DNA of 64,000 bases from Candidatus Acidiferrales bacterium (GTDB lineage Bacteria; Patescibacteriota; Microgenomatia; Levybacterales; UBA12049), in assembly GCA_035533875.1 (NCBI GenBank), contig DATLSZ010000001.1:3614-67613 (forward strand), in the 5' to 3' direction. Below the pieces are notes generated by a model. It had not been told where the DNA came from, ran no database searches, and saw nothing but the letters and a program-made list of their open reading frames with translations. A program made the position numbers and the translations under genes. Below, piece after piece: positions 1-64,000 of the stretch (positions within the stretch are counted from its first letter, which is position 1; each line of letters opens with the position of its first letter).

Positions 1-956
1 CGGACAATATAACAGGACCTGTTCCGGGTGATCCGAGAGCTATCTTTTATCCAGGACCAGATGCGATAAGACGTGTTGGTGAACCGCTTGTCGCTCCCGG
101 CAGATGGTACTACGCTGACGCTTATGTATACCAAAAAGGAAATTTAGCAACTACAGATCATGCGGCAGGTGCGAACGGACAGGCAGTACAACTTGAAGAT
201 AGACCGATACATGCTTCTGAATTAACGGTATTTACCGGTGAGCAGAATGAATCCCCCATACCATTTTTTCAACCGGCAAATGTAAATGGATCAGAATTCC
301 CACGGGATAGGCATGGTAATTTTGTTATTGAAAGAAGCCGAGCAACAGGCAATAGTCATAGAGAAAAAGAAGCCTTCCTTGTTTCTCGTGATGGAGAAGG
401 GTTAGTCAGGGATCATCCAGAAATTTTTGATACTATTGACCATGGTATGCGACTACTTGCGGAGCAGGGTGAAGAGGTAGATCTCGGTAATGGAATAAAA
501 ATGAGCAAACTAACGAGAAACGGCGGACAATCCCTTGTATACTTTTTAGATGTGGGTACGGAAAAATATGTAATCAGAACACATGCACCGAAAAGTCCTC
601 ATGACTCTGACCATTCTCAACCGTTTAGTAATGAAATGCAACAATACCACGCAGTTGCTGTTGACCTGAGACAAGACCTTGCTGATACTGGATTGGAAAC
701 GCCTGTCTTTATATTTGCCTCAGAAAGACTTTCTCTTACAAGACATGAGGCCGGAGACTATCCTACGAGAGAATATAAACTGCAAAAGGTAAGAAGATTT
801 TATCCTGCACTGTGGTCGTATATCAAAAATCAGATGTCAGATTTGTGGGATGGTGTGCAAATTGACACTATGGAACAAAATTTCATTCAAAAAAGTAATG
901 GAAATCTTGTATATGTAGATGCTTTTGCACGACCTCATCCTGTACGACGGAGGTAA
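1..956 (+). CDS. hypothetical protein, 5'-truncated by window edge; C-terminal half looks like a minimal protein-kinase-like fold (tentative)
   Basis: Frame 3 is open from nt 3 to the stop at 954-956; the ORF track only reports the internal Met at 447. Motifs read by eye: GGQSLVYFLDVGTEKYVIRTH (Gly-rich strand plus beta3-like), IDTMEQNF and LVYVDAF (catalytic-loop-like and DFG-like). Confidence 0.6.
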   Translation, partial: DNITGPVPGDPRAIFYPGPDAIRRVGEPLVAPGRWYYADAYVYQKGNLATTDHAAGANGQAVQLEDRPIHASELTVFTGEQNESPIPFFQPANVNGSEFPRDRHGNFVIERSRATGNSHREKEAFLVSRDGEGLVRDHPEIFDTIDHGMRLLAEQGEEVDLGNGIKMSKLTRNGGQSLVYFLDVGTEKYVIRTHAPKSPHDSDHSQPFSNEMQQYHAVAVDLRQDLADTGLETPVFIFASERLSLTRHEAGDYPTREYKLQKVRRFYPALWSYIKNQMSDLWDGVQIDTMEQNFIQKSNGNLVYVDAFARPHPVRRR

Positions 957-993
957 ACTAAAAACAACACAAGACAAACAGTCACACACCACT

Positions 994-1021
994 TTACCTA
1001 CTATGGGATTTATAGTATAAT
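994..1021 (+). promoter_or_regulatory. sigma70-type promoter, leaderless configuration
   Basis: TTACCT-16 nt-TATAAT; ATG 1031 lies 9 nt after the -10. Confidence 0.5.
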
Positions 1022-1030
1022 TCCTTCATT

Positions 1031-2329
1031 ATGCAATTGAGAAAAGAATTAACAGCTGAAGGCGCACAGCAGCCGAGAAGCGACAGTCTGTTACCAAAAT
1101 TTACCGATATCGGCAGAAATTTAGGAGCAAGAGTCATCCCTAGCCGAAAAATACATATTCGGCAAAGAGAAACAGGACTTCCTTCTTCTCCTCGTCCTGC
1201 AAAAATTACTACTGCTTTGTCCCCCATTCTTTCACCAGGAACAGGATCAGATAAAGCAGCAAGATCTCCAGGTGGATCTCGCAAACTTCATATTCGAGAA
1301 TCAACCGGTCAAAGTGCCGCAGATCCTCACGATGATAAAGCAGTTCCCGGTAATGGTATGCCCGAGCGGCAAGCTAAAGATACGGGCACTCAAAGAGCAG
1401 TTGTTGCAGCTGAACCGGGAAGACAAGCAGTAGTATCCGGTCCCGCTGCCAATGTCTCACCGCCTGAAGTGTCAAGATGGCCTGATAACCGTCGTACCGG
1501 GACTCCCGGTCCTGAGGTAAAGAAAAACGAAGTAACAGCCGGCTCTGCCCGTACAGATACGCCAGCTAGCGGAACGGCAGCTGTTGCAAAGCCTGCACTC
1601 CCTGTAGTAGATCATGATTCAGCGAGAGCTTACAGTGAATCACAAAAAGATCATTATGATATGACAACTGTTGACCGGGAACGGTCATTTGGAGATTACC
1701 TGTCTCTATTTACTCTCTCTGAAGAGGAACTGCGAGGAAGACGAGTTGTTGATTTCGGATCAGGTATGAGATTAGCATATGCAAAACAAGCTAAGGAACA
1801 AGGAATAACTGTTCTTTCGATTAACCCTGAGCTTCGTAGAAAAGGCAATCGTACCACGAGTGAAGAGGAACCTTTTACAGGAAGAATACCTTTGCTCAGG
1901 AGAGTAAGCGATTTGGCACCTACCGGGAAAATAAAAGATGCAATTACTAGTAGAATAAAACAAAGAGTTCCAGCTATAGCAGCAATTGGACAAATGCTGC
2001 CTCTTCGAAGTGGATGTGTTGATGTGGGTACTGACTTGTTAGCGATTTCTCTTTATTTACCTCTTGAACAAGATGCGTACACAAGATATTTTGGTGAAAT
2101 AGACAGAGTTATAAGCCCTGGCGGACAAATGAATATCGCCGTTTGGCTTGATGAAGAACCCCAAAGAAAAGAGCTTATCGAAAAGGAATTACAGAAATTA
2201 CAAAAAGAAGGATATACAATAACCACATCTCGACAGTTTCTTGAAGCTCACGATGCAACAATATTTAAAATCAGAAAACCATCCTCAGCAAGCATTGTAG
2301 CTAAGACCACTGCTGATACGACAAAGTAA
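1031..2329 (+). CDS. orphan protein: ~200-aa Pro/Arg/Ser-rich disordered N-terminus plus class I SAM-methyltransferase-like C-terminal domain
   Basis: ATG 1031 lies 9 nt after TATAAT (1016-1021). Motif I-like VVDFGSGMR, later ISPGGQMNI, and a C-terminal EGYTITT...IFKIRKP typical of MTase folds. Confidence 0.6.
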   Translation: MQLRKELTAEGAQQPRSDSLLPKFTDIGRNLGARVIPSRKIHIRQRETGLPSSPRPAKITTALSPILSPGTGSDKAARSPGGSRKLHIRESTGQSAADPHDDKAVPGNGMPERQAKDTGTQRAVVAAEPGRQAVVSGPAANVSPPEVSRWPDNRRTGTPGPEVKKNEVTAGSARTDTPASGTAAVAKPALPVVDHDSARAYSESQKDHYDMTTVDRERSFGDYLSLFTLSEEELRGRRVVDFGSGMRLAYAKQAKEQGITVLSINPELRRKGNRTTSEEEPFTGRIPLLRRVSDLAPTGKIKDAITSRIKQRVPAIAAIGQMLPLRSGCVDVGTDLLAISLYLPLEQDAYTRYFGEIDRVISPGGQMNIAVWLDEEPQRKELIEKELQKLQKEGYTITTSRQFLEAHDATIFKIRKPSSASIVAKTTADTTK

Positions 2330-2341
2330 GTTACTGTAAAT

Positions 2342-2710
2342 TTATGAACTCATGGGGATCTGCTCTTCGGTGAATTGCGAGTAGCGTTTGATGATATAAA
2401 ATCCTGAAAGACTTGGTAATAATTGCAGAATTGGTTTAATCTCTTGATAGATCATGCTGGCATCATTGCCGTAAATATAAAATGTGACACTCTCCTCATT
2501 CTGTCTTTCACAAAATTCATGTCCGTCATATCTGCCAACTCCTGATGCTTCTATTACCTCCCGTATGATATCATCCAAGTCAAAAACGGCGTCAAGCGCC
2601 TTTTTATTTTCTAGTTTGCCGATCGGAAATTGCAAACAGATAATCACTGCCTGCTCTTCCTGCCTGACTCCGACGGGCGAATTATCAAGTAATTCATCCG
2701 TAGGATCCAT
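2342..2710 (-). CDS. hypothetical small acidic protein
   Basis: 122-aa ORF converging on the previous gene, 12 nt apart; no recognisable motif. Confidence 0.5.
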   Translation of the reverse strand: MDPTDELLDNSPVGVRQEEQAVIICLQFPIGKLENKKALDAVFDLDDIIREVIEASGVGRYDGHEFCERQNEESVTFYIYGNDASMIYQEIKPILQLLPSLSGFYIIKRYSQFTEEQIPMSS

Positions 2711-2766
2711 ACTCTACTATTTATTCTATAGGTATTTTCACAAAATATGCAAGAGGAGAAAAGGGG

Positions 2767-3453
2767 CTACCACACTATCTTATGCTCGAATCCATTCTCA
2801 TTCGGGCTAGAAATTAGCTTGTCTTCTTTAGCTTTCTTCAACAACGTCATTACTTCCTCATCCGTCACCTGCCGAAAATCTTGATAGTACTGACCTATCG
2901 CCTCAAGTCTTTCTAGAGATTCCAAACAAATGATAGAATCAACCCAACTCCGCAACTCATTTCCGGTTTCTTTAGAACATACCGGAACAGCTAGGATGAT
3001 TTTTTTGGGATGGTGTTTTTTTATCGACAATAGTGCAGCCCGTGCGGTTACCCCTGTTGCGAGTCCATCATCGACAAGAATTACTGTTTTATTGGTCAAA
3101 AGAGGAAGTGAATCGCCATTTCTGTACAATTGCCTTCTCCTTTCAAGTTCTGTTACTTCTTGTTCTTTGATAGACCGCAGGATGTTATTAGGAATCTGTA
3201 GCATGTCAATCATGTCTGTATCCCAAAAAAGAACTCCATCTTCTGCAACGGCACCGATTCCCAGCTCAGGATTTCGTGGTGAACCTAACTTCCTGACAAT
3301 TACTACCTCAAGCGGCGTTTGAAGTAGCTGAGCAACCTGATATCCTACTGTTACCCCACCTCTCGGAAGTGCGACAACTATCGTACTGTTCTTCGCGTGT
3401 TTCACCAATTTCTCCGCGAGTTTTTTTCCTGCCTCAATTCTATCTTTGAACAT
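2767..3453 (-). CDS. predicted phosphoribosyltransferase (type I PRTase fold, COG1926-like)
   Basis: PRPP-binding loop VILVDDGLATGVT, N-terminal ALPRGGV, ~220-aa length typical of this family. Confidence 0.8.
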   Translation of the reverse strand: MFKDRIEAGKKLAEKLVKHAKNSTIVVALPRGGVTVGYQVAQLLQTPLEVVIVRKLGSPRNPELGIGAVAEDGVLFWDTDMIDMLQIPNNILRSIKEQEVTELERRRQLYRNGDSLPLLTNKTVILVDDGLATGVTARAALLSIKKHHPKKIILAVPVCSKETGNELRSWVDSIICLESLERLEAIGQYYQDFRQVTDEEVMTLLKKAKEDKLISSPNENGFEHKIVW

Positions 3454-3643
3454 AATTCCCCATCATCATAACCTGATAACACATGAGAATAATAAATAAT
3501 AAGTAAGAATATGATAAGAAACTAAAAATAAACTTTATATAAACTTTTATGGTGATATACTTATCATTGCATTGTAATAAGAACTCAACAGTGTTGTAAC
3601 GACATTTTTCTTTTGCTATGATATATTTTTAAAGAGATCCTTT

Positions 3644-4696
3644 ATGCATTCGAATACCAATGAACGAACAGCATCAAAAAGAATTCACTGGATAGATATT
3701 GCTCGTGGTATTGCAATAGTTCTTGTCATCTATGGTCATCTTTTCAGTACAGACCAGCAGCGTTATCTGATTTATGCATTCCACATGCCCCTCTTCTTTT
3801 TCATCTCCGGACTGGTATTCAAACCAATAACTGCCAAACCCTTACTGTTTATTGCTCTTAAATACTTCAAACAATTACTGATCCCTTATTATATTTTTGC
3901 GGTTCTCACATATATATTTGCGCTTATTTCACAAACTGCGAGCCTCAGTCTCAGCGGTACTGCCTATCAATTGTTCGGGATACTTTACGGAAGCGGGAGT
4001 GACGGTATGCTTGGATACAATGTGGTCTTATGGTTCCTTCCCTGTCTTTTTATTACCAAACTTACTCTTGCCGTAATAACACGAAAGATATCACAGACCC
4101 GGCACATTCTCCTTTTTCTTGTCGCAAGCGGAACGGTTGGCGCATTTCTTTCTTATGCAACTCCATGGCTGAAGCTGCCTTTTGGTTTTGAAATCGCGTT
4201 GAATTCACTTCCTTTCCTCGGCGCAGGATATCTTTTTATGACTCATAAAAGATTTCTAGGAAATTTTATAAAATACAAATTGCCGATTGCCGCAGCATCA
4301 TTGATCCTTACGTCTTGTATCGCAACGGTAGATTATCAGCTTTCAGGTCATCAGGTTGATCTCCGGATCAACAGAATCGATATCGTTCCTCTTTTTTATC
4401 TTGGCGCTTTTGGCGGAATCAGCACGTGGATGGCAGTCAGTCAACTGATTGCCAAAAGTGTATTTTTGGAATATATCGGCAAACACTCACTCGTCATCTT
4501 TGCCTGGCACAATATTCTACTCGTTGATCTTCGGGAGATCGTTGGTTCACTCTTGACGCAAGATGTACTCAACTCAATTCAACCTTTTATGTCGACAATT
4601 TATACTGGCATGGCAATAAGTATTATTCTTTTCAGCAGAAAAGTATTCGTCAAACTTAAAGTAGCCTATCGCTATGTACCTTTTATAAAGCAATAA
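3644..4696 (+). CDS. membrane acyltransferase, acyltransferase-3 family
   Basis: About 10 predicted TM helices; N-terminal IHWIDIARGIAIVLVIYGHL is the family signature. Confidence 0.8.
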   Translation: MHSNTNERTASKRIHWIDIARGIAIVLVIYGHLFSTDQQRYLIYAFHMPLFFFISGLVFKPITAKPLLFIALKYFKQLLIPYYIFAVLTYIFALISQTASLSLSGTAYQLFGILYGSGSDGMLGYNVVLWFLPCLFITKLTLAVITRKISQTRHILLFLVASGTVGAFLSYATPWLKLPFGFEIALNSLPFLGAGYLFMTHKRFLGNFIKYKLPIAAASLILTSCIATVDYQLSGHQVDLRINRIDIVPLFYLGAFGGISTWMAVSQLIAKSVFLEYIGKHSLVIFAWHNILLVDLREIVGSLLTQDVLNSIQPFMSTIYTGMAISIILFSRKVFVKLKVAYRYVPFIKQ

Positions 4697-4719
4697 ACTC
4701 CCCAATCGAGGAGTTTATT
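4692..4719. terminator. bidirectional hairpin terminator between convergent genes
   Basis: Perfect 10-bp stem AATAAACTCC/GGAGTTTATT with an 8-nt loop; includes the stop codon at 4694-4696. Confidence 0.6.
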
Positions 4720-4745
4720 GCGACAACTAATCTAGTCCCCTAACA

Positions 4746-5222
4746 TTACTGTCCGGTTGGAGCAGATTGGCCACCGGTTCTACCGCCTCTCATCATAAAT
4801 GCACCATTGCCGATCGTGACATCCAATGCAGTGACGCTGCCGTCTGAATTGGTTGTACCAATAGCTGTAACGGTAATCCCGGATTTCAGGTCCGAAACAG
4901 AACCGCTTGTTGCTTTATTGATCTTGGTTTGGCTGGTAAGATTGACGATCTTACTGCTGCCATCAGTTAATTTGACAGTAACACTATCGCTGCCGGTACT
5001 GATGATCTGACCTCTCACCGGTGTCATTCCTTGAGCTCCTCCCGGTCCTCCAAATGTTCGTTGGCCGCCTTGTCCGTTAAAGCTCCGGTAAAACTGACCG
5101 CCAGCACTACTGGCAAATCCTGCGCGCAGCTGAGTCTTTTGATATAATGTACCGCCGTAGAACGCGCCTGCGCCAACAACGATAACTAAAATAAGTACAT
5201 AGAGTGGTTTAATTGGCTTCAT
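4746..5222 (-). CDS. small exported Gly-rich protein (DUF5666-like beta domain, tentative)
   Basis: N-terminal TM/signal KPLYVLILVIVVGAGAF; perfect SD GGAGGTG (5228-5234, minus) 5 nt upstream of ATG 5222. The track start at 5240 is a TTG inside the SD. Confidence 0.7.
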   Translation of the reverse strand: MKPIKPLYVLILVIVVGAGAFYGGTLYQKTQLRAGFASSAGGQFYRSFNGQGGQRTFGGPGGAQGMTPVRGQIISTGSDSVTVKLTDGSSKIVNLTSQTKINKATSGSVSDLKSGITVTAIGTTNSDGSVTALDVTIGNGAFMMRGGRTGGQSAPTGQ

Positions 5223-5260
5223 AGTCTCACCTCCTCTCAAATAATTAAAATTGAAACGAG

Positions 5261-6481
5261 TTATTCGTATCTCAGTGCTTCAATCGGCTCAAGTCCGGCT
5301 GCTTTTTGTGCCGGATACCAGCCGAACAATACTCCGATTCCTGCCGAAACAACAAATGCAACCAGAACCGATTGCGGTGATAAGACAAAAGGAGAACTCG
5401 TTGCTGCAGAAATTCCATACGATAGAACAATTCCCAAAATTACTCCGATTATGCCGCCAGCGAAGGTAAGGATAATTGATTCTGTGAGAAATTGGGTAAT
5501 CACCGTCTTCTTCTTCGCGCCCAAAGCTTTCCTCAAACCAATTTCTCTTGTCCGTTCAGTGACGGTAACTAGCATGATATTCATAATGCCGATGCCGCCG
5601 ACAAGGAGTGAAATTGCAGCAATTCCTGACAGCAAGGTTGTAAACGTACCCGTAGCAGACGAAGCAGCATTCAAAATATCCTGCTGGGAAAAAATAGAAA
5701 AGTCTGCTTGCGTCGGATCAGAAAGTTTGTGCCTGCTCAACAATACATAACCGACTTGATTCTCGGCATCTGTCATCACGTCTTGGCTTTTTGCCTCAAG
5801 AGCAATTGAGTTAAGATACGATTGACCAAAGACTTGTGACTGTGCGGTAGTGAGCGGGATATAAGCGATGGCATCCTGATTGGCAAATCCGGTCCCGCCT
5901 TTGGAAACCGTTATGCCGACGATGCGGAATGAAATTCCTTTGATACGGATTGATTGTCCTATGGGGTCGGGATTATTTGGGAATAGATCGGATACGACAG
6001 TCGGTCCGATGACAGCAACTTTTGCCGCACCGTTATTATCTTGTTCTGTAATGAAATTGCCTGTCTGTATGGTAACTTTATGTACTTCAGAATATGTTGC
6101 TGTTGATCCTATTACTTGGATGTTACTATTGTTTCTCCCTGCGGTTACCTGTTCTCTCCCTTCTACCTCGGGAGAAACAGCTTGGATTGTCGTTATCTGC
6201 GGTGAAGTCTGGATTGCCTTTGCGTCGTCATTGGTAAGGGTTGTTGCGCCGCCGGCTGCACCACGAACGCCACCACTGCTTTGCGAGCCCGGACTCACGG
6301 TAAGTAAATTTGCACCCAGTGATTGTATCGAGTTTTGGACAGATTGCTGTGTCGCTTGTCCCAAAGAAACAAGCGCGATAACGCTGCCGATCCCGATGAC
6401 AATACCCAGAATTGCGAGACCGGTCCGCATCTTATTTACCGTTAATGTCTGTAGACTTTCAATAATTGTTTCTGTATCCAT
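5261..6481 (-). CDS. ABC transporter permease, MacB/FtsX type
   Basis: N-terminal TM, ~230-aa extracytoplasmic domain, C-terminal FtsX-like 3-TM bundle (GIGIMNIMLVTVTERTREIGLRKALGA). Confidence 0.9.
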   Translation of the reverse strand: MDTETIIESLQTLTVNKMRTGLAILGIVIGIGSVIALVSLGQATQQSVQNSIQSLGANLLTVSPGSQSSGGVRGAAGGATTLTNDDAKAIQTSPQITTIQAVSPEVEGREQVTAGRNNSNIQVIGSTATYSEVHKVTIQTGNFITEQDNNGAAKVAVIGPTVVSDLFPNNPDPIGQSIRIKGISFRIVGITVSKGGTGFANQDAIAYIPLTTAQSQVFGQSYLNSIALEAKSQDVMTDAENQVGYVLLSRHKLSDPTQADFSIFSQQDILNAASSATGTFTTLLSGIAAISLLVGGIGIMNIMLVTVTERTREIGLRKALGAKKKTVITQFLTESIILTFAGGIIGVILGIVLSYGISAATSSPFVLSPQSVLVAFVVSAGIGVLFGWYPAQKAAGLEPIEALRYE

Positions 6482-6482
6482 A

Positions 6483-6560
6483 GTTCGGAATACTCAGATA
6501 ACTCAGAATTTCAGAGTGTCTGACTTTCAGAATTTCTGAAGTTCTGATTACTCTGAGTTT
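6483..6560 (-). repeat. tandem-unit hairpin element, family 1 (CTCAGAA/TTCTGAG words)
   Basis: Arms 6492-6515 (ACTCAGATAACTCAGAATTTCAGA) and 6535-6558 match as an inverted repeat at 20 of 24 positions (hand count). The sense strand ends TTCCGAACT-ATG of the permease gene. Confidence 0.8.
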
Positions 6561-7257
6561 TTGCTTTTGTTGGATTTTTATTCTCTCGATCGCTCACAAT
6601 TTTCCCGTCTCGTACCGTAATAATACGTTTGGCATGCGCTGCTATATCCGGTTCATGAGTGATCATCACGACTGTATGGCCTTTTTCATTGATATCCTGA
6701 AAAATTGCCATCACTTCCTCGGCTTGTGCAGAAGCGATATTCCCCGTCGGCTCATCCGCAAGGAGCAGCGCGGGATCCATAGTAAGTCCTCGTGCGATCG
6801 CTACTCGCTGCTGCTGCCCGCCAGAGATTTGATTGGATGTATGATTGAGCCGTTCACTAAGCCCCACCATCTGCAGATATTTAACCGCGCGTTCATGCCG
6901 TTCTTCAAGTGGAATGCCCGCATACCGCATCGGTAACATAACGTTTTGCAAAACAGTAGTCCTAGGCAATAGATTAAATGCCTGAAAAATAAATCCAATT
7001 TTTTGGTTACGGATATCGGCCAACTCGTCATCTGTCAGATTTCCAACATTCTCTCCGTCAAGGATATACATCCCGCTTGACGGGGTATCCAAACATCCGA
7101 GTAGATGCATCAATGTCGATTTGCCGCTTCCTGAAGGGCCCATGATTGCGACAAATTCACCTTTCTTTATAGAAAATGAAACATCATCAAGTGCGACTGT
7201 CTCGCCCGCTGCGGTACTATAAATTTTGGTCAGATGTGATACGTCGATAATATTCAT
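6511..7257 (-). CDS. ABC transporter ATP-binding protein (MacB/LolD-like)
   Basis: Walker [10 protein letters not shown], signature [13 protein letters not shown], Walker B LLLADEPT. The last ~15 codons are encoded by the hairpin repeat at 6483-6560. Confidence 0.95.
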
Positions 7258-7337
7258 GACTCATAACTTCTCAGAAATTCAGTATTTTAAACTGTAAAAA
7301 GTAACTTTTAATTTTGCATTTTGAACTTTTAACTTTT
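7258..7337 (-). repeat. degenerate low-complexity spacer with weak hairpin potential
   Basis: TCAGAAATTCAG word plus AAAAGT/ACTTTT repeats; fills the HlyD-stop to ATPase-start spacer. Weak member at best. Confidence 0.3.
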
Positions 7338-8687
7338 TTACCCGCCGCGCCGGAAAAATACAGCTCCGCCTCCACCACCCCTGCCGCCGGCACCGCTGAA
7401 GGGTGATGCTGTTGAGGAAGAACCACTTGTTGTCGTACTTGTACCAATGACAACTGTATCTCCTTCACTGATACCTGATGAAATTTCTGTATTGGTGTCA
7501 TCAGAGATACCTGTTGTCACAGGAACTTCGGTAAGTTGTCCATTTTTGAGAACCCGCACATATGATGAGCCGTTGGATGTTTGGACAGCTGCTGTTGGAA
7601 CAGTAATGACATTGTCCGCTCTTGCTGTTTGTATATTCACTGATGCGGTCATACCGGATTTGATTTCAGATGGCGGCGAAACAAGGTCAATATATACATT
7701 ATATGTCACAACACCAGACGAGGATGTGCCGATACTATCAACATTAACGACCTTACCGACAAACGTCTGGTTAGGAAACGCATCCAGGGTAACCGTCGCG
7801 TTTTGTCCGACTTTTATACTTGGCAGATCAACTTCATTTACCTGTGCAACAACGGAAAGATTGGAGAAATTCCCGATAACTAATACGGTAGAACTGCTGG
7901 AGTTAGAAGATGAACTTGAGCTGGTGCTTGAACTGTTTGAGGAACTTGACGACGAAGAATTGGAATTATTATTGGATGCAGTTACGCTGCTGCCGGCACT
8001 CACTGATAGATTTGCAACTGTTCCCCCAACAGGCGCGGTAACAGTAGCATTTTGCGTAGCTTGATAAGAAAGTGATGCACTTTGCAAAGCAGCTTGCGCT
8101 TGACTGATCACACCTGCCTGATTTTTATAATCAGCCTCTGCTTGTAACCAGTCGGCGTTTTCCTCAATATATACCGGATCTTGCTTTTGCAGATCGGTAG
8201 GATTCGGGACACCTTTATCATTGATGAATGTCTGGTTTGCTTTAAATAGTGCAGACTGCAACGAATTCATCTTCGATTGAGCAGTATTCAGAGTATTTTG
8301 CGCAGTTAGATAACTGGCATACGCGGTTGCTTTTTCTTCAGGAGTTGCTGTAGATTTCACCGAAAATAATTTTTGTCCCTCAGTTACCGTATCGCCATTC
8401 TTAACGTAGACATCCTGAACAATACCTGTTGCTGGTGATGTCACTGATGTTTGTGAGTCCGCGCTAACATTACCGCTTTCCGAAACTGTTGCGATAATAC
8501 TTGCCCGTTGTGCCGTCGCGGTTTGGTATTGCGACGAAGTACTCTTTTGTCCAAATAATCGTGCCCAGGCAAACCAAATCACAACGATAATGACAATAAT
8601 TATCAAGCCTTTTTTCCACAATGATAATCCCAATAACCGGTCGAGAAGAATTGGCTTTTTTGCCTTGGGTAGATTCGAAACACTCAT
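7338..8687 (-). CDS. efflux adaptor, HlyD/MacA-type membrane fusion protein
   Basis: N-terminal TM, coiled-coil hairpin, beta-barrel C-terminus, upstream of the ABC pair. ATG 8687 lies 9 nt after TATAAT (8697-8702, minus). Contains a Ser/Asn low-complexity insert. Confidence 0.85.
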   Translation of the reverse strand: MSVSNLPKAKKPILLDRLLGLSLWKKGLIIIVIIVVIWFAWARLFGQKSTSSQYQTATAQRASIIATVSESGNVSADSQTSVTSPATGIVQDVYVKNGDTVTEGQKLFSVKSTATPEEKATAYASYLTAQNTLNTAQSKMNSLQSALFKANQTFINDKGVPNPTDLQKQDPVYIEENADWLQAEADYKNQAGVISQAQAALQSASLSYQATQNATVTAPVGGTVANLSVSAGSSVTASNNNSNSSSSSSSNSSSTSSSSSSNSSSSTVLVIGNFSNLSVVAQVNEVDLPSIKVGQNATVTLDAFPNQTFVGKVVNVDSIGTSSSGVVTYNVYIDLVSPPSEIKSGMTASVNIQTARADNVITVPTAAVQTSNGSSYVRVLKNGQLTEVPVTTGISDDTNTEISSGISEGDTVVIGTSTTTSGSSSTASPFSGAGGRGGGGGAVFFRRGG

Positions 8688-8696
8688 GATACTCAA

Positions 8697-8702
8697 ATTA
8701 TA
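8697..8702 (-). promoter_or_regulatory. -10 box, leaderless configuration (efflux operon)
   Basis: TATAAT, then 9 nt, then ATG 8687. Confidence 0.5.
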
Positions 8703-8880
8703 ATTTTGTCTTACTTAATATATGCTTAACTATTCGCACTGAAACAAAATACATCAACTATCTCTATAGTAAGATAATAACGGGAGCAGTACAAGTTGAT
8801 ATTCAGAAACGAGTAACAAGTGAATGAGTGACGAGGAATACATAGGTACAAACCAAGTACTAATCACTCGTTACTATTCA

Positions 8881-9627
8881 CTATACATTAATAACGAACC
8901 GTCCAAACCTGCTAGTCATCGTGGCAATTCCATTGGAATCAATCATATAGCCATCATATCCTGGCAATTTCTCGATGAATTGGATTCCTTTCTCACCCAT
9001 AGCAAAAGCAGCTGTTGCAAATCTGTCGGCATCATATACCGTCGGACCGATCACTGTCATACTTGATATAGCGGTAATTGGATCATTTGGTTTGTGCGGA
9101 TTATAAATATGCTGCCCTCTTACGTACAGTCCCGATGTGGCAATGCCTTTATTATCTAGCCGAACAACTTTTACAATTTCTTCTCTCTTGAACGGATTAC
9201 GGATTCCGATTGTCCAGTATGTGCCATTCTCATTTTTGCCTGATACTTGGACATCACCGCCCGCGTCAACATAAAAATTATGGAACCCGTGTTCTTTCAA
9301 AAGACCTGCCGCGTTATAAATCGCCCAACCTTTCACAATGCCTGATGGATCAATTTGCCCATTGTGCGCTATATTAAAATAGCCGTTGGATTCCCGTCTC
9401 GTATCATCTGCAAGCTGCAAGATCTGCCGGACATCGGTGCTTAATTGTTTTTTTGTTAATTCTCCGGCATTGAACCGCGATATCTCACTTTCCTTTTTAT
9501 AAGTACTGAACATCCGGTCAACTGAAGCAAAATAGTCAAAAATACCCGCAATGTCGGACTCAGTTACTTTGACATCTACTACCTCTATCGTTATTGGCAT
9601 TCCCATTAGCAAACGTGTTCTTTTCAT
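8881..9627 (-). CDS. apbE: FAD:protein FMN transferase (ApbE family)
   Basis: MGMPITIEV start, YFNIAHNG, AGGDVQVSG and ATSGLY motifs typical of ApbE; no signal peptide or lipobox visible. Confidence 0.85.
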   Translation of the reverse strand: MKRTRLLMGMPITIEVVDVKVTESDIAGIFDYFASVDRMFSTYKKESEISRFNAGELTKKQLSTDVRQILQLADDTRRESNGYFNIAHNGQIDPSGIVKGWAIYNAAGLLKEHGFHNFYVDAGGDVQVSGKNENGTYWTIGIRNPFKREEIVKVVRLDNKGIATSGLYVRGQHIYNPHKPNDPITAISSMTVIGPTVYDADRFATAAFAMGEKGIQFIEKLPGYDGYMIDSNGIATMTSRFGRFVINV

Positions 9628-9682
9628 ATGTTCTTTATGAGGCTTTTATATTGTGTTTTTCGAAAATGAATTAGCATCATTT

Positions 9683-10105
9683 TTATTTTGCCTGTGACAA
9701 TGCAGCTGCCAGTGATTCTTTAAATGCCTGACTTGTCTGCGTCGCTCCAGATACGATATCGACATTTGCACTTTGCGCTTGAATAGCTTCTTGTTTCAGA
9801 ACCGGCATCGCCGATTGATTAACCTCGACAGAATGACTGCTATCATTGGGATACTGCAAGAACTGCACATCGGTTATCTTCCCATTCAGGACTGTTGCTC
9901 TTACTTGAATCGTACCATAGAACGCATCTGCCGCAGAGCCGGGATAGCTACCATCCTTATATGCAATGCTTGTATTTGTAGCGTATGTATTTGAACTGCT
10001 TGGTTTGCCGGTCGCTGTAGAAGATGCTTGTGAGGAATTACGGCCGAAAACAGCATACAAAGCAAAAACAACAATAGTAACAACACTAATAAGTATTTTC
10101 TTCAT
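9683..10105 (-). CDS. membrane-anchored FMN-binding domain protein
   Basis: N-terminal TM, Ser/Thr linker, and FMN_bind domain with the flavinylation motif SGATQTS. Confidence 0.8.
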   Translation of the reverse strand: MKKILISVVTIVVFALYAVFGRNSSQASSTATGKPSSSNTYATNTSIAYKDGSYPGSAADAFYGTIQVRATVLNGKITDVQFLQYPNDSSHSVEVNQSAMPVLKQEAIQAQSANVDIVSGATQTSQAFKESLAAALSQAK

Positions 10106-10111
10106 GAGGTT

Positions 10112-10117
10112 ATTTTA
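10112..10117 (-). promoter_or_regulatory. -10 box, leaderless configuration
   Basis: TAAAAT, then 6 nt, then ATG 10105. Confidence 0.4.
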
Positions 10118-10192
10118 TTGCCGGTTTCTTTAATCTTGCTTAAGCTTTGATATGATAATCGAATGAACTGAAAACAAACATAAATCAAATCC

Positions 10193-10222
10193 AAAAGCAG
10201 CCTCCTCTTGGAAGCTGCTTTT
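10193..10222 (-). terminator. hairpin terminator downstream of the 10247-10744 gene
   Basis: Perfect 9-bp stem AAAAGCAGC/GCTGCTTTT with a 12-nt loop, flanked by A/T runs. Confidence 0.6.
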
Positions 10223-10246
10223 CTGCTCTATCTCCTTTTACTCAAG

Positions 10247-10744
10247 TTACTGTGTCGGCGTTGGAGTCGTATCTAATTTGTGCCAGCCAAATCTACCGAA
10301 TCCATGCCCTGGGCCAAATGGACGAAAGTATTGTAAATCAATATTGTTCTGCTTCGCCCAATTTTTCAAATCCTGCATTGTTGACTGCATCTGCGCCTTT
10401 CTCTCAGCCGGAGTCATCGTCTTCAAATTATTCCTTTGACTCACCAATTCTTTATGTTTATTAAGAATTAGCTGTTTTTGCCCCTCTGTTATCTTGCCGG
10501 AATTAACAAGATTTTGCAGATAGGTTTCATAATTTGATTCCATTTTTGATTGCATTTCCTGCTTGTGCTGATCAAAAACAGACTGCACATCGCTAGTACT
10601 CAGATGGAACTTACTCGCGATTTCCTGCACCAGAGACGGAACGTCATTCTGTCCCGGAGTCTGTGCGAAAGCATTGGTCGCTGCGACCAATCCTCCGCTC
10701 AGAATACTCACCGTCACAACGGTGATCAATGTTTTCTTAGTCAT
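10247..10744 (-). CDS. exported helical protein, function unknown
   Basis: Signal peptide MTKKTLITVVTVSILSGGLVAATNAFA; SD GGAGGTG (10750-10756, minus) 5 nt upstream of ATG 10744. Confidence 0.7.
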   Translation of the reverse strand: MTKKTLITVVTVSILSGGLVAATNAFAQTPGQNDVPSLVQEIASKFHLSTSDVQSVFDQHKQEMQSKMESNYETYLQNLVNSGKITEGQKQLILNKHKELVSQRNNLKTMTPAERKAQMQSTMQDLKNWAKQNNIDLQYFRPFGPGHGFGRFGWHKLDTTPTPTQ

Positions 10745-10817
10745 CCACTCACCTCCTATCATTGCAGCAGTATAAATGGTCGGTCTTAAAACATGCTTTA
10801 GAAATTAGGGGAAACAT

Positions 10818-11816
10818 TTAGCTTACTAGAGGAAACGTAAGGGTAAAGGTGGTCCCCTTATGATAGACACTGTCAACTTCTATCGATCCGTTATGTGCCG
10901 TGACAATTTTCTTCACTATGGATAGTCCCAACCCATGTCCGTCTGCTTGAGAACGGGACTTATCCGCCCGGTAAAACCTGTCAAAAATATGTTCCAGATC
11001 AGTTGGTGCAATCCCTACTCCTTCATCCGTTACAAGTATAGTAACGGACCGCTTTTTGCTCATTGATGCGATAGTCACTTTTGTCTTTTCTGGACTGTAT
11101 TTTATGGCATTATCAAACAAATTCACAAAAACTTCAATGAGACTATTTTTATCACCTTTTACTTTCCCACTGACTTGTGAAAGAGTAAATATTATTTGTT
11201 TCTTCTTTGCGAGAGATGAAACTTTTTTATATGCGGATTGGATAACTTCCTGCATTGAAACGGTATCATTATAGATAACATTTTTCTTGGATACATGTGC
11301 CAACTGCAATAAACTATTTGCAAGCTCTTGTAATTTACCTAACTCTTCTAAATTACTTGCAATTACCTTTCGAGCACCTTTATCACTGAGACGTTTTTCA
11401 AGGAGACTTGCTTCCATTTCCGCACGAAGTGTCGCAATCGGAGTCCTCAGTTCATGGGATGCGTCTGAAATAAACTGATTTTGTTCATCCACCATTTGCT
11501 GAATAGGTTTGAGCGTTCTTCCCGCGAGAAAATATCCGGCTCCACCGGCAATAACCAAAATTATGCCGTTGATGATAACAAGCGCAATCTTCAGTCTGTT
11601 TGTGATTCCCTGTAACTGATCAAGGGTAAAAATTGCTTCAGGCGGTGTCGGAAGCGACAGTTCAGTTGCTTGTGACTGCAAAAAATGAATTCGTACGATG
11701 ACCCTCTGGATTTCAAGCGTTGATGCCTGATAAAAAGCGAAACTAAACGTGACGCTGACCAGCATGATAATTGCGAGATACCAGGCAGTTAATTTGAGGC
11801 GCGCGGATTGAAACAT
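10818..11816 (-). CDS. sensor histidine kinase
   Basis: Two TM helices, H-box SHELRTPIATL, N/G boxes (NLFDNAIKYS, DEGVGI, GHGLGLSIV). Start moved to ATG 11816 because the track's N-terminal extension reads into the repeat. Confidence 0.9.
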   Translation of the reverse strand: MFQSARLKLTAWYLAIIMLVSVTFSFAFYQASTLEIQRVIVRIHFLQSQATELSLPTPPEAIFTLDQLQGITNRLKIALVIINGIILVIAGGAGYFLAGRTLKPIQQMVDEQNQFISDASHELRTPIATLRAEMEASLLEKRLSDKGARKVIASNLEELGKLQELANSLLQLAHVSKKNVIYNDTVSMQEVIQSAYKKVSSLAKKKQIIFTLSQVSGKVKGDKNSLIEVFVNLFDNAIKYSPEKTKVTIASMSKKRSVTILVTDEGVGIAPTDLEHIFDRFYRADKSRSQADGHGLGLSIVKKIVTAHNGSIEVDSVYHKGTTFTLTFPLVS

Positions 11817-11922
11817 ATTAATAAATCTCAAAACGCAAATCGCATAACTCAAAAATAAAGATTTGAGATGTTAGATGAAGATTTGACATTTGATTTTTGA
11901 CATTTGAGATTTGCATAATAAT
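11817..11922 (-). repeat. tandem-unit hairpin element, family 2 (AAATCTCAAA/TTTGAGATTT words)
   Basis: Fills the whole RR-stop to HK-start spacer. The sense strand ends TTTTGAGATTTATTAAT-ATG. Confidence 0.75.
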
Positions 11923-12591
11923 TTATTCTCTTATCGTATATCCTCTACCGCGGATTGTGTGAATCAATGACTCTTCTCCTTTGACATCTATCTTATCACG
12001 AAGATGTTTGACATGCACTTCAATAGTACTTGGCAGGACATCCGAATCATAATTCCAGACATGCGCGATGATCTGTTCTTTATTCAGAACAGTATTCTTA
12101 TTCCGCAGGAGGTATTCCAAAAGAGAAAATTCTTTCGCGGATAATTCGACTATTTTGTCGCCGCGTTTAACGGTGAATGTCTTCGGATCAAGACTTAAAT
12201 TTTTGATACTGAGAACCGGATCGTTTGCCTGGACGGGACGGCGGACAAGCGCTCGGATCCTGGCAAATAGTTCTTCAAACGAGAATGGTTTCACCATATA
12301 ATCATCAGCCCCGACATCAAGCCCTGTTACTTTATCGGTAATTTGCCCTCTGGCGGTGAGCATCATCACTGGCGTATGAATTCCTTCCGCGCGGATCCGT
12401 TTGCAGATTTCAATACCATCCATGCCAGGAAGCATCACGTCTAATATAATCAAACTGAACTCTTCGCCTATCGCAAAATCCAATCCGTCTTTGCCATTAT
12501 TCACAACATCAACAGCATATTTCTGGAGTTCCAACGCGCGTTTCATGGCGTGCGCTAATTTTACTTCATCTTCAACAAGGAGTATTCTCAT
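11923..12591 (-). CDS. OmpR-family response regulator
   Basis: Receiver domain (ILLVEDE, LIILDVMLPGMDG, KPF) plus winged-helix C-terminus (VHVKHLRDKI, TIRGRGY). Confidence 0.95.
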   Translation of the reverse strand: MRILLVEDEVKLAHAMKRALELQKYAVDVVNNGKDGLDFAIGEEFSLIILDVMLPGMDGIEICKRIRAEGIHTPVMMLTARGQITDKVTGLDVGADDYMVKPFSFEELFARIRALVRRPVQANDPVLSIKNLSLDPKTFTVKRGDKIVELSAKEFSLLEYLLRNKNTVLNKEQIIAHVWNYDSDVLPSTIEVHVKHLRDKIDVKGEESLIHTIRGRGYTIRE

Positions 12592-12600
12592 ATGCAAATG

Positions 12601-12606
12601 ATAATA
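12601..12606 (-). promoter_or_regulatory. -10 box, leaderless configuration (two-component operon)
   Basis: TATTAT, then 9 nt, then ATG 12591. Confidence 0.45.
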
Positions 12607-12654
12607 AACAAACCTTAACGTTTGCTTAAGTGAGGGTATTGTAACAGGTTTTGA

Positions 12655-13257
12655 TCAATCCATTGTAGGAATTTTCTTCCTCGCTACAATAGCATATTTC
12701 TTTTTGTCCATTTCCTTTGGGGTAATTTCTGAAGGAGATTCTTCGGGGAGATGAACAGCAACACTGGTAAATCCTGCCTTAATAAGCGTTGGTATGATCG
12801 CTGGATCAAACGTACTTTCTACCATAACGAACATGCCGAATTCCTCCAGCACATCACTTGCTTGCTTGAAAAATCGCAATCGTCGATCACTCGTATCGCC
12901 AGTACGCAGTTGACCATCAAATCTTGGAAGGACATCAGCTGTTAGTATCGAATTGTACGGTTTAAACCCATCTACCACAAGAGGCATCTCAACAACCTGA
13001 CTGGCTGCTGTTGATGTTTCCGTGCTATTAAAACTAAGAAAATGACACTCAGCAGGAGGATAAACTGCTCGAACTGCCATCGTATATGCCTGTTGTGTAT
13101 CGGCAGTGCCTATCCCGAGGAACCTGGGAGTGCGGCTGCTTTGTACTGAACTGTCCCGATAATACCGAATTTCTCTTTGAAACGTTTGCATGAGAACGTT
13201 ATTGGCATTTGGTGTACGAAGTTTTGTTGGTAACGCTCCAGATTCTACTAATGACAT
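12655..13257 (-). CDS. orphan protein, possibly methyltransferase-fold
   Basis: FLGIGTADT (motif I-like), EEFGMFVMVE, C-terminal AGFTSVAVH...YAIVARKK. ATG 13257 lies 9 nt after TTGTATAAT (13267-13275, minus). Confidence 0.5.
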   Translation of the reverse strand: MSLVESGALPTKLRTPNANNVLMQTFQREIRYYRDSSVQSSRTPRFLGIGTADTQQAYTMAVRAVYPPAECHFLSFNSTETSTAASQVVEMPLVVDGFKPYNSILTADVLPRFDGQLRTGDTSDRRLRFFKQASDVLEEFGMFVMVESTFDPAIIPTLIKAGFTSVAVHLPEESPSEITPKEMDKKKYAIVARKKIPTMD

Positions 13258-13266
13258 AATTGCAAA

Positions 13267-13275
13267 ATTATACAA
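13267..13275 (-). promoter_or_regulatory. TG-extended -10, leaderless configuration
   Basis: TTGTATAAT, then 9 nt, then ATG 13257. Confidence 0.5.
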
Positions 13276-13331
13276 TAATTTTTTTTAGATAGCCTGACCT
13301 AAATGATACGTCAAAATAGACAAATAGTCCC

Positions 13332-13360
13332 TTGACTCATCATTTGAAAAGATTTAATAT
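13332..13360 (+). promoter_or_regulatory. sigma70-type promoter, leaderless configuration
   Basis: TTGACT-17 nt-TAATAT; ATG 13370 lies 9 nt after the -10. Confidence 0.6.
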
Positions 13361-13369
13361 AGAGGTCTC

Positions 13370-13927
13370 ATGCCAAAAAAAGATACGGAAACAAAAGATG
13401 ATGTCTGTCCCAAGTGCGGAGCACCCCTCGCAGAAATATCAGTTACCAAGACAGGAAGAAAATTACAACGATGCTCCAAAGGTTCCTGGGATCCTGAGAC
13501 AAGAAAAAATGTCGGCTGCGATTATGTCAAATGGTTCCCTGTGGAACCCGAGGAACTGAACGAGAAATGTCCCAAGTGCGGAAGCCCGCTTATCCTTGCA
13601 ACAACCCGCTTTGGCAAAAAAATGAAAAAATGTTCCACCGGTAAATGGGACAGTGCAACCAAAAAAGTCATCGGCTGCGATTATGTCGAGTGGATCAACG
13701 GCACGACCGAACCGCTTGATGAAGATTGCCCTGAATGCGGCGCCAAACTTGTCTTATTTACCACCAATGCCGGAAAGAAAATGAAAAAGTGCTCCACAGC
13801 CGGATGGGATAGGGAAAAAAGAAAAGCAACGGGATGCACCTATGTTTACTGGCTCAAACCAAGTGAGTATCCTGAGAAAGTAGACAATGGCGGAGAAGAA
13901 TTTTTACCCCCCGAACCCGAAGAATAA
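13370..13927 (+). CDS. stand-alone protein with three tandem topoisomerase-type C4 zinc-ribbon repeats and an acidic tail
   Basis: Three ~55-aa repeats CP(K/E)CG..L-x(10-12)-KKCS-x(13,14)-GC.YV.W; C-terminus EEFLPPEPEE. Confidence 0.75.
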   Translation: MPKKDTETKDDVCPKCGAPLAEISVTKTGRKLQRCSKGSWDPETRKNVGCDYVKWFPVEPEELNEKCPKCGSPLILATTRFGKKMKKCSTGKWDSATKKVIGCDYVEWINGTTEPLDEDCPECGAKLVLFTTNAGKKMKKCSTAGWDREKRKATGCTYVYWLKPSEYPEKVDNGGEEFLPPEPEE

Positions 13928-13935
13928 TACATATA

Positions 13936-14913
13936 TTATCTCCGACCTTGTGCTGCAAGATAAGCCGCAATTGCTGCATTATACGCTTCGTTATTGGTAG
14001 TAGGATTATCGTGCCCCGGATTTTGACCGTCGATATAGACAACATCTATCGGCAAATCCTTAAGAAAATCTCTTACCGATTGAGTCTCATTAACATACGG
14101 ATCTTTTGTTGGATCCTGGAGAAGAAGATATACTAATTTAATTTTTTTGGCATGAGTTGCATTATAACGGTTTAAAAATTTCGCAAAATCATGGGTAATA
14201 CTTTCTGTTTGAGAAAGATCCTGCAGTTGCTTATATGCAGTTTCAGCAGAAGCGGCTTCAGGATCCATATATGGCGCAAATGGATTATGAAATTGCACCG
14301 CGTCAGTAAGTCCTACAAGTGCAGGACTCGGTCCATAACCGGAAGCAAGAAGCATTTCTGCGATAACTCTTGGTACTCCTTTTATATCATGCAAACCATC
14401 TGGTGTACTCGCCAAAAAGACATATTCCGGTGCAATCCGGTCACTGACAAGCGGAATAACCTGAGCAGCAAGTGGCCATGAGCTACTATCGCAAAACCAA
14501 GACATCGTTTCCAGTTGTGTACTATTTTTTATATCGTAAAGGCCCTTGCGTAAATCAGTTACCGGATCTCCTTTGTTACCAAGTTTTGCTTTCATACGAA
14601 CGCCTAAAGGACTCAAGGAAGGCAACACATCGATATTGTGATCTGTATCGTAATTTTGTCCGGGTAAATCAAGCACAATAGATGTTGTCCAGGGATGTAG
14701 TACTTCTCCTCGTGCAGGGACAATAGTCGTACGCGATGTATTGAATAAATTTTCAATTGCTAAGGCAGTCTTATCTGCGCTCGCAATAGTACCAGCGGCA
14801 CCGGCAAATATTGTCATTCGAACAAAGCTTCTTCTCCCAAATTCGCGAGCTCTATCTTTGGGTAACAATTTTACCGGATCTTTTACCGGCTCTGCATCTT
14901 TACTTCTTCCCAT
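13936..14913 (-). CDS. hypothetical exported protein (twin-arginine-like N-terminus)
   Basis: GRRSFVRMTIFAGAAGTIASA near the N-terminus; no confident family assignment. Confidence 0.55.
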   Translation of the reverse strand: MGRSKDAEPVKDPVKLLPKDRAREFGRRSFVRMTIFAGAAGTIASADKTALAIENLFNTSRTTIVPARGEVLHPWTTSIVLDLPGQNYDTDHNIDVLPSLSPLGVRMKAKLGNKGDPVTDLRKGLYDIKNSTQLETMSWFCDSSSWPLAAQVIPLVSDRIAPEYVFLASTPDGLHDIKGVPRVIAEMLLASGYGPSPALVGLTDAVQFHNPFAPYMDPEAASAETAYKQLQDLSQTESITHDFAKFLNRYNATHAKKIKLVYLLLQDPTKDPYVNETQSVRDFLKDLPIDVVYIDGQNPGHDNPTTNNEAYNAAIAAYLAAQGRR

Positions 14914-14982
14914 AGTAATAAACTAGTATTATAGGGTAAATTGGGAAAAATTGCATCTTTTTACCATGAGAGTATTCTATCG

Positions 14983-16137
14983 TTATTCCAAATACTGTTT
15001 ATAGAACTCCACCGTGTGCTGCATGGCTTGCGTGAAACTTGTTCCTGAGATATTATGTCCTCCGGTCGGATATTCATACATCGTATGCGGGACTGAAGTC
15101 GCATCAAATAATTTCATCAGATCCCTATTGTATCCGATATTCACCACCGCATCATCCTGTGCTTGATCTATCTGGATCGCGCCTTGCAAATCCCCCAAGA
15201 AACTCGTCGGTGCCATATCATGCCAGAATGGTTTGCTCAAATCAGGACTGCCGTATAACTTCTGCAGCTGCTGCCGCAATTTAACATTCGCAGAATTGGA
15301 TGATGACGGAGATGGTTGATAACTTGGATCATTCAGCTTATATTTCACCAAATCCGTATAGGTATACCCTGCCCCGGACCATATCACAACTGCAGGGATA
15401 TCAGGCTCTGCTGCCCATGCGCGCATGACTACATTGCCTGCCATACTGTGCCCCCACAATCCGATATGAACGGGGTTCACATCTACCATTTGCTGCTCAT
15501 TGTGACTATCATCGACCGCACCTGAGGCAGTTGCAGCTTTTATTTTTTCTTTTGAAGTGGCCGTTGGGACAGGATGGGCAGACTGTAGTGCGGCATAGGC
15601 ATTTAATGTATCAACAACATATCCGGCGGAATAATACGCGCCTGCCGGCTGTCCCTGCGAATCTCCATTCCCGCGAAGATCGATCTTAAAGACAACAAAG
15701 CCATTGCGTGCAAGATAATCAACATAATCGGTATAGTTCCCAGTTGTTGTGTACGTTTTGGGCGGGATATAGCCATGGACAAAAACGATCGCCGGCCATC
15801 CGCCGGTTGGTGGGATACCCACTGGAACAGTAAGCAACCCGTTTATTGTTAATCCGTCCGATGGATAACTCGTGAGATATGATGTATAGTCTGCGTTTTT
15901 TGCTATTTGCTGCAGACTTCCCAATTTGCTTTTATATGTCTGCTTACGCAAATACGGAATTGTCAGATTTTCAAGAGGAAATGGTGTCGTCGTAGGAGTA
16001 ATCTGCGGTTTGTCTACAACAGCTTGGATGGATTTTCTGATCGTTGTCGCCGGCAGTGAATTGCCTTGCCGGAGATATGCAACAATGATGATAAGCAGAC
16101 TGAGTACGATGAATGAAAACCAAAACCGTTTCCCCAT
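14983..16137 (-). CDS. exported alpha/beta hydrolase (S9 / dienelactone-hydrolase-like)
   Basis: N-terminal TM, nucleophile elbow GHSMAG, HGYIPP oxyanion region, C-terminal GGHN. SD AGGAGG lies 3 nt upstream of ATG 16137. Confidence 0.75.
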   Translation of the reverse strand: MGKRFWFSFIVLSLLIIIVAYLRQGNSLPATTIRKSIQAVVDKPQITPTTTPFPLENLTIPYLRKQTYKSKLGSLQQIAKNADYTSYLTSYPSDGLTINGLLTVPVGIPPTGGWPAIVFVHGYIPPKTYTTTGNYTDYVDYLARNGFVVFKIDLRGNGDSQGQPAGAYYSAGYVVDTLNAYAALQSAHPVPTATSKEKIKAATASGAVDDSHNEQQMVDVNPVHIGLWGHSMAGNVVMRAWAAEPDIPAVVIWSGAGYTYTDLVKYKLNDPSYQPSPSSSNSANVKLRQQLQKLYGSPDLSKPFWHDMAPTSFLGDLQGAIQIDQAQDDAVVNIGYNRDLMKLFDATSVPHTMYEYPTGGHNISGTSFTQAMQHTVEFYKQYLE

Positions 16138-16220
16138 ATTCCTCCTTGAATATCAATTATACCAGTGCTTAAGCAACATGCAAAAGGGGAAAATTTCTCG
16201 TTTCTTTGATATAAAACTAC

Positions 16221-16249
16221 TTGATTTTATATTCAAAACAGCGCATAAT
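16221..16249 (+). promoter_or_regulatory. sigma70-type promoter of the sORF islet
   Basis: TTGATT-17 nt-CATAAT, about 50 nt upstream of ATG 16302. Confidence 0.45.
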
Positions 16250-16301
16250 CGTTGTGTAGAAATTTTCTCGAAAAAGCTATCATGAATGGCGGTGATAACT
16301 T

Positions 16302-16472
16302 ATGGCTACCAGAAAAACTTTAGTAAAACCAAAACCAAAAACGTTAAAACGGGCTGAACAAGATTTAAAAAATAAACATGTAGGAAAAACCGTGAAGAGT
16401 CCTGCTGGTTTTGTTGTTAGAAACGCAAAAGGTGTTCGCACTATAAAAAAGAAAAGAGGTCATGCGAAATAA
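16302..16472 (+). CDS. unannotated small ORF, 56-aa lysine-rich peptide
   Basis: ATG..TAA read directly: MATRKTLVKPKPKTLKRAEQDLKNKHVGKTVKSPAGFVVRNAKGVRTIKKKRGHAK. Below the ORF-track size cutoff. C-terminal KKRGHAK is shared with the next sORF. Confidence 0.5.
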   Translation: MATRKTLVKPKPKTLKRAEQDLKNKHVGKTVKSPAGFVVRNAKGVRTIKKKRGHAK

Positions 16473-16489
16473 GAAACGAGGTGATTTTA

Positions 16490-16606
16490 GTGTCAGATAA
16501 AAAAAGCTCAACTAATAAACCACAACCAAGAACTTCTGTTCAGAAAGTTATAAAACCAGGAGCGTTTACCATAGAAAAGAAAAGAGGTCATGCTAAGTCG
16601 AAATAA
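16490..16606 (+). CDS. unannotated small ORF, 38-aa lysine-rich peptide (paralog of previous)
   Basis: GTG start 5 nt after GAGGTGA (16478-16484): (M)SDKKSSTNKPQPRTSVQKVIKPGAFTIEKKRGHAKSK. The stop is 5 nt before ATG 16612. Confidence 0.5.
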   Translation: MSDKKSSTNKPQPRTSVQKVIKPGAFTIEKKRGHAKSK

Positions 16607-16611
16607 CTACT

Positions 16612-17172
16612 ATGGCGGAAGTTTTTATAACTATTTTTAACTGGTTTACAAAACCGGATGTAAATTTTTGGACAATGATCATCGGTATTTTTACCGCTGC
16701 ACTATGGATAACAGCTAAACATCAATTAAAAGCATTATCAAAGACTTCTCGCGCTGACTTTATACACAGGTTCAAGAATGACTTCTTTACACATGCAACT
16801 AGACAGATAATTAAACTAATTGATCAAAATAAGTTAAAATTTGATTCAAAAACAGGAGATTTTAATAATGACATTTCAAGTTATGATGTTGACGATTTAA
16901 TATTGGGACATTTTGAGGATTTAGGAATATTTGAAAAAAAAGGATATATAGATATTGAAGAAATTTACGAATTGTTTGATTACTATATAGAAAACACTTG
17001 GGAAAATTCTGCAATACAAGAATATCTAGAAAAGCTGTCGAATGGTAGTGACATATACGATAATTTCAAGTATTTATATTACAAATGCAAATCATATGGA
17101 GAAGCAAAAATGAATCGAGAATTTATATTTCTATGGAGAATAAAATGGAAGCTTAAAGAATTCTGTTTATAG
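16612..17172 (+). CDS. hypothetical membrane-anchored protein (one N-terminal TM)
   Basis: 186-aa ORF in a visibly AT-richer islet; TM FWTMIIGIFTAALWI. Its 3' end overlaps trhO by 6 nt, convergent. Confidence 0.6.
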   Translation: MAEVFITIFNWFTKPDVNFWTMIIGIFTAALWITAKHQLKALSKTSRADFIHRFKNDFFTHATRQIIKLIDQNKLKFDSKTGDFNNDISSYDVDDLILGHFEDLGIFEKKGYIDIEEIYELFDYYIENTWENSAIQEYLEKLSNGSDIYDNFKYLYYKCKSYGEAKMNREFIFLWRIKWKLKEFCL

Positions 17173-18081
17173 ACTCTGTCTCCTAGGTCGTTGATACTTC
17201 AGATATTTCTCTTTACAAATACTCTTGCAGAATGCCAATCCTGTCTCTTTGTCGCTGCAATTTATGCAACAAATGTAATGATAATGACACATGTCATATT
17301 CACAATTAACGTATGAATCGCATGCGACTCCGCAGTGCATGCAACTGCCGACTACCTCATGCTCCGGAGAATCGGTATTGAATCCAATCGTCATCCTGCC
17401 ATCAAAGACATATAATTTGCCTTTAAAATGTTTGTTGGGATACTTTTCCATGTAGGTTTGTATTCCGTCTTTGAGTTGGTAAACGTTTTTAAAGCCATTC
17501 CCCACGAGAAATCCGGATGCTTTCTCACACCTGATGCCGCCGGTACAGACGGTCACGACCGTTTTATTTTTAAGGTGACTCAAACGCGGCAGTACATCAG
17601 GGAGATCATAAAAGTTATGGATGCCTGACGGGATAAAATTCTCAAAATACCCTGAGCTGTATTCATAGTCATTCCGCATGTCGACGATATAAAACTCTTT
17701 TTTTTGTTCAAACCACTCGTGCAGCTCTTCTGCCTTAATATACTTTCCTGTCACTTTCTGGGGATTAAGATTTTTGATTTTGGTCGTTACGACTTCCGAC
17801 CGGTATTTTACTGATAATTTGGGAAACGCATCCCCTGTCCCTTCACTTTTTTTATAGGAGATTCCCTTGAAGTATGGTAGCTTCTCCATTGCCTTTATAT
17901 ATTTTTCAGTGTCCGCAACCAGTCCTTCAACTGTTCCATTGATCCCTTCATCAGCGACGATGATGCGGCCTTTTAAATTCAATTGCAAACACAACTCCCG
18001 CTGCTCATCCCGTACCTTCTCAGGCTCAGGAACAGTGACATATTTGTAATATAACAAAACTTGATACTTGGACTTTTTCAT
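17167..18081 (-). CDS. trhO: rhodanese-domain tRNA uridine(34) hydroxylase (TrhO/YceA, UPF0176)
   Basis: YQVLLYYKY...GRIIVADEGINGTVEG N-terminus, rhodanese active site CTGGIRCEKAS, Cys-rich C-terminus. ATG 18081 lies 7 nt after TATAAT (18089-18094, minus). Confidence 0.85.
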   Translation of the reverse strand: MKKSKYQVLLYYKYVTVPEPEKVRDEQRELCLQLNLKGRIIVADEGINGTVEGLVADTEKYIKAMEKLPYFKGISYKKSEGTGDAFPKLSVKYRSEVVTTKIKNLNPQKVTGKYIKAEELHEWFEQKKEFYIVDMRNDYEYSSGYFENFIPSGIHNFYDLPDVLPRLSHLKNKTVVTVCTGGIRCEKASGFLVGNGFKNVYQLKDGIQTYMEKYPNKHFKGKLYVFDGRMTIGFNTDSPEHEVVGSCMHCGVACDSYVNCEYDMCHYHYICCINCSDKETGLAFCKSICKEKYLKYQRPRRQSL

Positions 18082-18088
18082 AATTGTT

Positions 18089-18094
18089 ATTATA
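18089..18094 (-). promoter_or_regulatory. -10 box, leaderless configuration
   Basis: TATAAT, then 7 nt, then ATG 18081 (trhO). Confidence 0.5.
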
Positions 18095-18134
18095 TCATCA
18101 ATCCAAGACAACGTAGCCGCACGAAATAGTCTAT

Positions 18135-19199
18135 TTACAGTGTATCGGGGTAAACGTTTTTGAAATTCTCCAAACTTGAAAGATATTTTTTGGGATTTAT
18201 CTTCTGCGCTGTCTCAATAGGATTCAGAAGTTCTGAAACAGTTACAAATGTATATCCTTGTTTTCTTAGACTCGAAATGATATCCGGCAGCGCATTGGCA
18301 GTCTGCGGGACATTTGGCGCTCCACCAATATGCATAACGATAATCGATCCATTGTGCGCTTCACTCAAAACGTTGTGGATTATCTCATCTTCATTATTAT
18401 TAAAACCGTCATTGGCAACATCATCCCAATGAACAGTAACAAGACCTTCTTTTTTGACGAGCGCCAAATCCGACTGATCATAACAACCGCCGGGAAAACG
18501 AAAATATTTCGGTGTCACATGCGCGATTTGCTGCAAGAGCTGTTGTACTTTTTCGATTTCCGACGGATACTGCGACTGTGGAATTTGCGGCTGGTCAAAA
18601 CAATATCCTGCCATGGAAGGATGCGAATAGGAGTGATTTTCAAGCTCAAATAATGGATTCTCTGCCAGTTCTTTTGTCACATCTGGATAGGATTCTATCC
18701 AAAGCCCTGTGAGAAAGAACGTTGCCTTTATCCGATTCTGCATCAAATAATCCGTAATTCTCGGATCATTATATGTTGCTACCTGACCGTCATGCAGCCA
18801 GTCAACCATCACGGGAGTCATATCCGCATCAAAAGTCAGCGCGACTTCTTTTTTATTTCTTGGTCCGTGCCAAACGATCTGGTCAGATGTTATACTTTTT
18901 TTGGGCTTTGAAACCACAGCTGTATGCTTTTCCAGCAACTTCTGTGCTATTGGCGTAGTCACCGGCATTTCGGCTGCGGTATCCAAACTTTTAATATCTG
19001 TAACGTCCCTCGTCCCGATAACCGGAGTTGCATTACTGACAATATACCAAGCGTTGACATAGTAAAAAAGCGATGAGACAAGAAAAGTAATGACTGCGAG
19101 AGAAATTGTTATAAATCTAATCTGATCAGATCGATTGTTTTTTAATTTTGACGCGTCGAAAATAACCCCTTTTGTTTTCTTATAGACCTTTTTTCTCAC
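18135..19199 (-). CDS. polysaccharide deacetylase (NodB homology domain), membrane-anchored
   Basis: N-terminal TM, ALTFDAD, HSYSHP, FRFPGG motifs. GTG 19199 lies 8 nt after TGGTATAAA. Confidence 0.85.
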   Translation of the reverse strand: MRKKVYKKTKGVIFDASKLKNNRSDQIRFITISLAVITFLVSSLFYYVNAWYIVSNATPVIGTRDVTDIKSLDTAAEMPVTTPIAQKLLEKHTAVVSKPKKSITSDQIVWHGPRNKKEVALTFDADMTPVMVDWLHDGQVATYNDPRITDYLMQNRIKATFFLTGLWIESYPDVTKELAENPLFELENHSYSHPSMAGYCFDQPQIPQSQYPSEIEKVQQLLQQIAHVTPKYFRFPGGCYDQSDLALVKKEGLVTVHWDDVANDGFNNNEDEIIHNVLSEAHNGSIIVMHIGGAPNVPQTANALPDIISSLRKQGYTFVTVSELLNPIETAQKINPKKYLSSLENFKNVYPDTL

Positions 19200-19207
19200 C
19201 GGACTAT

Positions 19208-19216
19208 TTTATACCA
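19208..19216 (-). promoter_or_regulatory. TG-extended -10, leaderless configuration
   Basis: TGGTATAAA, then 8 nt, then GTG 19199. Confidence 0.45.
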
Positions 19217-19391
19217 CTCCGCAATCATTTTCAATAAATTAGTATATGGTCATGCTGTTTTAACAATCTACACGAACCGAAATGATTGCTTCGTTAGGTA
19301 TTATACTTATTGCATTTTGAAAGCAGAGGGGTATAAAAACTTAGCCGGAAAGAGTGAAGACACAAAAGTACAAATCTTTTTGTTGTGTATG

Positions 19392-20144
19392 CTACAGTAC
19401 TCTTGTCACGAGGAAAATAAAAAGAACACCTGCTATCGTCAAAAATAGCATCATGAAGGAACTATGATGACTATGTGCTTCTGGGAGCAGTTCGCTGGCA
19501 CCAATATAGAGTAAAAATCCTGCGAAGAATCCAAGATACAATTGCAAAATGTTATCTGGAATATGGATAAAAAATGTTGATAACACACCAAGAATCGGCG
19601 TCACCGCATCAAGCAACAGAAGCATAAAGGCTTTCTTCGTCGTATTTTTATTTGCAAGCATGAGGGTAACCGTATTAAGACCATCTGAAAAATCATGCGC
19701 GATAACCGCAATCGCAATTAACAAACCGACATGCGGACTGACATGAAATCCAAGTCCTATGCCGACACCATCAAGAAAGCTGTGAAACGAAAGTCCCAAA
19801 GCACCGACAAGTCCTACCGATTCATGATGATGATCAAAATGATGTTCATGGTGTTGACCTTCAGTATAATCTCCTTCATGGGAATGATGAATAATAATCG
19901 TTTTTTCAAGAATATGGAATGCGAGAAATCCGACAACAAGTGCGATAAACGCATTGGTAACCGGAAAATGCTGCTCCATACTGAGTGACACTACTTCCGG
20001 AAGAATATCAAAAAAACATACTGCAACAAGAACACCCGCAGTAAAACTCATTATATAATGCAACCTGTCTTTATTCTTGATGCTGAATATGCCGCCGGAG
20101 AGTGTTGAAAGAAAGGTAAAAAATGATAAGATAATTGCTTCCAT
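19392..20144 (-). CDS. zupT: ZIP-family divalent metal (zinc) transporter
   Basis: His-rich loop HHSHEGDYTEGQHHEHHFDHHHE, HDFSDGL and GASELLPE motifs. ATG 20144 lies 1 nt after the zur stop. Confidence 0.85.
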   Translation of the reverse strand: MEAIILSFFTFLSTLSGGIFSIKNKDRLHYIMSFTAGVLVAVCFFDILPEVVSLSMEQHFPVTNAFIALVVGFLAFHILEKTIIIHHSHEGDYTEGQHHEHHFDHHHESVGLVGALGLSFHSFLDGVGIGLGFHVSPHVGLLIAIAVIAHDFSDGLNTVTLMLANKNTTKKAFMLLLLDAVTPILGVLSTFFIHIPDNILQLYLGFFAGFLLYIGASELLPEAHSHHSSFMMLFLTIAGVLFIFLVTRVL

Positions 20145-20145
20145 A

Positions 20146-20568
20146 TTATTTCTGGCAATTCTGGCATAGTCCATAAAATTCCAGACTATGTCGTTTGATC
20201 AATAACTTCTTTTTACTTCGTATTTCTTTTTCTAATTTTTCGATGCGACAATCCGAGATATCTTCAATTGTTCCGCAATTATCGCAAATAAAATGATGAT
20301 GATCCGCCTTCGGACCATATTCATAGCGGAATTTCCCTTCGTTAAACTGTATCGGGACAACCAGACCTTTATCGGCAAAGGCATGCATGATGCGAAAAAT
20401 TGTTGCTTGGTCCGCTTTGATTTGTTTTCTATCGAGGTATTGAGAAACTGTTGCGATATCAATCGGCTTTGCCGATCTCTCCAAAACCTGTAGTACCCCA
20501 AGTCTTGCCGTGGTTACTTTGAGATTTGCTTCCTTTAATTCTGTTTTACAATCGTGCGGTTTTTGCAT
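20146..20568 (-). CDS. zur: Fur-family metalloregulator (Zur-like)
   Basis: Winged-helix N-terminus (TTARLGVLQVL), HHHF, CDNCG...CQNC metal sites; cotranscribed with the ZIP transporter. Confidence 0.85.
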   Translation of the reverse strand: MQKPHDCKTELKEANLKVTTARLGVLQVLERSAKPIDIATVSQYLDRKQIKADQATIFRIMHAFADKGLVVPIQFNEGKFRYEYGPKADHHHFICDNCGTIEDISDCRIEKLEKEIRSKKKLLIKRHSLEFYGLCQNCQK

Positions 20569-20584
20569 TTCAAACGCGATTTAA

Positions 20585-20603
20585 TTGCATTTAGTATATG
20601 CAA
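20585..20603. promoter_or_regulatory. candidate Zur operator palindrome
   Basis: TTGCAT-N7-ATGCAA overlapping the -10, nested in an outer inverted repeat CAAACGC (20571-20577)/GCGTTTG (20611-20617). Confidence 0.5.
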
Positions 20604-20621
20604 CTAACTTGCGTTTGTCAA
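20593..20621 (-). promoter_or_regulatory. zur-zupT promoter
   Basis: On the minus strand, TTGACA (20616-20621)-17 nt-TATACT (20593-20598); 24-nt leader. Confidence 0.6.
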
Positions 20622-20636
20622 GGGGAAAAAAAGAGC

Positions 20637-21002
20637 CTATTGCGGCTCTATCAGTTCATTTACTTTTTGAAGTAAATCCATGATATCAAATGGTTTGGCG
20701 ATAAAAGCATCTGCGCCGGCTTCCAATATGGATTTCTTAATCGCCGGATGTGCAGATATCATCATAATGGGTATCTGTTTTGTCTTTTTATTCATTTTTA
20801 ATTTCCTGCAAATCTCCCGACCGTCTATACCTGATAACAAGACATCAAGAATAATAAGTTTAGGTTGTTTTTTTTCCGTGATTAGCTTTTCAACGTCATC
20901 GCCGTTTTGGGTTGTTTCTACGGTATAGCCTGAGTCCTCCAAAACAAACCGTAATGCGTCCAAAATATCGAGGTCATCATCTACGACCAGTATTTGCTGC
21001 AT
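20637..21002 (-). CDS. single-domain response regulator (CheY-like receiver)
   Basis: ILVVDDD, LIILDVLLSGIDG, ISAH, KPF. Confidence 0.9.
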   Translation of the reverse strand: MQQILVVDDDLDILDALRFVLEDSGYTVETTQNGDDVEKLITEKKQPKLIILDVLLSGIDGREICRKLKMNKKTKQIPIMMISAHPAIKKSILEAGADAFIAKPFDIMDLLQKVNELIEPQ

Positions 21003-21075
21003 AATTAATTATTATATCCTTGTTTGAATATGCGTGCATTAAGAGTTGTGTAAGAATACATTTGCCAAACTTCCC

Positions 21076-21105
21076 TTGCATCTTTTTATCCACTTTTGCT
21101 ACACT
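21076..21105 (+). promoter_or_regulatory. sigma70-type promoter, short leader
   Basis: TTGCAT-18 nt-(TGC)TACACT; ATG 21119 lies 13 nt after the -10. Confidence 0.45.
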
Positions 21106-21118
21106 GATAATACTGTCC

Positions 21119-22426
21119 ATGGGTTATATCAAAAATTACGATCAACTTGCTACCAATGAAGACCGCAAAGTAGTCCTCGAACTTATTGACACCGCATATA
21201 CTGCGATACAACCTGCACATGTGTTCGAGAATCATTTTTCACTCGATGGCGAGAAATTAACTATCCTTGATAAAACATTTGACTTGAGTAAGTTTGATGG
21301 AATTTTTCTTTTAGGCTTTGGCAAAGGCAGCGCGGGCAATTGTAAAATACTGGAAGATAAGCTCGGCGACCGGATCGTCGACGGCTATGACATCGATGTT
21401 GTAGAAAATCCGCATTTCAAAAAAGTACACTATACAAAAGGCACGCATCCCCTGCCATCAGAACAAAACATTGCGTTTACCAAACATGCCATCGAGCATC
21501 TTGAGAAAACAAGTGAAAAGCACCTGGTGCTTATTGTCACGTGCGGCGGCGGCTCGGTGCTCTTTGAGGCACCGAACAAATTAAATCTCGACCAAATAAC
21601 CGAAGTCAACAAAGCACTTCTGCAATCAGGCGCAGATATTGAAGACATGAATGCTATCCGCAAACATCTCTCCCGAGTCAAAGGCGGCGGTCTTGCCAAA
21701 ATTCTCTATCCGTCAACTGTTGTAAATCTCATATTTTCCGATGTCCCTGGCAATGATCTTTCAGTCATCGCATCCGGTCCGCTTGTCGCGGATCACTCAA
21801 CAATGAGTGATGTGAAAAAGATTATCGCCAAGTATTCCCTCTCTTCAAAAGTCAAACTCCCACCTGATGCGTTTGCCGAGACACCGACAGAACACAAATA
21901 TTTTAAAAACGTCCACAATGTCCTCATGCTCAGCAATCATACGGCGCTTAACGCGATGGAACAATTGGCAAAAGAAAAAGGTCTGAAAGTCCATGTTCTG
22001 ACTGACCGTCTGCAGGGAGACGCAAGGACTTTGGGAGAAAAACTCATTAACGAAACACCACCAGGACATCTACTCATCGCAGGCGGCGAATCGACGATTA
22101 AAGTATCCGGCAAAGGCCGCGGCGGACGCAACCAGGCCCTCGTCCTCAATGCACTATCCGTCATTGCGAGCGAGCAGCGAAGCAATCCCCAACAAAATAT
22201 CCTCCTTGCTTCTTTCGGCTCAGACGGATGGGATTTCTATGAACTCGCAGGTGCCTTGGCCGATAAAGATACCCTTCGCAAAATAGATGAACTCAAACTC
22301 AACACGCAACCGTTTATTGCGGACGACAACAGCTACGAATTCTGGATAAAAATCGGCGACGGCATCAACACCGGACATCTGGATTCCAATGTCTCTGACC
22401 TGTATATTGTGTTGAAAACTAACTAA
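21119..22426 (+). CDS. glycerate 2-kinase (DUF4147 + MOFRL family)
   Basis: GFGKGSAG, TCGGGS, RKHLSRVKGGGLA, GKGRGGRNQ motifs. The track's N-terminal extension (21020-21118) covers the promoter. Confidence 0.8.
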   Translation: MGYIKNYDQLATNEDRKVVLELIDTAYTAIQPAHVFENHFSLDGEKLTILDKTFDLSKFDGIFLLGFGKGSAGNCKILEDKLGDRIVDGYDIDVVENPHFKKVHYTKGTHPLPSEQNIAFTKHAIEHLEKTSEKHLVLIVTCGGGSVLFEAPNKLNLDQITEVNKALLQSGADIEDMNAIRKHLSRVKGGGLAKILYPSTVVNLIFSDVPGNDLSVIASGPLVADHSTMSDVKKIIAKYSLSSKVKLPPDAFAETPTEHKYFKNVHNVLMLSNHTALNAMEQLAKEKGLKVHVLTDRLQGDARTLGEKLINETPPGHLLIAGGESTIKVSGKGRGGRNQALVLNALSVIASEQRSNPQQNILLASFGSDGWDFYELAGALADKDTLRKIDELKLNTQPFIADDNSYEFWIKIGDGINTGHLDSNVSDLYIVLKTN

Positions 22427-22453
22427 TATTGTCAATGCAAAAAATATAAAAAC

Positions 22454-22462
22454 TGCTATAAT
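22454..22462 (+). promoter_or_regulatory. TG-extended -10, leaderless configuration
   Basis: TGCTATAAT, then 9 nt, then GTG 22472 (tkt). Confidence 0.55.
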
Positions 22463-22471
22463 TGCTCTGTT

Positions 22472-24310
22472 GTGACAGTGAAACAATTACAAGAACTCAC
22501 AAAATTAATCAGATACTTCATACTGGTCTCCACAACCGAAGCCGGGTCAGGCCATCCAACGTCATCACTTTCAGCCGTAGAACTGATGACCGTTCTTTTT
22601 TTTGATGGATTCCTGCGTTATGATCTGAAGGATCCAGCAAACCCGAACAACGACCGTGTCATCTTTTCCAAAGGACATGCTTCCCCGCTCTTTTACGCGA
22701 TGTACACCGCGGCTGGTGCCATAACCGAAAAAGAATTACTGACACTTCGAAAATTCGGAAGCCGTCTCGAGGGACATCCGACACTTGAATTTCCGTACAC
22801 GCAAGTACCGACCGGCTCACTTGGCCAAGGTATTTCAGTCGGAGTCGGTATGGCGATCAATGCAAAATATCTTGATAAAATTCCGGCGAAAACCTATGTC
22901 CTTCTTGGTGACAGTGAGATCGCCGAAGGATCTGTCTGGGAAGCGCTGCAGATCGCGCATCATTACAAACTGAACAATCTCGTCGCGATCCTTGATGCGA
23001 ATCGCCTGGGACAAAGCAAAGAAACATTGGATGGTCATGATATAAAAACCATCGCGAAAAAATTCGAAGCATTCGGCTGGGAAGTCATCACGGTAAACGG
23101 ACACTCACTACCGCAAATTCAAAAAGCATTTACCAAAGCGCAGCAATCAAAAGATAAGCCGGTGATGATCGTTGCCAAAACATACAAAGGCCGTGGTATT
23201 TCCTTTTTGGAGGATAAAGAAAATTGGCACGGCAAGCCGCTCAATACAGAACAATTGCAGGATGCATTGAAAGAATTAGGAAACGTTGATACCCAACTGC
23301 TAGGAAAAATCGCCAAACCAAAAACAGTAGCAATCAAACCGATCAAGAAGTCAGCATTAAAACCAATATCATATGACAAAGGACAACTGCTTGCTACTCG
23401 CAGAGCATATGGCAATGCTCTGACCCGGATTATGCCAGCTTATCCAAACGCGGTTGTTCTTGATGCTGAGACAAGCAATTCTACGTTCTCCGCAAAAGGA
23501 CAGGACGTTGCACCAGACAGATTCTTTGAAATGTATATCGCCGAACAAAATATGGTCGGCACTGCAGTAGGACTTTCCCGCGTAGGCAAAATCCCCTTCA
23601 TCTCGACATTTGCCGCGTTCTTCTCCCGGGCGTTTGATCAGATCAGGATGTCACAATACTCCGATGCCAATATCAAATTCATCGGCTCACATGCAGGCGT
23701 CTCTATCGGTGAAGACGGCGCATCGCAAATGGGCCTTGAAGATATCTCGATGTTCCGAGTCATTTTCGGAAGCGTTGTTCTCTATCCAAGTGATGCCGTA
23801 TCAACGGAAAAATTGGTCGAAGAAGCAACTACGCATCATGGAGTGGTGTATATCCGCACAACACGCAGCGACACACCAGTACTGTATGCTAACGACGAAC
23901 AATTCCCTATCGGCGGAAGCAAAACGGTCAAACAAAGTAAATCCGACACCGTTACCGTAATCGGCGCAGGCATAACCCTTCATGAAGCACTTGCGGCTTA
24001 TGAAGTATTGAAAAAGGACAGCATTATGATCCGGGTCATTGATCTATATAGTATCAAGCCCCTGGATGTCAAAACACTCAAAAAAGCGGCCAAAGAAACC
24101 AAAGCAATAATAACTGTTGAAGATCATTTTGAAGAAGGTGGTATCGGCGAAGCAGTTAAGGCAGCACTGGTCAATGAAAATGCAACGGTCCATTCTCTTG
24201 CGGTCCGAAAAATGCCACACAGCGGCAAGCCGAAAGAACTGCTTGATTATGAAGACATCTCTGCAAACGCTATTGTGAAAAAGGTAAAAGAACTCCTTAA
24301 AAATTCTTAA
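22472..24310 (+). CDS. tkt: transketolase, full-length fused form
   Basis: 612 aa; GSGHPTSSLS, GSLGQGISVGVGMA, GDSEIAEGSVWEA, pyrimidine-binding and C-terminal domains present. GTG start 9 nt after TGCTATAAT. Confidence 0.9.
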   Translation: MTVKQLQELTKLIRYFILVSTTEAGSGHPTSSLSAVELMTVLFFDGFLRYDLKDPANPNNDRVIFSKGHASPLFYAMYTAAGAITEKELLTLRKFGSRLEGHPTLEFPYTQVPTGSLGQGISVGVGMAINAKYLDKIPAKTYVLLGDSEIAEGSVWEALQIAHHYKLNNLVAILDANRLGQSKETLDGHDIKTIAKKFEAFGWEVITVNGHSLPQIQKAFTKAQQSKDKPVMIVAKTYKGRGISFLEDKENWHGKPLNTEQLQDALKELGNVDTQLLGKIAKPKTVAIKPIKKSALKPISYDKGQLLATRRAYGNALTRIMPAYPNAVVLDAETSNSTFSAKGQDVAPDRFFEMYIAEQNMVGTAVGLSRVGKIPFISTFAAFFSRAFDQIRMSQYSDANIKFIGSHAGVSIGEDGASQMGLEDISMFRVIFGSVVLYPSDAVSTEKLVEEATTHHGVVYIRTTRSDTPVLYANDEQFPIGGSKTVKQSKSDTVTVIGAGITLHEALAAYEVLKKDSIMIRVIDLYSIKPLDVKTLKKAAKETKAIITVEDHFEEGGIGEAVKAALVNENATVHSLAVRKMPHSGKPKELLDYEDISANAIVKKVKELLKNS

Positions 24311-24324
24311 TCAAACCGCGTTAC

Positions 24325-25128
24325 TTATAGGTATTTATGGATTATCTTCTGAAGCTGATTATAGAGGCTAGGTGTTGCAGAACAAAAAGGATAATTCTCT
24401 TTCGCTCTTTTTAAATGATCCGTATAATCCAATGTACTGCCATCAAAATTAGTAAATATTCCGCCTGCTTCTTCAACAATTATTTGCGTCCCGACAACAT
24501 CCCAAATGTTTGTATTTCTATGATGTGCTCCACCGTAGGTTCCTCTGGCCAAAAACATACAATCAAGCATACTGCCGCTCGATCGTACATTCCTGCACTG
24601 CAGGATAATATCCTTAAGAATTTGTGATTCTATTTCTGTTCTTTCAGGATCAGATTGGAATCCGTCTACATTGTAGCTAATGAGCATTTTCAACATATTC
24701 TGTTCATTGCTTACATGAATTGCTTTCTTGTTAAGAAATGCCCCTTTACCTTTTTCTGCAGTATAGAGTTCTTTAAAATATGGAAGAACCATTCCTCCAG
24801 CGAGCGGATGATCTTGATACAGTAAGCCCAGTATTGTTGCATACAGTGGTGAAGCGTTAGCAAAATTACTTGTTCCATCAATCGGATCAATGATCCATGT
24901 ATACTCTGAATGATTATCGATTACCCCTGCTTCTTCATCAATAATATTATGAGAAGGATATTTTTCCTTTATTGTATTAACGATATACTTTCCAACTGCT
25001 AAATCTGTTTCTGTTAAGACTTGATTATTATCTCCTGATTTTGTCGTTCCTTGAATTTTTCCGAAATTATCCGTTGCTATTTGAGATGCTTCTGAAAGAA
25101 CCGACGTGATAAAAGAAGAGTAATCCAT
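24325..25128 (-). CDS. inositol monophosphatase family protein (IMPase / possible FBPase)
   Basis: EEAG..., WIIDPIDGTSNF, WDVVGTQIIVEEAGG motifs. Confidence 0.85.
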   Translation of the reverse strand: MDYSSFITSVLSEASQIATDNFGKIQGTTKSGDNNQVLTETDLAVGKYIVNTIKEKYPSHNIIDEEAGVIDNHSEYTWIIDPIDGTSNFANASPLYATILGLLYQDHPLAGGMVLPYFKELYTAEKGKGAFLNKKAIHVSNEQNMLKMLISYNVDGFQSDPERTEIESQILKDIILQCRNVRSSGSMLDCMFLARGTYGGAHHRNTNIWDVVGTQIIVEEAGGIFTNFDGSTLDYTDHLKRAKENYPFCSATPSLYNQLQKIIHKYL

Positions 25129-25134
25129 AGAAGA

Positions 25135-25143
25135 ATTATAGCA
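25135..25143 (-). promoter_or_regulatory. TG-extended -10, leaderless configuration
   Basis: TGCTATAAT, then 6 nt, then ATG 25128. Confidence 0.55.
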
Positions 25144-25166
25144 AAAAATAGCAATTTAATTCCGAC

Positions 25167-25195
25167 TTGACGTCTCTGCACTTTTGGCGCATGAT
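25167..25195 (+). promoter_or_regulatory. sigma70-type promoter of split transketolase operon
   Basis: TTGACG-17 nt-CATGAT; in-frame GTG 25203 lies 7 nt after the -10. Confidence 0.45.
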
Positions 25196-26066
25196 TAAAA
25201 TAGTGCTGGAAGAATTACACGAAGACAAATTAATAGACCTCGAAAAAAAGGCAGAAGAAGCCCGAGAGCTGATCATAAAATCGCTTCTTGAAGCAGGATC
25301 GGGACATTCAGCAGGTCCGCTTGGCATGGCGGATATCTTTACTGCGTTTTATTTTCATATTCTCAAACACGATCCCAAAAATCCCGATTGGCCTGAGCGC
25401 GACCGGCTGGTACTTTCCAACGGCCATATCTGCCCGATCCGCTATGTTTCAATGGCGCAGGCAGGCTACTTCCCTATTGAGGAATTGAAAACGTTACGGA
25501 AAATAAACTCAAGATTGCAAGGTCATCCGCACCGGACCGCTTTACCGGGACTCGAAACGACTTCCGGACCGCTCGGCGAAGGACTCGGACAGGCAATCGG
25601 CATCGCACTTGCAGCCAAACTTGATAAAAAAAACTATTATACCTATGTCATCACCGGTGATGGAGAGCTGGACGAAGGCAATATCTGGGAATCAGTGATG
25701 TTTGCCGGCAAAAATAAAATGAACAATATCATCATGACTATCGACCGCAACAATATCCAAATCGACGGTTTCACCGAAAATGTCATGCCGCTTGAACCGT
25801 TGAAAGAAAAGTTTGAGGCATTTGGCTGGCACGTTCTTGAAGTTGACGGCAACAATATCAAAGCATATGTTACCGTGATCAAGGAAGCGCACGCGATTTA
25901 TGAGAAACCAACGGTGATCATCGCCCATACCATCCCGGGACAGGGTGTTGATTTTATGGAAAAGGATTTCCATTGGCATGGCAAGCCGCCGAATGCGGAA
26001 GAAGCAAAAAAAGCGCTTGATGAATTACGCACGCTCAAGGGACAGATTGAGAGTGAACACAAATAA
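25191..26066 (+). CDS. transketolase, N-terminal (TPP-binding) subunit of split enzyme
   Basis: GSGHSAGPLGMADI, GPLGEGLGQAIG, GDGELDEGNIWE. In-frame GTG 25203, 7 nt after CATGAT, is an alternative leaderless start. Confidence 0.9.
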   Translation: MIKIVLEELHEDKLIDLEKKAEEARELIIKSLLEAGSGHSAGPLGMADIFTAFYFHILKHDPKNPDWPERDRLVLSNGHICPIRYVSMAQAGYFPIEELKTLRKINSRLQGHPHRTALPGLETTSGPLGEGLGQAIGIALAAKLDKKNYYTYVITGDGELDEGNIWESVMFAGKNKMNNIIMTIDRNNIQIDGFTENVMPLEPLKEKFEAFGWHVLEVDGNNIKAYVTVIKEAHAIYEKPTVIIAHTIPGQGVDFMEKDFHWHGKPPNAEEAKKALDELRTLKGQIESEHK

Positions 26067-26073
26067 AATATAA

Positions 26074-26174
26074 GCGGGTGGCACGGGCGGAGGGCTCCCA
26101 GCAGCGCGCAGTTCGTTCGCAGCAAAGCAAGACTAGAATGAGCACTGATGGGAGGAGCCCGGGACAGGACCCGC
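26074..26174 (+). other. GC-rich structured spacer between split transketolase genes (candidate RNA element)
   Basis: Outer stem GCGGGT (26074-26079)/ACCCGC (26169-26174); inner stem GGGCTCC (26092-26098)/GGAGCCC (26154-26160). Composition is strikingly GC-richer than the flanks. Confidence 0.35.
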
Positions 26175-26189
26175 AAAAACTAAAAAATT

Positions 26190-27179
26190 ATGTTGAATCC
26201 TAACTTAAAACTAAATACCAAACTCTTCGACAAAGATGTCGCAACCGCGCCAACTCGGGAAGGTTTTGGCACGGGACTCGTGGCGCTGGGTGAAATCAAT
26301 CCGAGAGTCGTAGCATTGGCCGCGGACCTGACTGAGTCAACATACGCACATAAATTTGCTGAGAAATTCCCCGATAGATTTTTCCAAATTGGTATCGGCG
26401 AGCAGAATATGGCATCAATCGCAGCAGGGCTTGCGGAAAGTGGTAAAGTCGCTTTCATCTCTTCATACGCAACGTTCTCACCGGGCAAAAATTGGGAAAC
26501 GCTGAGAACCACCGCAGTCTACAACGAAGCAAATGTCAAAATTGCAGGCCATCACTCAGGCATCATGACCGGACCTGACGGCGCCACCCATCAGGCAACA
26601 GAGGACATCGCCATCACCCGCTGCTGGCCAAAGATGCATGTCTATGTCCCTTGCGATGCTATCGAAGCACGCAAAGCAACCATCGCGTCTGTTGATATCT
26701 CCACCCCAGTCTATCTCCGCTATACCAGAGATAAAACACCAGTCATTACTACCGAAGAGACGCCATTCAAAGTCGGCAAACTGCAAACGTTTTGGGTGAA
26801 CGAAAATCCCAAAGTCACCATCTTTGCGACCGGCTACATGCTGTATTATGCACTCGTTGCCGCAAAAGAATTGGAGGAAGAAAAAATCCCTGTCCTCGTC
26901 GTCAACGCAGCGACGATAAAACCGCTTGATGAAGAAGGAATTCTTAACGCAACTCGTGATTCACAAGCAGTTGTTACGGTCGAAGACCATCAAGTCGAAG
27001 GCGGTATGGGATCTGCTATTGCTGAACTACTTGCAAAGACCACTCCACTTCCGATAGAATTTATAGGGTTGCAAAATACATTTGCCGAGTCAGGCAAGCC
27101 TGCCGAGCTTGTCGAAAAATACGGCATGGGAGTGAAAGATATCAAACTGGCTGTAAAAAGAGTTATGAGAAGAAAGTAA
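26190..27179 (+). CDS. transketolase, C-terminal (pyrimidine-binding) subunit of split enzyme
   Basis: FQIGIGEQNMASIAAGLA, GPDGATHQATEDIA, VTVEDHQVEGGMGSA. Confidence 0.9.
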   Translation: MLNPNLKLNTKLFDKDVATAPTREGFGTGLVALGEINPRVVALAADLTESTYAHKFAEKFPDRFFQIGIGEQNMASIAAGLAESGKVAFISSYATFSPGKNWETLRTTAVYNEANVKIAGHHSGIMTGPDGATHQATEDIAITRCWPKMHVYVPCDAIEARKATIASVDISTPVYLRYTRDKTPVITTEETPFKVGKLQTFWVNENPKVTIFATGYMLYYALVAAKELEEEKIPVLVVNAATIKPLDEEGILNATRDSQAVVTVEDHQVEGGMGSAIAELLAKTTPLPIEFIGLQNTFAESGKPAELVEKYGMGVKDIKLAVKRVMRRK

Positions 27180-27180
27180 A

Positions 27181-27268
27181 AATTTCAGAATACTCAGAAG
27201 ACTCAGACATCAGATAACCTGAATGTCAGACGTTCTGATTCTCCGAGTTATTCCGAGTTTTCCGAACT
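27181..27268 (+). repeat. tandem-unit hairpin element, family 1 (archetype)
   Basis: 5' arm TTCAGAA-T-ACTCAGAA-G-ACTCAGAC-A-TCAGA; 3' arm TCTGAT-TCTCCGAG-TTATTCCGAG-TTTTCCGAACT directly followed by ATG 27269. Confidence 0.85.
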
Positions 27269-28942
27269 ATGAATCCTGCCCTTTTAGAAGAACTGAAAAG
27301 TATCATACATGGTGATGTCGCGGTTGATGATGAGACGCTGATGAAGCATAGTCATGACGCGAGTCTTTTTGAAGTCAAACCGCAAGTCGTCGTCTACCCA
27401 AAAGACGAAGCAGATGTCCAGGCCCTCATCAAATTTGTCAGCAAACATAAAAAGGATCATCCCCACCTTTCACTTACCGGCCGTTCAGCAGGGACAGACA
27501 TGGGGGGCGGATCGATCAATGAGTCAATCATCGTTGACTTTATGAAATATTTCACCAAGATGGGTGAGATAAAAAATAACATCGGAACAGTAGAACCGGG
27601 AGTTTATTATCGTGATTTTGAAGCGGAAACACTCAAAAAGGATCTTATTTTTGCATCCTACCCTGCTTCACGAGAACTTTGTGCGATAGGAGGGATAGTC
27701 AACAATAATTCCGGCGGCGAGAAATCACTGATGTATGGCAAGACAGAAAATTTTGTCAAACGGACCAAAGTTGTTCTTTCAGACGGCAACACGTATGAAT
27801 TTACCCCTCTCAAACGCCATCAGCTCCGCGCTAAAATGGCAAAGGATGATTTTGAAGGCAGACTATACAAACGCATTTATAAGCTTGTTAAAAGAAATTA
27901 TGATGTACTCCAGAAAGCCAAACCAAAAGTCAGCAAAAATTCCGCCGGCTACTTCCTCTGGAATGTATGGGACAGGGAAAAAGATATTTTTGATATGAAC
28001 AAAGTCTGGGTCGGTGCACAGGGAACGCTTGGGATGATGCTTGAGGCAGATCTGGAACTCGTACCGGTACACAAACACCGTGAGATGGAGATCATCTTCC
28101 TGCATGATCTCACGCAGCTTGGACAAATTATCGATGCAGTGCTTCCGCTCAAACCGGAGAGTTTTGAAAGCTATGATGATAATACCCTCAAGCTCGCACT
28201 CCGCTTCTTCCCGGAATTTGCAAAGAAGCTTGGGCCCTTCGGATTAATCCAATCCGGATTGGCTTTCGCTCCCGCATTCATGAAAATGTTTGTCGGCAAA
28301 CTTCCCAAACTCATCCTGCAGATTGATTTCACCGGCAACGATCCAGAGGAACTCAAACAAAAAATCGCAGAACTGAGAGAAAAATTAAAACCCCTCCATC
28401 CTGAAACCAAAATCGCTATTGAAGATCAGGAGAAACGATACTGGCTGGTAAGACGGGAAAGCTTCAACCTGCTGCGGAACAAAATACGAGACAAACACAC
28501 TGCGCCGTTCATCGACGACTTTGTCATAAATCCTCATGATATCGGCGAGGTTCTCCCGCAGATTACTGACGTTGTCAGACGTTATCCGGAATTTATCTAT
28601 ACAGTTGCGGGGCATATCGGCGACGGCAACTTCCATATCATTCCGCTTGTTGATATCAACAATCCCGAAGTCCGTAAAGCAATTCCGCAGATATCTGATG
28701 AGGTTTATAAAATAATTTCAAAATATGGTGGTTCCATAACCGGTGAGCATAATGATGGTCTGATCCGCACGCCGTATCTCGAAGGAATGTACGGCAAAGA
28801 AATTATCAAACTCTTTGAGGAAACAAAAAACATCTTCGATCCGCAGGACATTTTCAACCCGCGAAAAAAAGTAAAAGGCAATCTCGCCTGGGCATTAGAC
28901 CACATCCGGACAAATTGGAATGTTATTCAAGTACCAAAATAA
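27269..28942 (+). CDS. FAD-linked oxidase (GlcD / D-lactate dehydrogenase-like)
   Basis: FAD_binding_4-type N-terminus (LTGRSAGTDMGGGS, GGIVNNNSGG) and C-terminal GSITGEHNDGL. Confidence 0.8.
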   Translation: MNPALLEELKSIIHGDVAVDDETLMKHSHDASLFEVKPQVVVYPKDEADVQALIKFVSKHKKDHPHLSLTGRSAGTDMGGGSINESIIVDFMKYFTKMGEIKNNIGTVEPGVYYRDFEAETLKKDLIFASYPASRELCAIGGIVNNNSGGEKSLMYGKTENFVKRTKVVLSDGNTYEFTPLKRHQLRAKMAKDDFEGRLYKRIYKLVKRNYDVLQKAKPKVSKNSAGYFLWNVWDREKDIFDMNKVWVGAQGTLGMMLEADLELVPVHKHREMEIIFLHDLTQLGQIIDAVLPLKPESFESYDDNTLKLALRFFPEFAKKLGPFGLIQSGLAFAPAFMKMFVGKLPKLILQIDFTGNDPEELKQKIAELREKLKPLHPETKIAIEDQEKRYWLVRRESFNLLRNKIRDKHTAPFIDDFVINPHDIGEVLPQITDVVRRYPEFIYTVAGHIGDGNFHIIPLVDINNPEVRKAIPQISDEVYKIISKYGGSITGEHNDGLIRTPYLEGMYGKEIIKLFEETKNIFDPQDIFNPRKKVKGNLAWALDHIRTNWNVIQVPK

Positions 28943-28955
28943 ACAAACCACTACA

Positions 28956-28972
28956 ATTTCGTAACTCGAAAT
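28956..28972. terminator. weak hairpin between convergent genes
   Basis: ATTTCG-TAACT-CGAAAT; a short AT-rich stem. Confidence 0.25.
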
Positions 28973-28983
28973 CCTATACAAAT

Positions 28984-29553
28984 TTATTTACTTTTTGAGG
29001 AGAACATTGATCCGGGTTTCCAGGGTGTGCCGAGCATTGGCAGAATCCATTGGTCAAGACCGATCCATCCGGCAACGCGCCAGGCAAGAATGAGGAATAA
29101 TTCGATGAGAACCATGATCGGATTGACACTGACTGTTCCGGCAAAGAGATAATTCATATTCATTGTTGCCCCGAAAAATGAGGCAATTCCCGTGAACAAA
29201 CCAAGAATCAGCGCAACCCCGACAGCCAGCTCTCCAAAGGCAACCAGATGAGAAAAGAAACTCGCATTTGGCAGCACAACGTGCTGCAGCCAGACGGCAT
29301 ACCAGTCGGATACGTCGGGATGTGCTCCGGATGATTTCTTCAATGCGCCAGCGACAAAACCTGCCAACGCGCCGCCTGCATGTGGACCGACCCACACCGG
29401 ATTGATAACTTTCTCATATCCTGCTTGCACCCATTCCCATCCGAGATATAAACGCAAAATTAACCAGATCCAACTCAATCGGGTATCACCAAAAATAAAT
29501 TTGGAAATTGGCGGTTCGGGAAGACTGGTAACAACTTCACTTCGTTTGCTCAT
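28984..29553 (-). CDS. DoxX-family membrane protein
   Basis: Four TM helices; LRLYLGWEWVQAGYEK and FGELAVGVALILGLFTG resemble DoxX/DoxD. Confidence 0.6.
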   Translation of the reverse strand: MSKRSEVVTSLPEPPISKFIFGDTRLSWIWLILRLYLGWEWVQAGYEKVINPVWVGPHAGGALAGFVAGALKKSSGAHPDVSDWYAVWLQHVVLPNASFFSHLVAFGELAVGVALILGLFTGIASFFGATMNMNYLFAGTVSVNPIMVLIELFLILAWRVAGWIGLDQWILPMLGTPWKPGSMFSSKSK

Positions 29554-29685
29554 AGAAATAACTTCTGCAATCAGCGTAGAACTTTTGTCACTAAAAAGTC
29601 AAGTATTTAGATCAAAGACATTTTATGATAGTTGTACTCTCTTGCATTTCAGATAAAAACACTATACTATGGATTGATAAACGCT

Positions 29686-30732
29686 ATGGACACACAAGAT
29701 CTTGAAAAGACAGCCAAAGCAATGGTAGCATCCGGCAAGGGTCTTCTGGCAGCCGACGAAAGTGATAAGACCTGCCAAAAGCGGTTTGACAGTGTTGGTG
29801 TCGAATGCACGCAAGAGTCAAGGCGCGAATACCGTGGACTCCTCTTCACAACACCTGACGCCGAACAATTTTTAAGTGGTATTATTTTGTATGATGAAAC
29901 GTTTCATCAGGAAACTGACGATGGGCAGCCGTTTGGTGAATATCTCCAGTCAAAAGGCATCCTGCCGGGAATCAAAGTTGATAAAGGGCTTGTTGATCTT
30001 CCCGGATTTCCTGAGGAGAAAGTTTCTCAAGGTCTTGATGGACTGCCTGAGCGGATGGCAGAGTATGCCAAACTCGGCGCGAAATTTGCCAAATGGCGCT
30101 CGGTTATCACGATCGGCGATGGCATCCCCACTGATATATGCATTAAAGCCAACGCATACGTCTTAGCACGTTACGCACGCATCTGCCAGGATGTCGGGAT
30201 TGTTCCGATCGTTGAGCCGGAAGTACTCTTTGACGGCAAACATACCAGTGAACAATGCGAAGAAGTGATGGCAAAGACATTTGGTACGCTCTTTGAATAC
30301 ATGGAAGCATTTAGAGTCCACATGCCGGGAGCAGTTTTGAAAACAAGTATGGTGCTTCCCGGCAAAGAAAGCGGCGCAACGATTGAACACGATGAAGTTG
30401 CCGAACGGACCGTCAGAGTGCTGCATGACCATGTGCCACAAGACCTTGGCGGTGTGGTTTTCTTAAGCGGCGGACAGACCAGCAATGACGCGTTTATCAA
30501 TCTCAACCGCATTGCCAAAAAAGGTCCGCATCCATGGGGTGTCACCTTCTCTTTTTCACGAGCACTGCAGGATTCCGTACTCAAAGCCTGGGCGAAAGAT
30601 AGAAAAGATAAGAAAGGTACTCAGGATCTTTTCCGTCAGCAACTTGAATTCGTGGGAAATGCCAGCAAAGGAGAATTGGATGAATCTCAGCTCCACGGAG
30701 ATACCTTTGTCACCAAATCACAAGACCTCTGA
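29686..30732 (+). CDS. fba: fructose-bisphosphate aldolase, class I
   Basis: GKGLLAADES hallmark, GIKVDKG, Schiff-base region AVLKTSMV, FLSGGQ. Confidence 0.9.
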   Translation: MDTQDLEKTAKAMVASGKGLLAADESDKTCQKRFDSVGVECTQESRREYRGLLFTTPDAEQFLSGIILYDETFHQETDDGQPFGEYLQSKGILPGIKVDKGLVDLPGFPEEKVSQGLDGLPERMAEYAKLGAKFAKWRSVITIGDGIPTDICIKANAYVLARYARICQDVGIVPIVEPEVLFDGKHTSEQCEEVMAKTFGTLFEYMEAFRVHMPGAVLKTSMVLPGKESGATIEHDEVAERTVRVLHDHVPQDLGGVVFLSGGQTSNDAFINLNRIAKKGPHPWGVTFSFSRALQDSVLKAWAKDRKDKKGTQDLFRQQLEFVGNASKGELDESQLHGDTFVTKSQDL

Positions 30733-30856
30733 TCAGAACACTCAGATTGTCGGATAATCGGTAATTCTGAGGTTAAGTAAACAAACTCTGAATCTCTGAT
30801 CTATCTGGAATTCTGTTTTCTGATTTTCCGAGTATTCCGAGTCTTCTGAAGATATA
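30733..30856 (+). repeat. tandem-unit hairpin element, family 1, in a convergent gene gap
   Basis: TCAGAACACTCAGA ... CTCTGAATCTCTGAT ... TTCTGATTTTCCGAGTATTCCGAGTCTTCTGAAG; fills the aldolase-stop to pfkB-stop gap. The 5' arm is shorter than the 3' arm. Confidence 0.7.
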
Positions 30857-31831
30857 TTATTTAACGAGTTCTTCCATCTTACTCTTTGTCAAAAGTCCAG
30901 CTTGAGCGCCGATTTTTGAGACAACTGCTGTCGCGTTCCATGCTCCCCAATCCATCGCTTTGGGGATACTCAAGCCGGAATGTATTGCTGCGATGAACCC
31001 TGATGTATATGCATCCCCTGCACCGGTCCGCTCAACAACCTCGCCCTCATGAATTCCATGAACATAAAATTTACCGCTGCCATCCATCGCGTATGACCCT
31101 TTTTTCCCGTCAGTCACAATAACTATTTCAGGACCTAGCTTCTTCACATCCATCATCAACTCTTTCACATATGCTTCTTCATGCTGAGGCGTTTCGGTTT
31201 CATGAAGTAAGTATTCAGTTTCTTCCTTATTCAGAAAGAGCATGTGAGTATTTCTTAACACTTCATGGACGATATCTTTTCCAGCGCGTAACTGCCTGGA
31301 ACCCGGATTGAAGGCGATTTTTGCTTTACTCTTGCGGACAAATTCCAAGACAGTCCGATACGGCTTGCGCCATTCATTTCCTAGACTGGTCATATACACG
31401 ATATCCGCAGATACATCTTCAAAATGAAAGTCGTGTTCCCGATCCACGTTTTCAATAAAGAGAGTCCTGTCACCTTTAAAATTGATAATGACAGAAAAAT
31501 TAGACTGACCTTTGACTTGCGTAACGAGCACACGTTCGATATGTTCTGTTGCCAAGGTATTGCGGATTTTTAATGAGAACTCATCGTCTCCGATCTCGGC
31601 GCAGAGTGATGCTTTTAATCCCAACCGGGAAAGCCCCACCGCCACATTGGTAGCATTGCCGCCGATGGTAAAGTCATACCGCTCAACATCTATCTTCTCA
31701 CCGAATTTAAAACATAGCCCACCGGTCTCATTGTCAAGATGAGCATCAGCATTTGCATGTGCCAACGACATATAGGCGTCAATCGTTGATTCTCCTACAG
31801 TTATGACATTATAATGACGATTAGAATTCAT
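30857..31831 (-). CDS. PfkB-family carbohydrate kinase
   Basis: GGNATNVAVGLSRLG N-terminal motif and the TGAGDAYTSGF anion hole/catalytic motif. Confidence 0.85.
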   Translation of the reverse strand: MNSNRHYNVITVGESTIDAYMSLAHANADAHLDNETGGLCFKFGEKIDVERYDFTIGGNATNVAVGLSRLGLKASLCAEIGDDEFSLKIRNTLATEHIERVLVTQVKGQSNFSVIINFKGDRTLFIENVDREHDFHFEDVSADIVYMTSLGNEWRKPYRTVLEFVRKSKAKIAFNPGSRQLRAGKDIVHEVLRNTHMLFLNKEETEYLLHETETPQHEEAYVKELMMDVKKLGPEIVIVTDGKKGSYAMDGSGKFYVHGIHEGEVVERTGAGDAYTSGFIAAIHSGLSIPKAMDWGAWNATAVVSKIGAQAGLLTKSKMEELVK

Positions 31832-31934
31832 AGCTACTTCTAGCGTAGCATTTAGAAAATTAAAATGTCAAAGAGGAAAAAAATGTTTGATCATGTATTA
31901 CTTGATTAACCGCAAAAACCAAGGGAGTAGAACT

Positions 31935-33407
31935 CTATGCAGCGACAGGAAAAGTAGGGATGAGATGTTTTCTGGCAAGATCCATACCCCAGTCAAGTGT
32001 TTCTACAACTACATTATTTGGCGTTACTTCTCTCTCGTCAAAATCTTGGAATACTACTCCTTCACCCATTGCGGCCATTGCAGAACATCTTGTCGCTACG
32101 CTTCTCATATGCGTCCGTGTTGTTTTAAGAGGATCCGTTGGATCAGGTTCAAGTCTTTTATCAACAGCTTCGAATATTGCATCGGAAATTGCCAATTCTC
32201 GTCTTATAGACGACGTATCACCTCTCCTGGATGCAAATTCTTTAATTTCAAATCCTTCTCGTAAAAAGCGATGATCTGCCCTTTCTCCATCCCGAAAATC
32301 AGTAAGTGCAAACAACAACGGCAATACTAAATCTTGATATCCAGCAGCAAGCTTAATTGCGAGTGGCTTTGTTGAGAGAAAGAGCTCCTCTGCTTCTTGC
32401 TGGTTTGGTAGTCTTCCATATTGATGCTCAAAAACTCTCGGTACCGCTTCAAATAAATTAAATTGCGTATTTATCGCAGTGCCAATTCCATCCATGATGA
32501 TACCTTCGGCGTAAGATCCACTGAGAAAACCGTTCTGATGACCAAATCTTGACATATCTTTAAACCAAACAAAGGCTTCATCTTCCGGAGTCCTTGCATC
32601 TTGTGAAAGTCCACGAAGTCTTGCTTCTCGTTCTCCTGCCCATGCATGTGCTCCGGCAAAGTAGGTTTTTTTTACTGCATTTTTAAGTTGCTTTATCCTG
32701 CTTGCAAAGTCTCCTTCTACTGCTGCCAAAGGTTGCAAGACTTGTTCACCCGAAGCGTCTCTTTCACTGGTTTCAGCAATATCGGAGTGAATACCTCTCT
32801 CCCTTCCCCTCCTAACTAAATCTCTTCGTAGATCAACCACTTTTCTCCATACTTCTTCAATAAAAATCGCCGATTGTTCGCTTCGTTCTTCAGTTAAATC
32901 ACCCCAAAACACACGTGCCTCGGCTCTTACTTCTTTTGCTGTAGCACCTTCTCTGGGAGTTAATGGAATGGCAGTATGATGAACAGCAGTAGATCCTGCT
33001 CTGACAATAGGGACAATATTTACTTGATTATCTTTCGGTCCGCGGAGGTCTTTGAGTCCTTTTACTGAAAAAGGACACTCAGCGGCTTTTATTGTGGTCG
33101 CAGCCGTTTCTGTTCCGGTGACGCTCCCCTCTCCATCAGTGACTGATTCACCATGATAGTCCAAACCTGCTGCAGGTGCTAACGCAGACTTGCCAATATG
33201 ATGAACTGTTGACTCGCCTACGTCGCCATTATCCCTCCAGCGAATATGTAAACTTCTTCGGGGCCTGGACAAACCACGACGAACAGAGCCTCTAGCTACT
33301 TGTGAAGGAGCAGACAAAACTTCGCTTACTGGACTCACTGTTCTCCTATCTCGTGGGGTCGCGGAATCGCCCCCTGTTGACACGTTTCTTTCGAATCTCG
33401 CAAACAC
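31935..33407 (-). CDS. orphan protein (~490 aa), disordered Arg/Ser/Pro-rich N-terminus plus helical C-terminal domain, function unknown
   Basis: Long ORF with no motif I recognise. TGCTACAAT (33417-33425, minus) overlaps the track's ATG 33428, so in-frame GTG 33407, 9 nt downstream of the -10, is the likelier start. Confidence 0.6.
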   Translation of the reverse strand: MFARFERNVSTGGDSATPRDRRTVSPVSEVLSAPSQVARGSVRRGLSRPRRSLHIRWRDNGDVGESTVHHIGKSALAPAAGLDYHGESVTDGEGSVTGTETAATTIKAAECPFSVKGLKDLRGPKDNQVNIVPIVRAGSTAVHHTAIPLTPREGATAKEVRAEARVFWGDLTEERSEQSAIFIEEVWRKVVDLRRDLVRRGRERGIHSDIAETSERDASGEQVLQPLAAVEGDFASRIKQLKNAVKKTYFAGAHAWAGEREARLRGLSQDARTPEDEAFVWFKDMSRFGHQNGFLSGSYAEGIIMDGIGTAINTQFNLFEAVPRVFEHQYGRLPNQQEAEELFLSTKPLAIKLAAGYQDLVLPLLFALTDFRDGERADHRFLREGFEIKEFASRRGDTSSIRRELAISDAIFEAVDKRLEPDPTDPLKTTRTHMRSVATRCSAMAAMGEGVVFQDFDEREVTPNNVVVETLDWGMDLARKHLIPTFPVAA

Positions 33408-33416
33408 AACTGTCAA

Positions 33417-33425
33417 ATTGTAGCA
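33417..33425 (-). promoter_or_regulatory. TG-extended -10, leaderless configuration
   Basis: TGCTACAAT, then 9 nt, then in-frame GTG 33407. Confidence 0.5.
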
Positions 33426-33515
33426 CATTTATAGTAGAGAAATACCCATCATAACGTACGAGACAACCACAGCAATAACATTGCGGAAAAGAAATAACTC
33501 CATTACACTTTTAGT

Positions 33516-34988
33516 ATGTCGGTAAAAAGCCTCACCAAACCAGAAGACCTCCTTCTTATCACAACAACAGTTTTAGGGTTCTTCTTTTTTTTCTGGGGAA
33601 TTAATTCCTGGAAATTTTCATTTGTTGGTGATGAATGGCCGTTTTATGTATATGCCCTAAACTTCACCGTCCATCCGCATCCACTTAATCCATTATCTTT
33701 CTCCGGCGTTTATGGCACGCATTCTCCCTTGGCAAGCATGTATCAGGTACTCTTTATGGAACTATTCGGCATCAACAATGTTGCCTGGCGGCTTTCCAAT
33801 ATAGTCCTCATTTTCCCCCTCTCTTTTTTCTTTTATCGGTGGATAAAACTATCATTCAACAAACAAACAGCGGTCCTTGCAACGATACTCATGCAGTGTT
33901 CATTTTTTCTGGCAAATTTTTTTAAAATCGGTTATGACAACCCACAATCACTAACTCTGTTGATAATTTGTTTTTATTTGGCAGCAACGTTTGGAAAATC
34001 TCCGACGAAAAAACTCGGACTCTTGCTGGGGGGAATCCTCGGTATCTCTTTCTATATGTATTTTGGCGCTGCTTTTCCGTTATTCATCTGGCCGTATTTC
34101 CTGCCGTTGAGAAACCAAATACGCAACAAAGCAACCAGAAAAGCAATCCAATCACTTATCATCACATACCTACTTCTCCTTTGTCCGCTCATCTTCCAGA
34201 TTCCCGCACTCCTCAATGTACGTGACGCATTGGGACAGCCAGGCTCTTTTCATCTAAAAAGCAACATTATCTATGACTTCTTATTGTTTTATAAGAATCA
34301 TGATTATTACTACAATCATTTTATTACCGGTCCCTATCTTGACAGCATCTCGCAGGTATTTTGTGTCATCGGCACGATTCTTGTCCTGTTCCGGGTAAGA
34401 CACCAGCCGTATCTGTTCTTCTTGCTTTCCTATATCTCAACCGTGATCTTTATCGGCAGTACCTCAGCCGACGGCTCATCACCGGTTACTCGCGGCCTCT
34501 TTCTGCTGCCATTCGGATTTTTCTTCGCAGGATTGGGATTAAATACGCTGCGGGAAACAATAAAAGGGAGAGTTATTTCCTTTGCTTTTTGCTGGATTTT
34601 GATTTTGGCTATTGCGACACTCAATGTCTATCAAAGCCAAATCAGCATTTTTGCAGGGAATACAATTGATTATACCGGCATGTCGCTGATTCTCCACTCC
34701 CTGCAACAGAATCAAACAGCACACAAAGAAGTCATCATCGTCCTCTCACCAGAGCTAAATATCAATCAGTATACGTGGGTCTTGCCATACATGAAACAGG
34801 CCTACGGGCTAAAAAATATTTCCTATTCTCTTCTCAATCCGTCACAGCTGTCGTGTTCCGAAACAATTACCAAAGCAACGCTTTTGGTATTCAATTACGA
34901 TCACAATGCGAGAAAAAAGATACAAAAACTTACCTGTGGTACCCCTCTTACCTCTTCGATCTTGTCTCCGGCGACAACTTTTTATTAG
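33516..34988 (+). CDS. polytopic membrane protein, GT-C fold glycosyltransferase (family 39/83-like, ArnT/PMT type)
   Basis: About 11 TM helices with an N-terminal loop FVGDEWPFY and no soluble domain. Confidence 0.55.
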   Translation: MSVKSLTKPEDLLLITTTVLGFFFFFWGINSWKFSFVGDEWPFYVYALNFTVHPHPLNPLSFSGVYGTHSPLASMYQVLFMELFGINNVAWRLSNIVLIFPLSFFFYRWIKLSFNKQTAVLATILMQCSFFLANFFKIGYDNPQSLTLLIICFYLAATFGKSPTKKLGLLLGGILGISFYMYFGAAFPLFIWPYFLPLRNQIRNKATRKAIQSLIITYLLLLCPLIFQIPALLNVRDALGQPGSFHLKSNIIYDFLLFYKNHDYYYNHFITGPYLDSISQVFCVIGTILVLFRVRHQPYLFFLLSYISTVIFIGSTSADGSSPVTRGLFLLPFGFFFAGLGLNTLRETIKGRVISFAFCWILILAIATLNVYQSQISIFAGNTIDYTGMSLILHSLQQNQTAHKEVIIVLSPELNINQYTWVLPYMKQAYGLKNISYSLLNPSQLSCSETITKATLLVFNYDHNARKKIQKLTCGTPLTSSILSPATTFY

Positions 34989-34999
34989 CAGTCATAAGG

Positions 35000-35005
35000 T
35001 ATAAT
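35000..35005 (+). promoter_or_regulatory. -10 box, leaderless configuration
   Basis: TATAAT, then 6 nt, then ATG 35012. Confidence 0.5.
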
Positions 35006-35011
35006 AAAACG

Positions 35012-36217
35012 ATGAAGCAACGTTTTATTGCAGCAGTCTTTATCGGTATTCTTTGTATCGGCCTGTGGCTGTATCTCTCACTATCCTACCCCGCGACATC
35101 ACCATTCACATCAGCCGGCTATTTTGCGCAACATTTGATAAAACCTCATACCAATCTCAACCAGCGCACCCTCGGCTTTCTCCCCTACTGGAATTTGGAC
35201 TATATCCAATTTCTAAAACCCGAAGATTTGTCTGAAATAAATTACTTCAGTCTTACAGCAGGCAGTGACGGTCATATTCTGCAGGTAGTTAACAACCAGA
35301 ACGATCCCGGCTGGAACGGATGGATCAAGCAGGCAACCAAAAACTTTCTTACCAAGTCTCAAATCATGGGAGCGAGAGTCACTGTCACCATCGCCGCGCA
35401 GGACAATCAGACGATTAATGCTATTTTGAACAGCAACACTGCGCAGCAGAATCTCATCGCAGATATTCTAGAGCAAGTCAAAAAAAGAAACCTCAACGGC
35501 GTCAACATCGACTTTGAATATTCAGGTGCTGCTGATAATTCCCTCCGACAGGAATTCACGTATTTTAGTAAGAAGCTTGCATCGCAACTCAAACAACAGG
35601 ACCCGAACGCGACAGTCTCCCTCAGCATCATGCCGCTATCCGCACGTCAACCGGACTTATTTGATTTTAAGCAACTTGTTCCAATCTATGACCAATTTAT
35701 CGGCATGTCCTATGACTATTATGGAGAAAGTTCAGATATCGCAGGACCCATCGCACCGATGAACGGATTCAAACAAGGAAAATATTTCTTTGATGTCACC
35801 ACAACCTATGCTGATTATGAAAAGGTTATTCCGAAAAACAAACTCATCATGGGAGTCCCCTATTACGGTTGGGAATGGGCTGTTGTAGCTGGCAAGACGA
35901 TAAATAGTCAGACATTTCCCGCAAGTGATCCGGATAGTTATGCGGCTGTTATTTCCTACGCCCGCGCGCGATCAGATAGTGATCTTACCCCAAAGCAATG
36001 TCAGTGGGATGCTGTTGCAGAGGAGTCATGGTGCTGGTTCACGGATAAAACGACAAAGACCGACCATCAGGCATGGATCGCTGATAACCGGATGATCCAG
36101 ACACGATTTGATTTTGCGAAGAAACAGGACTTTGCCGGCATAGCCATCTGGACCTTGGGATTGGACAAGCAGTATCCGGATCTGTGGGACCAACTCGTAA
36201 CGACGTTTGGAAAATAA
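35012..36217 (+). CDS. glycoside hydrolase family 18 (chitinase-like), membrane-anchored
   Basis: Catalytic motif LNGVNIDFEY (DxxDxDxE variant), MSYDYYG. ATG 35012 lies 6 nt after TATAAT; the track's extension 34775-35011 overlaps the upstream gene. Confidence 0.8.
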   Translation: MKQRFIAAVFIGILCIGLWLYLSLSYPATSPFTSAGYFAQHLIKPHTNLNQRTLGFLPYWNLDYIQFLKPEDLSEINYFSLTAGSDGHILQVVNNQNDPGWNGWIKQATKNFLTKSQIMGARVTVTIAAQDNQTINAILNSNTAQQNLIADILEQVKKRNLNGVNIDFEYSGAADNSLRQEFTYFSKKLASQLKQQDPNATVSLSIMPLSARQPDLFDFKQLVPIYDQFIGMSYDYYGESSDIAGPIAPMNGFKQGKYFFDVTTTYADYEKVIPKNKLIMGVPYYGWEWAVVAGKTINSQTFPASDPDSYAAVISYARARSDSDLTPKQCQWDAVAEESWCWFTDKTTKTDHQAWIADNRMIQTRFDFAKKQDFAGIAIWTLGLDKQYPDLWDQLVTTFGK

Positions 36218-36265
36218 AAATTTGCCTTTAAACTCATCTATATAGTTTGATATTTTTTGTCTCTC

Positions 36266-36294
36266 TTGACGTAGCTCAGCAATAATGATTAGAT
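36266..36294 (+). promoter_or_regulatory. sigma70-type promoter, leaderless configuration
   Basis: TTGACG-17 nt-TTAGAT; ATG 36301 lies 6 nt after the -10. Confidence 0.5.
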
Positions 36295-36300
36295 GAGCTA

Positions 36301-37269
36301 ATGAAGTTGTTCTCACGAGCTTTTCTCTCATTCGCTATCATCTATGCGCTCTGTGTCGTACTGACTATCATTACCCACCAGCCATCTGCCACAGCTGCAA
36401 CGGACAACACCAACGTCGTCATCTCCCAAGTGCAAACAGGCAGTACAGCAGCATCTGATGAGTTTGTTGAACTGTATAATCCTACAAATACAAATATTGA
36501 TTTAACAGGGTGGAGTTTGAAAAGTAAAACAGCATCGCAAAGTGGTTCCGGCACAACTCTGGTTGCGAGTCTATCCGGTACTGTTAGCCCGTATAGCTAC
36601 TTTTTAATTGTGTCTCCCGAATATACAGGAAGTGTTTCACGTGATTTTATGTATAGTTCAGGAAGTCATATTGGAGCTACGAATAATACAGTACTGATAT
36701 ATGACAATACTAATACAACTCCTGTAGACAAAGTCGGCATGGGCTCAGCAGCAGATAAAGAAACCAGTGACGCACCAAATCCAGTTGCCGGAGGAAGTAT
36801 AGAAAGAAAAATAAATGATACCGGAGGAAATGGACTCGATACAGATAATAACGCCAACGATTTTGTTTTACTGTCAACTTCCATGCCGAGAAACAGCGCC
36901 AGTCCCGCGGCACAACCGATCCCAACTCCGACCGATGAACCGACATTGACTCCGGAACCGACAGACACACCAATACCCACTGAAACTCCGGTCCCCACAG
37001 AGGCGCCAACGCTGATCCCAACGGAAATCCCAACGCAAACCCCTACGATTACTCCAACAGAAGTTCCTACAGGAACGCCTGTGCCAACAGTGACTCCTTC
37101 ACCAACTCCTACAATGACACCTACCCCAACTCCACCATCACACATTATTATCAATGAACCCATTACCCCGCGTCTCCACTTTGTCTGTACACAAACCTAT
37201 CGTGTCATCTCAATCTTCGGCTTCCACGTCTCCATTCCCAGCATCCACTGCGGATTTGTTAGAGGGTAA
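36301..37269 (+). CDS. lamin-tail-domain (LTD) protein with Pro/Thr-rich linker
   Basis: Signal/TM, then VVISQVQTGS...DEFVELYNPTNTNIDLTGWSL (LTD signature), then ~70 aa of (P/T/E) repeats. Confidence 0.75.
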   Translation: MKLFSRAFLSFAIIYALCVVLTIITHQPSATAATDNTNVVISQVQTGSTAASDEFVELYNPTNTNIDLTGWSLKSKTASQSGSGTTLVASLSGTVSPYSYFLIVSPEYTGSVSRDFMYSSGSHIGATNNTVLIYDNTNTTPVDKVGMGSAADKETSDAPNPVAGGSIERKINDTGGNGLDTDNNANDFVLLSTSMPRNSASPAAQPIPTPTDEPTLTPEPTDTPIPTETPVPTEAPTLIPTEIPTQTPTITPTEVPTGTPVPTVTPSPTPTMTPTPTPPSHIIINEPITPRLHFVCTQTYRVISIFGFHVSIPSIHCGFVRG

Positions 37270-37428
37270 TAATTAATTTACGCGGAGAGGATATACTATT
37301 TTTGCAGTTTTCAGTAGGCACTTATCTCCAGAGATTGCAGGGTTCTGAGAAGTTGAAAACAAAAAAATAGTGTGTCCGATCTCAGCGCCCACAACATCAT
37401 AAAAAATAGATACATCAAACTTTAAAGT

Positions 37429-37842
37429 TTACTTTTTGGGCTTGAATTCGAGGGCGCAGGAATTGATGCAATAATGCTTGTTGGTCGGTGATGAACTGTC
37501 ATCAAAAAGATGTCCCAGATGTCCCCCGCAAGTTTTGCAGATCACTTCTGTCCGGTGCATGCCAAAACTCGTATCTTCCTTCAACTCAACCGCAGCATTC
37601 TTCGCAGGATCGGCAAAACTCGGCCAGCCGATAAGTCCCGGCACGGTTGATTCATATTTATCATCGCTTTTAAAGACGACAGTACCGCATCCGGCACAGC
37701 GGTATTCTCCTGTCTCATCATTATGCAGCAGTTCCCCGGATCCTGGTGTCTCAGTCCCCTTCATCCGCAGGACCCGGTACTGCGCAGGAGTCAGCTTCTT
37801 CTTCCAATATTCATCTGATTTCTTCCGCATGTCATCAGCCAT
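37429..37842 (-). CDS. msrB: peptide-methionine (R)-S-oxide reductase
   Basis: CAGCG...GWPSF...CKTCGGHLGHLFDD. ATG 37842 lies 8 nt after TGCTACAAT. Confidence 0.9.
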   Translation of the reverse strand: MADDMRKKSDEYWKKKLTPAQYRVLRMKGTETPGSGELLHNDETGEYRCAGCGTVVFKSDDKYESTVPGLIGWPSFADPAKNAAVELKEDTSFGMHRTEVICKTCGGHLGHLFDDSSSPTNKHYCINSCALEFKPKK

Positions 37843-37850
37843 ACACCCAT

Positions 37851-37859
37851 ATTGTAGCA
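37851..37859 (-). promoter_or_regulatory. TG-extended -10, leaderless configuration
   Basis: TGCTACAAT, then 8 nt, then ATG 37842 (msrB). Confidence 0.55.
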
Positions 37860-37892
37860 AACAATTTCCACCATTGCGAGCAAAATATATTT

Positions 37893-37960
37893 TTTCAGAA
37901 GACTCAGAAAACTCAGACGTCAGAAAATCTGGATTTCTGAATATTCCGAGTTTTCCGAAA
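37893..37960 (+). repeat. tandem-unit hairpin element, family 1, in a divergent promoter region
   Basis: TTCAGAAGACTCAGAAAACTCAGACGTCAGAAAATC-TGG-ATTTCTGAATATTCCGAGTTTTCCGAAA; shares GAGTTTTCCGAA with 27255-27266. Confidence 0.85.
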
Positions 37961-37983
37961 TTTTAGAACCTTAATCTCAATTA

Positions 37984-37992
37984 TGCTACTAT
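37984..37992 (+). promoter_or_regulatory. TG-extended -10, leaderless configuration
   Basis: TGCTACTAT, then 7 nt, then ATG 38000 (PBP1A). Confidence 0.55.
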
Positions 37993-37999
37993 AAGAGGT

Positions 38000-40282
38000 A
38001 TGCACCCACGCTCCCGTCTAAAAAAATCCGTGTATACCTACAAACCCCATGGCATAAAACGGCTGAAAAAAATCAACTGGAAATCCTCATTCCAGAAAAT
38101 AATAAAAGGCCACAAACGTGCTCTTTTGATTATTTTCATCATCTTTATCATCATCATGATTCTCATTCCACCGCTCACCTACCTTTACTTTGCCAAAGAT
38201 CTCAAGAATAAAGAAAGTGTGATGAACCGGCAGCAGACCGGACTCACCCTTCTTGACCGCGACGGCAAACAATTCTATACCTTCGATCTGGCAAAAACGA
38301 TCACCTACATCCCGATCACCGACATCCCCAAGTCCGCGCAAGATGCAGTTGTCTCGGCAGAGGACAAAAATTTCTACACCAATCCCGGCTTCTCAATCAC
38401 CGGCATCATCCGCGCGTTTCTTGCCGATATCTTTGCTGGCCACATCGTCCAGGGCGGCTCCACCATCACACAGGAGCTTGCCAAAAATGCCTTCCTGAGT
38501 TCTTCCCGCAATGTCCTCCGCAAGTATCAGGAGCTGGTCTTGGCAGCGGAGTTGAACAGACGATTCAGCAAACAAGACATCCTGGAAATGTATCTCAACT
38601 CCGTATATTTCGGCGAAGGTGCTTTTGGCATCCAGAACGCGTCGGAAGCATATTTCGGCATCCCGGCAAAGCAGCTCGATCTCGCACAAGCCGCGCTTCT
38701 TATCGGCATCCTTCCTGCGCCATCCGCGTATTCTCCGATCTCCAATCCGCCGGATCTTGCGATAGAGCGGCAGAAATTTGTACTCAGTCAGATGGTTCAG
38801 AATGGTTACATCACACAAGATCAGGCAACTCAGGCTGAGAGTGAACCGCTGCATTATAATCCCAACAAAATACAATCCGGCAACATCCTCGCTCCGCATT
38901 TCGCGATCTATATCAAAAATCAATTGATCAAGCAGTACGGCGAGGAGCGGGTTATCCGTGACGGCTTCCGTGTGACAACGACGCTTGACAGCAATCTGCA
39001 AAAATATGCCGAAGGCTCGGTCAACACCCAAGTGACTCGACTCAAGTATGATCATGCTACCAACGGCGCGCTTGTCGCGCTTGATCCAAAAAACGGTCAG
39101 ATCCTCGCGATGGTCGGCAGTTATGATTTCACTGACACGAGCTTCGGTCAGACCAATATGGCCATCACGCCCCGCCAGCCAGGATCATCCTTCAAACCGA
39201 TTATCTACGGCCGCGCACTTGAAGATCATCTCATTACTCCGGCGACAATTCTGCAGGATGTGAAGACGACATTTCCCGGCAATTATACGCCACATGATTA
39301 TGATTACCGTTACCGCGGGCCTGTCACAGTCCGGCGTGCTTTGGCGAATTCACTCAATATCCCAGCGGTTGAGGTGATGGAAAAAGTCGGCATCCCCAAT
39401 GGGCTTGATGAAGCACAAAAGCTCGGCATCTCCACACTGACTGCCGGCAACTATGGACTATCCCTCGTCCTCGGCGCGGGTGAAGTGCCGCTGCTGCAGA
39501 TGACCAACGCGTATGCGACGTTTGCTGATCAAGGAGTGTATCATGACACAACCGGTATCATGGATATCAAAGATAAGTACGGGAGTACGGTCTCCACGCC
39601 GACCAATTTCTTTTCTTTTTTACAAACGCTTAATCCGCTAACGTGGTTCAGCTCAACACCGAGTGATAACAAACAAGTGATGAGCAAAGAGACGGCGTTC
39701 CTTCTCTCATCGATTCTCTCTGACAACAATACACGATCGGAGGAATTCAGCGGTGCGCTCACGATCAATCGCCCTGCAGCGGTGAAAACGGGAACAACAT
39801 CTGATTACAAGGATGCGTTGACGATCGGTTACACGCCGAGTTTGGTGGTGGGTGTCTGGGTCGGCAACAATGATGACAAGCCGATGGACAATATCGCGGG
39901 ATCGCTGGGTGCCGCGCCGATCTGGCGCAATGTGATGGAATATGATTTGATGGGCAAACCCATTGAGCATTTTGAGGTGCCGACGTTTATCGTGAGTGAG
40001 ACGGTCTGCCCGGGAGCTGCAGCCGGTTATATCCATACCTACACAGAGTATTTCATCGCCGGGACACAGACAAACTCTTGCGGCCAGCCGACCATCTTCC
40101 CGACCTTCACCCCAACGCCGACACCCAACGGTCCGACACCAACACCGCAACCCGGACCAACAAATAAACCCAACCAGCCAACAAATACTCCGGCTCCACA
40201 ACCAACAAGTACACCAGCGGTCTTACCTACCCCGACTTCAATTTTGTTGCCAACTCTCCCCATCCCTACACCGACGATCTAA
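38000..40282 (+). CDS. class A penicillin-binding protein (transglycosylase + transpeptidase), Pro/Thr-rich C-terminal tail
   Basis: GT51 motifs EDKNFYTNPG, GGSTITQEL, RKYQE; transpeptidase SSFKP (SxxK), SLN, KTGTT. Confidence 0.95.
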   Translation: MHPRSRLKKSVYTYKPHGIKRLKKINWKSSFQKIIKGHKRALLIIFIIFIIIMILIPPLTYLYFAKDLKNKESVMNRQQTGLTLLDRDGKQFYTFDLAKTITYIPITDIPKSAQDAVVSAEDKNFYTNPGFSITGIIRAFLADIFAGHIVQGGSTITQELAKNAFLSSSRNVLRKYQELVLAAELNRRFSKQDILEMYLNSVYFGEGAFGIQNASEAYFGIPAKQLDLAQAALLIGILPAPSAYSPISNPPDLAIERQKFVLSQMVQNGYITQDQATQAESEPLHYNPNKIQSGNILAPHFAIYIKNQLIKQYGEERVIRDGFRVTTTLDSNLQKYAEGSVNTQVTRLKYDHATNGALVALDPKNGQILAMVGSYDFTDTSFGQTNMAITPRQPGSSFKPIIYGRALEDHLITPATILQDVKTTFPGNYTPHDYDYRYRGPVTVRRALANSLNIPAVEVMEKVGIPNGLDEAQKLGISTLTAGNYGLSLVLGAGEVPLLQMTNAYATFADQGVYHDTTGIMDIKDKYGSTVSTPTNFFSFLQTLNPLTWFSSTPSDNKQVMSKETAFLLSSILSDNNTRSEEFSGALTINRPAAVKTGTTSDYKDALTIGYTPSLVVGVWVGNNDDKPMDNIAGSLGAAPIWRNVMEYDLMGKPIEHFEVPTFIVSETVCPGAAAGYIHTYTEYFIAGTQTNSCGQPTIFPTFTPTPTPNGPTPTPQPGPTNKPNQPTNTPAPQPTSTPAVLPTPTSILLPTLPIPTPTI
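40251..40282 (+). repeat. direct repeat copy 1 (3' end of PBP1A gene including stop)
   Basis: CAACTCTCCCCATCCCTACACCGACGATCTAA. Confidence 0.85.
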
Positions 40283-40285
40283 ATA

Positions 40286-40294
40286 TTGTATAAT
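40286..40294 (+). promoter_or_regulatory. TG-extended -10 of the inserted orphan gene
   Basis: TTGTATAAT starting 4 nt after the PBP1A stop; ATG 40309 lies 14 nt after the -10. Confidence 0.5.
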
Positions 40295-40308
40295 GAGATA
40301 ATAAAATA

Positions 40309-41052
40309 ATGGCAGAAGGTGGTATTCCTACAGAAAATCCGCACAGTGGATTACAAGTACGAGTTGAGAACATACATGGTATGTACGAATTTTTGGGCGA
40401 TGAAAACGCTCCGGAGAGCTCGGTTCTTGACAGAACTGCTCTTAATAACGATCCCCTTTTGCAACGAATTACCTCTACAATTGCCGTTGATGCGCAGGAC
40501 CAAACCGCAATGATGCAAACACAATTTTCCCACTCAGCTGCAAAATTGGATAAAGATCTCGGTTATTATTCTGTAGAACAACGAGACAAAATGAAAGAAA
40601 AGTTACTCAGAGCAGGCTTTAGAAACGGTGGAGCTATCGGAGATCGAGAGTTCTACACAGTCACTGATCCTGCAAGTGGAGAACTCGGTAAGTTTTTTAT
40701 CGACTATGGTCCAGCGAGTCAGATGCAAGATGCTGCTGAAAAAGGAGCATTTATCGATTCACCTGATACTGTCCCGCCTTATATCCGTGAACGCTTAGGA
40801 GATACAGACCCGGAATCGTTACAACGAGAACTGGATAGTGAGATGGGCGCTCGGAATAGACATATTTTGCTTGGCTTGCCTGTTGAAACAGATGCGGGTG
40901 AAGCAGTTTTTGGTAACAAACTACAAGCATATGCACGCGTCTTCGCGTCTGTCGGGAAAGCGTTGTATGCAACAGAAGATGTCCCCGAACCGGACAAGAC
41001 GATCGTACTCCGCCCCCCGGCAGAAGAACTCGTGATTGATTTTGATTATTAA
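40309..41052 (+). CDS. orphan protein, function unknown (inside a direct-repeat-flanked insert)
   Basis: 247-aa ORF with its own TTGTATAAT (40286-40294); no signal peptide and no motif recognised. Confidence 0.6.
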   Translation: MAEGGIPTENPHSGLQVRVENIHGMYEFLGDENAPESSVLDRTALNNDPLLQRITSTIAVDAQDQTAMMQTQFSHSAAKLDKDLGYYSVEQRDKMKEKLLRAGFRNGGAIGDREFYTVTDPASGELGKFFIDYGPASQMQDAAEKGAFIDSPDTVPPYIRERLGDTDPESLQRELDSEMGARNRHILLGLPVETDAGEAVFGNKLQAYARVFASVGKALYATEDVPEPDKTIVLRPPAEELVIDFDY

Positions 41053-41069
41053 TTGTTTATTAGCTGTGC

Positions 41070-41101
41070 TAACTCTCCTCATCCCAACACCCACGATCTA
41101 A
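41070..41101 (+). repeat. direct repeat copy 2 (relic PBP1A 3' end)
   Basis: TAACTCTCCTCATCCCAACACCCACGATCTAA; 28 of 32 identical to copy 1 (hand count). In the same frame it would read LTLLIPTPTI-stop versus PTLPIPTPTI-stop. Confidence 0.85.
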
Positions 41102-41185
41102 CAGAGAGTTTCGATAAATTGAAACATTCTCAGAAAACTACAACAAATTTAGTGGCTATTATTTGCTTGTTTTGGATAAGGAGTT

Positions 41186-42568
41186 TTAGCCAAAGAACTT
41201 ATTAAAAAGTTCTTTTATTCCGCTTTCATGATTTTTCTTTTCTATATCTTTTGGAATAATACTTTGTAAATAATCTTCTTGTATCTCCCGAATTTTATTT
41301 TCTCCTAATTGTTGTAACGTTGCTGTTGCTTCATGGGATAGTTTCTTTAATACTTCATCGAACTTTGCGACATCATTATCAACCATAAACGCAGTTGCGT
41401 TAATTCCAAGAAGTCGAATACCTTCCAATGATTTTACGCGGGAAAGAGCAACATATCCCATGCCATATGCAAAAGATTTCGAAAGATCTATTTCTGCTGC
41501 ATCCAAACTCATACCTTGGCTTTTGTGTACGGTAATTGCCCAGGCAAGCCGGAGAGGAACTTGGCTTATTTCAGCAAGTACCGTTTCATTTTCCTCAAAT
41601 TTCCAGCTCGTAGGCATGGCAATAATTTCTTTTCCATCATATGTTTGTACAATTGGATTGCCGTCTGTATCAAACCCTTGTACTTTTCCAAGCGTACCAT
41701 TAATATATCCCTTAGCTGGATTATTCTTGATAAACATAACGAGAGCTCCTTCTTTTATCAATAATTCTTCAGGTGCAAGACAACCTTTTTTAAGTACATC
41801 AACTAGCTCTTTATTCCCTTGCGTTGTCATATGGTACTGATGGACAGGTTTGTCAATTTTTTCAAGCTCAAAATTATTAATGCCATCAACATCTGCATTA
41901 TGTGTATACAACTTAGTTGGAATTATATGCTCTAAGAATTCTTTGTTAAGTCGCGTTGAGAGTTTCTCAAAAGTGTATTCACTTACATCTTGAGAGCGTA
42001 TATCATTTAATACTTTGAGAAATGAATCATCCAACTGACGGTGCTGTTCATCCAAATAACAAACTGTTAAATCAAGCTCTTCCCATGCTTCAGATTTATA
42101 AGCAAAGCCTGATTTTTCTAGGCCTTGTTCATTTATAGGAGGTAATTGAAAAAAATCACCACAGAGAATTACTTGGAGACCGCCAAACGGGCGGTTATCT
42201 TGTCGTGCTAATTTACATATTTGATTCACCATATCGAGTCGATATGAGTGAAACATAGATATTTCATCTATAATGAGAACTTTTGCAGTCAGTAATTTTG
42301 CCCGTTTATTCTCATTGCCAAGAATTTTTGCTATATCATTGTGGGTTAAATGACTTTTAATACCAATACCGGACCAAGAATGTATTGTCCCGCCGTTTAA
42401 ATGGGTAGCGGCAATTCCTGTTGAAGCGGTTATTGCTACAGGAACTTTGTGTTTCTTTAAATAATTTATATAAAGGTTAAGGATGTATGTCTTGCCGCTT
42501 CCTGCTTGTCCGGTAAGGTATACGTTCTTCCCCATCATGAGAAGATTGAGTGCATCTTGTTGAGTCAT
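41186..42568 (-). CDS. Pif1/RecD-family SF1B DNA helicase
   Basis: Walker A GQAGSGKTY, VLIIDEISM, GDFFQLPP, TVHKSQGMSLD. Confidence 0.85.
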   Translation of the reverse strand: MTQQDALNLLMMGKNVYLTGQAGSGKTYILNLYINYLKKHKVPVAITASTGIAATHLNGGTIHSWSGIGIKSHLTHNDIAKILGNENKRAKLLTAKVLIIDEISMFHSYRLDMVNQICKLARQDNRPFGGLQVILCGDFFQLPPINEQGLEKSGFAYKSEAWEELDLTVCYLDEQHRQLDDSFLKVLNDIRSQDVSEYTFEKLSTRLNKEFLEHIIPTKLYTHNADVDGINNFELEKIDKPVHQYHMTTQGNKELVDVLKKGCLAPEELLIKEGALVMFIKNNPAKGYINGTLGKVQGFDTDGNPIVQTYDGKEIIAMPTSWKFEENETVLAEISQVPLRLAWAITVHKSQGMSLDAAEIDLSKSFAYGMGYVALSRVKSLEGIRLLGINATAFMVDNDVAKFDEVLKKLSHEATATLQQLGENKIREIQEDYLQSIIPKDIEKKNHESGIKELFNKFFG

Positions 42569-42698
42569 TTTATTTATCTATTATACAGTTATTATTTAAA
42601 TCAGCTAGTGAATTATCGTTAACAGCAGATCGCTCTGTTTTTGACATGCAATAATGTTCCAACTTTTTACTTCCCTTCTCCTCTCCCATCACATCCCG

Positions 42699-42792
42699 GT
42701 GTGAGTGAGATCATTGCACTGACTTCTGCAAAGGTATATTGTGCAAAAGATATGAATGGCAAATTACTTCTTATTTTTACTCTCCTCTTTGG
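42699..42792 (+). repeat. promoter + signal-peptide module, copy 1
   Basis: GTGTGAGTGAGATCATTGCAC...GGTATATTGTGC...ATGAA...CTTCTTATTTTTAC.C..CTC.TTGG aligns along ~95 nt with 43711-43805. Confidence 0.75.
42714..42740 (+). promoter_or_regulatory. promoter inside duplicated module, copy 1
   Basis: TTGCAC-15 nt-TATATT; ATG 42752 lies 11 nt after the -10. Confidence 0.45.
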
Positions 42793-43600
42793 ATTATTGC
42801 TCATCGCCCCGGGACAACAGAGCGCAAATGCTGCAGATAAACAAGATGTTGCGTGGAATCTCTCAGCAAGTGTCATGCCGGGACCGCCCTATGGAGCACA
42901 AGACATTCCCGGTTCTGATACAGCATCAAAACTAACAGTCAAACAATCCAATGGAAATTCAGCGGTAAAAATTATCGGCGACATGAACGGTCTTACTCCC
43001 AATACGACCTATTACGCAAAGACAACCAAAAGCTACACGAAAGGCGCTCCAGAAAGAGTACCTATGGATCCTAATGGATATAGTGGAATGAATTGGCATG
43101 ATGCAACAAATAATATTGATCATGACGAATTTAATACTTCCCAGGATATAGCAACAGGAACGTTTAGCGGATATGATTGTTACCCGACAGGCACTTGTGA
43201 TTACCAGTCAGATGTAACCGGAACGTATTCAGGTAACCAGTACACCATCACTTTTGCATCCTATAATGACCCAACTTCGGTGTATAATACCCCACTAACA
43301 CTAACAGGCACAATTCAGCCAAACGGTGGGATAGAGAGTAACGCTGATTCACCGATTCAATGGACCGGGGCTGGGTATGCAGTCATAAATGCTATGCCTG
43401 ACTTGTTTAATACGAATATCAAGATACCGGTATTTACAACTAATAATACTGGTTCAGCGAAATGGACGATAAAGGTGCCGAATTCAGTTTTGTCTGCAGG
43501 TTCAAACGAAATGGCTGTGTGGATATTTACCGGAAACAACACCATGGGTCCACCTACCTATGTTTTACTGATAAGTGATAACTTCACCATAACAAAATAA
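42752..43600 (+). CDS. exported protein, function unknown
   Basis: Signal peptide MNGKLLLIFTLLFGLLLIAPGQQSANA. The track's extension from TTG 42641 covers the promoter. Confidence 0.7.
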   Translation: MNGKLLLIFTLLFGLLLIAPGQQSANAADKQDVAWNLSASVMPGPPYGAQDIPGSDTASKLTVKQSNGNSAVKIIGDMNGLTPNTTYYAKTTKSYTKGAPERVPMDPNGYSGMNWHDATNNIDHDEFNTSQDIATGTFSGYDCYPTGTCDYQSDVTGTYSGNQYTITFASYNDPTSVYNTPLTLTGTIQPNGGIESNADSPIQWTGAGYAVINAMPDLFNTNIKIPVFTTNNTGSAKWTIKVPNSVLSAGSNEMAVWIFTGNNTMGPPTYVLLISDNFTITK

Positions 43601-43710
43601 TATAACCACAAGAGTTTGCAATAAAGATAATACATTCAACTCATCACTCCGCAGCATAAACATTTTCTGTTTTGGATATAGGATAGATGTCCCCCATTTA
43701 TTACGTCCTT

Positions 43711-43805
43711 GTGTGACAGAGATCATTGCATGGTACCTGCAAAAGGTATACTGTGCGGACAGACATGAAACGCAACCCACTTCTTATTTTTACCCTGCTC
43801 CTTGG
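43711..43805 (+). repeat. promoter + signal-peptide module, copy 2
   Basis: GTGTGACAGAGATCATTGCAT...GGTATACTGTGC...ATGAA...CTTCTTATTTTTACCCTGCTCCTTGG. Confidence 0.75.
43726..43752 (+). promoter_or_regulatory. promoter inside duplicated module, copy 2
   Basis: TTGCAT-15 nt-TATACT; ATG 43765 lies 12 nt after the -10. Confidence 0.45.
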
Positions 43806-45063
43806 CCTCTTGTTCGTCGCACCCCACCAATACAAAGCACATGCACAAGACGCGGACATGAATGCGGGCGAAACAATAACCAACAACATCATTATGCCAG
43901 AAAGCGCAACAACACAACAAGCAGATACCGTCCAAAACGGATTCAAGATCTGGCAATTTAATATGCAAAATAATGGACAGACAGATATTACCAACCCTAC
44001 AATTACTCTGAAAAGTGGATACGATTCTTCCATCTTTGATTCGGTTCCTTCATTCCCTTATATTTATAACCTCCCAACCCTTACACCCGGTCAGGATTAT
44101 AGTACAGATTGGTTGATGCCGACCGATGCAGCAGATTTTAATATCATCCAACCAAATTATTCTACGGCAGTCAGCTTCACCACTGGATATGATTCGACAA
44201 GAACTGTCAGTCCTGAAATGATCCCTGTTGGTGGTACACAGCAGACGGTTACAATTACCCTGACACCGGTAGATTCCCAGTATGCGTCTGAACTCTCTGG
44301 TCTTGGTATTTTACTTTCCACAAACGTACCTGACGTAACTGTAGTTTCTACAACCTATCCGGCCAATCTTGATCAGGGAGAGCAAGTTTCAAGTTCATCA
44401 GAATCCGGTGATCTAACGGATTGGACGCTTAATAATAGTCAACTGAACAAACAATATACATTCACAGTGATTCTTAACGTACCCAACAACACCGGTCAAC
44501 CGTTTGCTTTTCGACCGGAAGTCCACTTCTGGGGTAGTTGGAAAACGGCATTTCAAGAAGCTGTCGGTCCTAGTGTTACCATTACCGACTCATCACTTGA
44601 TGGTAATACCCCGGGCATCGGTGCTGTGACCTATGCTATTGCAGAAACAGACCGCACATGGTCCTACGGCCAACAACTACAGCGTGATGTGATATATCAG
44701 GGTACGCAGCCGGCGGGCCCGATGGACGTATCTATTCTCATAAAACCGGGGAGCAATCAACCTGCACCCATTAATCCAAAAAGCCAGGGAGTTATTCCGG
44801 TTGCCATCCTTTCAACTGATACCTTTGACGCGACAACCGTTGATCCAAAAACAATAACATTTGGCAAAATGGGTATGGGACCCAAAGTATCATCAACTCA
44901 AAATTCGCTTGAAGATGTCAATAAAGATGGAATGACTGACATGGTACTCCACTTTCCAAATGAACTTGAGTGCGGTGTGACAACTGCTACACTAAACGGT
45001 CAGACAAAAGACGGCCAGCAGATCAACGGCTCCGCATCGGTTAACACAGTAGGCTGCAACTAA
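43765..45063 (+). CDS. exported beta-rich protein, function unknown
   Basis: Signal peptide MKRNPLLIFTLLLGLLFVAPHQYKAHA, paralogous to the previous gene's. The C-terminal segment GVIPVAILSTDTFDATTVDP...DVNKDGMTDMVLHF resembles extracellular Ig-like/Ca-binding modules. Confidence 0.7.
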   Translation: MKRNPLLIFTLLLGLLFVAPHQYKAHAQDADMNAGETITNNIIMPESATTQQADTVQNGFKIWQFNMQNNGQTDITNPTITLKSGYDSSIFDSVPSFPYIYNLPTLTPGQDYSTDWLMPTDAADFNIIQPNYSTAVSFTTGYDSTRTVSPEMIPVGGTQQTVTITLTPVDSQYASELSGLGILLSTNVPDVTVVSTTYPANLDQGEQVSSSSESGDLTDWTLNNSQLNKQYTFTVILNVPNNTGQPFAFRPEVHFWGSWKTAFQEAVGPSVTITDSSLDGNTPGIGAVTYAIAETDRTWSYGQQLQRDVIYQGTQPAGPMDVSILIKPGSNQPAPINPKSQGVIPVAILSTDTFDATTVDPKTITFGKMGMGPKVSSTQNSLEDVNKDGMTDMVLHFPNELECGVTTATLNGQTKDGQQINGSASVNTVGCN

Positions 45064-45091
45064 CTTCACTTGTTTAAGTTTAAACATAACC

Positions 45092-45120
45092 TTGACTTCT
45101 CCCCTTCTTTTTTCCATAGT
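45092..45120 (+). promoter_or_regulatory. sigma70-type promoter, leaderless configuration
   Basis: TTGACT-17 nt-CATAGT; ATG 45127 lies 6 nt after the -10. Confidence 0.55.
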
Positions 45121-45126
45121 TAAAGT

Positions 45127-45507
45127 ATGAGTAAGAATAAACTTCCTCAGTGGGCTACGACGATGACGCCATTTTCCAAATACCTCGCACTTTCAATGCT
45201 TGTCATTTTACCTGTTCTCGCGTTTTTTTACGGCACGTATTATCAACGGCAGATCGATAAGAAAAAACCACAGCAGGGAACAATTATATTTAAAATACTC
45301 CCCACGCGATCACCGTCTGCTTTTCCATCGATTTCTCAACCGATTTCGGCGTCTCCCTCCCAACCAGCAAGTGGCAGCATAAAATGCAATACCAACGCCG
45401 ACTGTCCGCCGGACTATCTCTGTACACAAGTGGGACCAATTGTTTATACACCACATAAGAAACCCCAACTGACATGCTGGAAAAAAGGCTCTGCTATGCC
45501 TTTATAA
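45127..45507 (+). CDS. small membrane-anchored Cys-containing protein
   Basis: TM LALSMLVILPVLAFFYG, Ser/Pro linker, 4-Cys C-terminal module. ATG lies 6 nt after CATAGT. Confidence 0.6.
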   Translation: MSKNKLPQWATTMTPFSKYLALSMLVILPVLAFFYGTYYQRQIDKKKPQQGTIIFKILPTRSPSAFPSISQPISASPSQPASGSIKCNTNADCPPDYLCTQVGPIVYTPHKKPQLTCWKKGSAMPL

Positions 45508-45594
45508 AAACTTTCTCATCACACGACTCTTTGTAAGAAAATGTTCCGATAATTTTCACACGCCTTTTAGCCTCGATTTTCGTGCCTGATCAGC

Positions 45595-45623
45595 TTGACA
45601 TCACCCTGTGAAATGTATACAGT
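45595..45623 (+). promoter_or_regulatory. sigma70-type promoter with ~70-nt leader
   Basis: TTGACA-17 nt-TACAGT (or TGTATACA). The leader contains the hairpin CGTAAG-N10-CTTACG. Confidence 0.45.
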
Positions 45624-45701
45624 GAGATAAGAACCGTAAGAAAAACGTAAGAAAAGAAGAGCTTACGCAGTACATTAAGCGACAATAAAGAATTTATCTC
45701 T

Positions 45702-46283
45702 ATGAATCAGGCTTTATCTCCCAAACCGAAAGTATTCCGGCAGAACTGGAATGTATCACAACCATTTATGCAGAAATACTTCGTCGAGAATTTATTTTCA
45801 CTCGCAGTAATCCAGAAAAGAACAAGAACGAGGATAACTATGGACGTACTATACAACCAAATCAACACACAAGAAATTCCCCTTGTCACGGATCTCCTGC
45901 TGGAAAATCTCCCGTCGGTTCTTGCAACCACCTGCTACAATGAGCAAGATCTCCCCTTCTGTGAAGAAGTACAAAATACCGAAATCGGACACCTCTTCGA
46001 ACATATCCTTCTTGAATACCTCTGCCAATACAAAATGAAAAAAGGCGCCAGACGCGCAACCTATGCCGGACGGACCACATGGAACTGGGTTCGTGATCCT
46101 TTTGGGAGATTTCATATTCACCTCACCTGCGGCACAAAAGACGCGGATATCCTGCCAATTGCGCTGGAACAAACAGTCGGACTCATGAAGATAATTCTCG
46201 GATACAATCCGCAACCACTTTTCTCAACAAGCGCGAGATCGACTGCCCGAAATGGATTAAAGAATGGAGAAAGGAGGTGGTGA
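45702..46283 (+). CDS. hypothetical protein
   Basis: 193-aa ORF. In-frame ATG 45840, preceded by GAGGA, is an alternative start giving 147 aa. No family recognised. Confidence 0.5.
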   Translation: MNQALSPKPKVFRQNWNVSQPFMQKYFVENLFSLAVIQKRTRTRITMDVLYNQINTQEIPLVTDLLLENLPSVLATTCYNEQDLPFCEEVQNTEIGHLFEHILLEYLCQYKMKKGARRATYAGRTTWNWVRDPFGRFHIHLTCGTKDADILPIALEQTVGLMKIILGYNPQPLFSTSARSTARNGLKNGERRW

Positions 46284-46287
46284 TATG

Positions 46288-47286
46288 TTATTGAAATTTC
46301 CCAAAGAGGTATTGCGCGCGCTTTTTGTTATGTTCTGTCACATCAACAACAACAATTCCGCGGTCAAACTGCCCGTATATAACAACAGCAGACAATGGAG
46401 CAAGGAGTATCGCCGGAATCGCCAGTAAATCCTCCTCACCATTTACGGCTATCAGCTGCTCTGTGTGGTTTGTTAAATAATTGGAAATTGCTGCAAATAT
46501 CGTTTTCGCTGCTTTTTGAGTAATTGTCCCTGCGGGGTTTTCCGTTGTTCTGCGTGTCATTTCAGAAAATGAATTGGCACGTGTGGGCTCTAAATTCTGC
46601 CTGCGCGTCTTACCGTCGGTGATATTGATCTCCGCCAGTCTTCCTGCCTGCTGAGCGGACGCTGCCACAATATCGCCGACTGCGATCAAAATCGTACGCG
46701 GCTGAAGTAATGAAATAACTTCATGCATATCGGTATAGACCGGCCCGATCGGATGTCGCATCTCATCACGCGCTTCTTCGGGAAGAACATACACTTCCTG
46801 TCTTTCAAATAATTTGCTGTAGGACTTCCCTTCCCGGTCGATAAGTCCCTTGCGGATCCGCGCTGAAGAGATCATCTCACCGTCATCACCAAGAACAAAA
46901 GGAACTGTGATGATCTCTAAAGATTTAAAACCCCGTTTATCCCGTTCCTCATTTATTTTCAGCGCATTTGGCTTGGTGCTTTCGGTGACAAAGATCGCGT
47001 CAATAGAATCTGAATCGATACTCGTTCCGTAGATGTCATTGATCTGGATTATTTCTGAGCGATCGGTAAAACCATTGTCTGAAAGGAATTGTACAACAGC
47101 TTTTTCGCGGTCATTATATTCTTCAATAAGCAGCGCCAATTTTTTATTTTCATACAATTCCACAGTCGCGATACCGATAGTAACGTTCTCGGATTGTTCA
47201 AAAGCAGTTGTTAATAATTTTCGATGTCCGGCATGAAAGCGGTCAAACGTCCCGCCGACCACTGAGAGGTGAAATTGATACGACAT
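46288..47286 (-). CDS. fusion of archaeal-type phosphopantetheine adenylyltransferase and DUF359 (GTP-dependent dephospho-CoA kinase family)
   Basis: N-terminus VVGGTFDRFHAGHRKLL (cytidylyltransferase HxGH). C-terminal half VGDIVAAS...ITDGKTRR...NGEEDLLAIP...VIYGQFDRGIVVV matches DUF359. ATG 47286 lies 7 nt after TATACT. Confidence 0.75.
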   Translation of the reverse strand: MSYQFHLSVVGGTFDRFHAGHRKLLTTAFEQSENVTIGIATVELYENKKLALLIEEYNDREKAVVQFLSDNGFTDRSEIIQINDIYGTSIDSDSIDAIFVTESTKPNALKINEERDKRGFKSLEIITVPFVLGDDGEMISSARIRKGLIDREGKSYSKLFERQEVYVLPEEARDEMRHPIGPVYTDMHEVISLLQPRTILIAVGDIVAASAQQAGRLAEINITDGKTRRQNLEPTRANSFSEMTRRTTENPAGTITQKAAKTIFAAISNYLTNHTEQLIAVNGEEDLLAIPAILLAPLSAVVIYGQFDRGIVVVDVTEHNKKRAQYLFGKFQ

Positions 47287-47293
47287 ACACAAA

Positions 47294-47322
47294 AGTATAC
47301 TGTGCTGAGCCAAATTCCGCAA
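47294..47322 (-). promoter_or_regulatory. sigma70-type promoter, leaderless configuration (PPAT-DPCK fusion)
   Basis: TTGCGG-17 nt-TATACT, then 7 nt, then ATG 47286. Confidence 0.55.
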
Positions 47323-47523
47323 CGTTATGTTTTGAGAATAATGTGCTTAGTGATTTCTTATAAGCGAGGAAAAAGAATTTTCGCCAGGACGAATGCCTCT
47401 TTCACATAGACTAGCATTCTGATGGTGCTCGGAGAGCGGAGGTACAAATTAAACTAAAACTCTAAAGGCGGGTCCAAGAAAAAAATCATTCCGAGCGATA
47501 AATAAGTTTGATGCTTGATCAAA

Positions 47524-48204
47524 TCATTTCCCAAACCGTCTTTCTCTTCGCTCGTATTCCGCAAGCGCGTTGTCGAATTCTTTCTCATCAAAATCCGGCC
47601 AGAACGTATCGGTGAAATATAATTCGCTATAAACACTCTGCCATGGTAGATAACCGCTCAACCGTTGAGATCCACCGGTACGGATCACGAGATCCGGATC
47701 AGGCTGGTGCTTGGTGTATAAATACTGCGAAATCAATTCTTCCGTAATATCATTCTTATCGATCTTATCCGTAACAATTTGTTGCACGGCTTGCACGATC
47801 TCCTCCCTGCCTCCGTAGTTGAGCGCGATATTGACAGTGATCTTGGTATTGTCCTTGGATTCCTCAATAACCTTTGCTATCCCCTTTTGGATGTCTTCTG
47901 GAAAAGCTATAAGATTTCCCAGAACCTGGATCTTCCCGCCTTTTTTGATCAATTTTTTCAAGAGTCCTCCCCGCAGAGCAGTACGGAAAAGATCCATCAG
48001 ATAACCGACCTCTTTCTGATCCCTGCGCCAATTTTCCGTGGAGAACGCCCAGAACGTGATATACGGTATATCATGATCCTGCGCGCGCTGGACGATCTTT
48101 TCAATTTGCTGGTATCCTTTCCGATGTCCGGCAAAAGCCGGAAGTTTTTTCTCCCTCGCCCAGCGGCGATTTCCATCCATAATAAGAGCAATGTGATTTA
48201 TCAT
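47524..48204 (-). CDS. uppS: isoprenyl transferase (undecaprenyl diphosphate synthase)
   Basis: IALIMDGNRRWA, FSTENWRR, RTGGSQRLS(G/N). Confidence 0.95.
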   Translation of the reverse strand: MINHIALIMDGNRRWAREKKLPAFAGHRKGYQQIEKIVQRAQDHDIPYITFWAFSTENWRRDQKEVGYLMDLFRTALRGGLLKKLIKKGGKIQVLGNLIAFPEDIQKGIAKVIEESKDNTKITVNIALNYGGREEIVQAVQQIVTDKIDKNDITEELISQYLYTKHQPDPDLVIRTGGSQRLSGYLPWQSVYSELYFTDTFWPDFDEKEFDNALAEYERRERRFGK

Positions 48205-48292
48205 ATTAATCTAAAATCTCAAAAATCAAATGTCAAATCTACATCTCAAATATAAAATCTTTTAAAATTTTGAGATTTGCGATTTGAAATTG
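48205..48292 (-). repeat. tandem-unit hairpin element, family 2
   Basis: ATCTCAAA (48243-48250) pairs with TTTGAGAT (48270-48277), and TCAAATC (48232-48238) with GATTTGA (48281-48287). The sense strand ends GAGATTTTAGATTAAT-ATG of uppS. One arm encodes the idi C-terminal tail. Confidence 0.75.
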
Positions 48293-48804
48293 GAATTATT
48301 CTTTAATTCTTCCACTTGTTCCCTGCACCATTTCGAATACTTCCTCGGATTTTTCTTAATGCTTTTCTGAAACTCTTCCCAATCAACCCATTCATATTCC
48401 TCAACTTCTTCCGGATTTGGACGGGGTTCTTTTGACACTGTCGCGATATAGACCGGACAAATTTCGTTTTCAACTATACCATTCATCTTTGCAGTATAGC
48501 GGAAATTCGGCAGGATAAGTTTTATTTTTTTGGGTTGTAAACCGAGTTCAAGTTGCAATCTTCGCTGTATCGCATCTTCGGTCTTTTCACCCGGCCCAGG
48601 ATGTCCACAACAGCTGTTGGTCCATATTCCCGGAAACACTTTTTTACTCAGTGCCCTTTGGGTCAGGAGAAACTTGCCCTCTTTATTAAATACATACACC
48701 GAAAAAGCCCGATGCAGCGGCGTATGCGCAGTATGTGCTTCAAGCTTCGGCATCGTACCGATTTCTTCATTGTTATCATTCACGAGTACAACCAATTCTT
48801 CCAT
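48262..48804 (-). CDS. idi: isopentenyl-diphosphate delta-isomerase, type 1 (Nudix)
   Basis: HRAFSVYVFN, WTNSCCGHP, ENEICPVY. The last ~10 codons are encoded by the hairpin repeat. Confidence 0.9.
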   Translation of the reverse strand: MEELVVLVNDNNEEIGTMPKLEAHTAHTPLHRAFSVYVFNKEGKFLLTQRALSKKVFPGIWTNSCCGHPGPGEKTEDAIQRRLQLELGLQPKKIKLILPNFRYTAKMNGIVENEICPVYIATVSKEPRPNPEEVEEYEWVDWEEFQKSIKKNPRKYSKWCREQVEELKNNSNFKSQISKF

Positions 48805-48805
48805 A

Positions 48806-49783
48806 TTAAAATAAATGCTTTTTTATCAAATGTGCGCCCTTACTCGGATAATTAATAATCGTGTTTTGTACTTCCTCCATTTCTGAAAGCTTCTTTACAA
48901 CTTTTTTCGCATTCTTTTTTTCACAAATAATATGGACGTCTTGTCCAGTATTGAGAGTAAAATAAACTTCCAACCCTTCTTGCCGCCATTTTTTTACCAG
49001 ATGTAACAAACGCAAACTCGCTGGCAATAAATAGATAAGTGAAGGTTGAGATGTAAGATAAATCGCATGTAATTCAAGTGCCTCAGCTTCTATAACGTTT
49101 CCAAAAGCGGTGAAATTTTTTTCTTTTATATATCGCTTAACCAGACGCATTTTTTCTTTATTAAGTTGCAATCTTCTGTCAAAAAATAGACTCGTTGTTG
49201 CAAGTTTATGTCCCTCTGTAGAACTGATTTCTTTTTTATTGGTACTGACAACCGCAACAACGTCGATAATATCCCAATGATCTTTTGGGTATAACGAAAC
49301 AGCATATGAAGTCTCACTCGTATCGCCATCAAGCCACTCAACAAATCCGTCGGGAATTGATCTGCAAGCAGAACCTGAACCCTGTCTTGCCAGAATCGAT
49401 AATTCTTTTTCTGAAAGTTTCAAACCCGCCGCTGCGGCAGCAGCAACTGTTAATGCTGCAAATCCAGACGCAGAAGATGAAAGACCCGTTGAAGTAGGAA
49501 AATTATTTTTAGAAATAACTTTTGCTTTATACTGTATTTTTGTTAAAGAACGTATTCTATCCAAATGCTTAATGACTCTATTCCCTTCGATTATTTCTTG
49601 AACATTATTAACGGTAATGCTATCTTGATAAAAATCTGAATTAAATTCAACCGTTGTTGTCGTAAGAAGATTACTTAAATTCATTGAAATACTCCCGTTT
49701 TTAGGAAGTCGTAAAACCTCATCTTTGACTCCCCAATATTTGATAAACGCGATATTTGATGGTGCGACTGCTGTAGCTTTCAT
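48806..49783 (-). CDS. mvaD: diphosphomevalonate decarboxylase
   Basis: NIAFIKYWG, GLSSSASGFAAL, GSGSACRS. Confidence 0.9.
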   Translation of the reverse strand: MKATAVAPSNIAFIKYWGVKDEVLRLPKNGSISMNLSNLLTTTTVEFNSDFYQDSITVNNVQEIIEGNRVIKHLDRIRSLTKIQYKAKVISKNNFPTSTGLSSSASGFAALTVAAAAAAGLKLSEKELSILARQGSGSACRSIPDGFVEWLDGDTSETSYAVSLYPKDHWDIIDVVAVVSTNKKEISSTEGHKLATTSLFFDRRLQLNKEKMRLVKRYIKEKNFTAFGNVIEAEALELHAIYLTSQPSLIYLLPASLRLLHLVKKWRQEGLEVYFTLNTGQDVHIICEKKNAKKVVKKLSEMEEVQNTIINYPSKGAHLIKKHLF

Positions 49784-49785
49784 AG

Positions 49786-50769
49786 TTATTGTAAACTCTT
49801 TTCTACACGGACTCCTTCCGCATTTGTCTTGACAGCAATCACTTCACCACCGGCAACAGTAATTGCTTTTTCAACATCCTTTTTCTTTTCTCTTAGCGCA
49901 AGTGCAATCATGCAGTCTCCTCCGCCGGCGCCTGACAATTTTGCACCGTATGCTCCTGCACTTCGCGCGGCATAATTCATCGCCGCCAATGTCTCGGTCT
50001 CTACGCCATAAGCGCTCAATAATCCTTCATTGATATTCATCAACTCACCAAACTTCTCAAAATCTCCAGCGATTAATGCTTTCTTTCCTGTCTCAACACA
50101 TGTCGTACTGACGTCAAAAAGAACAGGATAAATTTTGGGATATTCTTTTAACTTTGCTCCTACCATCTTGACGAGTGTCGGTGTATCACCTTTGCTCCCG
50201 CTATATCCAACAATGAGCGGAAAATTCGCAACAGAAATAGGGGTAATTACTTTTCCTCCACCAACAAAATATAAAATACCTCCATAAATTCCCGCAGCGA
50301 TATCAAACCCGGACCCAACACCTTGAATATCTATAACTGTTTTGTATGCAAGATTAAATAACGATTTGTTATCCAATTTACTCCCGGTTAACTCTGAAAG
50401 AGCTTTCACCATACAGACTGTCGATGCAGATGAAGATCCGAAACCTACTTGTGAAGAAAACGCTGATGACGTCTCGACTCGCAAGCCGCCTTTGAATTGG
50501 TATTTTTTCAGAAAATTTTTAACAGCTATCTCGACAAATTTCGCACCTTTCGGGATCTCTCCTTTACCGAGATCCTTCAAACTTTTTTTATACCCAATCA
50601 CCTTTACACCGGGCGCCTCCAACTGCAATTCCGGGACATCCAAACGGGTAACAGTCGCTTCCATCCGCTGATCAACTGCGGTCACGAGACACGGTCTGTT
50701 ATGCACAACAGCATGATCCCCCAAAAGCATCAATTTCCCCGGTGCTGATACAGTTATTTTTTTCATCAA
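49786..50769 (-). CDS. GHMP kinase, probable phosphomevalonate kinase
   Basis: SAPGKLMLLGDHAVV, GFGSSSAS, KLSGAGGGDC. The second GHMP kinase in a mevalonate operon that lacks an isopentenyl-phosphate kinase. Confidence 0.65.
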   Translation of the reverse strand: MMKKITVSAPGKLMLLGDHAVVHNRPCLVTAVDQRMEATVTRLDVPELQLEAPGVKVIGYKKSLKDLGKGEIPKGAKFVEIAVKNFLKKYQFKGGLRVETSSAFSSQVGFGSSSASTVCMVKALSELTGSKLDNKSLFNLAYKTVIDIQGVGSGFDIAAGIYGGILYFVGGGKVITPISVANFPLIVGYSGSKGDTPTLVKMVGAKLKEYPKIYPVLFDVSTTCVETGKKALIAGDFEKFGELMNINEGLLSAYGVETETLAAMNYAARSAGAYGAKLSGAGGGDCMIALALREKKKDVEKAITVAGGEVIAVKTNAEGVRVEKSLQ

Positions 50770-51806
50770 TTTAACATCACTCCTTCACTTCCCAGCATAA
50801 TATCATACAATGGGTTTTTATTTAATAATAAACTTTTTTTCAGTTTTTCTTTCTCAGGATGATAGACAAGAAGCATTCCTGATCCTTTTTTCCTTCCTCC
50901 TGCACCACAGATCTTTGCAGCCCCTCCTTCTTTTTCAATCAGTGCAATGAGCGATTTTGCCGAATCCGAAACAACGCCTATTTTTTCGAGATTTCGCTCT
51001 CCTCTTTTGATTAGATCCATAAGATTCTCTTCATTACTGTTTTGTAAAACCGAAACCAAATCTCGGGTTACTTGTTCCTGATCAGAAAGAAACTGCGCAA
51101 ACATGCTCCTGTTCTCTTTTTGCAATCTCCCGACAAGACTTACCATTTCACCGGTAGTTTCAGTTGGTCTGCCGCTGTCTATCAATAAAAAATTTGCCTT
51201 TGATTGTAACAATTTTTTGGTAAAAGATTTATTTTGAAAAAGCCCAATGCCTCCATAACAACAAATGGTATTATCTCCTCCTGAAGGGTTTCCATGGATT
51301 CGCTGTTCGATTCGAAAAGCGATGGTGTTAACCGTTTCTTTATCAATCTTTTTCGTAACAAACTGCATTACAGCTGCAACAATAGCTACCGATAGTGCTG
51401 CCGAAGAACCGAGCCCTGATCCGATAGGGATCGCTGAATTGATTATAAGATCAAACTCGGATGGTAGTCTTTTTTGTAAAAAAGCGATCGTTTCTCCTAT
51501 TGCAATTGCAGGCAAATCTACACTATGTAACGTCAATAATGAGCTGTCGTTATTCTTTTGAAATGCATCCCATTTTTTCTCCGCCTCTTTGGTAAGAGCA
51601 ATAATTTCATTGGGAGAATATGTCATTTTTTTATTGAGATTTTCTGAGGTGATAGTGATAGTGTCACTATCTGAAGAGATCAACTGTACAGAGCATCGCA
51701 TGTTAATCGCTGCGAGAAGAGCCGGTTTGCCGTAGACCACCGCATGCTCACCCATCAAATGAATTTTTCCCGGGGCAGAAACAGTTATGCTATTCTGCTT
51801 TTTCAT
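50766..51806 (-). CDS. mvk: mevalonate kinase (GHMP family)
   Basis: SAPGKIHLMGEHAVVYGKPALLAAI, GSGLGSSAA, KICGAGG. Overlaps both neighbours by 4 nt. Confidence 0.75.
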   Translation of the reverse strand: MKKQNSITVSAPGKIHLMGEHAVVYGKPALLAAINMRCSVQLISSDSDTITITSENLNKKMTYSPNEIIALTKEAEKKWDAFQKNNDSSLLTLHSVDLPAIAIGETIAFLQKRLPSEFDLIINSAIPIGSGLGSSAALSVAIVAAVMQFVTKKIDKETVNTIAFRIEQRIHGNPSGGDNTICCYGGIGLFQNKSFTKKLLQSKANFLLIDSGRPTETTGEMVSLVGRLQKENRSMFAQFLSDQEQVTRDLVSVLQNSNEENLMDLIKRGERNLEKIGVVSDSAKSLIALIEKEGGAAKICGAGGRKKGSGMLLVYHPEKEKLKKSLLLNKNPLYDIMLGSEGVMLN

Positions 51807-52102
51807 ACCGGTTTTACTTTTACGCCATACGTGATTATATCTTCTTTACCGGGAAATCCGACTCGACGTATGACAGTAATTACTTTTTGACCGACCGTTA
51901 ATTGCTCTTCATCGTAATCAACCAGCTGGAGTGTTCTCTTTTCTTTATCATCAAATGCAACTATTGCTACGACATAGGGAACTTGCTGTTGGAATCCTGC
52001 CGGTGCAACATAAATTCTCGTCCAGACCACTATTTTTCCAACTCTTCCAAGTTCTTTATGTAATTCTTTTGTTTTTCTCCAAGATGCAATTGTATTTGTC
52101 AT
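51803..52102 (-). CDS. DUF35-like OB-fold protein lacking the zinc ribbon
   Basis: 99 aa, position between thiolase and kinase, OB-like core VPYVVAIVAFDD...QKVITV; contains no cysteine. Confidence 0.6.
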   Translation of the reverse strand: MTNTIASWRKTKELHKELGRVGKIVVWTRIYVAPAGFQQQVPYVVAIVAFDDKEKRTLQLVDYDEEQLTVGQKVITVIRRVGFPGKEDIITYGVKVKPV

Positions 52103-52106
52103 AAAT

Positions 52107-53246
52107 TTAAACCTTTAATATATGGACGACTGCAGTCGCTCCGGTTCCACCGATATTCTGCGTCAGACCGACCTTTGCTTTCGTAACTTGTTTCTTCCCA
52201 CCGCGACCAAGCAATTGATCATAAATCTCAACCAATTGTTTGACTCCTGTAGCTCCAACCGGATGGCCGCATGCCTTCAGACCGCCTGATGTATTCACCG
52301 GCTTTTTTCCGCCAAGTCGTGTCGCCCCGCTGGCAACATATGCTCCGCCTTCACCTTTTTTGCAGAATCCCAGATCTTCCATCGCCAGTAATTCGGCAAT
52401 CGTGAAACAATCATGCACTTCCATAATGTCTATATCTTTTGGTGATACTCCTGCAAGAGAAAACGCTTTTTTCGCTGCATTTTTTGTCGCAGCAAGTTCG
52501 GTCAGACTTGCCCGGTCGGAAATAGCAATGGTATCGGTGACAACCGTGCTTGCGATAATTGAGACTTTCTTCTTTGATGAACTTTTTTTGGCAGTCAATA
52601 CGAGTGCCGCCGCGCCGTCTGTTATCGGTGACGAATCAAGAAGGGTGAACGGATCGGTCACTTTGGAACTATTCAAAACTTTTTCAATGGATACTTCAAA
52701 AGGAAATTGCGCTTTACTATTGAGACTTGCATGATAATGATTCTTTACCGCGACGTGTGCCATATGTTCCCGCGTCGTACCAAACTCCTGCATGTGTGCT
52801 TTCGCAAGTAGCGCATAGAGCGCCGGAAATGTCAGACCTGCTTCTCGCTCTTCTTCAGATCCTGCACGCATGAGAAGCGAGCTGATTTCCTCCGGCGGAA
52901 AATCCGTCATCTTTTCGACACCTACAACAAGAACTGTTTCATAGGTACCGGCAAGAAGTGATTGAATTGCCAGATGCACTGCCAGTCCACCGGATGCGCA
53001 TGCGCCTTCGATCTTAAATGCACTTTTATTAATCCCCAGTGCCGATGTAACTGCCGCGCCCAAATGTTCTTGTCTCTGCAAGGTGCCGGAAAGCATATTG
53101 CCGACAAAAACTCCTTCAATATCTTTCAGAGAAACAGCAGCATCTTTTATGGCTTCAGATGCGGCATCGGTCGCAAGATCGATAAGTGTTTTTGTCCAAT
53201 GTTCACCAAATTTTGTTACCGCAGCGCCTGCTATGTGTACATTCAT
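52107..53246 (-). CDS. thiolase (archaeal-type acetyl-CoA acetyltransferase)
   Basis: Active-site EGACASGG, VHDCF, GGLKACGHPVGATG. Confidence 0.85.
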   Translation of the reverse strand: MNVHIAGAAVTKFGEHWTKTLIDLATDAASEAIKDAAVSLKDIEGVFVGNMLSGTLQRQEHLGAAVTSALGINKSAFKIEGACASGGLAVHLAIQSLLAGTYETVLVVGVEKMTDFPPEEISSLLMRAGSEEEREAGLTFPALYALLAKAHMQEFGTTREHMAHVAVKNHYHASLNSKAQFPFEVSIEKVLNSSKVTDPFTLLDSSPITDGAAALVLTAKKSSSKKKVSIIASTVVTDTIAISDRASLTELAATKNAAKKAFSLAGVSPKDIDIMEVHDCFTIAELLAMEDLGFCKKGEGGAYVASGATRLGGKKPVNTSGGLKACGHPVGATGVKQLVEIYDQLLGRGGKKQVTKAKVGLTQNIGGTGATAVVHILKV

Positions 53247-54274
53247 AATTTTTTGGTTTTCTTCAAATATTCCAGATATCCAATTTCCTTTTTCTTCGTT
53301 ATTAATTCGGAGACCGGAACTCCGTTTCTTTTTGCGATATGGCTGGTCGTTTCAAAGATAAATCCGTCGGATCCGGCGCCCGATCCGTATGACACAAAAA
53401 AGATTTTCTGATGAGGCTTTGCGATATCGAGAACCGCTGCCAAACCAAGCAGTGCTGCCGCGGTATACGGATTGCCGATCTTATCAACAGTCAATGAAGG
53501 CTTGAGTTGTTCATCAGTGAACCCGAGCTTTTTTGCAGCAACACGGGGGAATTTTCCGTTTGGCATATGGATCACACAATAATCAAAATCGTTGGGTGAC
53601 AAACCGCTCTGTTGTAAAAGCTTCTTCCCTTCAGAGATGACATGATGGAAATATGCAGGCTCGCCGGTGAAGCGTCCCGCGTGTGAAGGATATTTTGCGC
53701 CGTCTCTCCGCCAGAAATCGGGGGTATCAGAGGTGAATGAAGACATGGATAAAATTTTTGCGATTATCTTATCGGTATCACTTCCCAAAATGTAGGATGC
53801 CGCTGCGCTTCCTGCGGTAAATTCCAGTATGTCTCTTGGCTTTGCCTGTGCGGTATCCGCGCCAATCACCATTCCGTATTTGATTTTTTTACTATCAACA
53901 AGACCAGCAGTCATACCCATCCCAGCAGTCGCTGCCTTGCAGGCAAATTCCAAATCAGCCGCGAAATAATCAGTACCGACTCCAAGAATCTCAGCAATTG
54001 TTGAAGATGTCGGATTGACCGCGTATGGATGGCTTTCAGACCCGACAAAAACACTTTGGATTGCCGATGCGTGCAACTTTGCTTTTTGCAACGCAGCAAA
54101 ACTTGCCTCAACGCCCATGCTTACCGCGTCTTCGTCATAATTGGGAACTGCTTTTTCCTCTATATGCAGAGCAGTCATGATCTCGGCCGGATTTTTATCC
54201 CACGCGAGTGCGATCTCTTCCAATCGTATTCTGTATCGGGGAACATATACCCCGTATGAAACTATACCTGACAT
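53243..54274 (-). CDS. hydroxymethylglutaryl-CoA synthase (archaeal-type)
   Basis: GSESHPYAVNPT, EFACKAATAG (catalytic Cys), HMPNGKFP, SYGSGAGSD. Confidence 0.85.
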   Translation of the reverse strand: MSGIVSYGVYVPRYRIRLEEIALAWDKNPAEIMTALHIEEKAVPNYDEDAVSMGVEASFAALQKAKLHASAIQSVFVGSESHPYAVNPTSSTIAEILGVGTDYFAADLEFACKAATAGMGMTAGLVDSKKIKYGMVIGADTAQAKPRDILEFTAGSAAASYILGSDTDKIIAKILSMSSFTSDTPDFWRRDGAKYPSHAGRFTGEPAYFHHVISEGKKLLQQSGLSPNDFDYCVIHMPNGKFPRVAAKKLGFTDEQLKPSLTVDKIGNPYTAAALLGLAAVLDIAKPHQKIFFVSYGSGAGSDGFIFETTSHIAKRNGVPVSELITKKKEIGYLEYLKKTKKL

Positions 54275-54349
54275 AAAATTTGGATTTAAGATTTAAGAAA
54301 TAAGATTTAAGATTTTTTACTCTTTAATCCTAAATCTTTAATCGTAAAT
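54275..54349 (-). repeat. tandem-unit hairpin element, family 3 (GATTTAAGA/TCTTAAATC words)
   Basis: GGATTTAAGATTTAAGAAATAAGATTTAAGATT-TTTTA-CTCTTTAATCCTAAATCTTTAATCGTAAATC; fills the HMGR-stop to HMGS-start spacer. Confidence 0.7.
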
Positions 54350-55495
54350 CTACTTTTCTCCTCTTCCCAACTCTTTGTGCGCTCGTCCCAAACTTCCCTG
54401 TGCAAGGCTTGCCAACAGAGAAAGCTCACCAGCTAGAACAGCCCCACCGATAATTTCTGCGAACGTTCCAACGTTATTTTCACCCTCAACTCCAAGAATC
54501 TCTAATGCTTCTTTCTGCGTTGCCAACCCGGTTCCTCCTCCTACAGTTCCGACAATAAGCGCTGGTAAATAAATAGAAACATACAGATCTCCCTTTGGCA
54601 ATACTTTCGTCGTTGTTATCCCCATGCTACCCTCAACGACATGCGCCGGATCCTGACCTGTTGCGATAAAAAGTGCCGCGATAATATTTGCATAATGCGC
54701 GTTAAAGCCCATCGAACCGCTCATCGCTGATCCAATCATACACTTCCCTAGCCATACATCAAACATCTCCTCAGCAGTTGTCTTAAGAACTGAATGTAAA
54801 ATATCTTTTTGCAAAACAGTTTCTGCCCAGACAACAAACCCTCTATTATTAATAAAATTCAGCCAGGACGGTTTTTTATCAACATCAAAATTCCCGGCAA
54901 CCGAAAGACACTTCGCACCGGTCTCTTCCTCAATTACCTGCGCCATCGCTTCTGATGCGATCGTCACCATATTCATCCCCATCGCATCGGCGGTATCAAA
55001 AGCAAACCGCACAAAAAGATACTGTCCAACCTCACGCACCAGTACGTTTTCCATGTGCAGATGACGGGAAGTTTTTTCCGCAGTCTCTGCTAATCTTTTT
55101 TTGTTTTTTTCAATCCAAAGACGCGCCGCCTGTCGTTCTTTCGACGATGAAACAACAAAAACCGGTCCGCGAGTTTGTCCTTCACGACGGGAACTAACAA
55201 ATGCACCGCCTGATACATTTATCGCTTTACAGCCGCGCGCAACAGATGCGATAAGTGCTCCTTCTGTTGTTGCCAACGGCAGATAAAAATCACCGTGAGC
55301 AAATCCGCCAGAAACTGCAATTGGCCCGGCAATTCCCATAGGAACCTGTGCAGCGCCGATCATATTCTCGCAATTTTTTGTCGATGCAGCCTGTTCATCG
55401 AATGTATATTTTCCAATATTGTTTAGACTAAGCCCCAATTCATGCTCTACTGCAGCCCTTCGCTCGGCAGCAGTCTTATATGTTCTCACGTTCAT
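54350..55495 (-). CDS. hydroxymethylglutaryl-CoA reductase, class I, soluble
   Basis: ENMIGAAQVPMGIAGP, TTEGALIASVARGCKA, DAMGMNMV, GTVGGGT. Confidence 0.9.
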   Translation of the reverse strand: MNVRTYKTAAERRAAVEHELGLSLNNIGKYTFDEQAASTKNCENMIGAAQVPMGIAGPIAVSGGFAHGDFYLPLATTEGALIASVARGCKAINVSGGAFVSSRREGQTRGPVFVVSSSKERQAARLWIEKNKKRLAETAEKTSRHLHMENVLVREVGQYLFVRFAFDTADAMGMNMVTIASEAMAQVIEEETGAKCLSVAGNFDVDKKPSWLNFINNRGFVVWAETVLQKDILHSVLKTTAEEMFDVWLGKCMIGSAMSGSMGFNAHYANIIAALFIATGQDPAHVVEGSMGITTTKVLPKGDLYVSIYLPALIVGTVGGGTGLATQKEALEILGVEGENNVGTFAEIIGGAVLAGELSLLASLAQGSLGRAHKELGRGEK

Positions 55496-55527
55496 ACTAT
55501 AGTAGGTAATTACTAAGTCGTATTTTT

Positions 55528-55557
55528 TTGCTAAATCATTCGTTTTTGTTATATAAT
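55528..55557 (+). promoter_or_regulatory. sigma70-type promoter, leaderless configuration (ECF sigma gene)
   Basis: TTGCTA-18 nt-TATAAT; ATG 55566 lies 8 nt after the -10. Confidence 0.6.
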
Positions 55558-55565
55558 CAGACCAT

Positions 55566-56096
55566 ATGCATATTGTTGAGAAAATCCTCCAAGGCGACGC
55601 CCATGCAGTAGAGACATTCTATCAGCAATACTCACCCGGCATCCTCAGATATTTAAAAAGCAAGCTGCCCAAAACAGAAGACGCGCAGGAAATTCTCAAT
55701 GATGTATTCCTCGATGCAGTTGACGGACTGCCGTCGCTTAACAAACAAACAAGCGTCAAATCTTGGATCTATCAAATCGCGCATTATAAAATAGTGAACT
55801 TTTACCGCAAACAGAAAATTAAATCCCTCATTTTCTCACAATTTCCCTACCTGAAAATTGTTGATGAGGAAGTACATCAACCGGAATTCCAGCTGGAAAA
55901 AGAAGAATTAAAAATGAGATTGCAAATGGCACTTGAGAAACTCTCCCAGAAGTATCAGCAAATACTCCGCATGCATTACATCGAAGAATTGCCGGTCAAG
56001 ATTATTTCACTGCAATTAAACCTGTCATTCAAGGCAACCGAATCACGTCTCTACCGGGCCAGAATGCAGTTTATAAAAAATTATAACCTTATGTAA
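55566..56096 (+). CDS. ECF-type RNA polymerase sigma factor
   Basis: Region 2 (DAQEILNDVFLD, SWIYQIAHYKIVNFYR) and region 4 HTH (LRMHYIEELPVKIISLQLNLSFKATESRLYRAR). Confidence 0.85.
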   Translation: MHIVEKILQGDAHAVETFYQQYSPGILRYLKSKLPKTEDAQEILNDVFLDAVDGLPSLNKQTSVKSWIYQIAHYKIVNFYRKQKIKSLIFSQFPYLKIVDEEVHQPEFQLEKEELKMRLQMALEKLSQKYQQILRMHYIEELPVKIISLQLNLSFKATESRLYRARMQFIKNYNLM

Positions 56097-56151
56097 GAGA
56101 GGAATAAATTTTTTCGCAGAATGGATGACGAAGTCTGTATTCAAGAAAAAA

Positions 56152-56176
56152 TTTCGTTCCGAACGAAAATATTTTT
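56152..56176 (+). terminator. hairpin terminator after the ECF sigma gene
   Basis: TTTCGTT-CCG-AACGAAA followed by ATATTTTT. Confidence 0.5.
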
Positions 56177-56207
56177 ATAAAATCTAAATAACTAGCAACA
56201 TAAATGT

Positions 56208-56435
56208 ATGAAGGAACGTGATTTTGTACAGCTCCTCCAGGAACGTGCCCGAGAACAAAAAAAGGCAATGGATCAAGTCCCCTTTCCGAAATTTTTTGCC
56301 TTTGCAATCGTTTGGCTCAGCGATCATCCATGGCGATATCTCATCCCTTTGGCATTTATTATTTCATTGGTATTACGTGGAATTATAGGACATGAATATA
56401 CTAACTTTGTCCTAGGATTATTTCGTGGATTATGA
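56208..56435 (+). CDS. small membrane protein, possible anti-sigma partner
   Basis: 75 aa with two hydrophobic helices; sits directly downstream of the ECF sigma gene. Confidence 0.45.
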   Translation: MKERDFVQLLQERAREQKKAMDQVPFPKFFAFAIVWLSDHPWRYLIPLAFIISLVLRGIIGHEYTNFVLGLFRGL

Positions 56436-56749
56436 AAAAAAGAGTAATCGTTGTTTATTCGAGTTATCTATGGACGAAAACGCTTCTTGGAATGACCTTC
56501 CACCCGTACCGTTCTATCAAAGAAGCAATCCGTCGACCTGTCCTGCTACCAGTGATTTTCTCACCAATCATTGCAATCCTGCTTCTTTTTCTAGCAGCAA
56601 AAGTTGGCTCATTATTAATTGTCGTCTATGGTATCAAACGTGAAGCAGTAGCAATTTTTCTCAGTACAACACTCATATCTATCATTTTCTGGCAAACACT
56701 CCTTCTCTATTTTCTTATCAGTTTCTTCGTGGCGTTGAGGAAAAGATAA
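56432..56749 (+). CDS. small polytopic membrane protein
   Basis: 105 aa, three TM helices; 4-nt overlap with the previous ORF. Confidence 0.5.
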   Translation: MKKRVIVVYSSYLWTKTLLGMTFHPYRSIKEAIRRPVLLPVIFSPIIAILLLFLAAKVGSLLIVVYGIKREAVAIFLSTTLISIIFWQTLLLYFLISFFVALRKR

Positions 56750-56761
56750 ATTTGGGGACAG

Positions 56762-58228
56762 CTACTTTTTAGTCACTCTCGGACCTTTTTTGGTATCTTC
56801 CAACTCATATCCTAACTTTTCAAGCTTTGAACGGATCTGATCTGCGGCATTAAATTTCCTCTGCTTTCGTAAATGCTGGCGCTCTTCAACTAACTGTTGG
56901 ATATGTCCGGGGAGAATTTGTTGCGCGTTGCGAATCAATAAACTCATTTCCTGCAAATTCAATCCCAGCACACGGTCCATCTTAAATAATAATCGCATCT
57001 TGGGTCCACTCGGATATTGAGACTTTACCACTTCCCACATGACCGCAAGTGCTTGCGATGTATTAAGGTCATCATTCACAGCATCCAAAAACCGCTTTTC
57101 AAAATCTTCAAAAATACTCGCCGGCATTTTCCCCTGACTTTCCGAAGGTTCTTCCCAACGACTAATATCCAAGACTAATTTTTTGTAAGCATTTTGCGCG
57201 GCATCAAGTGCATTAAAAGTAAAATTCATTTCCTGCCGGTAATGCGTCTGGAGATATAAATAACGCAATGCCAGAACATCATAACCTTCTTTTTCCAGAT
57301 CATACACTGTATACAGATTGCCCTGACTTTTACTCATCCTCTCGCCGTTAACGAGAATAAACGCGCCATGTAACCAATAGTCTACAAATTTCTTCCCAGT
57401 CGCCGCTTCTGCTTGTGCTATTTCATTAGGATGATGTGTTTCTTTTAGATCAATACCGCCGGTATGAATATCAAATGTCTCTCCCAGATATTTCATACTC
57501 ATTGCAGAACATTCGATATGCCAGCCTGGGAATCCTATCCCCCACGGACTTTTCCACTCCATTTGGCGTTTTGACACTTCATCTGCTTTCTTTCCGGATT
57601 GTGCCAGATATTCTTTGAACGATACTCCACCCGGATAAGAAAATTTCCATAAAGCAAAATCACGCTGATTTTTTTTCTCAAGATTTTCCTCAACCCGGGC
57701 AATTTTGATCTTATCTAAGCTGGATAACGCGCCATACTGAGGGAATTTGGTAGTATCAAAATAGACGCCATCCGAAGTCTTATACGTAAATCCTTTTTCT
57801 TCAAGCTTTTTTACCAGGTCAATCTGTTCTTTTATGTGGTCGGTTGCTTTGGCAAATTTTATTGGTTTCTCCAAATTAAGCTTGTCAAAATCCTTAAGAA
57901 AAACATCGCCATAAAATTCCGCAATCTCCCACGCTGTCTTGCCTTCTTTCTTTGCCGCTTTTTCCATCCGGTCTTCACCTAAATCCGCATCACCTAAGTT
58001 GTCACCGGTGAGATGGCCGACATCAGTCAAATTCATGATGTAATTGACAGTATATCCGTTATATTCCAGAACACGTTTTAAAATATCAGCCATTGTATAC
58101 GTCCGGAAATTGCCAATGTGGGCAAATGAATACACAGTCGGTCCACACGTATACATCCCAACTTGTAGTGGATGAATCGGTTTAAATTCTTCAACTTTTT
58201 TTGTGAGAGAGTTATAAAGATTTAGCAT
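56762..58228 (-). CDS. cysS: cysteine--tRNA ligase
   Basis: CGPTVYSFAHIGNFR (HIGH), KMSKSQGN (KMSKS), WHIECS. Confidence 0.95.
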   Translation of the reverse strand: MLNLYNSLTKKVEEFKPIHPLQVGMYTCGPTVYSFAHIGNFRTYTMADILKRVLEYNGYTVNYIMNLTDVGHLTGDNLGDADLGEDRMEKAAKKEGKTAWEIAEFYGDVFLKDFDKLNLEKPIKFAKATDHIKEQIDLVKKLEEKGFTYKTSDGVYFDTTKFPQYGALSSLDKIKIARVEENLEKKNQRDFALWKFSYPGGVSFKEYLAQSGKKADEVSKRQMEWKSPWGIGFPGWHIECSAMSMKYLGETFDIHTGGIDLKETHHPNEIAQAEAATGKKFVDYWLHGAFILVNGERMSKSQGNLYTVYDLEKEGYDVLALRYLYLQTHYRQEMNFTFNALDAAQNAYKKLVLDISRWEEPSESQGKMPASIFEDFEKRFLDAVNDDLNTSQALAVMWEVVKSQYPSGPKMRLLFKMDRVLGLNLQEMSLLIRNAQQILPGHIQQLVEERQHLRKQRKFNAADQIRSKLEKLGYELEDTKKGPRVTKK

Positions 58229-58236
58229 ATGGTTGC

Positions 58237-58242
58237 ATTATA
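58237..58242 (-). promoter_or_regulatory. -10 box, leaderless configuration (cysS)
   Basis: TATAAT, then 8 nt, then ATG 58228. Confidence 0.55.
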
Positions 58243-58292
58243 GCTGAAGCAAGCACGAATGCAAAGTATTTGAAGTTCCAACAAATAATTGG

Positions 58293-58925
58293 TTATCCCG
58301 ATGTTCCCCGGTTGACTTCTGTCTTTGTCCTTGCTAGTTGTACTGCCATTGGCTGCTGCTGCTTTTTACCAAACATTGATCCTGTCTTTTTTCCTGCGGG
58401 CAACGCAACTTCTTCTTTCTTTTTTTCTTCCTCTTCTTTCTTCCGTCGCTCTTCCTCTTCTTCCTCCTGCTTTCGTTGTTCCTCTTTCTGCTTTCGCATT
58501 TGTCGAGCTTTTTCCATCTCCTGATCCAAACCTATTGTGGCACTGTTTATGCCGGCAGCATTTTGTGCAGATTTGAATTTCATGCTGTAGTTAGCAAATA
58601 ATTCACTTCTGATTTTTTCCATTTTTGCCTGTTCTTCCGGAGATTGATTGGTGTTGCCGCTTGCTGTCTTTGACTGCGCTCCTCCCGTGTTGGAAGTATG
58701 CTGCCCAGCGGCAGCTTGAGGGTCATCATTATCTGTGTCTTGATCTTGTCCTGAAGGAGTAAGGCCATACAATTGATCTACAATTGCTTTCGTGTCATCT
58801 TTTACTTGCTGACTCGCTTGTGCAGTTGCCGCTTTTGCTACATTCTTTGCCGCCTGACTGACCGGCATTCCCTGCTCAAAACTTGCACCTTCGTCATCAT
58901 TGTTAAAAGGATTAAAGTTTGGCAT
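58293..58925 (-). CDS. hypothetical protein, disordered with Glu/Lys-rich coiled segment
   Basis: 210-aa ORF containing KQKEEQRKQEEEEEERRKKEEEEKKKEE. ATG 58925 lies 6 nt after TGATAGTAT. Confidence 0.55.
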   Translation of the reverse strand: MPNFNPFNNDDEGASFEQGMPVSQAAKNVAKAATAQASQQVKDDTKAIVDQLYGLTPSGQDQDTDNDDPQAAAGQHTSNTGGAQSKTASGNTNQSPEEQAKMEKIRSELFANYSMKFKSAQNAAGINSATIGLDQEMEKARQMRKQKEEQRKQEEEEEERRKKEEEEKKKEEVALPAGKKTGSMFGKKQQQPMAVQLARTKTEVNRGTSG

Positions 58926-58931
58926 ACTTCT

Positions 58932-58940
58932 ATACTATCA
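58932..58940 (-). promoter_or_regulatory. TG-extended -10, leaderless configuration
   Basis: TGATAGTAT, then 6 nt, then ATG 58925. Confidence 0.5.
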
Positions 58941-58978
58941 CATCTTTCTCTTTAATCTTGATTCTTCAATCTTAAATC
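58938..58978 (-). repeat. half element, family 3 words only (no partner arm)
   Basis: CTTTAATCTTGATTCTTCAATCTTAAATC directly after the recR stop, followed in sense by a TGATAGTAT promoter. Confidence 0.5.
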
Positions 58979-59587
58979 TCAGTAATCTGATCTTCCTTCC
59001 ATTGCCCGTTCAAGTGTTGTTGGATCCGCGTATTCGATATCAGCACCAATCGGCAAACCTCTTCCAATTCTGGAAATTTTGAGATTTGAGTTTTGAGTTT
59101 TGAGTTTTTTGCTAATATACATTGCCGTCGCTTCACCTTCCATTGTAGGATTTGTTGCCAATATTATTTCCTTAACGCTATCACCTTCACTCTTTATTCT
59201 TTGTAAAAGTTCATTGATGCGAATTTCATCCGGTCCTATATTGTTCAATGGATCGATTTTCCCGTTGAGTACATGATAAACTCCAGGATATTTTTTACTT
59301 TTCTCAAGAGCGATGACATCAAGCGGCTGTTCAACAACGCAAATTACTGAATGATTTCTTTGCAAATCAAGGCAAATTGAACACGGATCGGACTCTCCGA
59401 TGTTGTAGCAAATTGAGCAAATTACGGTATCTTTTTTCAGGTTTTGCACCGCGGAGGCAAATCGATCTAGTTCACCTTGTGGAACGTGTAATAAATAAAA
59501 CGTCAGCCGCTCAGCGCTTTTCGGCCCAATGCCGGGAAGCCGCTCAAACGATTCAATAACATGTTGTATTGCTCTTGGTATCTTCAT
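58979..59587 (-). CDS. recR: recombination protein RecR
   Basis: LPGIGPKSAERL (HhH), C4 zinc finger CSICYN...CSIC, Toprim ICVVEQP...ATNPTMEGEATA. Confidence 0.95.
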   Translation of the reverse strand: MKIPRAIQHVIESFERLPGIGPKSAERLTFYLLHVPQGELDRFASAVQNLKKDTVICSICYNIGESDPCSICLDLQRNHSVICVVEQPLDVIALEKSKKYPGVYHVLNGKIDPLNNIGPDEIRINELLQRIKSEGDSVKEIILATNPTMEGEATAMYISKKLKTQNSNLKISRIGRGLPIGADIEYADPTTLERAMEGRSDY

Positions 59588-59687
59588 AAATTTTCAATAT
59601 GAAATTTTTAATTTTAAACTAAATTACAATTTTTAAAACATTGACTCATTGAAAATTGAATGAAAATTGTAAATTGAAAATTAAAAA
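59588..59687 (-). repeat. tandem-unit hairpin element, family 4 (AATTTTCAA/TTGAAAATT words)
   Basis: Arm 59603-59634 (AATTTTTAATTTTAAACTAAATTACAATTTT) versus the reverse complement of 59663-59689 (AATTTTTAATTTTCAATTTACAATTTT). Fills the prs-stop to recR-start spacer. Confidence 0.75.
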
Positions 59688-60656
59688 TTATGCGTGCAGT
59701 TCTTTGCTTATCATCTCCGCAACAGATAGTACGTGTAATTTTGGAAAATACTTTTCCTCCGAGATAAACACCGTATCGGTGACATACACGCGGTCAATGC
59801 TGGATTCCTGCAATAGCTCCGGTGCCTCTTCGGAAAAGACGGCATGAGTTGCAAAAACATCACATGAGACAACACCGTTGTCTTTCAGAAGCTGCGCCGA
59901 CTGCACAACTGTATTGCCGCTTGAGACCATATCATCTACTATAAGTGCCCGTTTGCCGGGGAGATCTGAAGGATTGAGTGGCCCTTCAAATTGTTTTATA
60001 GTAATATCCCCTGTCCGTAAATCCCGATCTTTTACCGTTGCTATCCACGGAATGCCACTGAGCATTTCAGACATCTGCTCGATCCGTCTCAGTCCTCCCA
60101 TATCGGGTGAAACAAGGATTGTGTCTTTTAGGAAGTCATCAGGATTATTGCTATCAACAAGTGTATTAAACGCTTTACTCTGTATCCGCTCTGCAAAAAG
60201 AGGAAGTGCTGAAAGATGTGTTATCGGAATATGAAACAATTCCGGAATTTTGATGGAGTGCAGATCAAGAGCTATCACTTTGTCAACTTTCAATGATTCC
60301 AAAAATCGGATCATCACATCAAGAGAAACTACTTCTCCTTCACGAAAAACATGATCCTGCCGCTGATACCCAAGATATGGGATGACGGCAGTTACTGATT
60401 TTGCACCATTTCGCCTCAATGCATCGATGATAAAAAAGAGCTCAATGTAATTCTGGTCCACAGGTGTATTGGTCGATTGGATAACAACAGTGTTTTCTTC
60501 AAGAACATTGGCATTGAGCTTGATCCGCCGTTCTCCGTCAGGAAAAATCATGGTCTCAATCGGAGATAGTTTTGTCGTAAGGTCCTTTGCAATTGCTTCT
60601 GCGAGCGGCTTGTTGGAAGAGCCTGAAAAAAGTTTCATGAAGCTATTGTACCACAC
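59688..60656 (-). CDS. prs: ribose-phosphate pyrophosphokinase paralog (divergent copy)
   Basis: FPDGERRIK, AVIPYLGYQRQD, ALIVDDMVSSGNTV. GTG 60656 lies 1 nt after the upstream stop; ATG 60638 is an alternative start. Confidence 0.85.
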   Translation of the reverse strand: MWYNSFMKLFSGSSNKPLAEAIAKDLTTKLSPIETMIFPDGERRIKLNANVLEENTVVIQSTNTPVDQNYIELFFIIDALRRNGAKSVTAVIPYLGYQRQDHVFREGEVVSLDVMIRFLESLKVDKVIALDLHSIKIPELFHIPITHLSALPLFAERIQSKAFNTLVDSNNPDDFLKDTILVSPDMGGLRRIEQMSEMLSGIPWIATVKDRDLRTGDITIKQFEGPLNPSDLPGKRALIVDDMVSSGNTVVQSAQLLKDNGVVSCDVFATHAVFSEEAPELLQESSIDRVYVTDTVFISEEKYFPKLHVLSVAEMISKELHA

Positions 60657-60657
60657 A

Positions 60658-61635
60658 TCACAATATTAGAGCCTGACTGATAGATTCACCGGTTCTTATT
60701 CTGCGGATTGCTTCTGCCAGAAGCGGAGCAACAGTAACAACAGAGATTTTTTTGTTATTCAAAACTTCCTCTCTGGGTTTTATAGAATCAGTGATGATCA
60801 TCTCTTCAATAGTTGATTCATTGATTTTTTTCAACGCATCTCCTGAAAATAATCCATGCGTCGCGGCAACACGCACGCTCCTAGCACCTTTTTCTTTTAT
60901 GAAATTTGCCGCATGGACTATCGTACCGGCAGTATCAATCATGTCATCAACCAACAACACATCTTTGTCTTTTACATTACCAATGATATTTACTGTCTCT
61001 GAAACATTGTTCACTTCCAAATCCCGCTCTTTATAGGCAATTGCTATTCCTTCCGCTTGCAGTAATTTTGCATAACCGGCAGCCCGCAAAAAACCACCCT
61101 TATCAGGTGAAGCAACTACGAGATTGTGCATATTACGTTCTTTAAGTGCCGGTAATAACGAGTAGCTGCCGTAGACATTGTCCCATGGCTGCTTGATCGA
61201 TCCTTCCATTTGTTCTGAATGGATATCAAGCGTCAATATCCGATCAATTCCTGCATTGACCAAAAGTGAAGCAACAGCTGATGCGCTGATTGGGACACGG
61301 GACATTTCTTTTCTATCCTGACGGGAATAACCAAAATACGGGATAACCGCAGTAACTTCAGACGCATTCGCACGACGTGCAGCATCAGCCATAAGAGCAA
61401 GTTCCATGATATGATCATTTACCGGGATAGAGGTAGATTGTATGAGGAATACATTTCTGCGGCGTAAATTTGGCTTGATCCGGACTCGGATCTCTCCGTC
61501 GGAAAAAATACTGATCGGACAGGTAACTTCTACCTTCAGTATTTTAGCAATTGATTCCGCGAGCGGAGGATTGGCACGGCCCGCTAACAGAATAAATTCA
61601 TCAGATTCCATAGCTGTATTTGTTTGTCCGATCAT
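60658..61635 (-). CDS. prs: ribose-phosphate pyrophosphokinase (canonical copy)
   Basis: FSDGEIRVR, AVIPYFGYSRQDRK, VLLVDDMIDTAGTI. Confidence 0.95.
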   Translation of the reverse strand: MIGQTNTAMESDEFILLAGRANPPLAESIAKILKVEVTCPISIFSDGEIRVRIKPNLRRRNVFLIQSTSIPVNDHIMELALMADAARRANASEVTAVIPYFGYSRQDRKEMSRVPISASAVASLLVNAGIDRILTLDIHSEQMEGSIKQPWDNVYGSYSLLPALKERNMHNLVVASPDKGGFLRAAGYAKLLQAEGIAIAYKERDLEVNNVSETVNIIGNVKDKDVLLVDDMIDTAGTIVHAANFIKEKGARSVRVAATHGLFSGDALKKINESTIEEMIITDSIKPREEVLNNKKISVVTVAPLLAEAIRRIRTGESISQALIL

Positions 61636-61733
61636 ACTATTCCCGGAAAACTCAGAACGCTCAGAGAACCAGAATATCTGAAATTCAAATTATCAGATAT
61701 TCTTTATACTCCGAATTTTCTGAGTGTTCCAAA
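61636..61733 (-). repeat. tandem-unit hairpin element, family 1
   Basis: GGAAAACTCAGAACGCTCAGAGAACCAGAATATCTGA...TCAGATATTCTTTATACTCCGAATTTTCTGAGTGTTCC; fills the ybaB-stop to prs-start spacer. Confidence 0.8.
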
Positions 61734-62030
61734 CTATTTTCCTCCGCCGAGCATCCCGGCAAGACCTCCGAGACCACCTGTCATTGACTGCAATTTTTTA
61801 GCCGCGACTTCTTGTGATTTTTTGACAGCTTCATTGACTGCTTCACGGATATCATCATCGGATTTACCATTGGTTTTTATTTCAAGAACTTTTTGGTCAC
61901 CGCTGATTTTGACATAGACACCACGCTTGCTTACCTCTACAATCTCTGACTGCAACTCTCGCTGCATCGCCATTGCTTGATCTCGCATCTTTTTGAGTTC
62001 TCCAATTTGTCCAAAAGGATTAAAAGCCAT
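61734..62030 (-). CDS. ybaB: YbaB/EbfC nucleoid-associated protein
   Basis: 98 aa; MRDQAMAMQRELQS...VKISGDQKVLEIK pattern; position beside dnaX. Confidence 0.85.
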   Translation of the reverse strand: MAFNPFGQIGELKKMRDQAMAMQRELQSEIVEVSKRGVYVKISGDQKVLEIKTNGKSDDDIREAVNEAVKKSQEVAAKKLQSMTGGLGGLAGMLGGGK

Positions 62031-62090
62031 ACAATCACCTCGCTTTCCCTGATTCTTAAGTTCAATTATAACTGCGATGCCGCGATGTCT

Positions 62091-63650
62091 TTAGATTCGC
62101 GGCGCCTTATTTCTTAATTCTACCTCAATTTGCACATCTTTTCCAGTGAGTAATTTACTGATCTTCAAAAGAGCATCCCGATTCTTCATATCATCAAGCC
62201 GTTCTTTATGAAATTTATATGCGGTTTGGATCACCAGCTTCTGATCAGCATAACTGCTTATCGTGCATCCTCGAAGCACTCCGGCAACAGTATGATTGTA
62301 CTTTTTCATTTCACTGATTAAACTTTTCCAAAATACTTCCATCCATTCTTGAGTAACAGTCCCGTCACCACTGGTATGCATCAATTCAGCTGAGGTCGTC
62401 GTAATCGATACTTCCTCTTCAGGTTCATTCTGCTTTGCAGAACCATACATCGCTTTTAATTTCTTCATCGTCCCCACCTGTTTACGCAAAGACGAAACTG
62501 AAACTTCAGTTTCTTGGGCGATAAAACGTTTCTTTGGTTCAGCACCAAGTGGTTCTGCTTTAACCGCGTCTGATGCGGTATTTTGTTCCGTTTGGCTCCG
62601 CGCGGATTCACACCATTCGATAACCGCCAGCTCCAAAGGCAACTGTGGCAGGACAGTATATTTCATGTCAGTGTAGGCTTTGCTAAACAATTCTGTCAGT
62701 TGTTTTATTTCGTCTAATGTAAATAGTGAAGGAGCTGGTTGATCGTTAACTTTAACCTCAATCAATAATAAAAAATGCAGCGTTGATATAAGTTTTTCTA
62801 AAAAGTTTTTAATATTAGTACCCTGTTCAAACACTGTTTGAACTATTTGCAAACTAGTTTTTGCATCTTTCTTCTTCAGCTCTTTAAGTAAATCATTTAT
62901 GTATTTTGCTGTATTAGAAGAATTATACTTTTCTTCTACTAGTTTTTTTGTTATATTCTTACCAACTGCTAGCAGCGCAGATTCTTCCAAAATCTTCACA
63001 CCATCCCGAAAGCCACCATCAGCCATACTAGCGATTACCTTAATGGCTTCATCATCAATAGCAATCTTTTCCCCTTTCACAATCCTCGTAAATGACCTCA
63101 CCAATTCTGCCTCGGTCGCAGGTTTAAACATAATCTGAAAACACCGTGACACAATCGTCTCCGGCACTTTGTGTGCTTCTGTTGTACAAAGAATAAACAT
63201 CGCGTGATCGGGCGGTTCCTCAAGCGTTTTCAGAAGCGCGTTGAACGCTTCAGTTGTAAGCATATGCACTTCATCGATAATGTACACTTTTCTCTTTGCG
63301 GAAACAGGTGCAAGCCGAATCTTTTCTTTCAAATCCCTAATCTCATCAATTCCGCGGTTTGATGCGGCGTCAATTTCCAGTACATCCATATTGGTACCGT
63401 TCGTGATAGAAACACATTGATCGCATGTGTCACATGGTTCCAAATTTTTTTCTCTTTTTGTATTTGCAGTCGTACAGTTAACGACTTTGGCAACAATCCG
63501 GGCAGTTGACGTCTTGCCCAATCCTTTCGGCCCGGTAAAAAGAAACGCGTGAGGAACCTCTTTTTGGAGAACTGCATATAACGTGTTGCGGACTGACTCA
63601 CTATCAAGATCATCAATTCGTTGGGGTCGATACTTTCTGTAGAAAACCAT
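62091..63650 (-). CDS. dnaX: DNA polymerase III subunit gamma/tau
   Basis: YRKYRPQRIDDL, GPKGLGKTSTAR, Zn module CDTCDQC, IIDEVHMLT. Confidence 0.95.
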   Translation of the reverse strand: MVFYRKYRPQRIDDLDSESVRNTLYAVLQKEVPHAFLFTGPKGLGKTSTARIVAKVVNCTTANTKREKNLEPCDTCDQCVSITNGTNMDVLEIDAASNRGIDEIRDLKEKIRLAPVSAKRKVYIIDEVHMLTTEAFNALLKTLEEPPDHAMFILCTTEAHKVPETIVSRCFQIMFKPATEAELVRSFTRIVKGEKIAIDDEAIKVIASMADGGFRDGVKILEESALLAVGKNITKKLVEEKYNSSNTAKYINDLLKELKKKDAKTSLQIVQTVFEQGTNIKNFLEKLISTLHFLLLIEVKVNDQPAPSLFTLDEIKQLTELFSKAYTDMKYTVLPQLPLELAVIEWCESARSQTEQNTASDAVKAEPLGAEPKKRFIAQETEVSVSSLRKQVGTMKKLKAMYGSAKQNEPEEEVSITTTSAELMHTSGDGTVTQEWMEVFWKSLISEMKKYNHTVAGVLRGCTISSYADQKLVIQTAYKFHKERLDDMKNRDALLKISKLLTGKDVQIEVELRNKAPRI

Positions 63651-63790
63651 AATTCAGAAAACTCAGTATAATCAGAATGCCGGAAAATCAGTATACCAGA
63701 AATTCGGAATATCAGAAAAGATATTTTCCGGTTCACTGGCTCTCTGAATTTCCGGATCTCTGAGTTTTCCGAGTTTTCTGAAATCACTAC
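63651..63790 (-). repeat. tandem-unit hairpin element, family 1 (longest copy)
   Basis: About 65-nt arms of TCAGAA/TCGGAA words and their complements. The sense strand ends GAGTTTTCTGAATT-ATG of dnaX and begins right after the ybeY stop. Confidence 0.8.
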
Positions 63791-64000
63791 CTACTCATGG
63801 TGCAATCCGAGTAAATGCAGCATCCCATGTTGTACCAGCTCATCAACTCTGTCATCAACAAGCATCTCCTGTTCTACTGCTTCTCGAATTACCTCAGGAT
63901 AAGAAATTATGATATCACCAAGCCGCATGATGTCTGTCGGCAATTTTGTTTGCTCGCCTTCTGCGAGAGGAAATGAAAGGATATTGGTCGTTTTATCTTT
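63791..64000 (-). CDS. ybeY: endoribonuclease YbeY, 3' part (extends beyond window)
   Basis: Minus-strand reading ends ...DELVQHGMLHLLGLHHE-stop (HGxLHLxGxxH metal motif). Not in the ORF track. Confidence 0.7.
   Translation of the reverse strand, partial: KDKTTNILSFPLAEGEQTKLPTDIMRLGDIIISYPEVIREAVEQEMLVDDRVDELVQHGMLHLLGLHHE

Follow-up and report, generated by a model that had tools for sequence, protein, structure and literature searches.

Heptamer-word hairpins in two operon spacers as probable degraded copies of a dispersed, IVS-like palindromic element

Intervening sequences (IVSs) of the 23S rRNA genes, with an ORF of the S23p/PF05635 family, occur in Coxiella, Leptospira, Brucella and Xanthomonas, classically in helix 25 or 45. 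The PF05635 protein (S23p/IVP) is a pentameric four-helix bundle related to the DGR accessory protein Avd, and its genes usually appear in annotations as orphan 'four helix bundle proteins'. IVSs and S23p/PF05635 proteins have been known since the 1990s; to our knowledge, neither a function nor a mechanism of spread has been assigned to them, and we know of no enzymatic or mobility function for PF05635. In Coxiella, the terminal inverted repeats of the 23S rRNA IVS form a 28-bp stem, heptameric tandem repeats (GACAGAT) of strain-variable number lie just upstream of the S23p ORF, and RNase III cuts at the first repeat (PMC4990558). In addition, CPR rRNA genes contain 23S_rRNA_IVP ORFs along with many short ORF-less insertions (PMC11270868), and in the cyanobacterium Pleurocapsa an IVP gene is located between cmr3 and cmr2 (PMC3936711). 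In our literature search, IVS-type elements were nowhere described as forming a multi-copy family within mRNA spacers, an absence that is not in itself proof of novelty, and there was likewise no description of word-array arms as a feature common to PF05635 genes, or of heptamer hairpins in Patescibacteria.

Among other bacterial repeats, MIRUs, first described from the senX3-regX3 two-component operon, are 46-101 bp long, are arranged as direct tandem repeats, and contain an ORF overlapping the stop and start codons on either side. Rickettsia palindromic elements (RPE) insert in frame within genes and can be translated, and Correia transcripts are cleaved by RNase III. Cyanobacteria reportedly harbor STRR heptamer repeats and small dispersed repeats (work said to go back to Mazel in 1990 and Elhai in 2008, respectively), described as intergenic tandem heptanucleotide arrays with genome-specific heptamers.

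We analyzed two word-built spacers within a single stretch of DNA of 64,000 nucleotides (hereafter the window; GC content 42.6%). Locus A separates the genes for a response regulator (RR) and a histidine kinase (HK), and locus B lies between idi and uppS within a mevalonate-pathway operon. The word family of both spacers is called family 2, and the features of the two loci are as follows.

10818-11816, minus strand: HK gene, directly downstream of A (Pfam HisKA + HATPase_c; called gene in L087-L089)
11817-11922, minus strand: element A, the entire 106-nt RR-HK spacer, a truncated ORF-less family-2 word hairpin with its top strand on the gene strand
11823-11853, minus strand: 3' arm of A on the gene strand, tttgagt tatgcga tttgcgt tttgaga ttt (inverted-repeat pairs; MFE structure)
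11860-11914, minus strand: 5' arm of A on the gene strand, about eight 7-nt words (TRF period 7 at 11881-11913; 41-copy alignment)
11923-12597, minus strand: OmpR-type RR gene, directly upstream of A (Pfam Response_reg + Trans_reg_C)
47524-48204, minus strand: uppS, undecaprenyl diphosphate synthase gene, downstream of B (Pfam Prenyltransf, E 5e-83)
48205-48299, plus strand: element B, a family-2 copy, its top strand antisense to idi and uppS (nhmmer match at 48208-48299(+))
48262-48804, minus strand: idi, NUDIX-type isopentenyl-diphosphate isomerase gene (Pfam NUDIX; called gene; C-terminus comparison)

The spacer at locus A fills the interval between the RR stop codon TAA (11925-11923) and the HK start codon ATG (11816-11814). 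Its gene strand, gcAAATCTCAAAtgtcaaaaatcaaatgtcaaatc...TTTGAGttatGCGATTTGCgtTTTGAGATTTattaatATG, can be divided, together with both codons, into TAA attattat gcaaatc tcaaatg tcaaaaa tcaaatg tcaaatc ttcatct aacatc tcaaatc tttattt ttgagtt atgcgat ttgcgtt ttgagat ttattaat ATG, that is, a run of 7-nt words and then a shorter run of their complements, which stops 6 nt short of the ATG. The 5' arm contains the family core TCT(T/A)CATCT, and the 3' arm is followed by attaat and the HK ATG, with a GAGA 11-14 nt upstream of this start codon. A also carries a 32-codon mini-ORF ending in TAAtATG, which is absent from B and most other copies.

Element B adjoins the uppS ATG (48204) and overlaps the idi stop codon (48262-48264) together with the last ~10 codons. 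Since positions 48262-48292 comprise the idi stop codon and final codons, the outer arm of B is coding, and the idi C-terminus derived from B reads ...NNSNFKSQISKF (...NFKSQISKF), followed by the stop. The true spacer is therefore 48205-48261, whereas the original prediction had it extend to 48292 (48205-48292), the remainder being the idi stop and last codons. On its gene strand, B ends in tttTTGAGATTTtagattaatATG (also written ...tttttgagattttagattaatATG) before the ATG at 48204, and both loci indeed end in GAGATTT..ATTAAT-ATG as had been described. TRF detected period-7 arrays at 11823-11844 and 11881-11913 in A and at 48214-48258 and 48269-48291 in B, and an inverted-repeat finder placed inverted arms at 11823-11853/11882-11912 and 48208-48224/48268-48284. 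Both spacers are therefore arrays of words with a 7-nt period and then inverted arrays, which bears out the tandem units and inverted copy of the original prediction. B contains a single sigma-70-like match, TTGACA-17-TAGATT. A promoter reading of the spacers was rejected, because promoter-like matches are no more frequent than in shuffles and the orientation of the TTGACA word with respect to the gene differs between A and B.

The two loci share an exact 18-mer, AAATCAAATGTCAAATCT, on the minus strand in A and the plus strand in B, and their best alignment pairs the gene strand of A with the antisense strand of B. Moreover, TTTGAGATTT occurs six times in the window against 0.68 expected, with four of the six inside A and B, and none of 100 shuffles reached six; the likeness of the two loci thus stood up against an AT-rich background. 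An nhmmer profile derived from 13 metagenomic copies, the window itself excluded, matched A at 11823-11912(-) with 60 bits (E 3e-16) and B at 48208-48299(+) with 48 bits (E 1.7e-12). Judged by these matches, A and B are homologous copies of one dispersed element, lying in opposite orientations relative to their genes. The original prediction had preferred a common mechanism, generating or selecting such structures, to one mobile sequence, which was not borne out for A and B, as the profile without window sequences matches both loci and the non-periodic order of word variants is common to them.

The same profile identified 112 distinct elements in 81 of the loci examined, often with several copies per contig, such as five within 4.2 kb in L229 and four each in L148, L219 and L024. 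A metagenome scan, for which the query was a 14-mer common to A, B and L113 plus TTTGAG, returned more than 119 stretches; among the first 80 listed, about 25 showed plain homology outside the query pattern as well. Family 2 is a multi-copy family that is widespread in metagenomic contigs. A scan of viral contigs with the outer-stem pattern afforded 21 loci, mostly chance matches, about five of which resemble word hairpins of other families; none of the 21 matched the family-2 profile.

The family-2 element is palindromic and ~115-125 nt long, and the consensus from a 41-copy alignment is nAATCTCAAATCTCAAATGTCAAATGTCAAATCT-ACATCT-TAAATCTnAAAnCTTTT / loop / TTTnAGATTTGAG-TTGTAG-TTTTGAGnTTTGCGnTTTGAGTTTTGAGATTT. 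In its arms, arrays of 7-nt words flank a conserved core without periodicity (left, ...CAAATGTCAAATCT-ACATCT-TAAATCTCAAA; right, ...AGATTTGAG-TTGTAG-TTTTGAGATTTGCGATTTGAGATTT), and this CTACA...TGTAG core and the order of the word variants are common to the copies. Relative to the consensus, one and the same stretch of ~20 nt in the inner right arm is missing from both A and B, and this common internal deletion suggests their descent from an already shortened master in this lineage.

Where both flanks could be scored (50 copies), the element lies between co-directional genes in 42 cases, with the top strand antisense in 27 and sense in 15. The position just before an ATG, noted in the original prediction for both loci, is a rule across the family: in gene orientation, the downstream ATG falls 0-8 nt past the last arm in 24 of the 39 contexts that were scored, and the upstream ORF often ends at or inside the first arm.

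Metagenome contigs in ENA, JGI and Logan with 99.95-100% identity to the window encode identical proteins; the product of the ORF at 447-956 has no identical entry. In nine contigs of the same strain obtained from other samples, six covering B and three covering A, the spacers are unchanged, which ruled out spacer hypervariability. The nearest labelled UppS and HK relatives belong mostly to Patescibacteria/Microgenomates MAGs (Levy-, Collier-, Shapiro-, Woese- and Gottesmanbacteria). NCBI labels an identical HK protein 'Candidatus Acidoferrales', and because of this disagreement the placement in Patescibacteria is probable, not certain.

The 41 aligned copies, mostly full-length, fold with a mean of -32.6 kcal/mol and a mean z of -5.1 (L169, -49.3 kcal/mol). 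Full-length members reach -30 to -49 kcal/mol, with interrupted stems of ~40 bp in which mismatches recur about once per 7-nt word. The proposed hairpins were thus supported by the inverted arms and by the strong folding of the full-length relatives, whereas A and B alone fold only modestly compared with shuffles (z -2.24 and -1.59, respectively). In a hand-derived 39-pair consensus hairpin, 88.6% of the cells are paired, versus 14-58% in slid registers and 87.7% in column shuffles, and RNAalifold gave no consensus structure for the 41 copies. Since the column shuffles score about equally, the RNAalifold result is empty and covariation is weak, the pairing is kept by sequence conservation and not demonstrably by selection on RNA structure. 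The top strand folds better in 31 of the 41 copies, owing to conserved T-G wobbles, and this asymmetry may simply be inherited. When both strands of 12 window hairpins were folded, no consistent preference for the gene strand was seen.

Searches for known RNAs gave no Rfam match at gathering score in the whole window, rRNA included, and the matches with E up to 1 around A and B are at chance level; a tRNA/tmRNA scan of the window was likewise negative. An intrinsic terminator, with a GC-rich stem and a U tract, was rejected for both spacers, as the terminator scan reported none in A or B; a canonical GC-rich terminator is present elsewhere in the window, at 10222-10193(-).

Comparison with related RR/HK loci established that A is an insertion. 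In L111, whose HK is 94% identical, the RR/HK junction is TAAtATG (AGAGAATAATATGTTTCAA; AGAGAATAAtATGTTTCAA), and in L112 (HK 81%) and L114/L115 (74%) it is TAGtATG (GGGAGTAGTATG; GGGAGTAGtATGTTTCAA), all with a 1-nt stop/start spacer and no hairpin. Compared with these empty junctions, the window has 105 additional nt between the same stop and start codons, and A is thus an insertion at the stop/start junction. L113 (HK 76%) carries a family-2 hairpin of ~128 nt at this position, with the same vocabulary and junction and in reverse orientation, which implies an independent insertion; its HK homologue is called 24 codons too long. The flanks of the copies gave no sign of a target-site duplication, the longest shared flank word averaging 3.65 nt versus 3.75 nt for flanks of different copies. 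A possible TA/TAA repeat is seen at A and is not general in the family.

The window also contains hairpins of the same layout built from other words, as listed below.

7258-7345, minus strand: H2, AAAAGTTA words, between the MFP and ABC genes; same architecture, other vocabulary
27180-27268, plus strand: H4, a representative of the TCAGAA/TTCCGAG word family, the 'family 1' of the original prediction
6478-6552, 30733-30856, 37890-37972, 61636-61733 and 63651-63785: further TCAGAA/TTCCGAG copies
54275-54352, minus strand: H8, GATTTAAG words, between the HMG-CoA reductase and synthase genes (fold -21.8 kcal/mol, z -3.7)

The layout of tandem words, an inverted copy and a start codon therefore recurs with other vocabularies in the window, and also in related genomes. 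The copies of the TCAGAA type match each other by nhmmer, and one such copy is present in L123. For H8, the 86% relative L117 has an empty TAGtATG where the window has a 75-nt hairpin. When the orthologous spacers of L113 and L114 were compared, nothing of the same word family corresponded to H1 or H2. The ABC-MacB spacer of L114 holds a different palindrome. The other vocabularies of the window behave as separate families. A detector combining periodicity and inverted repeats, applied to 80 UppS loci, was insensitive and missed known cases. TIGR arrays were considered and rejected, since a period-7 word layout without spacer structure does not fit them.

A link to the IVS protein family emerged from L219, in which a family-2 element is split exactly at the loop (model positions 5-59 at 6173-6227 and 60-124 at 6566-6630), and the ORF in the loop (6222-6626, 135 aa) matches PF05635 (23S_rRNA_IVP) with E 3e-21. 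This is the case for one of the 112 family-2 copies, A and B being without the gene, so that the gene could be a passenger in one hairpin loop. A tblastn search of all the loci examined gave 10 PF05635 genes, and all 10 are framed by inverted repeats. Their flanks score 21-35 for inverted repeats; among 1346 control ORFs the median is 10 and the 95th percentile 15, and even the lowest of the 10 scores reaches about the 98.5th percentile. Inspection by eye shows tandem words in most of these flanks, and each array has a vocabulary of its own. For example, an unrelated PF05635 gene in L086 (950-1297, E 3e-32) lies between GGTGGTA / TACCACC arrays (GGTCGGTGGTAGGTGG... and ...CCGACTACTAACCACCAACC). 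When the window hairpins were compared with cassette arms, A scored z 24.6 and B z 18.5, and H2 matched the arms of the PF05635 cassette at L219 5021-5347 with z 6.4. These matches connect at least two window vocabularies with cassette arms and show a relationship between the family-2 element and those of a PF05635 cassette. Within the 64-kb window and 8 kb beyond, there is no gene for PF05635, a transposase, a RAYT or RNase III. The idea of several vocabularies with one architecture, put forward in the original prediction, is real, and the 'common mechanism' invoked for it is better explained by a shared element type, the PF05635 cassettes.

Family 2 resembles the rRNA IVSs in its terminal inverted repeats that give a long stem, with heptameric tandem repeats in the stem region beside the ORF (PMC4990558), and in the ORF-less short forms, the sporadic, selfish-looking occurrence and, for one full-length member, a loop that holds a PF05635 gene (PMC4990558, PMC11270868). 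The stem expected of an IVS is found in the 39-pair consensus (88.6% paired) and is weaker in the window copies (z -2.2 and -1.6). IVSs reside in rRNA genes, whereas A and B occupy stop/start junctions that separate protein-coding genes, and family 2 is multi-copy and dispersed, with several elements per contig. Since its copies do not share the rRNA location, family 2 is not of the classical IVS class, and the elements are best filed as an IVS-like palindromic kind, here outside rRNA, with MITE-like ORF-less derivatives. We consider A and B, as degraded ORF-less copies of a dispersed palindromic element, to be probable MITE-like derivatives of IVS-type cassettes in mRNA spacers.

The remaining repeat classes share some traits with family 2. 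As with MIRUs, the elements are intercistronic within operons, including that of a two-component system, and stop/start adjacent, and the mini-ORF of A ends in TAAtATG; unlike MIRUs, the family-2 unit is 7 nt in an inverted organisation, and the MIRU-like relay ORF is confined to A. Tandem heptanucleotide arrays recall the STRR repeats, which belong to another lineage and use other heptamers. Palindromic repeats in reduced genomes, and the last ~10 idi residues encoded by the arm of B, are reminiscent of RPE, but the overlap of family 2 is with ORF ends alone.

The most serious competing explanation, which we regard as unlikely, is that the elements are REP/REPIN- or MITE-like repeats mobilised in trans, for example by a single-strand enzyme of the IS200/IS605 or RAYT type, with PF05635 as unrelated cargo. 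The elements are indeed short, palindromic, extragenic and multi-copy, occur in both orientations and show presence/absence polymorphism; the lack of target-site duplication is as in IS200/IS605 and REP, the CTACA...TGTAG core recalls the GTAG motif of REP, one strand folds better in 31 of the 41 copies, and PF05635 is present in a single copy of the 112. The likeness to REP/REPIN with RAYT (PMC3116915 for the concept) extends to the doublets and the GTAG-like tetranucleotide. However, the arms of family 2 are AT-rich 7-nt tandem words and not GC-rich palindromes, its associated gene is PF05635, and the GTAG expected at the 5' foot was not found there, TGTAG/CTACA being internal to the long word arms. 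No cognate RAYT, and no transposase, was present among the annotated genes of the window and flanks. With MITEs (Correia/CREE, RUP, BOX, ERIC), family 2 shares the non-autonomous character, inverted-repeat ends, location in operon spacers and insertion polymorphism, the last seen as empty junctions in L111, L112 and L114 for A and in L117 for H8; it differs from them in the absence of target-site duplication, in that no DDE-transposase partner was found, and in its heptamer-periodic arms. In addition, the framing of all 10 PF05635 genes by inverted repeats, mostly of different vocabularies, is unexpected for a chance passenger. Family 2 is probably neither REP nor a DDE-type MITE.

Considerably less probable is a selected cis-regulatory RNA hairpin, which would process, stabilise or attenuate the transcript and so set the RR:HK and idi:uppS ratios, or serve translational coupling. 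Precedents exist in the REP sequences that stabilise malEFG and in the Correia elements cut by RNase III, and the family-2 elements have hairpin potential and an intercistronic site directly before the ATG, with the terminal word giving a GAGA ~11-14 nt before the ATG in either orientation. Nevertheless, the orientation is not fixed (27 copies with the top strand antisense versus 15 sense), the same sequence precedes unrelated genes in many genomes, and there is essentially no covariation. The relatives with HKs of 94%, 81% and 74% identity lack the element at the junction and keep the 1-nt spacer, and the organism has canonical GC-rich terminators elsewhere. We infer that the elements are primarily selfish and not a conserved regulator of RR/HK or idi/uppS.

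A still more improbable explanation is an origin in situ, independently at each locus, with slippage expanding the 7-nt words and template switching producing the inverted copy. This would account for the strong period-7 structure, heptamer arrays are found even within coding regions (recR), with units that change in concert per genome, and Coxiella IVS alleles vary in heptamer copy number (PMC4990558). The idi-uppS junction of L116, a 92% relative, also consists of a solo three-word array, the ATG-proximal ~25 nt alone (cttgatttttgagatttgagattattATG); this remnant fits either a deletion of the rest or an intermediate state. Against this explanation, A, B, the L113 copy and more than 100 others share a long non-periodic word order and a non-repetitive core, with profile E-values of 1e-12 to 1e-32. 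Slippage may reshape the arms after insertion, but it leaves the origin of A and B unexplained, and their origin in situ is refuted by this copy-level homology.

Finally, a mere chance likeness of AT-rich low-complexity spacers, or of promoter/operator arrays, is scarcely credible, since, even though the spacers are AT-rich and B holds one sigma-70-like match, the word counts and the 18-mer are far above shuffles, the profile matches both A and B, promoter-like matches stay within shuffles, and the TTGACA strand, relative to the gene, is opposite between A and B.

Under the preferred explanation of ORF-less derivatives of IVS-type cassettes, the ORF-less hairpins would relate to PF05635 cassettes as MITEs do to insertion sequences. 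By analogy with the rRNA elements, the co-transcribed, interrupted stem would be a probable RNase III substrate and/or a coupling device. As a ribosome completes the upstream ORF, it would unwind the first arm and so release the GAGA/ATG at the ATG-proximal end of the second one, and the stem opened in this manner would keep the translational coupling of the original TAAtATG junction. Such coupling via first-arm melting would explain why insertions survive only at stop/start junctions. After insertion, slippage probably remodels the arms.

As a further and rather speculative proposal, which we hold to be doubtful, each vocabulary might represent a specificity pair, in which the PF05635 protein recognises the 5-7 heptamer words beside its own gene, with about one word per protomer, and the ORF-less hairpins serve as sites recognised in trans, for mobilisation, RNA processing or protection. 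If true, this would be the first function for the IVS protein family, and it would explain the spread of IVS-type elements in both rRNA and the mRNA spacers of Patescibacteria.

The question of function is now open to testable predictions, namely, the binding of the words by the protein, RNase III cleavage of the operon mRNA, and hairpin-mediated coupling. In practical terms, the elements extend or truncate ORF calls, as in the idi C-terminus and the L113 HK homologue, and could pass for regulatory RNAs; they also provide insertion-polymorphism markers for strain tracking in uncultured lineages. Taken together, the evidence points to an IVS element type outside rRNA that proliferates as ORF-less hairpins in reduced, Patescibacteria-like genomes.

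Six further hairpins of the window share the architecture of element A (RR-HK spacer) and element B (idi-uppS junction), two ORF-less copies of the dispersed hairpin repeat family 2, and their arms consist of 8-9-nt words of the TCAGAA/TTCCGAG type, ACTCAGAA / TTCCGAGT. They lie at the following positions.

6478-6552, TCAGAA/TTCCGAG-type word hairpin
27180-27268, the same type
30733-30856, the same type
37890-37972, the same type
61636-61733, the same type
63651-63785, the same type

The six detected one another by nhmmer, and one similar copy was found on a related contig (L123 6634-6750). These are probably the hairpins that the original prediction called family 1. The fold is better on the strand antisense to the flanking genes in four of them.

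Word hairpins were also detected on other contigs. Five IMG/VR 'viral' contigs (L093, L102, L103, L104 and L106) carry hairpins with AAATCTCAAA outer stems and another interior, as at L104 8436-8524, and none of these was matched by the family-2 profile. A further array (AATCTTAAATCCTTAATCTTTAATCCTAAATCT) of the type of H8, the window hairpin with its own vocabulary of arm words, is located in the same genome at L238 1772-1810, about 6.6 kb past the left end of the window, where it overlaps the end of one gene of a co-directional pair. The 7.9-kb contig L219 (JGI Ga0209542_10029757, 1-7942) holds three PF05635 cassettes, each with a different vocabulary, together with two complete ORF-less family-2 hairpins.

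L219 2182-2294, ORF-less family-2 hairpin
L219 4415-4762, PF05635 cassette
L219 5021-5347, PF05635 cassette
L219 6222-6626, PF05635 cassette
L219 7472-7577, ORF-less family-2 hairpin

Tandem words also occur within coding sequence. The recR gene (58979-59587, minus strand) contains an array of three to four AAACTCA heptamers at 59077-59108, translated as KKLKTQNSNLKIS. Since this segment is collinear across five orthologues, yet the heptamer differs genome by genome (AAAGTTA in L008, AAATCTC in L016), the comparison implies that the units changed in concert, with protein constraint acting. Element A includes a mini-ORF of 32 codons (11916-11818, minus strand; product MQISNVKNQMSNLHLTSQIFIFELCDLRFEIY*), which starts 6 nt past the RR stop codon and whose TAA, followed by the tATG of HK, restores TAAtATG, the sequence of the unoccupied junction. 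Because element B has no counterpart of this mini-ORF, its presence in A is probably due to chance.

Two other non-coding stretches were noted. The transketolase gene is divided into two halves (25167-26066 and 26190-27179) by a 123-nt spacer (26067-26189), which is GC-rich and internally complementary, unlike the AT-rich word hairpins of the window. Downstream of uppS, about 200 nt (47323-47523) are kept in the relatives L116 (92%) and L117 (86%), and the two ends show long-range complementarity (tcgctcggaatga / tcattcgtcctggcga). An Rfam search of this stretch gave no match, and the thiolase-OB spacer of L117 has a resembling motif. The stretch downstream of uppS could represent an ncRNA not yet described, or else a further family of repeats.

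The orthologous operon spacers of relatives carry palindromes that differ from those of the window: the idi-uppS spacer of L117 (9917-10000) has three short, GC-rich hairpins, and the ABC-MacB spacer of L114 (16545-16637) has the palindrome CGTCATCCTGAAC...GTCCGGAATGACG. Hairpin elements of various kinds thus seem to accumulate generally at the stop/start junctions of this clade. Some relatives encode idi and uppS as a single fused protein of 391-396 aa with NUDIX and Prenyltransf domains (P0202, P0203, P0205, P0207, P0214, P0215 and P0240), so the place where element B sits in the window is, in those relatives, a point of gene fusion.

Follow-up and report, generated by a model that had tools for sequence, protein, structure and literature searches.

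Word-built palindromic repeats in spacers and reading frames of Microgenomates, a probable family of selfish DNA

To our knowledge, the foremost case of selfish palindromes lying routinely within bacterial protein-coding genes has until now been the Rickettsia palindromic elements (RPEs). As summarised in PMC10969869, RPE-1 to RPE-10 (Ogata et al. 2000, 2002) are palindromes of ~100-150 nt that are intergenic and frequently also in frame. The repeats described here, six copies of which lie in the 64,000-nt window (the whole stretch of DNA that was analysed), resemble the RPEs in being multi-copy palindromes of similar length which occur in compact genomes and add a peptide segment to housekeeping genes. 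The likeness is one of description, no relationship in sequence being known, and the hosts differ, Rickettsia belonging to the Alphaproteobacteria and the present copies, among the matches listed, lying in Microgenomates/Patescibacteria MAGs only. Whereas the RPE consensus is fixed, the present family is modular, with a variable number of words, conserved ends and a length of 64-173 nt, and its words leave every frame open in the 5' arm and two of three in the 3' arm. RPEs are not known to share the AT-rich TCNGA words.

REPs are 20-40 nt long and GC-rich, carry a GT(A/G)G (GTAG-type) head and are strictly extragenic; REPs with RAYT (IS200/IS605-like Y1) transposases provide a precedent for mobilisation of single-stranded hairpins. 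Like REPs and BIMEs, the present elements are multi-copy hairpins that fill spacers within operons and show no target-site duplication. They differ in being 3-5 times longer, AT-rich and built of words, in starting with TTCRGAA, and in being genic in ~40% of cases among the matches listed. The ~60 window ORFs tested with Pfam include no RAYT or IS200-IS605-type transposase and, as first noted from the sequence, no transposase of any kind.

MITEs of the Correia and ERIC type are flanked by defined target-site duplications (TA for Correia), are fixed in internal sequence and rarely lie in frame. The present elements share with MITEs their terminal inverted ends, small size and lack of a transposase of their own, but inspection of the flanks of 33 copies revealed no target-site duplication, in line with what had been reported for the window. 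Correia/NEMIS elements of Neisseria and ERIC/IRU elements of enterobacteria are co-transcribed with flanking genes, and in the transcript their terminal inverted repeats form long hairpins that RNase III or RNase E cuts, altering the expression of neighbouring genes (PMC10969869). They thus serve as a model for possible effects of those present copies that lie at gene junctions.

Small palindromic selfish elements in the spacers and coding regions of compact genomes are also known from organelles (cf. PMC2800124), examples being the GC clusters of yeast mtDNA, 'byps', fungal double-hairpin elements and the repetitive hairpin-forming elements of sponges. Hosts and sequences are different from those found here, and the ribosome skips byps, whereas the genic copies described below appear to be translated. 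For the split ribosome-binding site of phage T4 gene 38, and for classical translational coupling, a hairpin between the Shine-Dalgarno sequence or stop codon and the AUG unites the two or is opened by the ribosome. Copies A, E and F recall these cases in their geometry; the cases are used here as an analogy for tolerance only.

The family itself is apparently undescribed, as had been suspected. Rfam gave no hits in the whole window at gathering thresholds; at permissive E-values the segment 26000-27320 gave chance hits only (E >= 2), among them a plant miRNA hairpin with E = 2.1. Full-text literature searches on palindromic or MITE elements in CPR, Patescibacteria or Microgenomates found no description of it.

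Six copies in the window

Copy A (27184..27266, + strand) is an 83-nt palindrome in the spacer between tktC, encoding the transketolase C-terminal subunit (26190..27179, + strand; Pfam Transket_pyr and Transketolase_C), and a FAD-linked oxidase gene (27269..28942, + strand; Pfam). The tktC stop codon, TAA 27177-27179, is followed by the ~88-nt spacer 27180-27268 and then by ATG 27269. The element reads TTCAGAA-TA-CTCAGAA-GA-CTCAGAC... / ...TCTCCGAG-TTA-TTCCGAG-TT-TTCCGAA, with TTCAGAA at 27184-27190 facing TTCCGAA at 27260-27266 and only CT before the ATG. It fills the spacer, the stop being 4 nt upstream and the start 2 nt downstream. That 27180-27268 forms one imperfect palindrome, as the preliminary description stated, is borne out both by the sequence and by folding (-25.8 kcal/mol on the + strand and -37.2 on the - strand; z = -3.7 and -6.2). 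No promoter or terminator was detected by consensus scan of this spacer, and an intrinsic terminator, with a GC-rich stem and U-run, was rejected for copy A in view of the AT-rich stem, the CT-ATG tail and the position within an operon. Judged by its homologues, ATG 27269 is the true start of the FAD oxidase, because proteins of the same length start at the same residue; the homologues have 550-559 aa at 99-100% coverage, and their N-termini align in the relatives L243-L245. None of the 240 homologues of the FAD oxidase and of Prs that were fetched carries the element-encoded insert.

Copy B (6484..6557, - strand) lies between genes for an ABC-ATPase and a MacB/FtsX permease (ATG 6481, - strand) and ends in ...TATTCCGAA-CT-ATG. 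The ABC-ATPase ORF (6511-7257, - strand) enters its 5' arm, so that the final ~17 residues are encoded by the element. Copy C (30733..30850, + strand) adjoins no start codon; it sits between two convergent stop codons, TGA 30730-30732 of a class-I FBP aldolase gene and TAA 30857-30859 of a pfkB-kinase gene on the - strand. Copy D (37894..37959, + strand) occupies the divergent region between msrB (start 37842, - strand) and the gene for a class A PBP (ATG 38000, 40 nt downstream), and is flanked by two -10 boxes of leaderless type, TGCTACAAT and TGCTACTAT. Copy E (61640..61733, - strand) fills the spacer between ybaB (stop 61734-61736) and prs (ATG 61635), with a GGAGGA Shine-Dalgarno sequence within the 3' end of ybaB immediately 5' of the hairpin base. 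Copy F (63653..63783, - strand) likewise fills the spacer between ybeY (stop 63792-63794) and dnaX (ATG 63650), 8 nt from the former and 2 nt from the latter.

Several observations confirm that these six are the complete set. No other place in the 64 kb has 8 or more TCNGA-type pentamers in a 120-nt window, and an arm profile made from 128 arms, all from copies in other genomes, matches both arms of each (E <= 0.0024, best 1e-9), with no match of E < 1 elsewhere in the 64 kb. The recurrent strings reported earlier were recovered at their positions, TTCCGAACTATG at 27260-27271 (+) and 6479-6490 (-) and GAGTTTTCCGAA at 27255-27266 and 37948-37959; YTCNGARNNYTCNGAR occurs 11 times against 0.11 expected in 64 kb, always within the six loci. 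All six copies form long hairpins when both strands are folded (z from -2.3 to -8.8), five of them with z = -3.6 to -8.8 on both strands and copy C more weakly (z = -2.3 and -2.8). Three independent metagenome assemblies agree on the contig, hairpins included, at 99.95-100% identity, and the hairpins are therefore not an assembly artefact. Soil datasets that contain the contig are JGI 3300031672, SRR8554485 and SRR5487326. Their words abut at 8-9-nt spacing with the two halves inverted, which agrees with the earlier judgement that they are not CRISPR-like. No tRNA or tmRNA genes were found in the window.

The spacing relative to genes needs a different reading from that first given. Most junction copies, which elsewhere in the family include one between the S3 and L16 genes of a ribosomal operon, do end 1-6 nt before a start codon as originally proposed, but the upstream stop codon is equally close, at 0-11 nt, and for this reason proximity to the start codon is a by-product of filling tiny spacers; the elements occupy spacers that measure 1-14 nt in relatives without them. 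The remark that five copies are oriented with the downstream gene carries little content, since the palindrome reads purine-centred 5' and pyrimidine-centred 3' on either strand. ATG 27269 indeed has no Shine-Dalgarno sequence, but this is the norm here: in this largely leaderless genome only one of 15 called genes has a Shine-Dalgarno sequence, and in 7 of the 15 a TANNNT box precedes the start by 6-10 nt.

Words, arms and reading frames

The unit of the family is the word TC-N-GA-R. An array of purine-centred TC-R-GA-A/G words makes up the 5' arm and is followed by an array of complementary, pyrimidine-centred TC-Y-GA words in the 3' arm. Among 39 copies measured, length ranges from 64 to 173 nt (median 120) and the median MFE is -46 kcal/mol. 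The inverted ends, (T)TCRGAAAACTCRGAA ... GAGTNTTCYGA(A), enclose no internal ORF, and the terminal ~16 nt are conserved across several candidate phyla. The ~9-nt period originally described is only half of the pattern, 9-nt spacing (174 cases) being matched family-wide by 8-nt spacing (171).

Combining the arms of different copies into chimeric hairpins leaves folding as good as in native ones (-0.400 for chimeras versus -0.381 kcal/mol per nt). Hairpin potential therefore resides in the word vocabulary, not in single copies, and compensatory covariation between arms is accordingly missing: none was found, the opposed centres varying independently across the family. The pair A27187/C27263 and the other A-C mismatches listed in the preliminary description do represent unpaired centres of opposed words, but the functional antisense transcript which they had suggested was rejected. 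Family-wide there are 32 A-C and 34 G-T pairs, the arms vary independently, intergenic copies have no strand bias, and the better-folding strand is antisense in copies A, B and D but sense in E and F.

The preliminary description saw no coding potential, which is wrong for the family as a whole. The window copies have 0-3 of six frames open, mostly 0 or 1. Elsewhere, 14 of ~38 metagenome copies listed (about 40%) span long ORFs, and in-frame copies are found in genes for LeuRS, NrdJ (two copies) and NusG, with UvrA, DnaX, Mur ligases, LepA, RadA, inteins, DUF2298 and again LeuRS as further hosts. The alignment of NrdJ with T. maritima 1xjk is interrupted exactly at both elements. The encoded peptides are rich in Ser, Glu, Asn, Gln and Lys, e.g. 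SENSENSE...SFPSVLE, and all three reading phases are used. Compatibility with the frame was at one point ascribed to a strict 9-nt, three-codon period, which is only half right given the equally common 8-nt spacing; the cause is instead that the words lack stop codons, whatever the phase. Words of the 5' arm are free of stops in every frame, and those of the 3' arm shut one frame, and only if the centre is T (TGA).

Genic copies differ in composition from intergenic ones. On the sense strand of genic copies C occupies 49% of the 3'-arm centres and G 20% of the 5'-arm centres (p = 2e-5), against 29% and 31% in intergenic copies. These C centres give Arg instead of a stop codon and Pro instead of Leu; the ratio of CCG to CTG is 17:9 in genic and 28:70 in intergenic copies (p = 0.001). 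The sense strand folds less well than the antisense strand in 16 of 19 genic copies versus 11 of 23 intergenic copies. This strand bias is a protein-level signature, demonstrated without circularity by the preference for Pro over Leu codons. Genic copies appear to be translated, as indicated by their being open in the host frame together with the selection at protein level.

Occurrence in relatives and other genomes

Five window copies (A, C, D, E and F) were compared with the orthologous sites of relatives whose flanking proteins are 75-88% identical. Four of the five are absent in close relatives, where the corresponding spacer is 41 nt long at one site and 1-9 nt long at the other three. 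Site A has spacers of 4 and 9 nt in relatives with an 88% identical FAD oxidase. At site C in L244 the two stop codons are 1 nt apart and both C-termini (…KSQDL* and …VK*) are unchanged. The 41-nt region belongs to site D in L245, which retains both -10 boxes and lacks the element. Site E is represented in four relatives by spacers of 1, 3, 9 and 9 nt after the same GG(A/C)GG(A/G)AAATAA gene end. At site F the Levyibacteriota MAG L021 has an orthologous copy in which the outer words are conserved and the apex differs by a 31-nt indel; remnants of 51-59 nt persist in L277 and L278, and the site is empty (2-14 nt) in L279-L281. Comparison of filled with empty sites again gave no target-site duplication. 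No copies were present in 3 x 21.7 kb of relatives' sequence, and neither the window nor the fetched loci showed a longer parent element with the same ends.

The genome and metagenome scans give lower bounds for copy number and host range. The pattern used for the first genome scan was too loose, most of its 119 listed matches being 9-nt coding repeats of high-GC genomes. Hairpin copies among the genome matches listed belong only to Levyi-, Collier-, Chisholm- and Daviesbacteria and to "Microgenomates" MAGs, with a one-armed copy in a Patescibacteria MAG. The metagenome scan gave at least ~38 hairpin-type matches, and 7 proved on inspection to be direct tandem arrays; among those listed, contigs with hairpin copies have 37-50% G+C. 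Spread by phages was considered and rejected, as a scan of viral contigs yielded one-armed tandem matches of the coding type only and no hairpin copies.

Nature of the elements and alternatives

Taken together, the data probably reflect a family of non-autonomous, selfish palindromic repeats of Microgenomates (CPR/Patescibacteria) that behaves like the RPEs. It is from presence or absence at orthologous sites and from the multi-copy distribution that we infer mobility. Among the roles first suggested, the REP-like selfish repeat has fared best, in the form of an RPE with in-frame copies, while RNA processing or a translational gate has gained no direct support. The elements would have spread as selfish DNA by a process that leaves no target-site duplication, which may be hairpin- or ssDNA-based (HUH/Y1-like) or recombinational. 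Insertions surviving in compact genomes would be those that preserve an ORF or fall in intergenic gaps of 1-14 nt, and the window copies may reach from one gene's stop codon nearly up to the following ATG because only such insertions survive. Junction copies are probably tolerated since the transcribed hairpin loops out, leaving the upstream stop codon, or the Shine-Dalgarno sequence at copy E, ~6-13 unpaired nt from the AUG. Melting of the hairpin base by a ribosome that terminates upstream would also free the AUG, so that translational coupling would be preserved.

Could the junction copies be functional intercistronic RNA elements instead, i.e. processing or stability sites such as RNase III targets, or translational gates? 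Cleavage at the base would then give a near-leaderless mRNA with a 5' AUG, or reinitiation would occur across the base in the manner of a shunt. Consistent with this are the very stable hairpins, the retention of site F in two species, the Neisseria Correia elements as known RNase III substrates (PMC10969869), a largely leaderless genome in which a 5'-proximal AUG would be translatable, and the recurrence in many genomes, including at the S3-L16 junction, of the stop-element-(2-6 nt)-ATG arrangement. Yet close relatives do without the element at four of five window sites (1-9-nt spacers, or the 41-nt promoter region of site D), and it is also found in frame in coding sequence, at a pair of convergent stop codons and between the promoters of divergent genes. 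Strand asymmetry is lacking in intergenic copies, opposed centres vary independently, chimeras fold as well as natives, and no Rfam family matches; such a function is thus unlikely. Somewhat more doubtful still is the proposal that the junction copies constitute a device for translating internal cistrons, a selfish element having been recruited as an operon-expression module. Base cleavage would then yield a processed leaderless mRNA starting 2-6 nt before the AUG, or a terminating 70S ribosome would shunt across the hairpin base from stop codon to AUG.

Two further explanations dispense with RNA or with mobility. The direct, non-hairpin arrays of the same words in other metagenome contigs, the 8-9-nt tandem structure, the varying number of words and length (64-173 nt), and the lack of both transposase and target-site duplication would all fit a local origin, by slippage and inverted duplication in the manner of a minisatellite or by decay of Ser/Glu-rich coding sequence, with convergence producing the likeness between copies. 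This is nonetheless very improbable, as the ~16-nt termini are conserved across candidate phyla, with E down to 1e-9 for the foreign profile, filled and empty sites are clean with flanking gene ends intact, and the window copies, unlike what is expected of decayed coding sequence, are palindromic with stops in most frames. Least credible is a double-stranded DNA array bound by a dimeric regulator or nucleoid protein, in which heptamers YTC-N-GAR every 8-9 bp would act like operators. Each word is indeed a 7-bp near-palindrome with a free centre, set in regular arrays, but the mixed 8/9-bp spacing loses helical phase, and the strict order of purine-centred 5' and pyrimidine-centred 3' words suits a hairpin or palindrome and not a set of identical operators. 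Copies moreover lie inside unrelated housekeeping ORFs, and relatives lack them in the same spacers.

As a selfish repeat family, the elements would represent a second system of the RPE kind, independent of the first and apparently far more widespread, present in several Microgenomates candidate phyla. The modular words show directly how palindromic selfish DNA fits reading frames, and the many host genes, lineages and filled or empty sites offer material on mobilisation and tolerance. For CPR genomics, the elements add 30-55 residues to housekeeping proteins and so create low-complexity segments, make long spacers in otherwise tightly packed operons, and may mislead gene callers at gene ends, as in the ABC-ATPase tail at copy B. 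Should junction copies affect coupling or processing, they would bear on operon translation in leaderless, SD-poor bacteria. The presence of site F in two species and of copies in the same LeuRS loops in different lineages could reflect selective retention or insertion hot spots.

Pairwise identity among the window copies is ~62%, and such heterogeneity gives no sign of a recent burst here. Two copies in L228 are 81% identical and both 164 nt long; copies at the same LeuRS sites of other genomes are 54-60% identical and differ in length.

Six palindromic copies and their relatives

The density of TCNGA-type pentamers, taken in 120-nt windows, singles out six loci and none besides in 64 kb: copies A (27184-27266), B (6484-6557, minus strand), C (30733-30850), D (37894-37959), E (61640-61733, minus strand) and F (63653-63783, minus strand). 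Of the two-word pattern YTCNGARNNYTCNGAR the window has 11 instances vs 0.11 expected, all of them within these loci. Folding both strands of every copy predicts long hairpins for 6 of 6, with z-scores of -3.6 to -8.8 in five and weaker values, -2.3 and -2.8, in copy C. The contig carrying the hairpins is 99.95-100% identical across three independent metagenome assemblies. On the word counts, the folds and this identity, the six loci are genuine: they exceed chance by a wide margin and are no artefact. Copy A, lying in the 89 nt between the tktC stop TAA (27177-27179) and the FAD-oxidase ATG (27269), is a single imperfect palindrome whose arms match exactly those spelled out in the preliminary description, and the five further loci named there likewise have the appearance described. 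No promoter or terminator consensus was found in copy A and no Rfam match to the element; the earlier statement that transposase and target-site duplication are lacking agrees with the absence of a transposase among the window genes and of direct repeats flanking the element ends. At copy B, the ORF of an ABC-ATPase enters the element (6511-6562, minus strand), which supplies its last ~17 residues and stop codon.

Each word consists of TC-N-GA and then a purine or pyrimidine, usually preceded by A(C/T). The 5' arm is built of purine-centred words (CTCAGAA, CTCGGAA) and the 3' arm of their complements (TTCTGAG, TTCCGAG). Since the TCNGA core is self-reverse-complementary except at its centre, the two strands of a copy are alike, and "orientation" is therefore defined solely by mismatch type, A-C or G-T. 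A period of about 9 nt had been proposed; that spacing occurs (174 cases), but one of 8 nt is equally frequent (171; 42 copies), outer words tending to 9 nt and inner words to 8 nt. Copies measure 64-173 nt (median 120), with ends conserved between genomes as (T)TCRGAAAACTCRGAA ... GAGTNTTCYGA(A).

The window genes are ordinary chromosomal ones (among them split transketolase, class-I aldolase, class A PBP, Prs, YbaB, DnaX, mevalonate operon, CysRS), and their nearest relatives at DNA and protein level are labelled Levyibacteriota, part of the Microgenomates group, or Patescibacteria. Proteins identical to those of 27269-28942 and 60658-61635 (P0001 and P0121) carry the NCBI label "Candidatus Acidoferrales bacterium", and their 82-85% relatives are labelled "Saccharimonadales". 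As gene content and nearest DNA relatives indicate Levyibacteriota/Microgenomates, the MAGs behind both labels are probably mis-binned or mislabelled.

In a scan of 185,579 species genomes with a three-word pattern, the matches listed were mostly 9-nt coding repeats of high-GC bacteria. Among them, true two-armed hairpins came only from Microgenomates MAGs (Levyi-, Collier-, Chisholm- and Daviesbacteria and "Microgenomates"), with a one-armed copy in one Patescibacteria MAG; many Prevotella/Bacteroidales genomes were also among the matches listed. A tighter pattern gave at least ~38 hairpin-type matches in metagenomes, on contigs of 37-60% G+C, of which 7 proved on inspection to be direct tandem arrays, leaving at least ~31 true copies (37-50% G+C). 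Two further classes were seen there (L128, L143, L151, L218, L204, L206, L173; L130, L137, L159, L163, L165, L171, L186, L188, L239): GAGTATTCT-type words repeated directly in tandem, without inversion, and short four-word hairpins of 40-56 nt on contigs of 51-56% G+C. No hairpin copies were found in viral contigs. A profile HMM trained solely on 128 arms of foreign copies recovers both arms of 6 of 6 window elements (E 1e-9 to 2e-3) and has zero matches below E = 1 elsewhere in the window; the six are thus bona fide members and the complete set in the window, and the family first proposed from this sequence extends to other genomes. Full-text searches on CPR (candidate phyla radiation), Patescibacteria or Microgenomates turned up no account of such elements, in line with their presentation as undescribed.

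Filled and empty sites

Comparison with relatives displays the same sites with and without the element. Between tktC and the FAD oxidase, the 89-nt spacer with copy A corresponds to 4 and 9 nt in two relatives (88% protein identity) and to unrelated sequences in two others. The convergent aldolase and pfkB genes at copy C are 124 nt apart; in the relative L244 their stops are 1 nt apart, both C-termini being unchanged. At copy D, between divergent promoters, the relative L245 has a 41-nt region with two -10 boxes alone. From ybaB to prs (copy E) the window has 98 nt and four relatives have 1, 3, 9 and 9 nt, all retaining the GGAGGAAAATAA gene end. From ybeY to dnaX (copy F) one Levyibacteriota locus (L021) is filled, with outer words conserved and a 31-nt apical indel, two relatives keep 51-59-nt remnants ending ...CTGAGTATTCCGAATT-ATG, and three are empty (2-14 nt). 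No copies were found in three relatives over 21.7 kb each. Copies within a genome are more alike than same-site copies of other genomes: a pair in L228, each of 164 nt, shares 81% identity, vs 54-60% and differing lengths for same-site copies elsewhere. Gain, persistence and decay of this sort are the course that a repeat follows when it is mobile or recombining.

In the remnants at the dnaX site (L277:2687-2745, L278:3046-3096) an extended -10-like box (TGCTACACT / TGATACACT) lies 14 nt upstream of the dnaX ATG and overlaps the second-last word of the element; copy F has TATACT at the corresponding position (63666-63671 in plus coordinates, read on the minus strand). Because canonical 3'-arm words, e.g. 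GTATTCTGAG, contain TANNNT, some copies might donate promoters.

In most junction copies of the many genomes compared, the upstream stop is 0-11 nt and the downstream ATG 1-6 nt away, as in ribosomal protein S3, element, L16. These distances add up to the 1-14-nt spacer of empty sites, so the element fills a tiny spacer, and contact with the start codon, on which emphasis had been laid, is one side of that: the stop codon is adjacent too, copy C contacts two stop codons, and copy D reaches neither start nor stop. Nor is the missing Shine-Dalgarno sequence a special trait, since among 15 JGI-called window genes only one has it. A TANNNT box stands 6-10 nt before the start in 7 of the 15 (background 10%), preceded by TGC as an extended -10 in five of these seven; starts at 22472, 25128 (minus), 31831 (minus), 33516, 35012, 37842 (minus) and 38000 are examples. 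By these motifs the genome seems Shine-Dalgarno-poor and, for the most part, leaderless in its gene organisation. Operon genes elsewhere in the window overlap by 4 nt, e.g. 49783/49786 and 50766/50769.

Copies within reading frames

The family had been thought to lack coding potential, yet many of its copies lie in frame inside housekeeping genes. The element occurs within leucyl-tRNA synthetase (LeuRS) of a Chisholmbacteria MAG, once in the N-terminal part of NusG of a Daviesbacteria MAG, and twice within a class II ribonucleotide reductase of a Collierbacteria MAG. Alignment of the last with Thermotoga maritima NrdJ (1xjk) is interrupted precisely at both elements, query residues 297-343 and 502-554 having no counterpart. 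The element-encoded peptides resemble one another (SSENSEYSESRNIRKSESQKAGSSDSPILRYSDFSGSQSFPSVLER; ISENSENSESRKIRKSDNQTTRNSGSLKLRSSDLSDVPSFPSVLER; PSEYSEDSEDLKVRRSEDQKVGGSDSPNLRLSGSLSNPSFPRLK). Among the ~38 metagenome copies listed, 14 sit within long ORFs that extend 40 codons or more to either side, the hosts including UvrA, DnaX, Mur ligases, LepA, RadA, two intein-containing proteins, a DUF2298 membrane protein and LeuRS. No intergenic copy among those examined splits one gene into two halves.

All three reading phases are used, giving SENSENSE, QKTQNTQ or LGKLGK. In-frame residence is tolerated because the words are mostly stop-free: 5'-arm words (TCA-GAA, CAG-AAA, AGA-AAA) have no stop in any phase, and the sole closed phase of the 3' arm, xTC-TGA, is opened by a centre C. 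On the genic sense strand 49% of 3'-arm words are C-centred vs 20% of 5'-arm words G-centred (Fisher p = 2e-5), an excess that is partly circular, the copies having been chosen for open frames; intergenic copies are symmetric (29% / 31%). The Leu/Pro phase gives a non-circular comparison, with 17 Pro (CCG) to 9 Leu (CTG) in genic copies vs 28 C to 70 T in intergenic ones (p = 0.001), and in the synonymous Ser phase the genic centre ratio equals the intergenic. As a result of the sense 3'-arm bias, 16 of 19 genic copies fold less stably as the mRNA-sense hairpin than as the antisense one (p = 0.004); among intergenic copies only 11 of 23 do. Genic copies thus appear to be translated, with signs of protein-level selection.

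Two in-frame copies (L162:9077-9168, L193:7586-7710), in ORFs as large as 2150 and 2270 aa, immediately follow the N-terminal splice motif of an intein (CVTGDT…). The CPR LeuRS genes L042:2443-5820, L228:2444-5812 and L199:367-3444 hold several additional low-complexity in-frame inserts (EVQKVQKVQEVQEV, GDKGNKGDKGDEG, TRGTRGTRGT, SMEGMES, HPELVSGS…DPEFTEGQ), which probably belong to other families of word repeats or palindromes. Two LeuRS loops, after …GKSWF and after …VWRM, have family-1 copies in some genomes and other inserts elsewhere.

Proposed spread and tolerance of the element

What the data show is a multi-copy family of palindromes whose ends are conserved, whose presence at orthologous sites is polymorphic, and which fills spacers or resides in frame in many essential genes, where selection acts at the protein level. 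It would be selfish DNA that spreads without target duplication, moved perhaps by a hairpin- or ssDNA-dependent transposase or by recombination. By analogy, the nearest known kind of this apparently undescribed family is the Rickettsia palindromic element (RPE), which is alike in size class, palindrome and compact host genome, often lies in frame within unrelated housekeeping genes, and is as unexplained in its mobilisation (PMC10969869). The present family has a host other than Rickettsia and is built of modules, short words that vary in number, whereas RPE has a fixed consensus. REP elements differ in length, composition, head motif and their confinement to extragenic sites, and MITEs in target-site duplication. 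The selfish, RPE-like reading, with a selfish repeat among the options of the preliminary description, is favoured and quite probable; from that interpretation the family and its novelty also stand, and its stress on start codons, antisense wobble and non-coding nature does not.

With very little non-coding DNA in the host, insertions would survive where an ORF stays open across them or where they fall into a gap between genes. Junction copies may be tolerated because their transcribed hairpin loops out. The stop and start flanking copy A would then be 4 + 2 unpaired nucleotides apart, and at copy E the conserved GGAGGA of the ybaB end would come to ~13 nt from the AUG. A ribosome terminating upstream could melt the first stem turns and free the AUG, as in classical translational coupling; T4 gene 38, with its split ribosome-binding site, offers a similar picture. 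As the specific explanation of tolerance, looping-out with coupling is plausible though short of probable. That junction copies instead serve the internal cistrons of a leaderless translation system as modules for processing or shunting is unlikely. For side effects at the RNA level, the best precedent comes from Correia and ERIC elements with their cleavage by RNase III or RNase E. Neither centre covariation nor chimera folding gave evidence of selection on the hairpin itself. Opposed word centres (A:T 73, A:C 32, G:T 34, G:C 12) are independent (chi-square p = 0.73), and chimeric hairpins with 5' and 3' arms from different genomes fold at -0.400 vs -0.381 kcal/mol per nt for native ones, so that hairpin potential stems from the common vocabulary, not from compensatory evolution. 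The idea that A-C mismatches serve as G-U wobbles in an antisense transcript does not hold: A:C and G:T centres are about equally frequent and independent, and intergenic arms are symmetric.

Other repeats were also seen. The tktN to tktC operon spacer (26067-26189) is filled by a second, GC-rich family of ~105-120 nt, laid out as …CGGGTGGCA…GGAGGG…CAGCGCGCAGT…GCACTGATGGGAGGA…GACAGGACCCGCA…A/T-rich-ATG; Rfam gave no match to it (narK at E = 2.9 only). In a relative (L245:9901-10000) it is the spacer from tktC to the FAD oxidase that a clear homologue fills, and related GC-rich words occur at L243:17810-18044. In some metagenome contigs (L132:1320-1510, L145:1250-1460, L230:110-300, L233:2655-2860) a different word, ACGAATA / TATTCGT, stands on either side of the hairpin in inverted orientation, which suggests composite palindromes from two vocabularies. 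The minus strand of the window also carries a PIF1-like helicase gene (41186-42568) and a complete-looking mevalonate-pathway cluster (47524-55495) with HMG-CoA reductase, HMG-CoA synthase, thiolase, GHMP kinases, diphosphomevalonate decarboxylase and undecaprenyl-diphosphate synthase.

Follow-up and report, generated by a model that had tools for sequence, protein, structure and literature searches.

The closest described relative of the gene cluster analysed here was reported by Hoshino & Gaucher (2018, Mol Biol Evol, PMC6107057), who found the same gene set, syntenic with cis-IPPS, in CPR Microgenomates, which are tiny and uncultured bacteria. That cluster comprises archaeal-type AACT and HMGS, HMGR-I, two MVK/PMVK-like GHMP kinases, a DPMD-type decarboxylase and IDI-I, and it likewise groups with a cis-prenyltransferase; DUF35 goes unmentioned in their paper. 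The closest solved relatives of the early enzymes form the thiolase/HMGS/DUF35 complex of Methanothermococcus thermolithotrophicus (PDB 6ESQ/6ET9), while those of the decarboxylase are the PMDs of Chloroflexi (Anaerolinea thermophila 6N0X; Roseiflexus MPD, Dellas et al, 2013), which are paired with one kinase and IPK. Fusions of PPAT to arCOG04076 have been described in uncultured archaea (Shimosaka et al, 2019, PMC6650551). The operons of Gram-positive bacteria (mvaK1-mvaD-mvaK2, mvaS, mvaA) are built on class II HMGR, bacterial-type HMGS, thiolase II and usually Idi-2, without DUF35; they would share the formal chemistry of our locus if the latter uses the diphosphate route, and both draw their three late enzymes from the GHMP family.

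Here, we analysed a 64-kb stretch of DNA (the window). In our reading, it most probably holds the mevalonate (MVA) operon of a Microgenomates/Levybacteria-type CPR bacterium, inherited and shuffled within the CPR and not acquired from an archaeon.

Organization of the locus

Nine ORFs running in one direction on the minus strand, from 55495 to 47524, make up the mevalonate gene cluster and UppS (Table 1). Their positions in the initial annotation were borne out, and all nine family assignments made there held up against Pfam, NCBIfam and PDB matches. The genes are tightly packed, with 4-nt ATGA overlaps at two junctions (HMGS/thiolase and DUF35/kinase A) and a 1-nt overlap (TGATG) between kinases A and B, which becomes 4 nt with a TTG start. 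Apart from spacers of 75 nt (HMGR/HMGS) and 57 nt (Idi/UppS), the remaining non-overlapping junctions measure 1–4 nt. GC content across the operon (0.39–0.46) is the same as in the rest of the window, at ~42% throughout.

Table 1. Predicted features of the mevalonate locus, listed from the divergent sigma factor gene to the PPAT/DUF359 fusion; positions are counted from the first nucleotide of the window.
Feature	Position	Strand	Length	Matches or characteristics
ECF-type sigma-70 factor gene	55566..56096	+		Pfam Sigma70_r2/r4_2; TIGR02937 90 bits
Class I (NADPH) HMGR	54350..55495	-	381 aa	PF00368 411 bits
HMGR/HMGS intercistronic spacer	54275..54349	-		GATTTAA heptad repeats, TRF period 7/14
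Archaeal/CPR-type HMGS	53243..54274	-	343 aa	NF003274 470 bits; TIGR00748 431 bits
Archaeal-type acetoacetyl-CoA thiolase	52107..53246	-	379 aa	NF004720 479 bits; 6ESQ_A 303 bits
Short DUF35 protein	51803..52102	-	99 aa	PF01796 46 bits; 6ESQ_E E=6e-12
GHMP kinase A	50766..51806	-	346 aa	TIGR00549 199 bits, above cutoff
GHMP kinase B	49786..50766	-	326 aa from ATG	TIGR00549 184 bits
Mevalonate 5-(di)phosphate decarboxylase	48806..49783	-	325 aa	TIGR01240 277 bits
Type 1 isopentenyl-diphosphate isomerase (Idi-1)	48262..48804	-	180 aa	NF002995 249 bits; TIGR02150 160 bits
Cis-prenyltransferase (UppS-type)	47524..48204	-	226 aa	PF01255 279 bits; TIGR00055 261 bits
Archaeal-type PPAT + DUF359 fusion	46288..47286	-	332 aa	PF01467 + PF04019; NF001985 154 bits; NF041125 94 bits

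The HMGR/HMGS spacer can form a long imperfect hairpin with inverted arms of 37 nt, whose predicted RNA fold has a minimum free energy of -21.3 kcal/mol (z = -4.9). This heptad-repeat hairpin is a new detail of our locus and is missing from three related loci (L085, L086 and L167), where HMGR and HMGS abut. The Idi/UppS spacer is likewise built of heptad repeats (TRF). Upstream, the sigma-70 gene diverges from the operon across a common intergenic region of 70 nt (55496–55565), and 27 out of 39 CPR-type loci have a sigma-70 homologue no further than 1.5 kb upstream of HMGR (throughout, CPR-type loci were drawn from the best 80 of at least 600 genome-scan matches). Downstream, a gap of 237 nt separates UppS from the PPAT/DUF359 fusion gene. 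A promoter of its own had been proposed for this CoA gene, but we counted 19 promoter-like sites as compared with 20.7 in shuffled sequences. Terminator-like sites showed no excess in the operon region either (10, versus 9.9 in shuffles).

Archaeal-type early steps and a shortened DUF35 protein

The HMGR, which consists of the soluble catalytic domain only, contains the motifs ENMIG, DAMGMN and GTVGGG and is 51–64% identical to HMGR in CPR-type loci; its top PDB match is an archaeal enzyme (6HR7, 354 bits). Scores with the Gram-positive types were lower: HMGR scored 438 bits with the class I model TIGR00533 against 57 bits with the class II model TIGR00532, and HMGS scored 431 bits with the archaeal model TIGR00748 against 121 bits with the bacterial TIGR01835. 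In the PDB, HMGS matched 6ESQ_I at 369 bits, versus ~73 for the Enterococcus and Staphylococcus enzymes. Catalytic residues are intact in HMGS (tetrad E80/C112/H236/N268) and in the thiolase (C83, H278-D-C-F and C326-G-H-P).

The Methanothermococcus complex shares with our locus these catalytic residues and the HMGS-thiolase-DUF35 gene order, an archaeal arrangement recognised in the initial annotation, and its subunits matched thiolase, HMGS and DUF35 at 303, 369 and 49 bits, respectively. The host of our trio, however, is bacterial. The DUF35 protein also differs in architecture. Its membership of the family was upheld, with the correction that it has the OB domain only: an N-terminal WR helix motif is followed by the OB fold, without the rubredoxin-like zinc ribbon of the Methanothermococcus protein. 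Residues 10–99 align to 39–128 of 6ESQ_E with ~19–38 skipped, a deletion of ~20–30 residues that follows the N-terminal helix and precedes the OB fold, and we found no CxxC motif in the window protein. None of the 58 CPR-type DUF35 homologues has the ribbon, whereas it is present in 29 of 32 archaeal homologues, making ribbon-less CPR DUF35 proteins a second new detail. To our knowledge, every characterised DUF35 scaffold has a zinc ribbon. By analogy with the archaeal complex, we presume that the short protein acts as the scaffold of a thiolase/HMGS complex, although its lack of the ribbon seen in the characterised scaffolds makes such a complex less certain.

Bacterial complexes of this kind have been repurposed (PMC12960953), and PhlA, PhlB and PhlC are detectable homologues of the trio, which might thus act as a PhlABC/MucABC-like C-acyltransferase instead of making HMG-CoA. 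We find this scarcely conceivable, as the HMGS E-C-H-N tetrad and the thiolase HDxF motif are lost in the repurposed enzymes and intact here, alignments with the archaeal complex score two- to threefold above those with the Phl proteins, and the trio genes lie between HMGR and the mevalonate kinases. Synthesis of HMG-CoA is the reading that we retain.

Host and phylogenetic position

The window encodes bacterial markers, including a sigma-70 factor, RecR, DnaX, a class A PBP and CysS. The nearest named neighbours of HMGS are Levybacteria, Levyibacteriota and Patescibacteria, and CysS neighbours from primary submitters (65–69% identity) are Levybacteria/Patescibacteria. In addition, the block S21-YbeY-DnaX-YbaB-Prs-Prs-RecR-CysS-sigma-operon is syntenic in L085, L086 and L167. 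Neighbour names and housekeeping synteny thus support a CPR bacterium as the likely host. NCBI, on the other hand, labels the source MAG as Acidobacteriota, and TPA records with identical HMGS and kinase A carry the name 'Candidatus Acidoferrales bacterium', as would be expected had an acidobacterial genome captured a CPR operon. This we judge extremely unlikely. CysS, RecR, Prs and DnaX match their counterparts in L085, L086 and L167 at 67–97% identity and lie in the same order, these three loci all carry the same operon, the primary-submitter relatives of CysS point to the CPR, and GC content is even. Moreover, TPA labels on CysS sequences of 68–85% identity span four unrelated taxa, and such labels are therefore unreliable.

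A complete pathway linked to UppS had been thought uncommon in bacteria. Instead, it proved to be the standard cluster of CPR Microgenomates, cis-prenyltransferase link included (PMC6107057): the order HMGR-HMGS-AACT-DUF35 was present in 46 of the 46 CPR-type loci fetched, whereas archaeal loci have only HMGS-AACT-DUF35 in common with the window. In neighbour-joining trees of a limited sequence sample, HMGS grouped with CPR-type sequences in a clan of 17 (99.5% bootstrap), and thiolase likewise in a clan of 16 (89%), both apart from all 50–65 archaeal and FCB-group sequences; the genes did not fall in Firmicutes-type clades. These are the CPR clades of the sequences of Hoshino & Gaucher, who argue for descent from the common ancestor (PMC6107057).

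The initial annotation had also suggested inter-domain transfer as the probable origin. NCBIfam and PDB scores do assign the first four proteins, and likewise the PPAT/DPCK fusion, to the archaeal and not the Firmicutes type; all five are matched far better by archaeal than by bacterial models and structures, and DPANN archaea are the next-nearest group (52–54% identity). A recent transfer of the operon from an archaeon to this bacterium or its recent ancestors could account for this. Yet the CPR sequences form a well-supported clan of their own in which the window is deeply nested, archaeal loci have neither the late genes nor the cis-IPPS linkage, both of them specific to the CPR, the flanks are syntenic across CPR relatives, and there is no compositional anomaly. 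Published analysis reached the same conclusion (PMC6107057). We therefore regard recent transfer as very unlikely, and the earlier suggestion is not supported for this organism; any transfer would have to lie at or before the base of the CPR. The 'archaeal flavour' attributed to the operon is borne out for its early steps and for the CoA enzymes.

GHMP kinases and decarboxylase

PDB matches of kinase A are mevalonate kinases (MVKs). Its core (~51022–51694) is a foreign allele, as seen by comparison with L167; this chimeric structure, with the core replaced, is a further new detail relative to the cluster of Hoshino & Gaucher. Kinase B scored 228 bits with PRK03926 (below cutoff), 136 bits with M. 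mazei MVK (6MDE) and weakly with the ERG8-type model TIGR01219. The split between A and B kinases has 92–93% bootstrap support, and the sole kinases of loci with one kinase and a decarboxylase all fall in the A clade (9/9), IPK being present in eight of these nine loci. Kinase A is therefore likely to be the MVK, as the orthologue of the sole kinase in IPK-carrying loci, and kinase B, the extra kinase, is likely to be a phosphomevalonate kinase (PMVK). Since kinase B resembles archaeal MVKs more than any solved PMVK, this division of roles is drawn from orthology only. Kinase B is 81–91% identical in close relatives, suggesting that its product is still needed.

The best solved relative of the decarboxylase is Anaerolinea PMD (6N0X, 302 bits), ahead of S. 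aureus MDD (204 bits). In S. epidermidis numbering, its signature is V21, R27, T193, H196 and N283; the classical MDD residues Lys21, Arg193, Met196 and Asp283 are replaced by Val, Thr, His and Asn. At positions 21/27/193/196, the specificity positions of Table 4 in Dellas et al (PMC3857490), the window protein thus reads V/R/T/H, compared with N/R/T/H in 6N0X and K/I/R/M in MDD, sharing with the Chloroflexi PMDs Arg27, Thr193, His196 and a non-basic position 21. Lys21 and Met196, the two sites changed in the engineered variant 6N0Z, are lost relative to the cluster of Hoshino & Gaucher, and the change of the catalytic Asp to Asn distinguishes the protein from that cluster as well as from the Chloroflexi PMDs. 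These PMD-like specificity residues, together with the Asn at the catalytic position, are also a new detail.

Such residues would fit a PMD route of the haloarchaeal/Chloroflexi type, in which MVK makes mevalonate 5-phosphate, the decarboxylase turns this directly into isopentenyl phosphate and a further kinase produces IPP; that kinase could be one of the two GHMP kinases or an IPK encoded outside the window. In agreement with this route, all eight IPK-linked loci that gave a full-length decarboxylase have H196, two-kinase loci nearly always carry a basic residue at position 21 (this lineage and L101 are the exceptions), and a non-basic position 21 and His196 are the states seen in IPK-linked loci; IPK homologues do occur in Microgenomates (PMC6107057). 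However, no IPK turned up in the 64-kb window, either with Pfam or by tblastn from an M. jannaschii IPK of verified identity, and unlike in Chloroflexi both GHMP kinases are kept, with kinase B clearly conserved. Furthermore, K21/M196 occurs alongside an identical gene set in the sister species L085 and L086. R27 and T/S193 are common to most CPR decarboxylases whatever the kinase content, and hence may be clade traits and not specificity markers. Taken together, we consider the PMD route rather unlikely and proceed with the diphosphate route.

Isomerase, cis-prenyltransferase and CoA fusion

Idi-1 contains the motifs NSCCGHP and ENEICP. Its position directly after the decarboxylase is rare (4 of 25 loci) and, like the adjoining PPAT/DPCK fusion, sets our locus apart from the cluster of Hoshino & Gaucher. 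UppS, with the motif DGNRRWA, lies 600 nt downstream of the decarboxylase and is present in 28 of the 33 CPR-type loci that hold one. We found no trans-prenyltransferase for the primer within the window.

The fusion protein carries PF01467 at residues 21–158 and PF04019 at 219–343 (numbered on a 344-aa TTG-start ORF) and has the PPAT motif GGTFDRFHAGH. DUF359 we take to be the GTP-dependent dephospho-CoA kinase family. A search at E<=1e-30 returned 724 representatives of 50% clusters, mostly full-length fusions, and outside the window's own clade the fusion does not adjoin the MVA operon; it is an operon neighbour and not a conserved part of the operon. The archaeal fusions of Shimosaka et al (PMC6650551) have the same domains in the same order, with a second domain that in both falls into the same family as the T. 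kodakarensis GTP-dependent dephospho-CoA kinase, but the window copy is in a CPR bacterium.

Proposed pathway

The window contained no MEP genes; a 612-aa transketolase-like protein proved to be a transketolase and not Dxs. Our data show gene content, families, gene order, conservation and phylogenetic position, whereas the following activities, the complex and the order of the last two steps are inferred. Archaeal-type thiolase and HMGS, with the short DUF35 protein probably keeping them together by homology to the Methanothermococcus complex, would convert three acetyl-CoA to HMG-CoA, which class I HMGR would reduce to mevalonate. Kinase A most likely forms mevalonate 5-phosphate and kinase B mevalonate 5-diphosphate, from which the decarboxylase would produce IPP, and Idi-1 would supply DMAPP. 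UppS would then elongate farnesyl-PP as primer into undecaprenyl-PP, which serves as lipid carrier in wall synthesis. Overall, the locus represents a real but largely ordinary example of a known CPR cluster, to which it adds a few new details.

Organization of the operon

The initial annotation described nine minus-strand genes with assigned families, and the ORF listing, Pfam and NCBIfam bore out both layout (co-directional, 55495-47524) and assignments.

Genes of the mevalonate operon and the adjoining CoA-biosynthesis fusion
Feature	Position	Strand	Basis or remark
Class I HMGR	54350-55495	-	ORF listing, Pfam, NCBIfam
HMGS	53243-54274	-	ORF listing, Pfam, NCBIfam
Thiolase	52107-53246	-	ORF listing, Pfam, NCBIfam
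DUF35 OB-fold protein, 99 aa	51803-52102	-	ORF listing, Pfam, NCBIfam
GHMP kinase A	50766-51806	-	ORF listing, Pfam, NCBIfam
GHMP kinase B	49786-50766	-	ORF listing, Pfam, NCBIfam
Mevalonate-(di)phosphate decarboxylase	48806-49783	-	ORF listing, Pfam, NCBIfam
Idi type 1	48262-48804	-	ORF listing, Pfam, NCBIfam
UppS	47524-48204	-	ORF listing, Pfam, NCBIfam
Archaeal-type PPAT + DUF359 fusion	46288-47286	-	237-nt gap after UppS

By sequence reading, two junctions are ATGA overlaps (HMGS/thiolase and DUF35/kinase A) and kinases A and B meet at TGATG. The remaining junctions measure 1-4 nt, except for longer spacers between HMGR and HMGS (75 nt) and between Idi and UppS (57 nt). Promoter-like and terminator-like matches in the operon region were at chance level compared with shuffles, and our statements on transcription units are drawn from gene spacing alone; the separate promoter initially ascribed to the CoA gene is therefore only putative. 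The HMGR-HMGS spacer (54275-54349) folds into a hairpin whose arms measure 37 nt (-21.3 kcal/mol, z -4.9); relatives lack it and have HMGR directly adjoining HMGS. AT-rich repeats of 7 nt (GATTTAA/TCTTAAA) compose this and two other intergenic spacers (48214-48258 and 58949-58978), and the 16-mer repeat pattern occurs 13 times in the window with at most 3 mismatches, versus 1.7 expected. An ECF-type sigma factor gene lies at 55566-56096 on the plus strand. Such a gene is found less than 1.5 kb upstream of HMGR, in either orientation, in 27 of 39 loci of the type found in CPR (Patescibacteria-type bacteria, including Levybacteria), which suggests a conserved regulatory link between the sigma factor and the mevalonate operon.

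In the gene after UppS, an archaeal-type PPAT is fused to DUF359, to which the GTP-dependent dephospho-CoA kinase (DPCK) belongs. The fusion family has 724 representatives at 50% clustering (E<=1e-30), and its top 150 members are nearly all full-length. Archaeal DPCK was discovered through PPAT-DUF359 fusions in uncultured archaea (PMC6650551). [quoted passage not shown]

The same operon is widespread in CPR

An HMGS profile scan of genomes gave at least about 600 matches, of which the best 80 were examined. Within this set the nearest loci are from CPR (Levybacteria, 68%; Daviesbacteria and Gottesmanbacteria, 54-55%), followed by DPANN archaea (52-54%), with other archaea and FCB-group bacteria at 48-53%. 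Using the window proteins in tblastn, we recovered the order HMGR-HMGS-AACT-DUF35 (AACT, archaeal-type acetoacetyl-CoA thiolase) in 46 of 46 CPR-type loci. In those that extend far enough, the next genes are two GHMP kinases and the decarboxylase (a few differ, e.g. L019, L027 and L104), and UppS is present in 28 of 33 decarboxylase-holding loci. The arrangement, previously regarded as uncommon in bacteria, is thus not rare within CPR. Archaeal loci have only HMGS-AACT-DUF35 in common with the window operon in the tblastn comparison.

In neighbour-joining trees (200 bootstraps), a CPR-type clan takes in the window sequences, with bootstrap support of 99.5% for HMGS and 89% for thiolase, and none of the archaeal sequences in the trees falls within it. 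Inter-domain transfer, which had been considered probable, can therefore apply at most to an event no later than the origin of CPR; a recent transfer is not supported. Inside the clan, the window HMGS groups with Levybacteria-type sequences and its thiolase with Daviesbacteria-type ones, a mismatch that indicates shuffling within CPR. Hoshino & Gaucher (2018) described the CPR mevalonate enzymes as clades near archaea, with synteny to cis-IPPS typical and the MEP pathway sparse in CPR (PMC6107057). The window operon is of this kind, and is therefore another instance of the already described CPR mevalonate cluster; the new points are modest, namely a DUF35 protein lacking the ribbon, a decarboxylase of mixed signature, a chimeric kinase, the hairpin between HMGR and HMGS, and the apparently mislabelled MAG.

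Several other loci showed variations. A UbiE-like SAM-dependent methyltransferase gene lies between both GHMP kinases in L005 (13591-14433, Levybacteria) and L024 (13426-14238, Gottesmanbacteria); both inserts had been candidates for isopentenyl phosphate kinase (IPK), which their identity as methyltransferases rules out. Locus L016, from the DPANN archaeon Candidatus Iainarchaeum, has HMGS-AACT-DUF35 and then late genes in CPR-like order (kinases, decarboxylase, isomerase), including a 539-aa NUDIX (Idi-like)-GHMP kinase fusion (9279-10898) and a decarboxylase with the canonical K/I/R/M/D signature. Archaeal-type HMGS also occurs in Ignavibacteria, Melioribacter, Bacteroidota and Stahlbacteria (L038, L051, L064, L067, L076 and L077), together with AACT where the contig extends and with a zinc-ribbon DUF35 in L064; the HMGS of these genomes forms a clade nested among the archaeal sequences of the tree and away from CPR.

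The source genome is very probably mislabelled

The NCBI record of the window HMGS (HVA96071.1) is labelled 'Candidatus Acidoferrales bacterium' (Acidobacteriota), as is the record identical to kinase A. This label is very probably wrong, because the nearest HMGS and CysS homologues carry primary-submitter names of Levybacteria, Levyibacteriota or Patescibacteria, because 'MAG TPA' labels on CysS proteins 68-85% identical name four unrelated taxa (including Saccharimonadales, Sulfotelmatobacter and Limnocylindrales), and because the block S21-YbeY-DnaX-YbaB-Prs-Prs-RecR-hyp-CysS-sigma-operon is common to the window and its close relatives L085, L086 and L167. Housekeeping proteins in this block are 67-97% identical between the window and these loci. 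CysS and the flanking synteny thus point to a CPR, Levybacteria-like host, and the case is a warning against horizontal-transfer claims based on taxonomy labels. GC content is uniform across the window, which encodes an ECF sigma factor, RecR, DnaX, a class A PBP, CysS and two PRPP synthetases; the exact HMGS was found on soil and other metagenome contigs. A tRNA scan and Rfam at gathering thresholds gave no matches in the whole window.

The PRPP synthetases are tandem ribose-phosphate pyrophosphokinase paralogues (322 and 325 aa; 59688-61635, minus strand), kept in L085 and L086. A 612-aa thiamine-diphosphate enzyme (22472-24310) was considered as Dxs and proved to be a transketolase (890 bits, versus 189 bits, below cutoff, for Dxs). 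Besides this short full-length enzyme there is a split transketolase (299 and 329 aa), with a class I fructose-bisphosphate aldolase nearby; no Dxs was found among these transketolase and aldolase genes (22472-24310, 25167-27179 and 29632-30732).

Archaeal-type early enzymes and a DUF35 protein without a zinc ribbon

NCBIfam and PDB scores confirmed, for the early enzymes, the archaeal flavour initially ascribed to the operon. HMGS scored 431-470 bits with archaeal-type NCBIfam models and 369 bits against the HMGS of the Methanothermococcus thiolase/HMGS/DUF35 complex (6ESQ), versus 121 bits with the bacterial-type model and about 73 bits against Enterococcus and Staphylococcus HMGS. The thiolase scored 303 bits against 6ESQ_A, and HMGR 354 bits against archaeal 6HR7; of the two family models, HMGR reached 438 bits with class I and 57 bits with class II. 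The HMGS tetrad E80/C112/H236/N268 and the thiolase C83, HDCF and CGHP are all present, and a repurposed acyltransferase trio of the PhlABC/MucABC kind is therefore ruled out.

Residues 10-99 of the DUF35 protein align with residues 39-128 of 6ESQ_E. Each of the 58 CPR-type DUF35 proteins has a length of about 100 aa and lacks CxxC, whereas archaeal ones have a median length of 133 aa, with at least one CxxC in 29 of 32 and two in 27 of 32. The N-terminal 'WR' helix motif is retained in CPR. A zinc ribbon is part of every characterised scaffold (the archaeal protein, PhlB and MucC), unlike the CPR protein, which is a minimal variant and putative scaffold. Such a natural ribbon-less DUF35 offers a handle on which part of the scaffold thiolase/HMGS channelling needs.

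Kinase roles and the order of the late steps

Kinases A and B both exceed the NCBIfam mevalonate kinase (MVK) cutoff, and their strong PDB matches are MVKs only. In a tree of 102 kinases, all from decarboxylase-holding loci, the A and B types split with 92-93% bootstrap. Nine loci have a single kinase with the decarboxylase (eight also have IPK), and the sole kinase of each belongs to the A clade, so that kinase A is likely the MVK and kinase B likely the extra, phosphomevalonate-kinase-like enzyme. We had considered kinase B as the MVK, its best PDB matches being archaeal MVKs, but the tree with the sole-kinase loci points the opposite way. In L085, kinase B (14725-15705) is called as two pieces of 234 and 84 aa, reflecting a frameshift or an assembly error, and a 355-aa gene without family match is inserted upstream of it.

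Introducing Lys21 and Met196 reportedly converts phosphomevalonate decarboxylase (PMD) into diphosphomevalonate decarboxylase (MDD). We deduced the engineered positions by comparing 6N0X with 6N0Z, which differ at two positions (YWGN to YWGK, STQGH to STQGM). The same specificity region is used in Table 4 of Dellas et al. (PMC3857490).

Decarboxylase residues at specificity and catalytic positions (S. epidermidis MDD numbering)
Group	21	27	193	196	283
Canonical MDD	K	I	R	M	D
Anaerolinea PMD (6N0X)	N	R	T	H	D
Window decarboxylase	V	R	T	H	N
Most two-kinase CPR loci	K/R	mostly R	T/S	M/Q/H	D/N
IPK-linked loci, full-length decarboxylase	mostly non-basic	varies A/I/N	varies R/I/L/T	H always	D

Exceptions to the two-kinase signature are the window lineage (including L167) and L101; judged from these residues, the window lineage has lost Lys21 and Met196. 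The decarboxylase of this lineage is nearer Levybacteria-type loci (72-75%) than L085/L086 (66-69%). Asp283 is replaced by Asn (FTLNTGQD) in the window, and about half the CPR homologues share this change, usually together with Gln, His or Met at position 196. The Saccharolobus enzyme shows that Asn in place of the catalytic Asp can go with activity (PMC9254496). Natural decarboxylases mixing PMD and MDD residues, with Asn at this position, test the published rules of substrate specificity.

The conservation of kinase B and the K21/M196 of sister species lead us to favour the classical order, in which the decarboxylase would act after both kinases. The enzyme is nearest to Anaerolinea PMD (302 bits against 6N0X, versus 204 bits against S. 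aureus MDD), with R27/T193/H196 as there, as expected if it worked on mevalonate 5-phosphate before the second phosphorylation; against this order, which we regard as unlikely, stand the same two points and the absence of IPK within the 64-kb window (tblastn with M. jannaschii IPK, a query verified against 3K4O, and Pfam on all larger ORFs). It is more doubtful still that the decarboxylase switched to mevalonate 5-phosphate in the window lineage and that kinase A or B phosphorylates isopentenyl phosphate. If true, a GHMP-family IPK would stand in place of the amino-acid-kinase-fold IPK, which would give the late mevalonate steps a fourth arrangement.

Kinase A is a mosaic

Operon proteins of the window and L167, a relative co-occurring in the same samples, are 88-97% identical, with the exception of kinase A (50%). 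Nucleotide similarity is lost between 51694 and 51022; both ends of the kinase A gene align and, like all neighbouring genes, show 85-90% DNA identity. Since the L167 kinase A groups with those of L085/L086 (76-77%), the window core is the replaced version, and the pattern resembles the exchange of one allele for a distant CPR one. This core is only 60-63% identical to its nearest known relative. A metagenome scan with kinase A alone gave no matches, a profile scan found no relative above 48% identity, and a large protein search returned one (60%), on a 1.4-kb contig. Co-divergence of kinase A and the decarboxylase as a functional switch was rejected, because in L167 a 91% identical decarboxylase, likewise V/H/N, accompanies kinase A of the ancestral type.

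Despite its look of a striking import from archaea, the operon is how a large bacterial radiation normally makes its isoprenoids. The CPR mevalonate operon feeds the wall lipid carrier that these cells need, and it already figures in discussions of whether the mevalonate pathway is as old as the last common ancestor.
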